From: Acaryochloris marina MBIC11017 | Lineage (GTDB): Bacteria; Cyanobacteriota; Cyanobacteriia; Thermosynechococcales; Thermosynechococcaceae | DNA length: 32,000 nucleotides | Assembly (NCBI RefSeq): GCF_000018105.1 | Contig: NC_009925.1 | Location: forward strand, 6,090,001-6,122,000 | Direction: 5' to 3' | Shown: piece after piece, positions 1 through 32,000 of the stretch | How positions within the stretch are numbered: the first letter of the stretch is position 1 | Layout: each line of letters begins with the position of its first letter | Notes under the pieces: model-generated | Database searches by the model: none | What the model was told of the DNA's origin: nothing | The model's input: the letters and a program-made list of their open reading frames with translations, nothing else | Made by a program: the position numbers and the translations under genes

Positions 1-243
1 CCGGGATGCTTTTATTTGCTCATAAGCATTTGGGTCAATATATTTGATAGCTCGTAAGCCATTAGGGAGTAAATCAACAACTTGCCCCACCCTGCGGAAT
101 TCACGCGTCTGATCGATGACCAGAATATTCGTGATGCCTCGTTTTAGAAGTGCGATCGCAGTTGCTAAGCCAACTGGGCCAGCCCCTACAATCAAAACAT
201 CATAAATATGCTGTGGGGCAGTGAAATCTGGTCCATCACTCAT
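1..243 (-). CDS. FAD-dependent oxidoreductase/monooxygenase, N-terminal part only (the gene runs off the left edge)
   Basis: Manual minus-strand translation from the ATG (complement of 241-243) gives MSDGPDFTAPQHIYDVLIVGAGPVGLATAIALLKRGITNILVIDQTREF... DVLIVGAGPVGL is a classic GxGxxG Rossmann FAD/NAD-binding motif. The ORF is absent from the supplied track because it is truncated. Confidence 0.7.
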   Translation of the reverse strand, partial: MSDGPDFTAPQHIYDVLIVGAGPVGLATAIALLKRGITNILVIDQTREFRRVGQVVDLLPNGLRAIKYIDPNAYEQIKASR

Positions 244-506
244 AGCACTCAAGCAGATATGATTTGCAAGTTTAGAATTCAGTTGCTTATAGCTTATGGG
301 TAACAGGTACCGGCAGCAATAAGCGAAACTTGCATTGATCGAGGGGATGGGACAGTTATTCAGTGAATACTCAAAGGCAGTACTTTTTAATGAATTCCAA
401 TTAGCTAGCCATACTTTTCCATAGAATCTTTACACCTGAAAACGGGGCAGCCCCTCCTTGATTTAGAACTGGTCATAATGCTAGCTGTACTCTAAAGATT
501 AGAGCA

Positions 507-1646
507 CTAGGGCATTATCCTTCTTAACTTAGTTGTTAGCTTCTTAGGGGAAGCGAGAGCTGACATTTTATAGATAATTTGACCCCGACATAATCCCAAC
601 TTGAAGAGCTTTTCAGTTCTCAACAAGTAGTTCAGCATTCTAGAAGGTCGAGACGAGGACTCTTGATGAACTGTGGTATTTTCCTGTGTACTGTTTGGAG
701 AAATCTGAATCCAAATCTCTGGAGAACTTGACCAGGGTGAAGAAGATTTTGATGAGCTACCAAGTTCCAGTTTATTAACCGCAAAGTCGACCTGGCTTGC
801 AATCCGATGCAATCCGTCAATAGAAAAGTTGTACTTATGGGCGATGTGTAAGTACATCAATAAATTACCCAGAGCAGGTAGATGCCCAAACTGATCAATG
901 CGGCTAATATCAGGCACAATCAAGACAATCTTCCCATTAGGGGTGAGATACTGACGAGCCTCTTGCAGAAAATTAAGTGGCTGATCAAGATGTTCAAAAA
1001 CGTGATGCAGATAGATTAAGTCAAACTTCGCTTTTCTTTGCTCTTCTGGCAGGGAATTTAGGTCGCCATAGTAAAGATGTTTAACTCCATAATGGCGACC
1101 CGCTTGCAAGGCTGCTACATCGTAATCACAGCCAATGGCGTCATATCCCCGTTCCTGCATGAATTTAACACTACCTCCTCCTCCACAACCAACCTCACAC
1201 AGTCGGCTTTTTGGTGTTAAGGAGTCACCAGCGAATTGAAGGAGTTTCTCAGAATAACTGCTTTGGCTCGCAATATAATCTCCATAATCAGCTGAGTCAT
1301 CAACATCCATGGCATACATTTTTCGATAGATGTTGGTATAAAAATCAGCTAGGCTAGCTTCATCTAAATACGGATCAAATCTTACCGTTCCGCATCGATT
1401 ACATAAGACTGATTTTAGCGGAATGCCATATCTATCAATCTCAGAAACGAGAATATCTTCTGATGATTCTGCTCCGCAAGGACAGGCCGAATGCTGAAGA
1501 TTATATGACTTGTTGGTAATATTTAATTTTATTTTTTCTATGTAATTTTTCTGGGTTTCAGAAACAGAAGGCTGATAAGGATTATCAGAATTAAACTCAA
1601 ATCTAGGAGAAATGATTTTCCGTTCTGGTGCTAAAATCATAGTCAA
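507..1646 (-). CDS. Class I SAM-dependent methyltransferase with an N-terminal Cys4 (zinc-ribbon-like) segment and a Ser-rich C-terminal tail
   Basis: 379-aa ORF. Motif I is LCEVGCGGGGS, followed by DAIGCDYD and FDLIYLHHVFEHL, as in the Methyltransf_11/23-like core. The N-terminus has CPCG...CNRCG. Confidence 0.8.
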   Translation of the reverse strand: MTMILAPERKIISPRFEFNSDNPYQPSVSETQKNYIEKIKLNITNKSYNLQHSACPCGAESSEDILVSEIDRYGIPLKSVLCNRCGTVRFDPYLDEASLADFYTNIYRKMYAMDVDDSADYGDYIASQSSYSEKLLQFAGDSLTPKSRLCEVGCGGGGSVKFMQERGYDAIGCDYDVAALQAGRHYGVKHLYYGDLNSLPEEQRKAKFDLIYLHHVFEHLDQPLNFLQEARQYLTPNGKIVLIVPDISRIDQFGHLPALGNLLMYLHIAHKYNFSIDGLHRIASQVDFAVNKLELGSSSKSSSPWSSSPEIWIQISPNSTQENTTVHQESSSRPSRMLNYLLRTEKLFKLGLCRGQIIYKMSALASPKKLTTKLRRIMP

Positions 1647-1900
1647 AAACTTGTCGGTAAATTAAAGGTTCAAGTTTTATACTAAGTACCGGAAAGTTAT
1701 AAAGAAGTGGCTTAGATCACAAATTAAAATCCAATTTTTGAGATAAAAATAGTCTGACTTATTTAGATGAATTCAATGTAAAAATTAGAGCTATTTGCTA
1801 CCTAGCCCCAGTTCAGGTTAAGCCCATTTTTGAGATTCTTCTACGCAAGAATGCAGGTTTCAGCTTATCCCGAACTCAGGTTACCTAGGTATTTCTTTTG

Positions 1901-2839
1901 CTACAACTTCTTTGATAATCGGTTGACAATATGTTTAGCCCGAAATAAAGCGCCAGCCTGGTTTAAATGGTATTCACTATCAAAGAAATAATTTACCTGT
2001 AAGGCCATCTCTTTAGAGGTATCAATAAAATCAAGCTCAGAAGAATCCTTTAGGGCAGCACTAATTTCACCAATGGCCTCTGAATTATCCTTATAAACGT
2101 TTTCAGCCAGTGGTGGATAAGAGAAATAGACTTGTGCACCCTTATCTTTCGCAACTTGATCAAATTCCTGAATGATTCTTAAGGCCGTTTGAATTGAACT
2201 ATCCGTCACTTCCAATGTACCCTTTATCTTCGAAATATCTCGTGGTGTTCCTGTATTCGCCATCATATCTCCTACTGGACTAAAATTAACCCGTTTATAG
2301 GTTTTATCTAGTTCATAGGTCCCAGTAAGGGTCGAAATGACATTACGAATCACACCGCCTAGATAGAGTTGCCCTTTATCTAACATCACAGGAGCATAGT
2401 AATAAGGAACAAACTTTATATTTTGAAATCGATTGTCAATGGTATTAAACAGGCGTTCTGGAATATCAGGTAAATGATTAGAGAAATTCTCATATTCTAG
2501 GGAAACAACTACGACATCACCCGACGCCAACTTCTCCTCAACTTCATTCAGGGTATACTCAAGGCCAAGGGCAGCATGAAGTCCCATATTGACTGGTTGA
2601 TGGTTAAGCTGGCTGGAGATAAAGTTCGAGTTAATTCCAAAAGCAACATTAGACCCTCCCACAAAGATAATTCTGGGTTTGGCTTGCCGCTTGAGTAGAG
2701 CGTGCTTGTCGATTGTTGCAGCTAAATACTGTTTTTGTGCTAGCTGATCATGAGTTTGAATGTAGTAGAACGCAATTGCAGCGAGTATGAGGAATTGTAG
2801 CGAAGCAAACTTAAAAAGCTTAAGTAAAAACTTATTCAT
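1901..2839 (-). CDS. Membrane-anchored hypothetical protein, possibly with an SGNH/DltD-like fold
   Basis: 312-aa ORF with an N-terminal hydrophobic anchor (FASLQFLILAAIAFYYI). IIFVGGSNVAFG resembles SGNH block I and FDSEYHLNQAG resembles the DxxH block V. The functional call is weak. Confidence 0.5.
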   Translation of the reverse strand: MNKFLLKLFKFASLQFLILAAIAFYYIQTHDQLAQKQYLAATIDKHALLKRQAKPRIIFVGGSNVAFGINSNFISSQLNHQPVNMGLHAALGLEYTLNEVEEKLASGDVVVVSLEYENFSNHLPDIPERLFNTIDNRFQNIKFVPYYYAPVMLDKGQLYLGGVIRNVISTLTGTYELDKTYKRVNFSPVGDMMANTGTPRDISKIKGTLEVTDSSIQTALRIIQEFDQVAKDKGAQVYFSYPPLAENVYKDNSEAIGEISAALKDSSELDFIDTSKEMALQVNYFFDSEYHLNQAGALFRAKHIVNRLSKKL

Positions 2840-3366
2840 ATCTATTTAAGTTGTTTGTGGTGATTGGCAGTCAAATAGGTGGGTGCAATGCCATTTCTTT
2901 CTCATTAATTTGGCAGTAAAAAACCATCCCCATCATTTAAGACAGGCAATTTGAGTCACTGAGGTTACTCACTGAGTGCCCATGCTCTTATTTAGCGATA
3001 AGGTTTCTGGAAGACTTTTCAATAATCATCTTTAACCGTACACGTTTTGCTTTTTTCGCATTGTGATCGAGCTTACGTTTTCATGGTCATATCTAAAATA
3101 GTTGTCCCAAAGCCCCATTTAAGCCTCATCTGTAGTCCATCTACTCAACCAAAGAGTACGTAATGGCATGCAAGATCTTTGTTGCTTACTAGCCTATATC
3201 CTAGACCTATCAGGACTGACACCCTGTTTCTGCTATCTAAAGTTAGGGTTAATAATATAGCGGCTTACAGCTCAACTTTTATGCCAAAGTCTTCAGACTA
3301 TAGCAATCGCTAAATTCATACCGCCCCGGATACTATGTCAACGTCAATATTTGTGCTCATCAGACA

Positions 3367-4563
3367 TCATCCGATTTGGACCGATGATGATTCGAGTACC
3401 ATCTGCAAAATAGCCCCTAAACCAGAACTCATTTCTGCAGGAGTGATTTTGCCGTCATGGTCTTGATCCAGGGCATCAAATACAGCATCTGTTCCTAACC
3501 ATTCTTCCCGGGTGATACAACCATCACCATCCAGATCGTAGCTGTTAAAAATATTGGCGGTTGCAGTACTAACATTAACGTCAGCTTCTAGTCGCACCAA
3601 TCGGTTAATTAGCAATTGTTCTAAGGTTTCCAGCGCTTTACTAAACCCCTTAATCCCTTCTTCTAATTTTTCAGAAGCCATTGGATCGTCGGCATGCATC
3701 TGCAAAAAGGTTGCTTGATCGATGGCCAACTTTTCTATCTCCATCCCTGCTGCCTTACTGGGATCGAGTTTTCGCGGCACATTATCAGTACTGGCTTGTA
3801 ACTGTGCCAGTAGCTTAGGTGAAATGGTGAGGAGATCACATCCGGCTAATTCTAAGATCTCGCAAGTATTGCGGAAGCTAGCACCCATAACTTCAGTCGT
3901 ATACCCGAACTTTTTATAGTAGTTATATATCTGAGTAACAGACTGTACCCCCGGATCGTCAGAAGGTGTGTAATCTTGGCCAGTCTCTTTTTTATACCAA
4001 TCCAGAATCCGACCGACAAAAGGAGAGATTAAAGTAACCCCTGCTTCGGCACAGGCGATGGCCTGGTGGAGACCAAAAAGTAGCGTAAGGTTGCAGTGGA
4101 TGCCCTCTTTTTCCAAGACTTCTGCAGCTTGAATCCCTTCCCATGTGGAGGCGATTTTGATTAAGATGCGATCTCGGTTAATTCCTGCTTTTTCATATTC
4201 AGAAATAAGGTAACGTCCTTTGGCAATCGTGGCCTCTTTATCGTAGGAAAGTCTCGCATCAACTTCCGTTGAGACCCGCTGAGGAACGATTTCTAAAATC
4301 TTTTTGCCAAAGGATACTGCTAAGCGATCAAAGGCTAAAGACGCAATGTCTGCATGAGTTGCACCTGAACCTGCATCTGCTTTGGCTTGCAGCAAGGTTT
4401 CATCGACAATCTCTTGATATTCAGGCATTTGTGCTGCTGCAGTTATCAGAGATGGATTGGTGGTTGCATCACGGGGGGTAAACTGCTCGATCGCTTGAAT
4501 ATCACCAGTGTCAGCAACAACAACTGTAACTGCTTTGAGTTGGTCTAGTGCACTTTTGGCCAT
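3367..4563 (-). CDS. tal: Transaldolase fused to a C-terminal pair of EF-hand calcium-binding loops
   Basis: [22 protein letters not shown]...TTNPSLI...[13 protein letters not shown]... is a textbook class I transaldolase. The C-terminus has two canonical 12-residue EF loops, [12 protein letters not shown] and [13 protein letters not shown] chose the ATG at 4563 ([10 protein letters not shown]) because the 23 upstream codons of the track ORF look like a non-coding extension. Confidence 0.9.
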
Positions 4564-4911
4564 GACTGATTCCCTGTAGTAATGGGTGATGCCTTTACAC
4601 TGTAGCGTTGAAGAACTAGGGATTCGAGCCATGTAAGCATTGGCTCTAGTTCCCCGATCTCATTGTGAATAACAGACTTAACTTATTACACATTACTCAC
4701 TCTAGATATGGATTAATGCCATATGAACCCTATCTTGGAAAATTCTCAGAATCCTCTGGATTCAACCTCAGTTTCCTATGACTTAATCAACATAGACATT
4801 CAAAGGTTGATGCATCTCTTACTCTAATCCTCGATGGATGAGTGATTTCAATGATTGCCACGTACGTTCTGCATCAATGTCTAGTTCTGCTACCAAAACA
4901 AAGGATTAACG

Positions 4912-5238
4912 ATGCCCTCACTTCACTCCGCTATTCGTTCACTTGGTGTTTTGATTGCTGTGAGTTCTGTCAGCCTTCCGGTTTGGGCTGCTCCCCAGTC
5001 TTCTAACACAACTGCATCTAGTTTGGGGGAACCCATCATCGTTTCACCCAACACCAAATTTGTTGAGCCCACTCCGGCGACCAAACTCATTGAAGACGTT
5101 AATTCCCAACTGAAAGGCATAGAAATTTCCCGCCGTCTTTCCCCTCAGCCTGACCCTTCATTCCAGTGGCAGTCAGAGCTTCAGAACAATCAACGTCGTA
5201 GTGATCCAGGCTATCAATTCTTCCAGTCCAAGTTTTAA
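4912..5238 (+). CDS. Small secreted hypothetical protein
   Basis: 108-aa ORF with an AAGGA about 12 nt upstream. It has a signal-peptide-like N-terminus (LGVLIAVSSVSLPVWA/AP). I recognise no family. Confidence 0.5.
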   Translation: MPSLHSAIRSLGVLIAVSSVSLPVWAAPQSSNTTASSLGEPIIVSPNTKFVEPTPATKLIEDVNSQLKGIEISRRLSPQPDPSFQWQSELQNNQRRSDPGYQFFQSKF

Positions 5239-5560
5239 ATGCCACAGGAAGGTAACCTTGCACTTCCGTATCTAGGGAGGCACAAGTTGGAAGTCTGTTC
5301 AGTGCCCCAAAGCTATTTATTTGCGCGCAAATCTCCATCTCTCATCGCCAACCTTGACAGCGTTTGCAGACCATAAAGTTTGGCCTGAATCACTTATCCG
5401 TTTTCCACCTACCCTACCCCTATCAGGTCACAATTTCAGATGGGGGCATCTCAGGAGCGACCTTTGTATCATGAGTATGATAGCTCTATATCTTTTAGGA
5501 TTCTGATGTGATATTTCTGATGGAATCTGTATCCTTGATCCAAACGGTGCTTTAATTTGG

Positions 5561-6778
5561 ATGACCTTTGATATGCTCGATTCCTCAAAGATTTTCGTTC
5601 AAGGAATAGCACTCATTGCCTTCGGAGTAGTGTCTTGTACTTCCCCACAACGAACGGGTCCAAGCTCTTTAGCTTCTGAGAAACAGGAGTTGGCTGCCCA
5701 GCCAGGAGCAGCTCAATGTACCTTAGTGGACAATGGCTTTGGCCCTCAAGGACAAGTTCAGATCAGGGTGGAAGAAGTGGTATCAGGGTTAGAGGTGCCC
5801 TGGGGTATTGCCTTTTTGCCGAATAACCGCATGTTGGTAACAGAGCGGCTCGGACGAATTCGGTTGGTTCAGAATGGCAAGTTACGCTCTCAGCCTATTG
5901 CTACAGTTAGGGTCAGCGATCGGGGTGAAGGGGGATTGTTGGGGATTGCCACCCATCCTGATTTTGCCAATAACCGATTCTTCTATATCTATTTCACCGC
6001 CAGCCAGCCTGGGAAATCTGTCAATCGAGTTGAGCGCTGGCGATTGTCAGAAGATGGGGGCAAAGCAATCCGCGATCGCATTATTGTAGACAACATTCCC
6101 GTTGCTCGCTTCCATAATGGTGGACGAATTCGATTCGGCCCGGACGGGATGCTCTATATTGGCACGGGTGATGCCCGAGATCCTGACCTATCTCAGGATG
6201 TTAACAGCTTAGCGGGTAAGATATTGCGGGTAACTCCAGAAGGACAGGTCCCCGCCGATAATCCTTTTGCCAATAATCCAGTCTATATTTTGGGGATTCG
6301 CAATACCCAAGGATTTGATTGGATCAATCCTTCCACCCTTTGGGTGAGTGATCATGGTCCAAGTGGTGAGTTGGGACGGTCAGGACATGATGAAATCAGC
6401 GTGGCCCAAGCTGGAGATAATTTGGGCTGGCCCACGGTGTATCGATGTGAATCCCAACCTGGATTGGTCCCTCCGACCCTCACCTGGCGTCAAGCCCTAC
6501 CCCCTGGCGGTGCTGCAGTATACACAGGGGATGCTGTTCCAGAGTGGAAAGGGAGCTTTTTGGTAGCAGGACTGCGGGCTGAACAGTTGCAACGTATCGT
6601 CATTGATCCTCAATCCGGTCAGTTGAAGCAGCATGAAGTTTATTTGCAAGGTCAGCAAGGACGTTTGAGAGAGGCTGTGATGGGACCTGATGGTGATTTG
6701 TATATCACGACGAGTAATTGTGACGGTCGGGGTAGATGCTCAGCAGACCGAGATAAGATTCTGCGCATTACTCGCTAA
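5561..6778 (+). CDS. PQQ-dependent sugar dehydrogenase (soluble glucose/sorbosone dehydrogenase family beta-propeller), probable lipoprotein
   Basis: 405 aa. Family-typical strings are VPWGIAFLPNNRMLVTERLGRIRLV, GLLGIATHPDF, HNGGRIRFGPDGMLYIGTGD and GNLGWP. The N-terminal hydrophobic segment ends in a lipobox-like VVSC. Confidence 0.85.
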   Translation: MTFDMLDSSKIFVQGIALIAFGVVSCTSPQRTGPSSLASEKQELAAQPGAAQCTLVDNGFGPQGQVQIRVEEVVSGLEVPWGIAFLPNNRMLVTERLGRIRLVQNGKLRSQPIATVRVSDRGEGGLLGIATHPDFANNRFFYIYFTASQPGKSVNRVERWRLSEDGGKAIRDRIIVDNIPVARFHNGGRIRFGPDGMLYIGTGDARDPDLSQDVNSLAGKILRVTPEGQVPADNPFANNPVYILGIRNTQGFDWINPSTLWVSDHGPSGELGRSGHDEISVAQAGDNLGWPTVYRCESQPGLVPPTLTWRQALPPGGAAVYTGDAVPEWKGSFLVAGLRAEQLQRIVIDPQSGQLKQHEVYLQGQQGRLREAVMGPDGDLYITTSNCDGRGRCSADRDKILRITR

Positions 6779-6789
6779 TTGCTTGATGC

Positions 6790-6820
6790 ATCTCTCTTGA
6801 TCCAAGAGAGATTGGGTTTT
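6790..6820 (+). terminator. Rho-independent terminator candidate after the dehydrogenase gene
   Basis: Perfect 10-bp stem ATCTCTCTTG (6790-6799) / CAAGAGAGAT (6803-6812) with a 3-nt loop, followed by TGGGTTTT. It lies 12 nt after the stop codon. Confidence 0.6.
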
Positions 6821-7174
6821 GCCGCCGCTATTCCTTTCGGTATAGCTTGATTGTATCCATCTATAACGACGAGTGATCTTTGGTAGCTTAAGGTATGGAA
6901 GCCATCCATAACCTGTCGGTGAAATGAATATTGTAAGAGGTCTAATATACTTGGGTAGTTGTCTCATTATTGAGTAGTCACAACACCATATCTGCATGAT
7001 GTAACCCCCATTGTCTGCTGGAGTAGATACTGATTTTTCCGGGCTTCAATTTGTTAGTGATGGAAAACTTCAATCTATTTCAATGATTAATATCCCGTTC
7101 CCCGATTGATTGAGATTTGCAGTGTCTAGTTCTATCCTCAGTGCTAGAGCAGAAATACTATTCGGGAGCAATTT

Positions 7175-10100
7175 ATGTCCCGTTCCCTCAAGGTTCGTAG
7201 TGATCGTACCGACCAAGCTAAATTAGCCCTTAAACGCAATGGATTTCATAGTCAGAGAGCACTCGCTGAAGCTGCAGGTTTTTCGTTAGCAACAGTCAGC
7301 AATTTCTTACGGGGGCTACCGGTTGATTTTGCAACTTTTGTCGAGCTGAGTGCACATCTGTCTCTGGATTGGCAAAGCTTGGCTGATGTTGGCGGCTCTC
7401 AGCCAACGCCAAGCCATCAGTCTGCTGATCAGCCCCCAAGTCGTCCAGCTCAGGATCGACGTTTAAACTGGGGAGAGTCTCCAGACGTGTCCTCTTTTGT
7501 CGGTCGTTCGGCTGAACTATCGATTCTTCGCCAATGGATAGAGGTTGCTCGATGCCGCTTGATTATGATCCTGGGGATGGGAGGCATCGGCAAAACCTCA
7601 CTTTCGGTCACTTTGGTCCACCAAGTTCAAGAGAAATTTGACTGCGTAATATGGCGTAGTCTTCGGAATGCCCCCTCAGTAGAGGCTATTCTGGACCAAC
7701 TCTCTCAATGTTTTTTCCCTTCTCAGCAGAATCAAACGTCGTTGGATGCCAAAATTCTCCAGTTATTAGCGTATGTGCGAGAAAATCGTTGTTTGATTGT
7801 TCTGGATAATGTGGAATCGATTTTACAAAGTTGCGATCGCAACGACCAATTCCACGCTGCCCACGAAGGCTACCAACATCTCTTCAAAGTGATGGGTGAA
7901 ACTCAGCATCAGAGTTGTCTAATTTTGACGTCTCGGGAAGTTCCCCGATCCTTAACTACATTGACCGGAGAAACGACTCCAGTTCGAAACTTTATTCTCA
8001 AGGGTTTGCCCTATGCAGAGGCTCAGCAACTCTTTCCTTTCAAAGGCAATTTTGAAGGCCAATCTAGTGAATGGGAAACCCTGATTGACCATTACAGCGG
8101 TAATCCTCTGGCCTTAAAAATTATTGCCTCTGCGATTCAAAATTTTTTCAATGGCAATATTTCCCAATTCCTAGCCCTGCTGAAGGAAGAGACATTTGTC
8201 GTTGACGATATCCATAACTTATTAGCTGAACAATTTGATCGCCTCACCGCTTTAGAACAAGACATTATGTATTGGTTGGCTCTAAATCGGGAACCCACCA
8301 CGTGGCAAGAGCTGCAATCTGATTTAGCCAATCATCATTCATCGGCAGAGATTTTACAAGCGATCTCATCCTTAGAACGAAAGTCATTGATCGAGAAACA
8401 AAATCAAGGTTTTACTCAATCTGCCGTAGTGATGGACTTCTTGATTCAAGAGTTTGTGGAGATGATGGTCGAAGCACTGATTGCCCAAGATCTATGCCGG
8501 CTGAGTTCCCACTGTTTGATCAAGGTCAACAGCAATGATTACCTGCAAGATATACAAACTTGCTTAGTTCTAGATCCCATTACTCAAAAATTGCAGACTC
8601 ACCTTGGTTCCTTACCCCATCTTAAAGAACATCTAAAACAGATTTTGGCTCAAGCCCGACAGCAGCCGTTGCAACTTGCAGGTTACATTGGGGGCAACAT
8701 TTTCAATCTGTTACGACATTTACAGGTTGACTTAGGACATTATGATTTTTCCAATCTAACTCTGTGGCAGGCTAATCTTCAGGGGCTCCGTCTTAACAAA
8801 ATCAACTTGTCTGGATGTGATTTAGCGCATTCATCCTTTTCTCAAACCTTTAGCAGTATCCGGGCCGTTACCTTTAGCCCTGAATGGTCACAGACAGGTG
8901 TAGAGAATCAACTTTTGGCAACGGGCGATACCAGCGGTGAAATCCGCCTATGGCAGGTGCCAGAAGGACAAAATATATTAACCCTATCGGGGCATACCAA
9001 TTGGGTTTGTGCTTTAGCTTTTCATCCCAAAGAAAAGTTGCTTGCTAGTGCCAGTGCCGATCACAGCATCAAAATTTGGAATACTCATACTGGACAGTGT
9101 CTCAATACATTGATAGGCCATCGCAGCTGGGTCATGTCAGTTGCCTATAGCCCTAGCGGGAAGGAATTACAGCCATTTCTTGCCAGCTGTAGTGCAGACC
9201 GCAAGATTAAACTCTGGGATGTGCAAACGGGGCAATGCCTACAAACGTTGGCAGAACACCAACATGGCGTCTGGTCTATTGCGATTGACCCTCAAGGGAA
9301 ATACGTAGCCAGTGCTAGTGCAGATCAGACGGTTAAGCTTTGGGATGTCCAAACGGGACAATGTTTACGAACATACCAGGGGCACTCACAAGGGGTTTGG
9401 TCCGTGACCTTTAGCCCGGATGGCAAGCTTTTAGCGACAGGTAGTGCAGACCAAACCATCAAACTGTGGAATGTGCAAACGGGACAGTGCCTAAACACAT
9501 TCAAGGGCCATCAAAATTGGGTGTGGTCGGTCTGTTTTAATCCCCAAGGGGATATCCTCGTCAGTGGTAGTGCAGATCAATCTATCCGGCTGTGGAAGAT
9601 ACAAACAGGACAATGCCTTAGAATCTTGTCTGGCCATCAAAATTGGGTGTGGTCTGTCGCTGTGAGTCCTGAAGGAAATCTGATGGCCAGTGGCAGTGAA
9701 GATCGCACCTTAAGGCTATGGGATATCCACCAAGGTCAATGCCTCAAAACCTGGCAAGGATATGGTAATTGGGTGAGATCCATTGTTTTTCATCCTCAAG
9801 GAGAAGTGCTGTACAGCGGTAGCACTGACCAAGTGATCAAACGGTGGTCTGCCCAGTCTGGAAAGTATTTAGGGGCTTTATCGGAGAGTGCTAATGCCAT
9901 TTGGACTATGGCGTGCCACCCCACGGCTCAATGGTTAGCGAGTGGGCATGAAGATAGCAGTGTAAAGCTATGGGATCTTCAAACTCATCAATGCATCTAT
10001 GCCATCACTAGGCATCTCAATACAGTGTGGTCAGTTGCCTTTAATCCATCGGGAGATTACCTAGCAAGTGGTAGTGCAGATCAAACGATGAAGCTCTGGC

Positions 10101-10750
10101 AGACTGAGACAGGGCAGCTGCTACAAACCTTTTCAGGTCATGAAAATTGGGTTTGCTCCGTGGCCTTCCATCCCCAAGCAGAAGTGCTAGCGAGTGGGTC
10201 TTATGATCGCACGATTAAACTTTGGAATATGACGTCAGGGCAATGTGTGCAAACTCTGAAAGGACATACTAGCGGCTTATGGGCGATTGCGTTTAGTCCA
10301 GATGGTGAACTATTGGCAAGCTGCGGCACAGATCAAACGATTAAGCTTTGGGACGTCCAGACTGGACAATGTCTGAAAACCCTGAGAGGACATGAAAATT
10401 GGGTAATGTCGGTTGCCTTTCACCCTTTGGGGCGATTGCTAGCGAGTGCCAGTGCAGACCATACCCTCAAGGTATGGGATGTTCAAAGTAGCGAGTGTTT
10501 ACAGACATTGTCAGGTCATCAAAACGAAGTCTGGTCAGTGGCCTTTAGTTTTGATGGCCAGATCTTAGCAAGTGGAGGAGACGATCAAACCCTGAAGCTT
10601 TGGGATGTTAACACCTATGACTGTCTCAAAACCTTAAGGTCTCCCAAACCCTATGAAGGAATGAATATTACAGATGTGACCGGGTTAACGCCAGCCCAGA
10701 AGGCGACTTTGAAGTCGTTAGGTGCTAAAGATCATCCACCATGTCTATGA
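7175..10750 (+). CDS. STAND NTPase: XRE-type HTH, NB-ARC ATPase, pentapeptide repeats and 14 WD40 repeats
   Basis: 1191 aa. HTH: [22 protein letters not shown]. Walker A: GMGGIGKTS (about 7574-7600). Walker B: [14 protein letters not shown]-type ILTSRE and GNPLALK motifs are present. Pentapeptide stretch: [31 protein letters not shown]. There are 14 units of the GH..WV.SVAFSP.G..LASGS.D.TIKLW type and a C-terminal tail [26 protein letters not shown]. Confidence 0.9.
8852..10640 (+). repeat. Fourteen tandem coding repeats of about 126 bp (WD40 units)
   Basis: A recurring DNA block (for example GTGCAAACGGGGCAATGCCT, GTCCAAACGGGACAATGTTT, GTGCAAACGGGACAGTGCCT) has a period of about 126 nt inside the STAND gene. 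Confidence 0.85.
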
Positions 10751-10796
10751 TGAGATTAGCCGATAAGTCATTAAATGGAGAAGATTCTTTACCTAT

Positions 10797-11642
10797 ATGC
10801 AAGCTCCCCCTAAAACATCGGTAATTTCTACGGATAAATTTACAAATCCGTCATTACCCGCTCAATTTATGGTGATGATTATTATCTCGTGGGTGTTGCT
10901 TCTATTTGTAGGCGGAAGTTTATTCTTCTTCCCTGGGTTTGCTCGCAGCCACTGGATGTGGGCATTAACTCCTTTTAATACCAATTTCTTAGGGGCCGTG
11001 TATCTAAGTGCATGGGTGCCTTTAACGGTGGTCTTATGGGTTCGCCGCTGGGCGCCTGCACGGCTAATTCTACCGATGCTTTGGGTCGTAACTACTTTTA
11101 TCCTGATAGCCTCGTTTTCCCATCCTGAGCAGTTTGCGTTAAACCGGCGTGTCACAGGGATTTGGTATTGGCTCTATTTAGTTGACTGCCTGGGAGCCAC
11201 TTACTACTTGGGCAAATTTCACAGTCGTCCTCCTGCTAGTTCATCACGAGTCGGGAAGCAGTGGGCTTTGGTATTGCGGGCTCAGGGCTTTGCATTGGGC
11301 GGGTTTGGTGTAGGTTTGCTCGGAATCCCCGCCTTGTTTGGTCAATTTTGGCCTTGGCCCCTCGATCTTTTTCACTGTCAGTTGTACAGCTCAATTTTTA
11401 TTGCTGGAGCGGTGGGCAGTTGGGTATTGCAGCGAGCAGCAACTTCAGTTGAGCTGTTGACGATGGGTCTGACTCAGTTGACATTTAGCCTTTTAGTTCT
11501 GATCGGGATGACAGTGGTAGATGCTTCGGTGCATAAAATCCAGTGGCTGCAGGCTGGAACTATTGTTTGGCTAGGTAGTTTTGTTGTTTTAGGTTTCATT
11601 GGCATGATGATGATTCGTCAGTCTTGCAAAGCTGATGCATAA
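10797..11642 (+). CDS. Multi-pass membrane protein of unknown function (about 8 TM, apparent 2 x 4-TM internal duplication)
   Basis: 281-aa hydrophobic ORF, 46 nt downstream of and co-directional with the STAND gene. The halves align by eye: FFPGFARSHWMWALTPFNTNFLGAVYLSAWV against GIPALFGQFWPWPLDLFHCQLYSSIFIAGAV. Confidence 0.7.
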   Translation: MQAPPKTSVISTDKFTNPSLPAQFMVMIIISWVLLLFVGGSLFFFPGFARSHWMWALTPFNTNFLGAVYLSAWVPLTVVLWVRRWAPARLILPMLWVVTTFILIASFSHPEQFALNRRVTGIWYWLYLVDCLGATYYLGKFHSRPPASSSRVGKQWALVLRAQGFALGGFGVGLLGIPALFGQFWPWPLDLFHCQLYSSIFIAGAVGSWVLQRAATSVELLTMGLTQLTFSLLVLIGMTVVDASVHKIQWLQAGTIVWLGSFVVLGFIGMMMIRQSCKADA

Positions 11643-11892
11643 AGTAAACCTTGGGATGTAAACAGAAGAGTTGATCCAGTTTTACTTCCATGATTCTTCA
11701 TCCATAGTTATGTAATATGAAATCTCAAGAGAATTCAAAAGTTAAAGTATTGACTTTAGCTTGACTTGAATAGACGAGTATAGGTAATACAAAATTTGTC
11801 GAGAATTTGAAAAATTAAAAGACTGCATGAATTACTAGGTGTGATAACGGGGTTTGCGATCGCACTGAGCGGGCTTAACCTACATTATTCAT

Positions 11893-12022
11893 GACATTTC
11901 TAAAAATATCTCTAAAAGTCTTCTATTACCGCCGTCAAATTTCTCCTCAAACCGTTCAGGCCATCCTTCAATCTCATGCTGAAGGCAGTAGCATCGGAGG
12001 CCTATCCCACATCACAGGTGTG
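11893..12022 (+). pseudogene. Remnant of an IS1-family insA (5' fragment)
   Basis: It translates to ...YYRRQISPQTVQAILQSHAEGSSIGGLSHITGV, matching CYRRQISPETIQTILQAHVEGSSLRGLSRITGV of the intact copy at 18892-19269. Nucleotide identity is roughly 78% by eye. Confidence 0.65.
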
Positions 12023-12024
12023 AT

Positions 12025-12070
12025 TAAATATTGGTAAGCCTCCGGCTTGTCGGGGGCTTACCAATATTTA
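12025..12070. repeat. 46-bp palindromic element (16-bp perfect arms)
   Basis: TAAATATTGGTAAGCC (12025-12040) and GGCTTACCAATATTTA (12055-12070) are exact reverse complements around a GC-rich 14-nt spacer. The element directly abuts the break point of the IS1 remnant. Confidence 0.8.
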
Positions 12071-13437
12071 GTTAATATGAATAAAATACTTTACCATCTA
12101 AACCAAATAATTCCGCTGTTGAAACCTCTACATAACTATCACTTACTCTAAAGTTGCTATCGAGCAATTGAACCCTTTGAGTATGCTGCTGTTTGCAAGT
12201 TTTAAAAGAACAAATGTTCGATGATTTTTGTGCCATTTCAACTAAACTAAGTTGATTGTTTAATGATCTAATCCTAACGATAAATTTATTCATTCTTTTT
12301 GTATTTTTATATTAGATGTAATGGCTCAATATTTATATTTCAAAGTCTAGTTTTTTCTTAGGCTATTGAGCTGTAAGAGTTCTTGTAAGGTCTTTCCATC
12401 ATGATAGATGTTGAATCTTCGCTAGAAAGAAGTAGTTGATAATTGAGCTAAAGACGATGATTGCGAACTCTTTCAGGAGTGATATCTGTAAGATAACCCT
12501 AAATATCATCATTATTTATATAGGTGAAAATCATCACTCTGCCAAATGACAATCTTTCGATTATTAAAAAAGCCTATATGTTGCAGGTTGACCATTAACC
12601 CTTACTCCATTTCAACTTCGATCATCATCACAGGTTCCATCAATTAGTTTGTATTTCTTATTATCACTACTCTGAACCTGGACTAGCTGGGTGTGGTCCT
12701 TAGATATTGTATATGAGAGTAGATAAATATCGATGTCAGGTTTCCTGTCAATAGAGTAGACTATACGGTACTTTTATGTCTCAGCGCTAAGAAATGCTTA
12801 GCATGTTCCATTAATATGTAAAACTCATTAGTGATGAATAGTATTTTTCTCATATCTAATAGTAAATCTAAAAACTATCAATACAATCAGTGATATTACT
12901 TATTTTGCAACTTAATGTGATGTGCAACAAGACAAAATATTTCCGAATTATTGAATAATATATCCTTGTTGATAATTTCAATTAAGCCAATATTGTATGA
13001 TATTTAATTTCTATTTTATAGAATTAATAAGTGAAGTTGAAGATGTGACTTCTCAATAAATTTAATTGCTGAATTAGCCTGTGATGCTTTCTATTTATGA
13101 TATTCAGCGATCTTTAGTATTTTGAATATCAGTATATTTTTGTTGTGCTTTTCAGTAGTTTTTCTATATAAAAATTACTCTATATAGAAATAAATAGCTT
13201 ATACATAAAATAAGTTTTTGATGGCGATCCGTGTTTATACTGACAGCTGAGATGATTGGCACGGGTAAGTTAGTAATACTACTAAGATTTTTCAAAAATT
13301 ATATTTATATATGATCTGTAATTCTAAATGAATTTCATCTCATGAATTGAGGATGTGCATGTATTTTGAAATTTCCTATTATTAAAAGTCTACAAAAAAG
13401 TAGATATCAATAATAATTTTATCTCTGAGTGCTTGAT

Positions 13438-13917
13438 ATGATGAATCAACAAATTCTACGCTATTTACTCAATTTTAAGAATCGCAATAGTAATCGAGGT
13501 TTCACGCTTTTAGAATTATTGGTAACAATAGTGATAATGGCAGTGCTTTCTGGCATAGCCTTACCATCTGTTCTAAATCAAACCCTTAAAGCAAAACAAG
13601 CAGCTGCTCATAACCATATTGGCTCAGTCAATCGGGCACAGCAAGTATATCGTCTTGAACGTGCAACATTTGCTAACTCCATTACTCAGTTGAGTATTGA
13701 TCTACCTATGACGACCAATGAATATACCTATTCATTTGGTGCAGCAAACGCCACTGTTGCTGAGTTTAGAGCTACTCCTCAAGATAATTCTCTGAGTGCT
13801 TTGACGGGATGTACACGCGCCAATATCGTAATAGGGACTTTAGCCACAACAGATTTTTCGATTGTTGAGCAGTCAGCTCCCGGTGGAGGTATTCCTGCTA
13901 CTCCTCCCAGTTGCTAG
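13438..13917 (+). CDS. Type IV pilin-like protein (prepilin with an N-terminal cleavage/methylation motif)
   Basis: ...NRNSNRG/FTLLELLVTIVIMAVLSGIALPS is the class III signal with Glu at +5, followed by the cyanobacterial pilin string SVNRAQQVYRLERATFA. Two C-terminal Cys residues are present. The track ORF starts at GTG 13429. The ATG at 13438 or 13441 is the more likely start. Confidence 0.85.
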   Translation: MMNQQILRYLLNFKNRNSNRGFTLLELLVTIVIMAVLSGIALPSVLNQTLKAKQAAAHNHIGSVNRAQQVYRLERATFANSITQLSIDLPMTTNEYTYSFGAANATVAEFRATPQDNSLSALTGCTRANIVIGTLATTDFSIVEQSAPGGGIPATPPSC

Positions 13918-14395
13918 CATGATTTAATAATAAGCAGTCACAAATGCGATGAGTGAGTTGGTGAAGTTTGAGATATTGCCCCTTCTCCAACATGACTTCC
14001 AGGTAAACCTTCGTTTGGTTGAGTTCGTTTAAGCTTAACATCATCTCTATCTCTTTCCGACTCAGTAGTGGAAATGTATAGACCACAATCGTTTCACTTA
14101 ACTTCATTATCGCCACAAGTCTCTGATTGATCTGTACTTGAGGCTGGAACCTTGATAGCAAAGCTTGAGCTTGGGTGACGGTATCTTCTGAATCGGCCAC
14201 AATCAACTGCATTAGACCCACGCCCAGAGGGTCAACGGGTTCATTCAAGTCATCAAGGTAGATTCAGTGAACTTGATCGCTGTTTAAATTGGCTCGGAAG
14301 ACTGGATATAATCAGGCTCAATGCTACGTTGAGGGTAAATAACAACGGCTTGCCAGACCACGCCACGGTATCAGGTACAGATTGAGATACAGATA
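13898..14395 (-). pseudogene. Rpn-family (PD-(D/E)XK, DUF2887/DUF4351-type) recombination-promoting nuclease/putative transposase, decayed distal part
   Basis: Family-typical strings are spread over three frames with stops: QAVVIYPQRSIEPDY, SDQVH*IYLDDLNEPVDPLGVGLMQLIV, and MKLSETIVVYTFPLLSRKEIEMMLSLNELNQTKVY. The 3' end is cut short and overlaps the pilin gene stop by 20 nt. Confidence 0.7.
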
Positions 14396-15349
14396 TAGCA
14401 GTCGCCATATTGAGAAGGACTTAAACTAGAGAAGTATTTTATTCCTTCTCCTGTGTGATGCCCAAAATTTATAGTTACGACCTACGTTGCAAAGTGATAG
14501 ATGCGATTGAGCTAGATGGGATGCGCCCTTCTGAGGCTAGTGAGCTGTTCGATATCAGTCGTAACACCATTAACCAATGGCAACACCTCAAGGCGGAAAC
14601 GGGTGATTTGCATCCCAAGCCAGTCCATCATCCTGGCCATAGCCATAAAATCACTGACTGGGACAAGTTTCGAGCGTTTGCCCACAAGCATCGTCATAAA
14701 ACCCAAGCTCAGATGGCTCAACTATGGGATGGAGAGATTAGTGATCGAACCATCTCAAGAGCCCTCCAGAAAATCGGATTTACTCGAAAAAAAAACATAT
14801 GGGTACCGAGAACGAGATGAGCACAAACGGGCAGAGTTCATCAAACGTCTAAGTACCGTAGATCCAGACGATATCGTCTATGCGGATGAGTCGGGCATGG
14901 ATCATCGAGACGAGTATGACTATGCTTATGGCCCCAAAGGTGAGCGGGTTTATGCTTTGAAGACTGGGCGTAGAAGCGGCCGAGTCAATATGATTGCGGC
15001 GTTGAGAGCCAAGCAATTAATGGCGCCGTTCACGATCGAAGGAGCTTGCAATCGCACCGTATTTGAAATTTGGCTGGAGCGTTGCTTGATACCTATGCTC
15101 AAACCTGGGCAGAAGCTGGTGATTGATAATGCCACTTTCCACAAGGGGGGACGAATACAGGAATTAGTGGAAAAAGCAGGATGTGAGGTTTGGTATTTAC
15201 CGCCTTATTCCCCTGACTTGAATAAGATTGAGCGGTCTTGGTCATGGATTAAAAGTCGCATCCGTCACCAATTAGACCATTTTGGGTCTCTCAGAGAAGC
15301 AATGGAACATGTCCTGCATCTGGCGTCCTGAATAGTATGGCGACTGCTA
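14396..15349 (+). mobile_element. IS630-family insertion sequence with a TA target-site duplication
   Basis: The terminal inverted repeats match over a 16-nt perfect reverse-complement stretch: TATAGCAGTCGCCATA (14394-14409) and TATGGCGACTGCTATA (15336-15351). The outermost TA on each side (14394-14395 and 15350-15351) is read as the duplicated target. A DDE transposase lies inside. Confidence 0.85.
14455..15331 (+). CDS. IS630-family DDE transposase, two frames joined at an A9 run
   Basis: Frame 1 encodes the HTH part (...ALQKIGFTRKK). The +1 frame continues ...KTYGYRERDEHKRAEF...DESGMD...DNATFHKG...LPPYSPDLNKIE (DD35E). The frames meet at AAAAAAAAA 14787-14795. Confidence 0.8.
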
Positions 15350-15351
15350 TA

Positions 15352-15567
15352 AATCTCAGTGAAGAACCGTTGATAAAACACCGGATCACGTTGAAACTAT
15401 ACTTCCACGAACCAAACCGTTTGATCTGAAGTCTCTGGCGTGGATAAGAAAACGGCATCGATACGGAAGGCAACCTGCTTGATTTCAACTGATGTAAATT
15501 CATAGCCTTGAGCGACTTCTAAGGACTGTCCTCGTAGCTCAAATAGGATGCCGGGGTCAGTCTTGAA
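15352..15567 (-). pseudogene. Rpn-family nuclease pseudogene, proximal part (same gene as 13898-14395, split by the IS630)
   Basis: Minus-strand translation gives FKTDPGILFELRGQSLEVAQGYEFTSVEIKQVAFRIDAVFLSTPETSDQTVWFVEV*FQRDPVFYQRFFTEI. An in-frame TAG sits where the family has Gln (EVQFQ). Confidence 0.7.
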
Positions 15568-15659
15568 CTAACGTTTCTCTACTAAAATCTATCTTGAAAA
15601 TTTTGCTTTTGGGTTTAGGATTGAAGGCATATGATTCGGTTTCAGATGGGGGACTGTTG

Positions 15660-17147
15660 ATGAAGCGTACTCATGCTTATAAGCCAGAAAAATCTAAGTC
15701 ACAACCGATACCTCAACAGATATCATCAGATCAAGCTCAATCAGCAACACCAGTTCCTCCCCCTATCCAAGCGAAAACAAATGAAGAAGGTTTGGCTGAA
15801 TGGAAAGCTCAACAGGAGAAGTGGGAAAAGTTTGGAACACCTTGGCAAGATAAGGTTCCTAATCCTTCAGGGGAATTGGCACAACCTTGGATTCAGCGGA
15901 AACTAACCCTTGGACAACCAGGAGATAAGTATGAACAGGAAGCGGATCGGATTGCTTCTCAGGTAGTACAGCAAATTAATGCCCCTACTTTATCTCAATT
16001 CAATCAAGGGCAATCCGTACAACGAGAGAAAGAATTGGAAGAGGAAGTCTTAGCGCAAAGTATTCGTCCTGCCATTCAGCGTCAGCAAGAAAAGACAGAT
16101 GAAAAAATATCATCAGAGTTAGAGTCTTCTATTAATACTGCTAGAGGTAGCGGACAGCCATTGGATACAGGATTGCAACAGTCAATGGGTCAGGTTATGG
16201 GTGCAGATTTTAGTGGCGTGAGGGTGCATACGGATGCCCAATCAGACCAATTGAATCAATCAATTCAGGCGAGGGCATTTACAACCGGGCAGGATGTATT
16301 TTTCCGAGAGGGGGCATATCAGCCAGGGAATCGTCATGGGCAAGAGTTGATTGCCCATGAGTTAACTCATGTAGTGCAACAGAATAGTGCAATTCAGGCT
16401 AAGAGAAGTAGTGTATCGTTCGAGCGGCTGCCTTCTAGAGAGCAGACTGAGAAAAGTGCAATGGCTTTTGGCCAACCTAGTGAGATAGTCAACCAATCGC
16501 CAGCAGGCCGAGTACATCGCTGTTGTGGAACAAGCGGCCCGACCGAACTTAAGGATGAGTTAGTGGGGACAGGTAGTAAACCAGGGGTGATCGTTGAAGC
16601 AATCCTCAATAAATCTGAAGAGTTTGCTAGCCTTAAAGCTAAGGCAGGAGTGACATACAAGACGGCTAAGAAGGGAACATCGGGTTCGTATGATCCTGAA
16701 AGCCATGAGGTCCGCCTAGCAAAAGGACAGAACACAACAACAGCCTTGAACGCAATTTTTGAGACTGCAAATGCCATACAGCATTCGCGATTTGCAAAAG
16801 TTAAAAATGCTTATGACAAAGGTGAATTTGAAAATGGAGCAAAACTGTCTGATTGGGAAGTAGACTCTCTAGACCCACTAAATCCCACTACTCCCGAAGA
16901 GTGGCGTGCTGCAATTCAAGAGTACTATGAGTGGGATAGCTTTCAGCTTGCGAGAAAAACCTTCGAAGAAGTAGAACCTTTCTTCAAAGAAGCGGGTAAG
17001 AGCGATGAGTTTGAAGCATTTGGAAAGTTTTTCCCTTGTGAAAATTTTTCAGACTATATCGGAGTCGCTAAAACGAACCACTACCGAGATCAGGTCACTC
17101 GCCTAAACGCAGCAAAAGACCCAAAGCGCATTAAGTTAAACTTCTAA
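15660..17147 (+). CDS. DUF4157-domain (HExxH zincin-like) protein with an uncharacterised C-terminal domain of about 230 aa; toxin-like architecture
   Basis: Signature strings are LTLGQPGDKYEQEADRIASQVV and GADFSGVRVHTDAQSDQLNQSIQARAFTTGQDVFFREGAYQPGNRHGQELIAHELTHVVQQ. I chose the ATG at 15660 (MKRTHAYK) over the upstream TTG of the track ORF. Confidence 0.85.
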   Translation: MKRTHAYKPEKSKSQPIPQQISSDQAQSATPVPPPIQAKTNEEGLAEWKAQQEKWEKFGTPWQDKVPNPSGELAQPWIQRKLTLGQPGDKYEQEADRIASQVVQQINAPTLSQFNQGQSVQREKELEEEVLAQSIRPAIQRQQEKTDEKISSELESSINTARGSGQPLDTGLQQSMGQVMGADFSGVRVHTDAQSDQLNQSIQARAFTTGQDVFFREGAYQPGNRHGQELIAHELTHVVQQNSAIQAKRSSVSFERLPSREQTEKSAMAFGQPSEIVNQSPAGRVHRCCGTSGPTELKDELVGTGSKPGVIVEAILNKSEEFASLKAKAGVTYKTAKKGTSGSYDPESHEVRLAKGQNTTTALNAIFETANAIQHSRFAKVKNAYDKGEFENGAKLSDWEVDSLDPLNPTTPEEWRAAIQEYYEWDSFQLARKTFEEVEPFFKEAGKSDEFEAFGKFFPCENFSDYIGVAKTNHYRDQVTRLNAAKDPKRIKLNF

Positions 17148-17157
17148 TCATCTATTT

Positions 17158-18126
17158 ATGATCCCCGGAGATATCCTTAAGGCTATTCGCCTCAGCGTTA
17201 TTACCCTTGCGAGTGATGCAGATATTGCTTTGGGGGAACTAATGTCTACTACTCTTCCAGACCCACTCCCACCTGTAGCGATCTTGCCTGTGGCCACAGG
17301 CTTAGCATGCGGTGGTTCAATAGAGCAACTTATCCCTGTCACCTCAACAATAGTTGCGGTTGCCTTTGCACTTCGTACTCTCGACGATATAGCTGATCAA
17401 GATAACTCTAATGCGCTGCATCAAAAAATAGGTATTGGACGTGCAGCAAATTTCTCTGCTGCGCTAATTGCCTTAGCTTCGCGTGAGATAGGAGTTCTCT
17501 CTAAATCATCACCCGATAGCATCCTCATGACAGGAGACTACTTTGATGCTCTGCTACGGATATTTGTTGGACAGGATAAAGACATTCAAAGAGAAGTTCG
17601 TTCATTGGTAGCATACGAAGAAGTCGTTGAATTGAAGACTGTTGCTGCTTATGAGCTAGCAGCAATTGTGGGTGCCAATGCTGTTACTGCCGATGGAAAT
17701 TTCACAAAGAAGTGTCGAGTCTGTGGTCGTCATATTGGTTGGGCACAGCAAATACTTGATGATATTGAGGCGTTCTGGTTTCTGGACAATGCAGAAGAAT
17801 CCGGTCATGAACAGTATACGTACCCTGTACTTCTAGGGATAGAGAATGGTGGTAGTACAGGTGAAGCAGTGTCAAGGCTTTGTAATCAGAAAGACCGAAA
17901 CGATGATGCTATTCGTAACCTACTGGATAGTCTTGATGTCCGAGGTCAATTAATGATGCGAGCATTAGATCATCGTGACCAGGCCCTGTTAGTTCTTGGT
18001 CCACCACTTCGGTCAGAGGGACATCAGCTTATCAAATTGTGGTTTGATTGGCTCTTTCGTGACGGAGAGCGCTTGTTGAAATTGTCATCATCAAGAAGTT
18101 TAATAAGTGGGTCGCCCTTGAGCTGA
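17158..18126 (+). CDS. Divergent polyprenyl synthetase-like (trans-isoprenyl diphosphate synthase fold) protein
   Basis: 322 aa, with its ATG 10 nt after the previous stop. The layout matches trans-IPPS enzymes: ACGGSIEQLIPVTSTIVAVAFALRTLDDIADQD (first Asp-rich motif), GQDKDI, LKTVAAYELAAIVGA, HIGWAQQILDDIEAF (second Asp-rich position), YTYPVLLGIE. The canonical RRG is missing and the second motif reads DDIEA. Confidence 0.6.
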   Translation: MIPGDILKAIRLSVITLASDADIALGELMSTTLPDPLPPVAILPVATGLACGGSIEQLIPVTSTIVAVAFALRTLDDIADQDNSNALHQKIGIGRAANFSAALIALASREIGVLSKSSPDSILMTGDYFDALLRIFVGQDKDIQREVRSLVAYEEVVELKTVAAYELAAIVGANAVTADGNFTKKCRVCGRHIGWAQQILDDIEAFWFLDNAEESGHEQYTYPVLLGIENGGSTGEAVSRLCNQKDRNDDAIRNLLDSLDVRGQLMMRALDHRDQALLVLGPPLRSEGHQLIKLWFDWLFRDGERLLKLSSSRSLISGSPLS

Positions 18127-18131
18127 TCAAG

Positions 18132-18389
18132 GTGGTTAATCAGGATGGAGAACGGCAATATGCGATTCGCTATGCGGGTAAACAAATCTTCTCAGAAGAA
18201 GTGGAATCGGAGATTGAAATAAAAAGACAAAGTTGTGAAATCCGAAAGGACGATAGAGAGCTAATTATAGAAATTATCGCTCTTTCATCACCCTTGACAG
18301 AAAAAAACGGCGTTTTCACCCTAGGCGCAGCCCTGGGTATGGCTCCATTATTCAGTAGAAGCATCCTATTTTTTCTAGGATTAACGTAA
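18132..18389 (+). CDS. Small hypothetical ORF (85 aa, GTG start), third member of the cassette
   Basis: It starts 5 nt after the previous stop in the same direction. It has a charged N-terminal half and a hydrophobic C-terminal tail (GVFTLGAALGMAPLFSRSILFFLGLT). It ends 10 nt before the IS1 remnant, so it may be truncated. Confidence 0.35.
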   Translation: MVNQDGERQYAIRYAGKQIFSEEVESEIEIKRQSCEIRKDDRELIIEIIALSSPLTEKNGVFTLGAALGMAPLFSRSILFFLGLT

Positions 18390-18398
18390 AACAACTCT

Positions 18399-18627
18399 GG
18401 ACCAATGGAATATAACGTCAACAGATTGGGCGAAGGTATCGATGACAGAACAAATTTGGTCAAGTCTGGCAACAAAGTGCAGTGACCTTAAGACTGGTAC
18501 TGACTTATTTCAATTGGATCTGGTGCCACTCTCGATTCAAAAATACGGCTGCCCAACGTGCTGGGCTGACGGAGCATTCCTGGGAATGGCAAGACCTCGC
18601 TACCTATCCAACACTTAGTTGATGCAC
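18399..18627 (+). pseudogene. Remnant of an IS1-family element (3' end of insB plus the right terminal repeat)
   Basis: It aligns along its whole length with 19498-19726 of the intact copy, at roughly 80% identity by eye. The alignment includes ...GGTGCCACTCTCGATTCAA...CGGCTGCCCAACG... and the terminal GTTGATGCAC. Confidence 0.75.
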
Positions 18628-18829
18628 AATCCTTTGATTTGGTGAATTAAACGCTGCTCATCGATTCTGCAAAGCAGTAGATGAAGTGAGTAGTTTTTTG
18701 AGACCTTGCAGTCATATGGCAGAATGCGTGTCTCCATCTGCTCAAAGAAAGAAGTTCATCAAACGGTATTGGTGAACTCAAAGAAATATTCCAGGCTACT
18801 TAACAATAGGAAAGACAACGTTTGGTGGG

Positions 18830-19728
18830 TCGTGCATCAAAGAAGTGTGGGTTTGTTAAACCGATAGGGAGTCGAGTTGTTTTATTTCCTCATGCAATGT
18901 CCTCTATGTGGTCATCCTAAAACCCACAAACATGGCAAGACCAGCAAAGGCAGTCAACGTTACCGTTGCCCCCACTGTCAACAGACCTTTAGTGAGACCT
19001 TTGACACCCTGTGTTATCGCCGTCAGATCTCTCCTGAAACGATCCAGACCATCCTTCAAGCTCATGTTGAAGGGAGTAGTCTACGAGGACTCTCTCGCAT
19101 CACGGGTGTAGCGTATAACACTTGTGTGAGTGTGGTTCGTTCAGCGAGTCATAAATCCCAAATGATTCACAATGGGGAAGTTCAGGCCGTTGCGACCGAC
19201 GTCATTAATGCAGATGAGTTGTGGTCCTTTGTCAAAAAAAGCAAAAGCACTGTGAGCCGAAGGAGTTGAGGGTAGGCGACTGCTGGATAGCATTGAGTCT
19301 TGCGAAAGAGAGTGGTCTCGTGCTCAGTGGCCGTATTGGCAAACATACCGACGAGCTAGCTCAAGAATTGATTGAAAATACTGAGGGCAAAACCGCCTGT
19401 CATCATTGGCAAACGGATGGTTGGGAAGGGTACGCACGACAATTACCCGATGAGGTCGTCCATGAAGTGAGTAAAGCCCTGACCCAACGCTTAGAGCGGA
19501 CCAATGGCATCGTGCGTCAGCAGACCGGGCGTTGGCATCGACGACAGAATAAGTTTGGCAAAGTCTGGCAACAGAGTGCGATGACTTTAAGATTGGTGCT
19601 GAGCTATTTCAACTGGATTTGGTGCCACTCTCGATTCAAGAACACGGCTGCCCAACGAGCTGGATTGACGGAGCGTCCTTGGAGATGGCAAGACTTAGCT
19701 TCCTATCCCACACTTTGTTGATGCACAA
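18830..19728 (+). mobile_element. IS1-family insertion sequence, apparently intact
   Basis: The imperfect terminal inverted repeats are GTGCATCAAAGAAGTGTGGG (from 18832) and the reverse complement of CCCACACTTTGTTGATGCAC (ending at 19726). InsA and InsB frames lie inside. The outer boundaries are uncertain by a few nt. Confidence 0.8.
18892..19721 (+). CDS. IS1-family transposase InsAB' (insA 18892-19269; the insB frame reaches 19721 after a -1 frameshift)
   Basis: InsA has a zinc finger (CPLCGH...CPHCQQTF) and an HTH. The slippery run AAAAAAA (19234-19240) lies in the overlap, and the downstream ORF is in the -1 frame, as in IS1 (A6C motif). The InsB part includes WQTDGWEGY. Confidence 0.8.
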
Positions 19729-20376
19729 TCTAATATTCTTGGCTAACCAACCTCGAAAATTTCGTTACGCAGGCATTGAATTAATGTTCATTCTCTGGTG
19801 TCGTAGCTAATAATCAGTGGGCTTCTTAACGTAAGTATCATTTTTCTCTTAAAAAAGTGACACGCTCCCTCCTACGATTAGTCAAAACTCCTACAGAATC
19901 AAATGGAAGACACCTTTTGCTCAGTCTAGAGGGGTTCGGATATGTACGTCCAGAGCACTTGCGTAGGAATTCGATGATGATGCTTGGTCAATCATTTAAA
20001 AATTGATTTATTTCCTGAAAAAAGTGATCTAAATCAGTGACAAGCCAATTAAAAAAATTAATTTTTTGATCCCAGAAAACTATCTGTAAGTAGAAAATTC
20101 TATATTTTTTTATCTCTCTATACCTCAAGCTTAACTCAGTTTTAAGTCAGCTATTCTCAGTTCTAAAGTCATATATACATCTTCTTGAATATAGATAGAT
20201 GCAGTTTAGATGGCTCTTATATGAGAGTTTCATGCTTCTTTGCAACTTCAAGGCATTGCTTTGAATTAGTCATTACAAGATGCAAGTTATTTCTAATGTG
20301 TTTTTCTTTGAAATACCAGATAATTCTTGTTTTTTTAGCTATAGAGATAAAGTTTCTTCTAGTAACAGATGAAGTC

Positions 20377-21198
20377 ATGAGAATTACACATATCTTAAAT
20401 AAAGTTGATCGATTTCTCCACCCTTCTAATATCTATGCTCTTCAACCTGATCACGATCTTCTTAGGAAAAATCGATCACTTATAAAATCAAATGATATTG
20501 TTCTACTATCTTATCCGAGATCTGGAAATACTTGGTTGAGAAGACTCTTAGCAAACTCAATATTAGAGTCTCAGAAAAGTCTAATCTCTATACAGTCAGA
20601 TATTCCTTTTGAAACCGTAATCCCATCTATTTATACTCAAAGCTTAGAACCCAGTTGTTTACATAATTATCAAGATATCAGTCAACGTATCATTAAAAGT
20701 CATGAGCATCGGGATGCCAAAGGACATCGAACCATTTATTTAATGCGTAACCCAGTTGATACTTTAGTGTCTTGGTATCATTTTGTTTGTGGATCGCCAA
20801 AACTTTTAAATCAATTTCCTTGGATACAAGATCTCTCTATTGATGAGTTTTGTTTGAATGCTGTAGAAGGCTGGGCCAAACACATCCAACAGACCCGCAA
20901 GTATGAAAATATCTTACTAGTTGAATATGAAAACTTATTTCAATACCCAAACCAGGTTCTTGGAGAAATTTTATCTTTTTGTGGTATCCCCCAACACAAT
21001 ATTGATCTAGATCGGGTAATTGAAAATCAGTCTATCCGTAAACTTAAGCCTGTCACACAATCACTAGAGTTAAGAAAAGGTGGGGTTGGACATGGCAATG
21101 TTGAGTTACAAGCAGATACTGTGGCAGAACTACAGAAATATCAGAACTTGATCGATACCAAATGGAAACCTGCAATTGAACTTATTACTCAGTCATAG
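20377..21198 (+). CDS. Sulfotransferase (PAPS-dependent family)
   Basis: The 5'-PSB loop is LSYPRSGNTWLRRL and the 3'-PB motif is YLMRNPVDTLVSWYHF. I chose the ATG at 20377 (MRITHILNK) because the 64 upstream codons of the track ORF are AT-rich filler. The gene is visibly AT-rich. Confidence 0.8.
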   Translation: MRITHILNKVDRFLHPSNIYALQPDHDLLRKNRSLIKSNDIVLLSYPRSGNTWLRRLLANSILESQKSLISIQSDIPFETVIPSIYTQSLEPSCLHNYQDISQRIIKSHEHRDAKGHRTIYLMRNPVDTLVSWYHFVCGSPKLLNQFPWIQDLSIDEFCLNAVEGWAKHIQQTRKYENILLVEYENLFQYPNQVLGEILSFCGIPQHNIDLDRVIENQSIRKLKPVTQSLELRKGGVGHGNVELQADTVAELQKYQNLIDTKWKPAIELITQS

Positions 21199-21246
21199 TA
21201 ATTTCGACAGGCTAGGTTGAGGATAGAGTCTGGTGAGTCTAGTGCG

Positions 21247-21303
21247 CAACTAATTACGGGTTTTATTTCATGGGTGAGATTGCCTAAAACCCGTAATTAG
21301 TTG
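21247..21303. terminator. Bidirectional terminator-like hairpin between convergent genes
   Basis: The 19-bp arms are perfect: CAACTAATTACGGGTTTTA (21247-21265) and TAAAACCCGTAATTAGTTG (21285-21303), with a 19-nt loop. The hairpin lies between the sulfotransferase stop (21198) and the cydB stop (21308). Confidence 0.7.
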
Positions 21304-21307
21304 GACC

Positions 21308-22324
21308 TTAATCGCTCTCATGAGCTTGGGTGACTTTCCCCCTAAAGACCACATAGTTATAGATGTTGTAGAACAACATAATCGGGATTAAGAAACCAAT
21401 AAAAATGATCATAAAAACCAGGGCACTTGACGAAGCAGCAGCCTGATAGATCGTGACTTGAGGGGGGATGATGTACGGAAAAATGATTAACCCCAGGCCT
21501 AAAAAAGAGAGTAAGAAAATCAGCACTGTCCAAACAAAGGGCATTCGCTCTTGCTCCTTGCTGAGACTTCGCAATAACAGAGCTACAAATAAGCTGCCTA
21601 AGAGGGGAATAGCGGCGAAGAAATAAAGCAGAGGTGGATCAAACATGCGATCGCGCATTTGTTCATAAAACACCGGCGTACTCACCGTAATAAATACTGC
21701 TCCTAGGAACGTCGTGACTGCCGCTAATTTAGCCGTTTTGTAGTGGGTTTGTTGCAGGGCTCCCGTCGTTTTCATCACCAAATAGGTGGAACCAATCAGG
21801 ACATACCCTTGAATCAGCGTTAGAGCGACCAGAACTGATTTCCAGCTTAACCAATCCCATACACCCCCCACAAAATGGCCTGCAGTATCTACCGTAATTC
21901 CCTCAAATACGGTTCCTACGGCAAAACCCTGACCTAAGGCTGCCATAAAACTCCCTGCGCCAAAGGCAACATTCCACAGTTGCTTGCTACGAACCGAATT
22001 TTCCCGAAACTCAAATGCGATCGCCCGCAAGATTAATCCGCCCACCATCAAACTGACGGGAATATATAGAGCATGGAGGACCGTGGCATAGGCTAATGGG
22101 AAAGCGCCAAATAACGTTCCCCCCACCAAGACCAACCAGGTTTCATTGGCATCCCAAATATTGCCCAAACTGGTCATTAAAATGCTGCGACTTTCCTCAT
22201 TCGAGGCCGTTAGGGACAAAATCCCCACCCCTAAATCAAATCCATCGAGGGTGACATAGAGGAAAAGAAACAACCCTAGAATCACAAACCAGACCTGGGG
22301 TAGAAAATGTTCTAATGCTTCCAT
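21308..22324 (-). CDS. cydB: Cytochrome bd ubiquinol/plastoquinol oxidase subunit II
   Basis: 338-aa polytopic ORF beginning MEALEHFLPQVWFVILGLFLFLYVTLDGFDLGVG, which is typical of CydB. It lies 10 nt downstream of cydA. Confidence 0.9.
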   Translation of the reverse strand: MEALEHFLPQVWFVILGLFLFLYVTLDGFDLGVGILSLTASNEESRSILMTSLGNIWDANETWLVLVGGTLFGAFPLAYATVLHALYIPVSLMVGGLILRAIAFEFRENSVRSKQLWNVAFGAGSFMAALGQGFAVGTVFEGITVDTAGHFVGGVWDWLSWKSVLVALTLIQGYVLIGSTYLVMKTTGALQQTHYKTAKLAAVTTFLGAVFITVSTPVFYEQMRDRMFDPPLLYFFAAIPLLGSLFVALLLRSLSKEQERMPFVWTVLIFLLSFLGLGLIIFPYIIPPQVTIYQAAASSSALVFMIIFIGFLIPIMLFYNIYNYVVFRGKVTQAHESD

Positions 22325-22334
22325 GAACGAACCT

Positions 22335-23777
22335 CTACTGTTGGGTTTCTATGGGACGCTGATCAGGCTGATGCTGCATGGGTTCAACCGCCAAGGGAGC
22401 TTTGCTAACTGATTGGGGTAGGGGTAGCTCTAAATTAGGACCCTTACGAATAATGCGGCTGCCAAAATACAGTGCTCCCACAAATAACAGGCTATACATA
22501 CCAGCAAAGCCCAGAAGAGAGGTTAGAACTTCAGGAGGTGGCAGAGGCGTGGCCATATCTGCGGTGCGTAGCTCACCATAAACCGTCCAGGGTTGGCGAC
22601 CAACACAGCGAACAATCCAACCACATTCCACTGCTATATAGCCCATGGGCGCTGCGAGTAGCCATCCCCACAGCATTAGTTTCTGCTCAACGATCGCCTC
22701 TGCCGTCAGTTTGCCCCGGAGCCATCGCCATAAGCTAAAGCCCATCAACCCTGCTAAGAAAATACCAATCCCACTCATAATCCGAAAGGAATAGTAAATT
22801 AATCCCACCATATGGGGTCGATCCTGTGGTTCCCACTCGTTTAAACCTTGCACAGGCTCCGATAGGGTGGGCTTCAACTCCAACAAATAGCTGAGCATAC
22901 CTGGGACTTTGACTTCCCATTCATTGCGCTCCTCCTGATCATTCGGCAATGCGACCAAGCTCCAGGCCGGAGACGATCCAGCGGGAATGGTATCCCACTG
23001 AGCTTCCATGGCTGCCAATTTAGAAGGCTGGTAGTGATAGACCTGCTCAGCGCTGAGATGACCGACAAAAATCTGGAGTGGGGCAACGACGAAGGCAACA
23101 GCCAGAACCACCTTCAGAGATCGTCCGAAAAAGCCTGGATGACGACGATTGAGGATATACCAGGCACTAATGCCCCCAATCACAAACAAAGACGTTTCCA
23201 GGGTGGCGAAAAACATATGCAGAAAGCTATTCAGCATAAATGGATTTAGTATCGCCTGGAAATAATCGCTGACGATAAACTTACCCCCAATAAATTCTCC
23301 TCCCGCTGGAGTTTGTAACCAGGAATTCGCAGTCAAAATCCAAAAGGTGGAAAGGTTTGCACCAAAAGCAACCATGATCGTCGCTAGCCAGTGCATCAAC
23401 GGGGGGACTCGGTCCCAACCAAATAGCATAATCCCCAGAAAGCCCGCTTCGAGCATAAAGGCCATTGCCCCTTCAAAGCCCAGAATGCTACCAAAAAAAT
23501 CTCCTACAGCTTCCGAGAACGGTGCCCAGTTGGTACCGAATTGAAACTCCATGGGTAAGCCAGAAGCCACACCAATCCCAAAATTCAAGACATAGAGCTT
23601 GGCCCAGAATCGGGCATGGAGATAATAATCACGATTTCGGGTTTTTAGCCATAACCCTTCAACTACGACTAAATAAATGGCCATCCCAGTCGATAAGACA
23701 GGCCAAAGCATATGAAAAATAGCTGTCAAGGCAAACTGCATCCTTGACAGCACAACCGTATCAGACAAAAAATCCAT
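22335..23777 (-). CDS. cydA: Cytochrome bd oxidase subunit I
   Basis: 480 aa beginning MDFLSDTVVLSRMQFALTAIFHMLWPVLSTGMA, with ...GRQPW... (CGWIVRCVGRQPWTVYG), both hallmarks of CydA. Confidence 0.95.
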   Translation of the reverse strand: MDFLSDTVVLSRMQFALTAIFHMLWPVLSTGMAIYLVVVEGLWLKTRNRDYYLHARFWAKLYVLNFGIGVASGLPMEFQFGTNWAPFSEAVGDFFGSILGFEGAMAFMLEAGFLGIMLFGWDRVPPLMHWLATIMVAFGANLSTFWILTANSWLQTPAGGEFIGGKFIVSDYFQAILNPFMLNSFLHMFFATLETSLFVIGGISAWYILNRRHPGFFGRSLKVVLAVAFVVAPLQIFVGHLSAEQVYHYQPSKLAAMEAQWDTIPAGSSPAWSLVALPNDQEERNEWEVKVPGMLSYLLELKPTLSEPVQGLNEWEPQDRPHMVGLIYYSFRIMSGIGIFLAGLMGFSLWRWLRGKLTAEAIVEQKLMLWGWLLAAPMGYIAVECGWIVRCVGRQPWTVYGELRTADMATPLPPPEVLTSLLGFAGMYSLLFVGALYFGSRIIRKGPNLELPLPQSVSKAPLAVEPMQHQPDQRPIETQQ

Positions 23778-23912
23778 AGGGGCAACCTGTTGACGGAGCG
23801 GAATGAAAGATCAATGGTTCATCCCTCCCCCTTGTAACAAATCTGGTCAAAGCTTTGCCAAAGACGGTTTGTAGAACTTATCAGTTCAGGATTAAAGTTT
23901 ATACCCCAAGAC

Positions 23913-24818
23913 TTATCCTGTTACCCACTCCCGCATCACATAGCGAATCAGTAAAATCAAACGATCCCCTGATGTGGGCTGTGCACCTTTGTGAAAGACT
24001 TGAGGTTCTTCCGCAAAACCAAACCCCGCCTCTCCTTCTAGGCTGACTAAGGAGTCTTGGCCGTAATGGTTGATCAGATCTTCATCCGAACGAAAGCGCG
24101 ATAGGGTGATTTTATCTGTCAAACGTTTGTGATCGTGGGTGCCCCGCACAATCATATGAGGGCCACAGGCAGAATCCACTTTGGTGAGATAAAAGAAAAA
24201 TCTTAAGGCCCCAAAATCATCCACATCATAGTGAAAACGCTGGCCTGCATGGTCGATATCATAGGGAGGAACATTGGCATAACTCCACCACAACCTTGAG
24301 CCGTTATGAATCGGCCGTACACCCAAATAGCCTTGGGCAATCTTCAATAGCTTGGGATCGTGGATAATGCGCTGAATTGCCGGGCAATCGAGAAAGGTTT
24401 CTGGATATCGCCCCCTAGAGTAGAGCTTATTGTACTGAGGTGAAGTGGAGTCATTATTTGCCTCAGTCTGGGGAGGGATATAAGCTGGCCCGTCATGGTC
24501 AGGGTAATAGTCAATGGTTTCCAGAAATTGAAAAATTTCCTGAACTGTAGCTGATGGGAGAGTTATGCCTGGGTAATATCCATCTTTTTTGATGCCATTG
24601 ACAACGGTATTAACCTGTAAGTCTGAGAATAAAGAATCTCTATCTTCTATGCCAAAAAAGAGAGAATTATTCGTTTTATTGCTTTGAGTACTGCCATAAA
24701 GGCGAGTTATCAGCTTCCGCATTGTGCTAAAGCGACTTAAAGCATACATGAGAAACCAATCTGGTTTGCGTAGCTTGAACAAAACGTGTTGAAGTCGTCC
24801 AAGAACAGCAGTATTCAT
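23913..24818 (-). CDS. Probable Fe(II)/2-oxoglutarate-dependent dioxygenase of the phytanoyl-CoA dioxygenase (PhyH) type
   Basis: There is an HxD facial-triad candidate in GQRFHYDVDDFGALRFFFYL and a distal His in PQVFHKGAQP. I chose the ATG at 24818 (MNTAVLGRL). The family call is tentative. Confidence 0.5.
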   Translation of the reverse strand: MNTAVLGRLQHVLFKLRKPDWFLMYALSRFSTMRKLITRLYGSTQSNKTNNSLFFGIEDRDSLFSDLQVNTVVNGIKKDGYYPGITLPSATVQEIFQFLETIDYYPDHDGPAYIPPQTEANNDSTSPQYNKLYSRGRYPETFLDCPAIQRIIHDPKLLKIAQGYLGVRPIHNGSRLWWSYANVPPYDIDHAGQRFHYDVDDFGALRFFFYLTKVDSACGPHMIVRGTHDHKRLTDKITLSRFRSDEDLINHYGQDSLVSLEGEAGFGFAEEPQVFHKGAQPTSGDRLILLIRYVMREWVTG

Positions 24819-25001
24819 AAGCAGACTCAACTTAGTAGGTAACCCTAAAAACTCTCTCGTAAAAGTATTTTCAACCCACCGAGTTGAATTTTGCGGAAGC
24901 CCCAGTGTAACTTATATTGATTGTTTGTGATGTGATTTAAATCCCAATCCAAAATAATAGAAAAGAATTGAGTTAATGAACGGTTAACTATAGATGTCGC
25001 C

Positions 25002-25040
25002 AAAAAAAAGGAAATCTTATTCTAGTTGAAGATTTCCTTT
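25002..25040 (-). terminator. Rho-independent terminator downstream of the ArsA-like gene
   Basis: On the minus strand the stem AAGGAAATCTT / AAGATTTCCTT (25008-25018 and 25029-25039) is followed by a run of U (A-run 25002-25009 on the plus strand). It lies about 45 nt after the stop at 25084. Confidence 0.7.
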
Positions 25041-25083
25041 CTATAAAGTTCCGAGCGAACAAAAATATGATTCGGGAAAAAAT

Positions 25084-26184
25084 CTAAAAAGTGATCGTTA
25101 AGTACCCACCTTGAAATTTTGCAGCTTTCACGGGCTTGCCACGAAGCTCAGATGGGAGAAAAATATTTCGTCGTTGGTCTCCTGCTTCAATGGTCACTTC
25201 TGGACCATATTGGGTTAATTTAACCTGGGATTTTTCAAATTTGGGCAGAAATAATTTCACCTGACCATGGATAATGTCAATTTCAATCGGTTTAGGAGCA
25301 TTTGCAGCTTGTTTTAAATCCGGTAGAGCTGCGATTAGGGGCTGCCAATCTCCGGTGTGCTCGGGCAGGGTGACCACAGAGAGTGGATCAAATGCAGTTT
25401 GCAAAGCTGAGGAATTGAGGGGCGTTCTAGCAGGATTGGCAATTACACCCCCTACGCTTAACCCCACTTGCTGGGCGCTGCCCCAATAGTACTGGGCAGT
25501 TGCGATCGCAACCTCGTCCCCAGTGGTAACCAAATAGGCTGCAACTCGATTTGGATCGGAGATTGCCCGCTTGGCATCATCCAACACGGCATTGGCGCGT
25601 TCCGTCGGTTCAGCAAAATTGTCCCCAGCCAAATTAACCGTAAATACGGCTGCTGTAACGGGTTGAACAAAGGGAGATAGGGCTTTACCTAAATCGGAAT
25701 CAGCAATGACCTGGCGAAATCGGCGGGCATACCAACTGAGAATTTCCGGTGAGCCCACCATCCGCAGGGTAGACAGATCGCCCGGCCCGTCGTAAATAAT
25801 GACGTCATAACTGCCGCTACCCTCGTACTCCCGTAGAGCATTGAGGGCGAGGGCGCTATCCATTCCGGGCAAAATGCCGAGTTCTTGACCAAAGACCGTC
25901 TTAAAAAAAGGCGTGCGAACATATTCTGCTTCGAGTTTCTTGAGGTCTTCCCAAGCTTTCTCTAGCAAAACCGTGCTGCGGAGCTGCACTGCTTTTAAGT
26001 TGACGCCGAGTTCTTGAGGTTCCGTGCCAATTGGGGCACCCATCATTAAATCAAAACCGGGACCCGGGTTCTGACTGGCCAATAAGACCCGATATCCCTG
26101 TTCAGCGAATTGTTTTGCCGCTGCGATCGCAACCGTCGTTCGCCCCGTACCACCTTTTCCTAAGAAGGTCAGAAGAAATGCCAT
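25084..26184 (-). CDS. ArsA/Get3-family P-loop ATPase with a C-terminal HSP20/alpha-crystallin-like beta-sandwich tail
   Basis: The deviant Walker A is FLGKGGTGRTTVAIAAA, followed by VIIYDGPGD. The C-terminal strands are KLFLPKFEKSQVKLTQYGPEVTIEAGDQRRNIFLP...AKFQGGYLTITF. Confidence 0.85.
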   Translation of the reverse strand: MAFLLTFLGKGGTGRTTVAIAAAKQFAEQGYRVLLASQNPGPGFDLMMGAPIGTEPQELGVNLKAVQLRSTVLLEKAWEDLKKLEAEYVRTPFFKTVFGQELGILPGMDSALALNALREYEGSGSYDVIIYDGPGDLSTLRMVGSPEILSWYARRFRQVIADSDLGKALSPFVQPVTAAVFTVNLAGDNFAEPTERANAVLDDAKRAISDPNRVAAYLVTTGDEVAIATAQYYWGSAQQVGLSVGGVIANPARTPLNSSALQTAFDPLSVVTLPEHTGDWQPLIAALPDLKQAANAPKPIEIDIIHGQVKLFLPKFEKSQVKLTQYGPEVTIEAGDQRRNIFLPSELRGKPVKAAKFQGGYLTITF

Positions 26185-26190
26185 TCAGGA

Positions 26191-26388
26191 TTACCGTCGT
26201 CCGGTCTCTAGCTCTTCTTCGAAAAACCAGCTACTGGTTTTATCACTAAAGGCGACGACGACGCCAATACCGCTACCATCGGTCATTTTGAACTCTTGAA
26301 TGGTGCCCATTTCACCGACTTTATCGTTGAGAGCACTCGAAAATCGATCGCGAATTTGGCAAACGCGAACTTTCTGACCTAACTTCAT
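26191..26388 (-). CDS. petP: PetP-like small SH3-fold protein (cytochrome b6f-associated subunit family)
   Basis: MKLGQKVRVCQIRDRFSSALNDKVGEMGTIQEFKMTDGSGIGVVVAFSDKTSSWFFEEELE matches the pattern I remember for cyanobacterial PetP (GQKV.V.R.RDR...G.V..FKMTDGSG.GV.V.F.D....WFFE.E). I chose the ATG at 26388. Confidence 0.7.
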   Translation of the reverse strand: MKLGQKVRVCQIRDRFSSALNDKVGEMGTIQEFKMTDGSGIGVVVAFSDKTSSWFFEEELETGRR

Positions 26389-26510
26389 CACTTGATACCT
26401 CTGCAAGAAAACGGACCAATCCATAGTCTAGCAGGCTTGAGGTCTTTATACCGTAAGGATTTAAGCCTATTGTCAAGAAAAAATGTGGTAAACCCGTGTC
26501 ATTTTGGGGA

Positions 26511-26840
26511 TTATTTCACGAGTCCTTGAACTTCGATCCAGTGAATTGCTTCTTTTAAGGTTTGAGCGTAAAAGGATTTCCCCGAACATGGATCGGCAAT
26601 CTGCCACCAGACTTCACCCTTGTAATTACTCTTTTTCTCAAGGCTCAATTGAGACCGTTGAGACAGTTTTTGAGAAGCCTGCAGAAGCACTCTCCGCAAA
26701 CCCGAACCATGGTGTTGATGCTTAGAAGATGCTGTGCTTGCACCCCTTGGTGCAAGAGAAGATCGATGTTGCTGATCCACCGATAGAGAAGGCAATTGAC
26801 TAAACATCCTAAAAACCCCGCTGTCAAAAAATGTGTTCAA
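26511..26840 (-). CDS. Hypothetical protein
   Basis: 109-aa ORF with a low-complexity basic/Ser-rich middle and a C-terminal KGEVWWQIADPCSGKSFYAQTLKEAIHWIE. An alternative start is Met12 (26807). I recognise no family. Confidence 0.45.
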   Translation of the reverse strand: MNTFFDSGVFRMFSQLPSLSVDQQHRSSLAPRGASTASSKHQHHGSGLRRVLLQASQKLSQRSQLSLEKKSNYKGEVWWQIADPCSGKSFYAQTLKEAIHWIEVQGLVK

Positions 26841-27057
26841 TCTTACTATTTATAAGACTTGTCAGCTCACGTCTAGAAAGATACGCAAGATACCAAAAAC
26901 CATATTCCGATCCCACTCAAAGAAACAGCATTTCTATCACCCTGCTCGATAGACTGAGATCACTGCACTTTCTAGATTTCATCAGTAGCTCTCTTTTCAA
27001 CCTCCCCGTCATGGCTGAGCCGTTTTCAAGGACGTTATAAACCCAGAGAGATCGCAT

Positions 27058-27474
27058 ATGGATAATCAACCCCTTAAGCAATCCGTCCGAATGGCAGTCG
27101 TTATGGGCATTTTCCTACCCCTTGCCGAAACCGTCCGACGCTCCAACCATATTTTGGATATCTTGCGCTTTCTGAACTGGTTTGATGATTACATTCTGGG
27201 AGGTGTGCTGTTACTGGCAGCATACTTAGTCCTTCGCCAGGTAGCCAATGGTATTACCTACCTAGTCGCAGCTTGGTCCTTTGCCGCAGGAGCGCTAGCT
27301 CTGAGCTTTTTAGGACAACTTGATTACTTCAGGACCCACACAGCTGATCCAGGCATCTTTAACACAGCCTTTATCGCCTTTGCCAAGGGGATGATCTTTA
27401 TCTATCTGATGGTTGGCCTAGGGTTAGCCATCAAAGCCAACGCTATCCGAGAGAAACAACTCATGCAGAAATAG
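27058..27474 (+). CDS. Small integral membrane protein (about 4 TM)
   Basis: 138-aa ORF with four hydrophobic segments (VVMGIFLPL..., ILGGVLLLAAYLVL, ITYLVAAWSFAAGALALSFL, GMIFIYLMVGLGLAI). Confidence 0.6.
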   Translation: MDNQPLKQSVRMAVVMGIFLPLAETVRRSNHILDILRFLNWFDDYILGGVLLLAAYLVLRQVANGITYLVAAWSFAAGALALSFLGQLDYFRTHTADPGIFNTAFIAFAKGMIFIYLMVGLGLAIKANAIREKQLMQK

Positions 27475-27613
27475 CCCCATCTGCCAAAGAATAGTCCTAA
27501 GCCGGGCTTTTCGATTCTTGAAGCGGGAAAGATTAACCGATTGAATCCCAACACCTTGATGGGAAGCGAACCAGTCGGTACCCTCATAGATATCTGCTCT
27601 GAGGATCTAGATC

Positions 27614-29704
27614 GTGACTTTTAATATTCGCCAGCTCGACGGCCTGGATTATGACGAAGCTGAACCCTTATTTGACGATTACATCAATGGTTTGATCAAC
27701 GAATTCATCCAATCAGACGTGGGAATTGCCCATACCCAAACTTACCCAGAGGGAGGATTTTGGATCGGCACGTTTATTGAAATGGCCTTTGCCTACGGTG
27801 AATTTACCCTACCGAAGATGACCAAAGGGGACGCCCAGCTGGTGATGGAGAATATCCTGCCTCGTAAGCTTACCTTACGCGATCGAAGTGAAGCTGAGGA
27901 CGCGATTCCTGAGTTAGTGGCCTTTTGGACCTTTTTGAAACGAGAGTATAAATTGCGCAGCGGGGGTGCGATCGCAAAATATCTCACCTCTATCCAAGAC
28001 AAATTTGCAGACTGGATGTTTGATGCATCCCGAGGCGGCATTGCTAAAAACTTTATGCTGCAGGGAATGCAGGCGGGCTTTGATATGTCGAGTCAAGCCG
28101 ATATAGAGGCATTTCAAGCGGAATATAATCAGCGCATCAAAGCTGATCCACAAAATAATCCCCTTATCCCTGTTGAACCAACAGTTCCCATGACAGCTCC
28201 TCCTCCAGATATTCAGAAGTTTCTGGATTTAATGGGAGTCGAACTACCGGAAGTGGGCGAACAGGTCAACCCGGTAGAGCTGCTCAACAAAATAATGGAT
28301 GCAGCCGATCAGATGGCTGACCTCCTGGACGCTACTGGACCAGCCGCCAAGGAAGGACCGGGGGATACTCTACGCTCCCTCAGAACTGAATTGATGTCCG
28401 CGTCCTTAGATAAAGATGCCTCCTTGTCAGAGCAAGAGATTACACAGCTTAAAGCACTGACCATTAGTGAAACTCAACCTGGTTCCATCCTTAAAGACTT
28501 TCAAACCCTATTAGGGTTTATTGGTCTCGAAGGTCGAGCGGTCAGTGGCAAACGACAGCAAATTTCCATGAAGGACCTCGCTGAACTGAACCAGCAGTTG
28601 AGCACTCCCATAGACATTGATCTAAAACGTCCAGCTCAAAAATCCTATCCGCCAATCCATGGACTCTATCTGCTGTTGAGGGCAACAGGTATTGTAAGCT
28701 CAGTGACCAAAGGCAAAAAACAATTTCTGGTTCTGAATCAACCTGTATATGAACTCTGGCAACAACTCAATCCCACAGAACGGTACTGCACGCTACTGGA
28801 AGCGTGGCTGATTCGCGGCTATGCAGAAATGCTAGGGGAGGACCGCATGGGATTCCTCACAGAAGGCAATCGCTGCATACAAGGTTGGGAAAGGATTGCT
28901 GACCAGAAAAAGCATACATTTAATCAGAAAAAGTCATCCCTGGATTTTTTCAGCTACTATCCTGGCATCCATAATCTAGCGCTAATGGAGATGTTTGGCT
29001 TTTTGAACATTACGACCGGGAAACCGGAAGCTGGGAAAGGATGGCGGATTAAGAGTTTTGAAGCATTACCCTTGGGGTCACCCATATTCAAGTTGGTTCG
29101 GAATGCTTATGAACAGAATGATATGACTTGGCCTTCTGAGGTCGATCCATCTGTTCCCTACGATGAATTACAAGATACCCTACAACCCTATTTCCCGGAA
29201 TGGCAGAAAACCCTGGTCTTAGCTAGTTCAGGCTTTCGTCCCGATCGCCATATTTTTAAGGTTAGTTTAGGAAAAATCTGGCGACGGATTGCCATCTCAG
29301 GAGAAGCCACTTTAGAGGATCTCAGTGCTTATATTCTCTCCTCCGTCGAGTTTGACTCAGATCATCTGGATTCCTTTACCTATACCAATGCAATGGGGCG
29401 AAAAGTGGAAGTACTACATCCCTATGCCGACGGCGGCTTCTTCTCTAGAGGAGTACCGCTTCATACCGATGAAGTTAAAATTGGCAGCCTCCCCCTGTCA
29501 GAAGGCAGTGTGATGGAATATCTGTTTGACTTTGGAGATTGCTGGACTTTTGACGTTCAACTCGAAACCATCGAGCCAGATCTCAACCAAATTCAGAGCA
29601 CTCGAACTAAAAAGAAAAAGAAGAAAAAAACACCTGTGGGTGAAATCTTGGAGGTACATGGAGAATCCCCCGAACAATACCCAGGTTATGAAGGGGATTG
29701 GTAG
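27614..29704 (+). CDS. Large protein of unknown function with a C-terminal plasmid pRiA4b ORF-3-like (MM3350-like) domain and a poly-Lys tail
   Basis: 696 aa with a GTG start. The C-terminal IFKVSLGKIWRRIAISGEATLEDLSAYILSSVEFDSDHLDSFTY...MEYLFDFGDCWTFDVQLETIE fits the family signature (IWRRI..., YxYDFGDxWxH-like). KKKKKKK is encoded at 29609-29630. Confidence 0.75.
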   Translation: MTFNIRQLDGLDYDEAEPLFDDYINGLINEFIQSDVGIAHTQTYPEGGFWIGTFIEMAFAYGEFTLPKMTKGDAQLVMENILPRKLTLRDRSEAEDAIPELVAFWTFLKREYKLRSGGAIAKYLTSIQDKFADWMFDASRGGIAKNFMLQGMQAGFDMSSQADIEAFQAEYNQRIKADPQNNPLIPVEPTVPMTAPPPDIQKFLDLMGVELPEVGEQVNPVELLNKIMDAADQMADLLDATGPAAKEGPGDTLRSLRTELMSASLDKDASLSEQEITQLKALTISETQPGSILKDFQTLLGFIGLEGRAVSGKRQQISMKDLAELNQQLSTPIDIDLKRPAQKSYPPIHGLYLLLRATGIVSSVTKGKKQFLVLNQPVYELWQQLNPTERYCTLLEAWLIRGYAEMLGEDRMGFLTEGNRCIQGWERIADQKKHTFNQKKSSLDFFSYYPGIHNLALMEMFGFLNITTGKPEAGKGWRIKSFEALPLGSPIFKLVRNAYEQNDMTWPSEVDPSVPYDELQDTLQPYFPEWQKTLVLASSGFRPDRHIFKVSLGKIWRRIAISGEATLEDLSAYILSSVEFDSDHLDSFTYTNAMGRKVEVLHPYADGGFFSRGVPLHTDEVKIGSLPLSEGSVMEYLFDFGDCWTFDVQLETIEPDLNQIQSTRTKKKKKKKTPVGEILEVHGESPEQYPGYEGDW

Positions 29705-29783
29705 CTTCTGCTCAGTCCTTAGAGATTCATGACTCAAGGATTCTTCCTCAAACCTTCAAGTAAAAAAGCGATTGTCTTAGCTG

Positions 29784-31000
<1,217 letters not shown>

Positions 31001-31049
31001 TTCTGCTCAGGATGATTAAGATCACCCTACGGAATGGTTTGAGATCAAT

Positions 31050-32000
31050 ATGTCCGCTGAAATAGCAGTACGCACCCAGGGATTGACGAAGCGATTTGGT
31101 CGTCACGTTGCGGTCAACGACTTAGACTTAGAAATTGGTTCAGGGGAAGTTTTTGGGCTTATTGGTCCTAATGGAGCCGGTAAGACCACCCTGATTCGGA
31201 TGTTGGCGACGGCAGAACAGCCCACCCTTGGCCATATCTATATTCGAGGCCAGTTGTTAGAGCGCAATCAAACCAATGCTCATCTTAAGCGCCTGATCGG
31301 TTATCTCCCCGATGATTTTCCCCTCTACGAAGATCTGACGGTGTGGGAATATCTCAATTACTTTGCCCGTTTGTATGAGTTACGCCAGCCTCGCCGCCGT
31401 CAACGTCTGTTTGATGTTTTGGAGCTGGTGCAGTTGACCCATAAGCGACGGAGTTCCGTTGCCAGTCTATCGCGGGGCATGAAGCAGCGACTGGGCCTCG
31501 CTAGGACAATCATCCATGAGCCTGTTTTGCTGCTGTTAGACGAACCCGTCTCTGGCTTAGATCCCCTTGCTAGAGTTCAGTTTCGGGAATTGATTAATGT
31601 GCTGCGAGAGGCAGGCATGACTATTGTCATTTCCTCCCATATTCTCAGTGACCTCGCCGAACTTTGCACCTCAGTGGGGATTATGGAATTGGGCTATTTG
31701 GTGGAAAAGACTTCACTCCAGCAGCTTTACCAAGCCTTAAGCCAACAGCAAATTCAGATTGCCACCCTGGGGGACTTGCCGCCCGTGGAACAACTGTTGG
31801 GGCAATGCCCTCATATAGAGAGTTGGCGTGTAGATCCAGCGACCCAACAGATCAAAGCTCAATTTCAAGGGAATCAAGCAGATGCCGCTGCCTTATTGCG
31901 ATCTCTCCTAGCAGCTGATATTCCCATCTATAACTTTCAGTGCATTCAAGAAGATTTAGAAACCATCTTTCTCGATAAACTAGATCATAAGCAGGTGTCA
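31050..32000 (+). CDS. ABC transporter ATP-binding protein (ABC-2 type), 3' end beyond the window
   Basis: Manual translation from ATG 31050 gives MSAEIAVRTQGLTKRFGRHVAVNDLDLEIGSGEVFGLIGPNGAGKTTLIRML... (Walker A), LSRGMKQRLGLA (signature) and LLLLDEP (Walker B). The frame stays open to position 32000. Confidence 0.9.
   Translation, partial: MSAEIAVRTQGLTKRFGRHVAVNDLDLEIGSGEVFGLIGPNGAGKTTLIRMLATAEQPTLGHIYIRGQLLERNQTNAHLKRLIGYLPDDFPLYEDLTVWEYLNYFARLYELRQPRRRQRLFDVLELVQLTHKRRSSVASLSRGMKQRLGLARTIIHEPVLLLLDEPVSGLDPLARVQFRELINVLREAGMTIVISSHILSDLAELCTSVGIMELGYLVEKTSLQQLYQALSQQQIQIATLGDLPPVEQLLGQCPHIESWRVDPATQQIKAQFQGNQADAAALLRSLLAADIPIYNFQCIQEDLETIFLDKLDHKQVS

Follow-up and report, generated by a model that had tools for sequence, protein, structure and literature searches.

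MalT, GutR, and AfsR are presented as non-immune STAND transcription regulators in PMC13581612 and PMC10427625, the latter of which also describes MalT as additionally controlled through sequestration by inhibitory proteins such as MalY. Cyanobacterial WD40 STANDs are often assigned to conflict systems (PMC7159879, PMC8195603, and PMC13581612); the closest bacterial homologues of Apaf-1 are cyanobacterial, and some clades of the Apaf-1-like WD40 STANDs of cyanobacteria are associated with defence (PMC13581612).

The 32,000-nucleotide stretch of Acaryochloris marina DNA that was analysed (the window) encodes one of the more than 2,000 proteins that make up a cyanobacterial HTH-NB-ARC-(pentapeptide)-WD40 family, followed by a gene for a membrane protein of an uncharacterised family. 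Homologues of the STAND protein are annotated either as "NB-ARC / NACHT domain-containing protein" or as "transcriptional regulator with XRE-family HTH domain," and no experimentally characterised member of the family was found in literature searches. The two genes are read here as a bicistronic operon that would join a MalT/AfsR-like, ligand-gated transcription switch to a membrane partner, a reading to which we give about an even chance.

Architecture of the two proteins and their putative transcription unit

Both open reading frames were found where the original prediction had placed them (Table 1), and its four-module description of the STAND protein proved accurate, with NB-ARC and 14 WD40 repeats recognised by Pfam, a borderline pentapeptide stretch, and the HTH recovered by fold match. 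An M1-x-R-S-x-K motif, invariant in 13 orthologues, confirms the start codon, and across these orthologues the HTH region has 31 invariant columns. In Pfam the HTH remained sub-threshold (HTH_31, 19.3 bits, cut-off 27; HTH_3, 17.8 bits, cut-off 23). An AlphaFold model of residues 1-100 contains five helices, with a pLDDT of ~90 across residues 1-70, and the XRE-family proteins HipB, C.BclI, SinR, and ImmR superpose on it at 1.3-2.2 Å over 55-60 residues (Foldseek probability 1.0); by this match the N-terminal domain is a predicted XRE-type HTH. The NB-ARC module scored 44.3 bits against a cut-off of 23.5 (PF00931, E 1.7e-11) and carries Walker A (GMGGIGKT, aa 134), Walker B (LIVLDNVE, aa 207), TSRE sensor-1-like (ILTSRE, aa 250), and GNPLA (GNPLALK, aa 309) motifs; a PDB sequence search with it gave weak matches to PH0952, Sr35, and MLA13.

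The pentapeptide stretch, also kept in the consensus of the wider STAND family, scored on either side of the PF00805 cut-off of 20.2 (19.7 bits in a 560-aa context, 23.6 bits as an isolated fragment). Thirteen of the 14 WD40 units are 42 aa long and one is 46 aa. All orthologues examined have 14 units, with partial positional orthology of the blades (identity 0.55-0.57 at the same position versus 0.45-0.47 at other positions), and within the protein the blades are fairly similar to one another (mean identity 0.46). Judging by their number, the blades probably form two 7-bladed propellers.

Table 1. Features of the STAND-membrane protein locus, in window coordinates
Feature	Position	Strand	Basis
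Terminator-like hairpin 3' of GSDH gene, 5' boundary of unit	6790..6812	+	10-bp perfect stem, 3-nt loop, T-rich tail
Non-coding region, presumed operon promoter	6813..7174	+	Weak sigma-70-like match; promoter function putative
STAND NTPase gene, 1191 aa, HTH / NB-ARC / pentapeptide / 14xWD40	7175..10750	+	ORF and domain matches
XRE-type helix-turn-helix (predicted), aa 1-72	7175..7390	+	AF2 model and Foldseek; Pfam scores below cut-offs
NB-ARC nucleotide-binding oligomerisation module, aa ~104-470	7484..8584	+	PF00931
Pentapeptide-repeat stretch, aa ~523-560, NOD-to-WD40 linker	8741..8854	+	PF00805, about gathering score
14 WD40 repeats, aa 553-1144, presumed sensor	8831..10606	+	Pfam WD40, E 1.9e-166
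STAND C-terminal tail, with motif common to paralogues	10607..10747	+	Motif comparison
Intergenic spacer, 46 nt, GGAG ~17 nt 5' of membrane-gene ATG	10751..10796	+	Sequence inspection
8-TM membrane protein gene, 281 aa, uncharacterised family	10797..11642	+	ORF, TM prediction, structure model
Membrane protein repeat 1, TM1-4, aa 22-142, W-x-W-x-L-T-P-F-N...G-A-x-Y	10860..11222	+	hhalign
Membrane protein repeat 2, TM5-8, aa 150-281, W-P-W-P-L-D-x-F-H...Y-S	11244..11639	+	hhalign
Strong hairpin, 20-nt arms, candidate 3' end of unit	12025..12070	.	Hairpin search

The downstream product had been described as a duplicated 8-TM protein, which is correct. Its model (pLDDT 92.3, pTM 0.88) consists of eight well packed TM helices, and because the N- and C-terminal halves align with each other (hhalign probability 96.8%, E 2.4e-10), it is read as a 4+4 internal duplication. 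The predicted topology is N-in/C-in with very short cytoplasmic loops; of its 18 invariant residues, 14 are on the side away from the cytoplasm, and the invariant aromatics are grouped at the periplasmic or lumenal face. By sequence profile, the family had no match in Pfam, NCBIfam, PADLOC, or PDB, and no viral structural match was found when one was looked for. Members lacking a STAND occur in Chloroflexota and Actinobacteria, where they adjoin or are fused to lipid/redox enzymes; domains fused to some of these homologues are DUF4383, fatty-acid desaturase, CDP-alcohol phosphatidyltransferase, and FHA, the last being cytoplasmic in one distant homologue. There is no more than a hint of a role connected with lipids or membranes.

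Among solved structures, only chain O of PDB 8xqw, the chloroplast import motor Ycf2-FtsHi of Chlamydomonas, has a similar multi-helix membrane fold (Foldseek probability 1.0, TM 0.51/0.46, 301 columns). This match is weak (E 0.039, rmsd 7.7 Å, identity 13%), a sequence-profile search with the membrane protein did not match the chain, and the resemblance is offered as a lead, not as a claim of membership. The complex contains Moc45, with at least seven TM helices, near the desaturase FAD6a (preprint, bioRxiv 10.1101/2024.09.02.610899); a desaturase is likewise fused to one homologue of the membrane protein.

The membrane gene had been called the only co-directional neighbour of the STAND gene, but a GSDH gene (5561..6778) also lies on the + strand, 396 nt upstream. 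A hairpin follows this gene, a search of the 46-nt spacer for terminator-like hairpins found none, as had been noted, and the first strong terminator-like structure 3' of the membrane gene is the hairpin at the end of Table 1. The sole sigma-70-like match in the presumed promoter region is weak (7110-7138, TTGAGA-17-TATCCT). When an operator was sought by upstream k-mer search, only the promoter-like CTGGTTTAAT was recovered, in a subclade; this extended -10-like sequence is conserved 80-100 nt 5' of the STAND ATG at six orthologous loci and is not clearly present in the A. marina window.

Conservation of the gene pair

The four STAND modules were compared by tblastn with 30 loci found through the membrane protein. 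A STAND of the HTH-NB-ARC-WD40 type was found immediately upstream and on the same strand at 20 of the 23 cyanobacterial loci, its orthologues being full-length and 44-62% identical per module. Starting from the STAND instead, the membrane gene was found downstream in both clade members checked (P0046 and P0049). All-against-all ORF clustering showed these two genes to be the only ones common to the loci; the genes around them are unrelated, housekeeping, and different from locus to locus. Despite the reshuffled flanks, the pair, its orientation, and its short spacing persist to ~50% protein identity. Because the pair recurs in ~20 other cyanobacteria, the STAND and the membrane protein almost certainly work together, and the novelty of the locus, which had been said to hinge on the pairing being a conserved module, is borne out in that respect.

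The gap between the genes is -1 to 15 nt in 10 loci and 46 nt in the window. A separate regulated promoter in the spacer is unlikely because orthologous gaps are mostly this short, and the same spacing points to co-transcription from a promoter 5' of the STAND gene. Co-transcription of the membrane gene with a regulator is by itself silent on which is input and which output. The identity matrices of the two proteins correlate strongly (r = 0.97, Mantel p ~2e-4), a congruence that shared vertical descent alone could produce.

Among 133 family members, 13 of the 14 paired STANDs group in a single clade of 17, which is seen in 21 of 30 bootstrap replicates, or in 23 if one additional member is tolerated. 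No membrane gene follows the paralogues P0062 and P0121, which lie outside this clade; P0053 lies at a contig end and is uninformative on this point. The link to the membrane gene is therefore specific to one STAND clade.

At three cyanobacterial loci (L007, L008, and L029) the membrane gene lacks a STAND of the paired type. An AraC-family regulator takes its place in L007, whose membrane protein branches within the STAND-linked clade. In L016 a paralogous STAND of another clade stands beside the membrane gene; both partners are outliers and the arrangement is kept. By eye only, the N terminus of the L016 STAND looks like a sigma-r4/LuxR-type HTH, different from that of the window, and Sigma70_r4-NB-ARC-WD40 fusions are on record in cyanobacteria (PMC11119718). 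With that visual assignment, the membrane gene would in both cases keep a DNA-binding protein as its neighbour. The pair is patchily distributed among cyanobacteria, IS elements, an integrase, or a Tn3 transposase can be found near some copies, and one partner is disrupted at L018, L026, L031, and L032, which may reflect MAG assembly error or real decay.

A candidate switch and alternative readings

The STAND protein would act as a cytoplasmic switch in which an XRE-type HTH is joined to an NB-ARC NTPase like that of Apaf-1 and to a WD40 sensor of 14 blades. On the model of MalT, AfsR, and GutR, ligand on the repeat sensor would release autoinhibition and permit ADP/ATP exchange and multimerisation, gathering the HTH domains on DNA and regulating at least the protein's own operon; both DNA binding and ATP-dependent oligomerisation are expected from this analogy. 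The membrane protein, as obligate partner of the switch, would most likely be the regulated output, providing a membrane function when it is needed, and might alternatively or additionally be the signal source for the WD40 sensor, comparable to the sequestration of MalT by an idle maltose transporter. It is in this form that we infer the assignment of input and output. Counted against the switch are the upstream k-mer search that recovered no operator, the sub-threshold HTH, the silence of co-transcription on input and output, the conflict-system assignments, the patchy distribution, the nearby mobile elements, the mirror-tree caveat, and the four loci with a disrupted partner.

The locus had originally been proposed as an NLR-like sensor-output pair. 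As an antiphage or conflict system, it would detect a phage or invader protein through its WD40 propellers and oligomerise through its NB-ARC, with the 8-TM protein as a membrane-disrupting abortive-infection effector and the HTH only an autorepressor or adaptor. The combination of STAND and repeat sensor suits this reading, as do the defence-associated Apaf-1-like clades (PMC13581612), the patchy distribution, and the mobile elements by some copies; the fairly high blade identity also suits it, but the constant blade number and partial positional orthology are not those of rapid turnover. None of the four PADLOC matches of the STAND was to an antiphage STAND (Avs/NLR-type) model, comprising a strong HEAT-ARM_XIII match from the WD40 region and marginal CARF3--CARF, PDC-S27, and TRIP13 matches (E 0.001-0.004), and the membrane protein had none. 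The N terminus is an XRE HTH by fold, with no enzymatic or death-type effector domain in the protein, and the flanks of the window and 10 other loci hold metabolic/housekeeping genes and no defence islands. The membrane protein is also a conserved, well packed fold without viral structural match, which occurs apart from STANDs, by or fused to lipid/redox enzymes, in Chloroflexota and Actinobacteria. This reading is accordingly held to be improbable. Profile searches upheld the NB-ARC assignment of the original prediction and not an Avs-like one; PADLOC, the N-terminal domain, and the flanks gave no positive evidence for its immune sense. The XRE fold, PADLOC, the flanks, and the regulator replacements all agree with its preference for a transcriptional output rather than an Avs-like effector. 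Its overall interpretation is thus partly supported, with the pairing conserved, the transcriptional output consistent with the evidence, and the immune sense unsupported.

It is possible, if rather unlikely, that the membrane protein is an upstream sensor or anchor for a periplasmic, lumenal, or outer-leaflet cue, holding and releasing the STAND through its WD40 domain as in a MalK-MalT-like or ToxR/ToxS-like pair, with the true target genes elsewhere. The close spacing, with probable translational coupling, suggests that the two proteins are made in stoichiometric amounts, the mostly non-cytoplasmic invariant residues resemble a ligand site, one distant homologue bears the cytoplasmic FHA signalling domain, WD40 propellers are typically protein-binding platforms, and MalT sequestration offers a precedent (PMC10427625). 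Because the cytoplasmic loops are very short, however, there is little surface for a propeller to bind, and the AraC-type regulator of L007 suits a regulated target better. That the genes are merely adjacent and co-inherited, their neighbourhood simply inherited within a small group of related cyanobacteria, appears highly improbable: pure vertical inheritance of linked genes would equally yield the mirror-tree correlation, and three loci lack the paired STAND, but the arrangement outlasts the reshuffling of its flanks to ~50% identity, is confined to one clade of more than 2,000 paralogues, and recurs in the divergent pair at L016.

Comparison with known systems

Like Avs and bNACHT proteins, the window STAND is tripartite, its output domain being N-terminal and its repeat sensor C-terminal, but it lacks a nuclease, protease, TIR, or Sir2 effector, and the pair lacks a defence-island context, its orthologues appearing conserved and vertically inherited. 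With Apaf-1 and bacterial AP-ATPases it shares an NB-ARC NOD bearing Walker A, Walker B, TSR, and GxP motifs, and, as in Apaf-1, the NOD is followed by WD40 repeats enough for two propellers. Apaf-1 has 15 blades (7+8), whereas the window STAND has 14. A predicted XRE HTH occupies the effector position that holds a CARD or caspase-like protease in Apaf-1-like proteins, and the pentapeptide stretch before the propellers and the dedicated membrane-protein partner gene are further differences from Apaf-1. The large cyanobacterial family has HTH, NOD, pentapeptide stretch, and C-terminal tail in its consensus, as does the window STAND, and the 8-TM gene link is limited to one clade of ~17 sampled members.

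MalT, AfsR, and GutR are not known to have a conserved co-transcribed 8-TM partner, and their sensors are TPR/SUPR where the window STAND has WD40 and an NOD of the NB-ARC subtype. The DNA-binding domain is C-terminal and LuxR-type in MalT, an N-terminal SARP in AfsR, and an N-terminal XRE HTH, by fold, in the window. All of these proteins nevertheless place a STAND NTPase, a repeat sensor, and a DNA-binding domain in one polypeptide, and the logic expected here would be that described in PMC10427625, PMC4381067, and PMC6468293, in which inducer-dependent multimerisation leads to transcription activation.

Conservation of the gene pair in cyanobacteria

Loci carrying the membrane gene were collected by a pattern scan across one genome per GTDB species, derived from the 12-sequence alignment A2, which returned 30 loci and could miss members of the family. 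The pairing of the STAND gene with the membrane gene is real and conserved. A STAND gene was present in 20 of 23 assessable cyanobacterial loci found from the membrane gene, the window counted, which answers the earlier question of whether the pair recurs in other cyanobacteria; the loci lacking one were L007, L008 and L029. Full orthologues with all four modules (tblastn) lie directly 5′ of the membrane gene and on the same strand in L001–L005, L011, L012, L014, L015, L017, L026 and L030, with identities to the window protein of 46–62% in the HTH, 43–49% in the NB-ARC nucleotide-binding oligomerisation module (NOD) and 53–57% in the WD40 region. A complete NOD–linker–WD40 gene (∼42% and 45% identity) precedes the membrane gene in L016, and by tblastn the XRE HTH module had no counterpart in this upstream STAND. 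A STAND-like C-terminal part is present on the truncated contigs L006, L009, L010 and L013, only degraded remnants lie beside the membrane gene in L018, and the same layout was seen in L038, a closer relative from Acaryochloris-like reads. The two genes are separated by −1 to 15 nt in ten loci, and in L005 an extra SDR-like ORF lies between them. When every ORF was clustered all-against-all, the STAND and the membrane protein were the only families common to the loci, and the immediate flanks varied between loci (SDR, homocysteine methyltransferase, MOSC, GST, RTX, kinase and transposase). It is this dedicated partnership of an NB-ARC STAND with an orphan 8-TM family that is new here.

Homologues of the N-terminal 560 aa of the STAND protein fall into more than 2,287 clusters, essentially all of them cyanobacterial. 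A neighbour-joining tree of the NOD region (133 sequences) placed 13 of the 14 paired STANDs within one 17-member clade. Of 30 bootstrap replicates, 21 reproduced this clade, and 23 did so if one extra member was allowed. Two of the four other clade members were examined (L031 and L032), and both have the membrane gene 3′ of the STAND gene. Outside the clade, no membrane partner gene was found downstream of the paralogues P0062 and P0121; the small genes that follow them were considered as partners and rejected, being split calls of the C-terminal WD40 part rather than membrane proteins. A further homologue, P0053, lies at a contig end and gives no information on a downstream partner. The identity matrices of the STAND and membrane proteins are strongly correlated (r = 0.97, Mantel p ∼2e-4), which fits co-inheritance of the pair and would equally be produced by shared vertical descent. 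All orthologues retain 14 blades, with blade identities of 0.55–0.57 at the same position versus 0.45–0.47 at other positions, so the WD40 sensor is conserved rather than shuffled.

Several pairs have a disrupted partner (L018, L026, L031 at 2601-6164 and L032 at 8605-10182). A DUF6399 gene in the opposite orientation breaks up the STAND gene of L032, that of L031 is frameshifted and split into 751 and 402 aa, and the membrane gene of L026 lies in two frames; either genuine decay or faulty MAG assembly may account for these disruptions. The dehydrogenase gene 5′ of the STAND gene (GSDH) was considered as a third member of the module and rejected. It is close to the pair in only three loci, and its side varies: it precedes the pair in the window and follows it in L009 (2911-4263) and L031 (7781-9085), a linkage too sporadic for it to be counted as part of the module. 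L031 also carries a Carot_N (OCP N-terminal-like) gene.

Gene layout and surroundings in the window

Both ORFs of the original prediction, with the spacing it gave, are present in the ORF list, and the gap between them contained no hairpin when one was sought, in agreement with its report of no visible terminator. Its description of the membrane gene as the only co-directional neighbour did not hold, as the GSDH gene is on the same strand; the terminator-like hairpin that follows GSDH makes this gene look like a separate transcription unit. GGAG is found ahead of the membrane-gene ATG. The first strong hairpin 3′ of the membrane gene is an inverted repeat that probably terminates transcription from both directions. 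When the regions 5′ of the STAND genes were searched for a shared operator or palindrome, only a promoter-like element in one subclade emerged: CTGGTTTAAT(A/G), resembling an extended −10 promoter, occurs ∼80–100 nt 5′ of the STAND ATG in L003, L004, L005, L011, L017 and L026. The CTGGTTTAAT element is not clearly present in the window, and nothing common to the window and the orthologous upstream regions was found. In an Rfam search, the window matched neither a riboswitch nor any other known RNA. The membrane protein of the window occurs with identical sequence on NCBI record AP026075.1, the chromosome of Acaryochloris marina MBIC10699 (PMC9324425).

Positions of features in the window
Feature	Position	Strand	Remarks
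Transaldolase (PF00923)	3367..4632	−	C-terminal EF-hand calcium-binding motif pair
GSDH, PQQ-type glucose/sorbosone dehydrogenase	5561..6778	+	PF07995
Terminator-like hairpin	6790-6812		3′ of GSDH gene
STAND gene	7175..10750	+	1191-aa ORF (ORF list)
STAND C-terminal tail	10640..10720		aa ∼1158-1182
Membrane gene	10797..11642	+	281-aa ORF, 46 nt 3′ of STAND gene (ORF list)
Low-GC patch	12001..14000		holds type IV pilin-like gene and DUF2887 fragment
Inverted repeat	12025..12070		20-nt arms, 95% complementary; between membrane gene and next ORF
73-aa ORF	12072..12293	−	
Type IV pilin-like gene	13429..13917		
IS element	14455..15331	+	
517-aa protein with eCIS core domain	15594..17147	+	PF13699
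Polyprenyl-synthetase-like gene	17158..18126	+	10 nt 3′ of eCIS-domain gene
IS element	18877..19721	+	
Low-GC patch	20001..21000		covers part of sulfotransferase gene
Sulfotransferase gene	20185..21198		
IS element	29784..30734	−	

The other genes of the window include a transaldolase, a methyltransferase, a pilin, cydAB, an ArsA-like ATPase, a sulfotransferase and several IS elements. The EF-hand fusion of the transaldolase is unusual for a pentose-phosphate enzyme. Three different IS elements lie within the 32 kb, an IS630-type (DDE_3, two overlapping ORFs), an IS1-type (InsA-like plus DDE_Tnp_IS1, two ORFs) and an IS110-type, and the region is rich in mobile elements. The two low-GC patches (0.32–0.34 versus ∼0.45 elsewhere in the window) may have been acquired horizontally.

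Domain structure of the STAND and membrane proteins

The architecture given in the original prediction, an XRE-type HTH head, a full NB-ARC module and 14 WD40 blades in the STAND protein followed by a duplicated 8-TM protein, was borne out at each point, the HTH on structural grounds. NB-ARC (PF00931) was detected at aa 128-321 with 44.3 bits against a cut-off of 23.5, and the four motifs of the NOD occur in order: GMGGIGKT (aa 134), LIVLDNVE (aa 207), ILTSRE (aa 250) and GNPLALK (aa 309), as judged by the patterns GxxxxGK[ST] (Walker A), hhhhD (Walker B), T[ST]R (sensor-1-like) and GxP (GLPL-type). All four are nearly invariant in the 33-member family alignment. The closest solved NODs by sequence, all weak, are those of the archaeal TPR-STAND PH0952 and the plant CNLs Sr35 and MLA13. 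By its sequence, the protein is classed as an NB-ARC (AP-ATPase) STAND NTPase, and with its HTH it belongs to an already-known kind.

The WD40 region (aa 553-1144) holds exactly 14 units, all 42 aa long except for one of 46 aa, and these would form two 7-bladed propellers; PF00400 matched over 13 stretches (E 1.9e-166), and whole-propeller Pfam models matched too. The pentapeptide stretch comprises only ∼6–7 units and is kept family-wide (33-member alignment); its PF00805 score lies around the cut-off of 20.2, at 19.7 bits within the 560-aa segment and 23.6 bits for the fragment alone. At the N terminus, HTH_3 and HTH_31 scored 17.8 and 19.3 bits, below their cut-offs of 23 and 27, and PDB sequence profiles gave HipB only weakly (E 0.3). 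An XRE-type HTH was accepted despite these sub-threshold scores because no part of the orthologue alignment is better conserved than aa 1-72 (31 invariant columns), because the AF2 model contains five helices (12-21, 27-34, 38-46, 52-61 and 66-69; pLDDT ∼90) in a lambda-repressor-like fold with helices 2 and 3 as the HTH, and because the top Foldseek matches are all XRE proteins (HipB, C.BclI, SinR, ImmR and 434 repressor; rmsd 1.3–2.2 Å, probability 1.0). The C-terminal tail recurs with little change as the last part of a paralogous STAND (L037 6849-7727) and looks like a conserved terminal module.

The AlphaFold model of the membrane protein (pLDDT 92.3, pTM 0.88) contains eight long helices, and hhalign shows homology between the two halves of the protein (probability 96.8%, E 2.4e-10, 103 columns), with the related motifs WxWxLTPFN...GAxY after TM1 and WPWPLDxFH...YS after TM5. 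Lysine plus arginine counts average 9.5 on the side with both termini and 4.7 on the opposite side, indicating an N-in/C-in topology, and the non-cytoplasmic half holds 14 of the 18 invariant residues. In this topology the invariant W53, W55 and W187 form a periplasmic motif, and RRWAPAR and RAATxxE lie in cytoplasmic loops. Single-protein searches of Pfam, NCBIfam and PADLOC returned no family, a Pfam scan of 29 family members at E <= 5 gave no consistent weak match, the PDB sequence-profile search had no match at E <= 10, and no viral fold matched in BFVD. The sole structural lead is the best PDB Foldseek match, 8xqw_O (E 0.039, TM ∼0.5), which belongs to the Chlamydomonas Ycf2-FtsHi motor; the preprint on that complex describes a subunit, Moc45, with at least 7 TM helices beside the desaturase FAD6a (bioRxiv 10.1101/2024.09.02.610899). 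This match is marginal and is treated as a lead, not as an assignment to a known family. Homologues number 45 in the word index and 1,646 representative clusters in a profile search (E <= 1e-3); the family is represented in Cyanobacteria, Chloroflexota and Actinobacteria. Judged by these searches, the protein represents an orphan 8-TM family not described before.

Proposed function and relation to known STAND systems

Occurrences of the membrane gene with other neighbours bear on its role. In L007, an AraC-family regulator lies 580 nt 5′ of the membrane gene. In the membrane tree, the product of this membrane gene branches within the STAND-linked clade, which suggests a regulator swap. In L016 (Iphinoe, Nostocales), both proteins are outliers, and the STAND N terminus differs from the XRE domain and, on visual inspection alone, resembles a sigma-r4/LuxR-type HTH; Sigma70_r4–NB-ARC–WD40 fusions are documented in cyanobacteria (PMC11119718). 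The neighbour is thus again a DNA-binding protein in L007 and probably so in L016. A DUF3095 gene adjoins the membrane gene in two loci with no STAND, L007 (2082-3134, 4787-6010) and L029 (3-785). The STAND is absent by tblastn from the Chloroflexota and Actinobacteria loci L019–L025, L027 and L028, among which FAD-dependent monooxygenases neighbour the membrane gene in L022 and L024, and a Chloroflexota MAG (L025 8843-10894, the sampled protein P0187) encodes a 683-aa ORF with an N-terminal fatty-acid desaturase (PF00487) and a C-terminal 8-TM domain. Fusions among the longer profile matches of the family were to DUF4383 (seven) and to FA_desaturase, CDP-alcohol phosphatidyltransferase (CDP-OH_P_transf) and FHA (one each); DUF4383 is itself uncharacterised, and these partners point only faintly to a lipid- or membrane-related function.

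The pair may be a regulatory switch with a membrane-protein partner, a reading to which we give about an even chance. A ligand would bind the WD40 sensor and release autoinhibition, allowing ADP to be exchanged for ATP in the NB-ARC module; the STAND would then multimerise, and the clustered XRE HTH domains would bind DNA and control transcription, minimally of their own bicistronic operon, by which the STAND would also control the 8-TM protein. The AraC substitution in L007 favours the membrane protein as the output of such a switch. A variant in which the membrane protein is the input, a sensor partner of the STAND, still draws some weight from the close coupling of the genes and from a conserved site that faces outward, and this we regard as a tentative alternative; the membrane protein may also be both output and input. 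A more elaborate form, a 'transcriptional apoptosome', is doubtful: an undescribed 8-TM receptor would report a lipid or envelope cue to the Apaf-1-like NB-ARC/WD40 ATPase, which would form an apoptosome-like oligomer and act on transcription through clustered XRE HTHs. The conserved site of this receptor would be on the periplasmic or lumenal face. The second, divergent pair in L016 has the same wiring.

Cyanobacterial HTH–NB-ARC–WD40 proteins are usually grouped with conflict systems, and the pair could likewise be an abortive-infection system. The original prediction had raised a likeness to antiphage Avs/NLR-type STANDs, yet no such model in PADLOC was matched; the four PADLOC matches were HEAT-ARM_XIII, driven by the WD40 repeats, and CARF3--CARF, PDC-S27 and TRIP13, all three marginal. 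Avs and bNACHT proteins have an enzymatic or death-type N-terminal effector, whereas the window STAND has an XRE HTH. Pfam annotation of the window and of the flanks in seven other loci revealed no defence-island setting, but metabolic and housekeeping genes together with IS elements. With an HTH head, no Avs/NLR-type PADLOC model, no viral fold match and ordinary window genes, a regulatory switch is favoured over abortive infection, which we consider quite improbable.

HTH–NB-ARC–WD40 proteins are among the largest uncharacterised families of filamentous and marine cyanobacteria, with more than 2,000 homologue clusters from the N-terminal half alone, and within this large family the pair is a clean two-gene system. 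The paired clade is unusual in having a fixed, single, conserved partner gene, which provides an experimental handle: one regulator, one candidate target or sensor, one operon. If the regulatory reading is true, it would show an Apaf-1-type switch put to gene regulation in bacteria, supply the first functional context for an orphan 8-TM family of ∼1,650 representative clusters (E <= 1e-3) and bear on how bacterial STAND clades divide between immunity and regulation.

In a recent systematic survey of prokaryotic STANDs, 198 of 589 clades were defence-associated; the transcription regulators MalT, GutR and AfsR fell in clades classed as non-immune, and caspase-like heads were noted on Apaf-1-like WD40 STANDs of cyanobacteria (PMC13581612). 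The head of the window STAND is an HTH. Like MalT, AfsR and GutR, the window protein joins a STAND NTPase and a DNA-binding domain in one polypeptide. Pfam detected no LuxR/GerE, SARP/Trans_reg_C or TPR_MalT domain in it: MalT combines a C-terminal LuxR HTH with a SUPR sensor and AfsR an N-terminal SARP with TPRs, whereas the window STAND combines an XRE HTH with WD40 repeats. By analogy, it may act like MalT, AfsR and GutR without being a member of their family.

Follow-up and report, generated by a model that had tools for sequence, protein, structure and literature searches.

Why should a gene for a prenyltransferase-like protein lie directly behind a toxin gene? The question is raised by a locus of Acaryochloris marina MBIC11017, analysed here within a 32,000-nucleotide stretch of the genome (contig NC_009925.1, positions 6,090,001 to 6,122,000; hereafter the window, from whose first letter all positions are counted). 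A first reading of this DNA, referred to below as the original prediction, described a three-gene cassette of a DUF4157-headed toxin-like protein, an isoprenoid-synthase-fold protein and a small ORF, stranded between IS elements. Our search of the literature found no description of a pairing between a toxin gene and a prenyltransferase-like gene.

Layout of the locus

The three co-directional ORFs encode exactly the proteins AM1_6021, AM1_6022 and AM1_6023. They are spaced by 10 nt (ORF1-ORF2) and 5 nt (ORF2-ORF3), with an IS630-family element on the left and IS1 sequences on the right; in all of these respects the original prediction was confirmed.

14394-15351, + strand: IS630-family element, left flank (PF01710 and PF13358), with its transposase in two overlapping frames
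15660-17147, + strand: ORF1, ATG start, with a TTG upstream at 15594
17158-18126, + strand: ORF2, a 322-aa trans-isoprenyl-diphosphate-synthase-fold, prenyltransferase-like protein
18132-18389, + strand: ORF3, 85 aa, GTG start
18399-19730, + strand: IS1 remnant and complete IS1-family copy, right flank (PF03811 and PF03400; repeats)

The IS630-family element is bounded by 27-nt terminal inverted repeats (14394-14420 and 15325-15351). On the right, a 233-nt IS1 remnant (18399-18631) is followed by the complete IS1-family copy at about 18830-19730, which strain AP026075 lacks. The genes of the 32 kb window include none for an injection system, as had been claimed, and none of an eCIS operon, within about ten genes of which an eCIS-associated toxin would be expected. 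The description of the genes as orphan mobile cargo is a fair one for the window, but one relative of the module (locus L110) sits directly after an Afp15-type eCIS ATPase.

Domain architecture of ORF1

The DUF4157 signature read in ORF1 corresponds to a strong match to PF13699 (eCIS_core, formerly DUF4157) at aa 167-243, with an E-value of 9.4e-33 and a score of 112.7 bits against a Pfam gathering score of 22. Its HExxH zinc-binding motif is HELTH (aa 233-237). Arithmetic on the translations bore out the positions given for this motif (16356-16370) and for FETAN (16758-16772). Four parts of the protein can be distinguished.

15660-16157, + strand: N-terminal region, aa 1-166, low complexity; presumed delivery or loading part
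16158-16388, + strand: DUF4157 / eCIS_core domain, aa 167-243 (PF13699), including HELTH
16407-16541, + strand: conserved linker, aa 250-294, SSVSFERLPSREQTEKSAMAFGQPSEIVNQSPAGRVHRCCGTSGP, which co-occurs with an ORF2-like gene
16542-17147, + strand: variable C-terminal domain, aa 295-495 plus stop, of the 'FETANA / IQEYYEW' family

The N-terminal region holds a 'KLTLGQPGDKYEQEADRIASQVV' motif that is common among these toxins. Published DUF4157 cargo proteins are laid out as a disordered N-terminal domain, DUF4157 and a variable C-terminal domain, and ORF1 is built like the eCIS-associated toxins Cgo1 and Cgo2 of AlgoCIS, in which a low-complexity N-terminus also precedes DUF4157 with its HExxH and a C-terminal domain that varies. 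Judged by its sequence, ORF1 is a polymorphic, contractile-injection-system-type toxin with an exchangeable, presumed toxic C-terminal domain, and the PF13699 match supports the DUF4157-headed, polymorphic-toxin type that was originally assigned to it.

The C-terminal domain matched nothing in Pfam or the PDB. A search of 1.84 billion proteins yielded only 17 representatives of its family, linker-bearing and linker-less ones together (16 once one repeat-protein false match is excluded), and the domain is kept in loci L004, L010, L012 and L014. The idea that the C-terminus is a degenerate second DUF4157 copy received a probability of 0.1% in profile-profile comparison. A low-confidence single-sequence model of this region (pLDDT 45) gave non-significant Foldseek matches, mostly to zincin-like folds.

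A two-gene module recurs in three phyla

Homologues of ORF2 are rare, and in all of the approximately 16 readable loci they follow closely on a polymorphic toxin gene, generally at a distance of 5-160 nt and with 36-80% identity to ORF2. In L113 the homologue is split by a frameshift and begins about 180 nt downstream, and in L003 and L008 one small gene intervenes. The hosts span three phyla (Cyanobacteria, Chloroflexota and, as a MAG, Betaproteobacteria): the loci come from Acaryochloris (chromosome and plasmid pREC3), Pseudanabaena, Nostoc, Spirulina, another cyanobacterial MAG, two Chloroflexota MAGs, one Betaproteobacteria MAG and metagenomes.

The presence of IS630 and IS1 copies on either side might suggest that ORF1 and ORF2 were brought together by accident, a possibility that the original prediction itself had named as a refutation, or that they are decaying remnants. 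Because the pair recurs in about 16 loci that lack these IS elements, the adjacency is not an IS accident, and that part of the explanation is already refuted. Both genes are under purifying selection, as the dN/dS values of 0.07 for ORF1 (against an 88%-identical relative) and 0.18 for ORF2 indicate, and ORF1 retains an intact N-terminus that begins MKRTH, as it does in the Pseudanabaena relative; these observations speak against decay, and we assign accident or decay a negligible probability.

The conserved module consists of ORF1 and ORF2. It is smaller than the three-gene cassette first proposed, since a relative whose ORF1/ORF2 pair is 80% identical has no ORF3 behind it.

ORF2 follows a linker rather than a toxic domain

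The partner toxins of the ORF2 homologues carry at least seven unrelated C-terminal domains (FETANA, RamC_N-like, HEFGH zincin, 'GLDPxxGG' and at least three others), and at the N-terminus they have one DUF4157 type (a or b), both types or no DUF4157 at all. What they have in common is a linker of ~40 aa, S-R-L-P-S..S...LGQ..[VI][RH][RQ][FC], which was present in 13 of the 13 partner toxins first examined and is carried by all partner toxins. The linker had been overlooked in the original prediction, which paired ORF2 with the DUF4157 head; that pairing does not hold, as linker-bearing partners without PF13699 also have an ORF2-like gene. Independent members score 36-64 bits with a linker HMM, whereas the best score in 79 other toxin loci is at most 11 bits.

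The association was also found in the reverse direction. Among 84 loci picked for a DUF4157 type-b toxin alone (4 viral and 80 metagenomic), the linker occurs in a single one (61.6 bits), where an ORF2-like gene (424.8 bits) follows the toxin gene after 10 nt; none of the other loci has such a gene. A second sample, based on the C-terminal domain, contained two linker-bearing proteins, each with an ORF2-like gene downstream, and a linker-less protein with the ORF1-type domain, for which no ORF2-like gene was found in the 314 bp available downstream. In both samples, neither of which was selected by the ORF2-like gene, linker and gene are together present or together absent. Similarly, L008 and L110 each encode a second DUF4157 toxin; it lacks the linker and is not accompanied by a separate ORF2-like gene. 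Whichever of the two is taken as the starting point, the association between ORF2 and linker is specific.

These findings weigh against the notion, raised in the original prediction, that ORF2 is an unusual cognate immunity protein of ORF1. Although ORF2 is encoded directly downstream of the toxin gene, in the usual place of an immunity gene, the confinement of linker and ORF2-like gene to the same one of 84 loci indicates that it is the linker that ORF2 tracks, and that ORF2 is no immunity protein. Immunity proteins change together with the toxic domain, whereas one ORF2 family stays constant behind at least seven unrelated types of C-terminal domain; the FETANA domain is paired with ORF2 homologues that are merely 38-44% identical, and the linker-less FETANA protein has no ORF2-like gene directly downstream. 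In L003 and L008, the small gene between toxin and ORF2 homologue is YbjN-like and the stronger candidate for an immunity protein or chaperone of that domain. An immunity role for ORF2 is accordingly very improbable.

Within the linker, an Arg, a Pro, a Ser and a Gly are near-invariant. A conserved Trp is absent (Trp occurs in L025 alone), and a Cys near the linker end is common, but missing in L011, L013, L030, L025 and P0031; no universal nucleophile was obvious among the sequences compared. Identities between linkers and between ORF2 homologues are correlated (Mantel r 0.82), a value that does not separate co-evolution from shared descent.

The catalytic motifs of ORF2 are conserved, except for those of IPP binding

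The isoprenoid-synthase fold proposed for ORF2 was supported by a PF00348 match (39.9 bits, cut-off 27) and by an AlphaFold2 model (pLDDT 89.5) that superposes on GGPP synthases. In a Foldseek search the model reached a TM-score of 0.76 to the GGPP synthase 1wy0 and also matched the indole prenyltransferase Ord1; in sequence, ORF2 is equally remote from PDB IPPS enzymes and from Ord1. It falls far under every NCBIfam equivalog cut-off (41 vs 450 bits at best), and no ComQ-type match was found in that collection. The motifs DDIADQD, GQDKDI, KTVAAYE and LDDIEAF are all present, and the positions 17383 and 17758 in the original prediction are those of the first Asp of each Asp-rich motif.

17383-17403, + strand: DDIADQD, first Asp-rich motif of ORF2
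17569-17574, + strand: GQ of ORF2
17635-17640, + strand: KT of ORF2
17749-17772, + strand: QILDDIEA, altered second motif of ORF2

Conservation was assessed over 22-23 family sequences that are only 36-55% identical. D76, D77, D80 and D82 are invariant in 22 of 23, which are all the sequences that cover the first Asp-rich motif, and G138, Q139, K160, T161, Q198, D201, D202, E204, R273 and D274 are invariant or nearly so. The family therefore keeps the residues associated with prenyl diphosphate and Mg2+ (DDxxDxD, GQ, KT and QxxDDxE). Like the canonical trans-isoprenyl diphosphate synthases (GGPP/FPP synthases, PF00348), ORF2 has the fold, DDxxD, GQxxD and KT; unlike them, it lacks the basic residues of GKRxR, the RRG motif and the third Asp of the second Asp-rich motif (SARM). 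This is the pattern that had been described, with the first motif kept, the second altered and RRG missing. The second motif departs from DDxxD in ORF2 (DDIEA) and in its family (consensus DDxE[AS]). In alignment with 5e8k, residues of L/D/V type, none of them basic, occupy the K-R-R positions of GKRxR, and the family columns at this first IPP-binding motif read 'PLxPxALLPxATG'; the RRGK position coincides with a 4-residue deletion relative to 1wy0.

Discussion

Known enzymes of this fold offer a precedent. ComQ, StheQ, PalQ and the P domain of ChrPC are IPPS-fold enzymes encoded beside the peptide that they prenylate, and they keep the first Asp-rich motif while the second is repurposed. ORF2 resembles them in its all-alpha fold, its retained first DDxxD motif and an altered second motif with a conserved Gln one turn upstream (Q198-x-x-D201-D202-x-E204), although the second motif is DDxE[AS] in the ORF2 family and NDxxx in the ComQ type. 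The ComQ family does not carry out IPP condensation, and the same is predicted from sequence for ORF2. As the ComQ-family genes adjoin those of their polypeptide substrates (ComX, StheX, PalX), so ORF2 adjoins the gene of a linker-bearing toxin, its putative substrate.

On these grounds, with a probability of about one half, we propose that ORF2 is a ComQ-like prenyltransferase that modifies the neighbouring toxin at the linker. No longer able to bind IPP, ORF2 would still use Mg2+ to bind an allylic prenyl diphosphate and ionise it, recognise the linker of the adjacent toxin as recognition or modification site, and transfer the prenyl group onto it, which would extend the ComQ/ComX logic to a full-length toxin. 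The toxin would thus be lipidated inside the producer, for instance for membrane targeting after delivery, or for its handling or loading. The transfer itself, the acceptor residue, the chain length and the biological purpose are all inferred. The prenylation reading draws its support from the recurrent adjacency, the tracking of the linker, the invariant Mg2+/diphosphate residues and the ComQ-type precedent. A more ambitious form of the proposal, which we regard as tentative, is that a bacterial IPPS-fold enzyme prenylates the injected toxins of its own organism as full-length proteins, within an internal motif and at a residue other than tryptophan, so that lipidation is encoded by the producer and the linker is a portable tag moved by recombination between toxic domains.

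Several points count against prenylation. All characterised IPPS-type peptide prenyltransferases modify tryptophan, and the linker has no conserved Trp and no obvious universal nucleophile. Their known substrates are short peptides, which in the ComQ family are precursors of pheromones or RiPPs with some 50-100 aa, whereas the partners of ORF2 are toxins of 300-700 aa. Linker and ORF2 could also be co-inherited homology arms around an exchangeable toxin cassette, without contact between them.

The tracking of the linker instead of the toxic domain would be explained equally well if ORF2 were an adaptor or chaperone that binds the linker and stabilises the toxin, keeps it inactive or hands it over without covalent change, its diphosphate site being kept as a ligand or structural site. 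The linker, with neither a conserved Trp nor a universal Cys, fits such a role, and a chaperone function has been proposed in the literature for DUF4157-associated genes. A pure binder, however, would not be expected to keep DDxxDxD, KT, GQ, QxxDDxE and RD invariant over 36-55% identity, and we know of no IPPS-fold chaperone; we consider this explanation rather unlikely. The Type VI secretion adaptor and chaperone genes (DUF4123, DUF1795/Eag, DUF2169) follow the non-toxic part of polymorphic effectors. ORF2 likewise tracks a conserved non-toxic part, but differs from them in its fold and its fully conserved catalytic site.

Less probable still is that ORF2 has a target other than the toxin, for example in the synthesis or modification of a small isoprenoid or lipid, or that it is a co-effector. 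The linker would then be no more than the conserved terminus of the constant region in one toxin lineage and would, with ORF2, flank a recombining cassette. Polymorphic toxin loci do exchange C-terminal cassettes through recombination between conserved flanks, and the co-variation of linker and ORF2 identities is what shared descent predicts. Yet what precedes the linker is shuffled as well, while the linker stays with ORF2 across three phyla, and no other isoprenoid or lipid genes recur near the loci examined. As modelled, ORF2 begins in an ordered helix and shows no disordered loading sequence at its N-terminus, which also counts against this explanation and makes it improbable that ORF2 is itself cargo.

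Prenylation of proteins is considered eukaryotic; the known bacterial examples are small peptides, namely cyanobactins, and ComX-type pheromones and RiPPs. The Salmonella effector SifA and Legionella AnkB are prenylated at a C-terminal CaaX box by farnesyl- or geranylgeranyl-transferase of the host. The toxin proposed here would resemble these as a lipidated bacterial effector with membrane targeting, but would be modified by a bacterial IPPS-fold enzyme, at an internal motif and before delivery. Our survey suggests that lipidation by bacteria of their own injected-type toxins is so far undescribed. Were prenylation of the toxin by ORF2 correct, bacterial prenylation would reach proteins, probably with a new acceptor residue; DUF4157/eCIS cargo, whose biology is poorly understood, would gain a maturation step; and a short transferable tag and its enzyme would be at hand for lipidating engineered injection-system cargo or other proteins. 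Even as a mere linker-binding adaptor, ORF2 would give this class of toxins its first defined accessory factor.

ORF1 and its kind go beyond the eCIS-associated DUF4157 toxins in having the ~40-aa linker and the obligatory downstream IPPS-fold gene, neither of which we found mentioned in the eCIS toxin literature, and some linker-bearing members lack DUF4157. Together, the linker HMM and an HMM of the ORF2 family provide a simple rule for locating the module.

The third ORF probably lies outside this module. Profile searches gave no family match for ORF3, and homology of the window with the 80% relative (L014) ends where ORF2 ends. The ORF3 protein cluster is made up of Acaryochloris sequences only, and the end of the gene is 10 nt from the IS1 remnant.

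Two conserved genes and a lineage-restricted ORF

The proteins encoded by the three ORFs are exactly those annotated as AM1_6021, AM1_6022 and AM1_6023 of Acaryochloris marina MBIC11017, and the ORFs, spacings and motifs of the original prediction were all confirmed on the sequence.

The three ORFs in the window
15660-17147, + strand: ORF1, DUF4157 toxin-type gene, 495 aa counted from the ATG; PF13699 match
17158-18126, + strand: ORF2, prenyltransferase-like gene, 322 aa; PF00348 match
18132-18389, + strand: ORF3, small ORF; no family match

Residues 167-243 of ORF1 match PF13699 (eCIS_core, formerly DUF4157; E 9e-33), and the PF00348 match in ORF2 is weak but over threshold (39.9 versus 27 bits). 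NCBIfam matches to ORF2 were far under their cut-offs, the top one being an encapsulin-cargo polyprenyl transferase model (41 versus 450 bits). PADLOC matched none of the three ORFs, Rfam and tRNA scans of the whole window were empty, no terminator-like site was identified in the gaps between the ORFs or behind them, and promoter-like sites were at least as common in shuffled sequence. Both larger genes are under purifying selection, with dN/dS of 0.07 for ORF1 and 0.18 for ORF2 against an 80-88%-identical relative.

ORF3 had been predicted to complete a three-gene cassette, but it falls outside the conserved unit: homology to L014, a locus with an 80%-identical gene pair, stops at the ORF2 stop codon, and the ORF3 protein cluster contains Acaryochloris sequences only. 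No recurring small gene was found downstream in other loci with the ORF1-type C-terminal domain. For want of conservation, ORF3 was ruled out as an immunity gene or third member.

ORF2 homologues adjoin diverse toxins that share a linker

The ORF2 family is rare, with 14 members found by a word-index search of 5.8 billion proteins, seven loci among genomes sampled at one per species, one case among PLSDB plasmids, and none in IMG/VR viral contigs. We read the DNA around homologues on metagenome contigs (L001-L006, L014), in genomes of Pseudanabaena, Nostoc, Spirulina and MAGs of a cyanobacterium, a Chloroflexota and a Betaproteobacteria member (L008-L013), and on plasmid pREC3 (L025). In every one of these loci a gene for a toxin-like protein lies directly upstream on the same strand; that the pairing is an accident of IS-mediated rearrangement, which the IS elements on both flanks of the A. 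marina genes might suggest, has a negligible probability.

The C-terminal domains of these partner toxins are mutually unrelated and of at least seven types.

C-terminal domains of partner toxins, by locus
FETANA/IQEYYEW: ORF1, L004, L010, L012, L014
RamC_N-like: L001
HEFGH metallopeptidase: L006
'GLDPxxGG': L011, L013, L025, L030
Three further types: L003/L008; L005; L009

Their N-termini vary as well, carrying one HELTH-type DUF4157, one HEAWH-type, both, or none, and a PF13699 match is absent from L001 and from the proteins P0022, P0023 and P0030. What all partner toxins have in common is a linker of about 40 aa between the N- and C-terminal parts, [ST]-R-L-P-S-x2-Q-x3-S-x3-L-G-Q-x(8-14)-[VI]-[RH]-[RQ]-[FCY], in many cases with C-G and a stretch rich in Lys after it.

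16407-16541, + strand: linker of ORF1, aa 250-294

The original prediction had allowed that ORF2 might be an unusual immunity protein. Its position behind a toxin gene would suit such a role, but its family stays constant across unrelated toxic domains rather than co-varying with them; the idea was not borne out, and we regard it as very improbable. In the Pseudanabaena-type loci L003 and L008, the toxin and the ORF2 homologue are separated by a YbjN-like gene (146-151 aa; L003:1905-2360, L008:5507-5944), which is the better candidate for a partner specific to that toxic domain and may be its immunity protein or chaperone.

The same species holds a second, divergent toxin and prenyltransferase-like pair on the conjugative plasmid pREC3 of A. 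marina MBIC10699 (L025:13215-15927). Its prenyltransferase-like protein is 36% identical to ORF2, and its linker reads VRQFKWG, with Trp in the position where most linkers have Cys.

The C-terminal domain of ORF1

This domain, here called FETANA, has no significant match in Pfam and none among PDB sequences even at E 10. Its invariant residues are the E, T, N and Q of FETANAxQ, the E, Y, E and W of IQEYYEW, and one late H. It had been proposed as a possible degenerate second copy of DUF4157, which profile comparison does not support (hhalign probability 0.1%). The single-sequence AlphaFold2 model is unreliable (pLDDT 45), and its Foldseek matches, all with E > 0.1, are mostly zincin-like (selecase, IrrE, anthrax lethal factor, SPRTN), a list that we record solely as a pointer. 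The domain also occurs behind other N-termini, such as the glycine-zipper-like ones of P0033 and P0034, as would be expected of a modular toxic domain.

ORF2 follows the linker

Toxins were then sampled without reference to ORF2, using a linker HMM that scored 36-64 bits on members outside its training set. Baiting with the HEAWHVVQQKQGRV region of DUF4157 retrieved 84 loci, four from IMG/VR and 80 from metagenomes. Exactly one of the 84, L030, carries the linker (61.6 bits; runner-up 11 bits), and the single ORF2-family gene among them is also at L030, 10 nt past the toxin (424.8 bits); the chance of one linker and one ORF2-like gene coinciding, were they distributed randomly over 84 loci, is about 0.012. 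By comparison with this background of about 1 in 80, the linker is present in all of the approximately 13 loci found from ORF2.

A second sample was drawn by running phmmer exhaustively with the ORF1 C-terminal domain against 1.84 billion representatives, which gave 17 proteins. One, P0025, was dropped as a repeat-protein false match; the linker is present in 10 of the others and missing from six. Two of the linker-bearing proteins, at L110 and L113, have an ORF2-family gene downstream, which scores 474 bits at L110 and is split by a frameshift at L113 (257 + 214 bits; low-coverage assembly). Behind the linker-less P0035 (L112), no ORF2-family gene was found in the following 314 bp. Both L008 and L110 also contain a second DUF4157 toxin that has neither a linker nor an ORF2-like gene of its own. 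On these reverse-sampling results, ORF2 follows the linker, and neither DUF4157 nor the toxic domain.

Identity among ORF2 homologues correlates with identity among linkers (Mantel r 0.82, p 2e-4), a correlation that is confounded by shared descent and was set aside as evidence of co-evolution. Linker and ORF2 might simply be co-inherited with no direct interaction, and we consider this quite unlikely.

An isoprenyl diphosphate synthase fold with altered motifs

The AlphaFold2 model of ORF2, built with 14 family members, is all-helical (pLDDT 89.5, pTM 0.88), and Foldseek matched it to GGPP, octaprenyl and other trans-isoprenyl diphosphate synthases (IPPS; TM up to 0.77) and also to the indole prenyltransferase Ord1. 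ORF2 is thus a genuine but non-canonical IPPS-fold protein. Across 22-23 family members, pairwise only 36-55% identical, the invariant or near-invariant residues are D76, D77, D80 and D82 (DDxxDxD), G138, Q139, K160, T161, Q198-x-x-D201-D202-x-E204, R273 and D274. Aligned to solved synthases, the family has a four-residue deletion where RRG(K) would follow the first Asp-rich motif, and 'PLxPxALLP' stands where motif I has its basic residues (GKRxR); in the second motif, Ala or Ser has taken the place of the third Asp. In canonical enzymes the first motif, together with the lysine of KT, holds the allylic diphosphate via Mg2+, while the positioning of IPP falls to RRG, the second motif and motif I. 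Such a pattern of kept and lost motifs is therefore in keeping with an enzyme that still ionises a prenyl diphosphate but whose acceptor is not IPP.

Among known systems the ComQ class comes nearest, and we propose that the same logic applies here. ComQ, StheQ, PalQ and the P domain of ChrPC have the IPPS fold, keep the first Asp-rich motif and have repurposed the second for the acceptor, and each gene adjoins that of the peptide prenylated. By analogy, ORF2 would bind the toxin encoded next to it at the linker and attach a prenyl group there, a reading to which we assign a probability of about 0.5. An adaptor or chaperone that acts non-covalently would likewise account for the association with the linker, and we hold this to be possible, if unlikely; the kept motifs are those expected of an enzyme.

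The weak points of this proposal concern the acceptor residue, which would probably differ from precedent. Tryptophan is the target of every characterised ComQ-class member, whereas the linker has no conserved Trp. A single conserved Cys was also rejected, as five linkers have no Cys at all; the common Cys near the linker end is Asn in L011, L013 and L030, Trp in L025, and absent from P0031. Because Trp is not conserved and Cys not universal, several candidates are retained, namely the C/W/N position near the linker end and a near-invariant Ser or Arg.

Relation to contractile injection systems

Published DUF4157 cargo consists of a disordered N-terminal loading sequence, DUF4157 and a variable C-terminal domain, and ORF1 has the same architecture; the predicted ordered N-terminus of ORF2 argues against ORF2 itself being cargo. 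In contrast to cargo associated with contractile injection systems (eCIS), ORF1 has no eCIS operon in the 32-kb window, where we found no injection-system genes and the remainder consists of ordinary cyanobacterial genes. Papers on eCIS toxins describe the role of DUF4157 as unknown and immunity genes as missing for many such toxins.

Of the loci examined, L110 is the sole one in which the module adjoins an injection-system gene. There the gene for a 739-aa WHD+AAA ATPase overlaps at its end with that for the linker-bearing toxin; the ATPase can be aligned over 95% of its length with the AAA ATPase encoded on Serratia entomophila plasmids. In Serratia the gene has the contractile-injection tape-measure gene on one side and a DUF4255 gene on the other, and we identify it as Afp15 from that position. 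The order at L110:1296-8348 is Afp15-type AAA ATPase, linker-bearing toxin, prenyltransferase-like gene and linker-less DUF4157 toxin.

Full-text literature searches returned nothing relevant that connects a prenyl or polyprenyl enzyme with polymorphic toxins, with DUF4157 or with contractile injection, and the eCIS-toxin literature examined does not mention such an enzyme. From its sequence, the pair appears to combine two known kinds, a polymorphic eCIS-type toxin and a ComQ-like IPPS-fold transferase; what is new is a conserved linker whose occurrence coincides with that of the enzyme gene.

Flanks and remainder of the window

Mobile elements flanking the ORFs
14394-14420 and 15325-15351: 27-nt inverted repeats of an IS630-family element, left flank
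18399-18631: IS1 remnant, right flank, 233 nt, 82% identical, 10 nt past ORF3; older than the complete copy
about 18830-19730: complete IS1-family copy, right flank, with 20-nt inverted repeats

Strain AP026075 lacks the complete IS1-family copy and is otherwise 99.97% identical, which marks this copy as a recent insertion. The IS630-family transposase (14455-15331) lies in two overlapping frames, 14455-14820 and 14516-15331, suggesting a programmed frameshift or a disrupted gene. Abutting this element, a DUF2887 fragment (13898-14248) covers only profile positions 133-200 of 200, and the gene was probably cut by the IS630 insertion.

G+C is markedly low at 11650-13430 and 19750-20500 (0.28-0.37, versus about 0.45 elsewhere); neither stretch has an Rfam match, and the first has no ORF of at least 110 aa. 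A 1191-aa protein with many WD40 repeats is encoded at 7175-10750 and, since its AP026075 copy is annotated with an NB-ARC domain, we assign it to the STAND-type NTPases. Further mobile-element content is found at 27614-30734, where a 696-aa PRiA4_ORF3-domain protein adjoins an IS110-family transposase (29784-30734). At 3367-4632, a transaldolase carries EF-hand calcium-binding motifs at its C-terminus, an unusual fusion.
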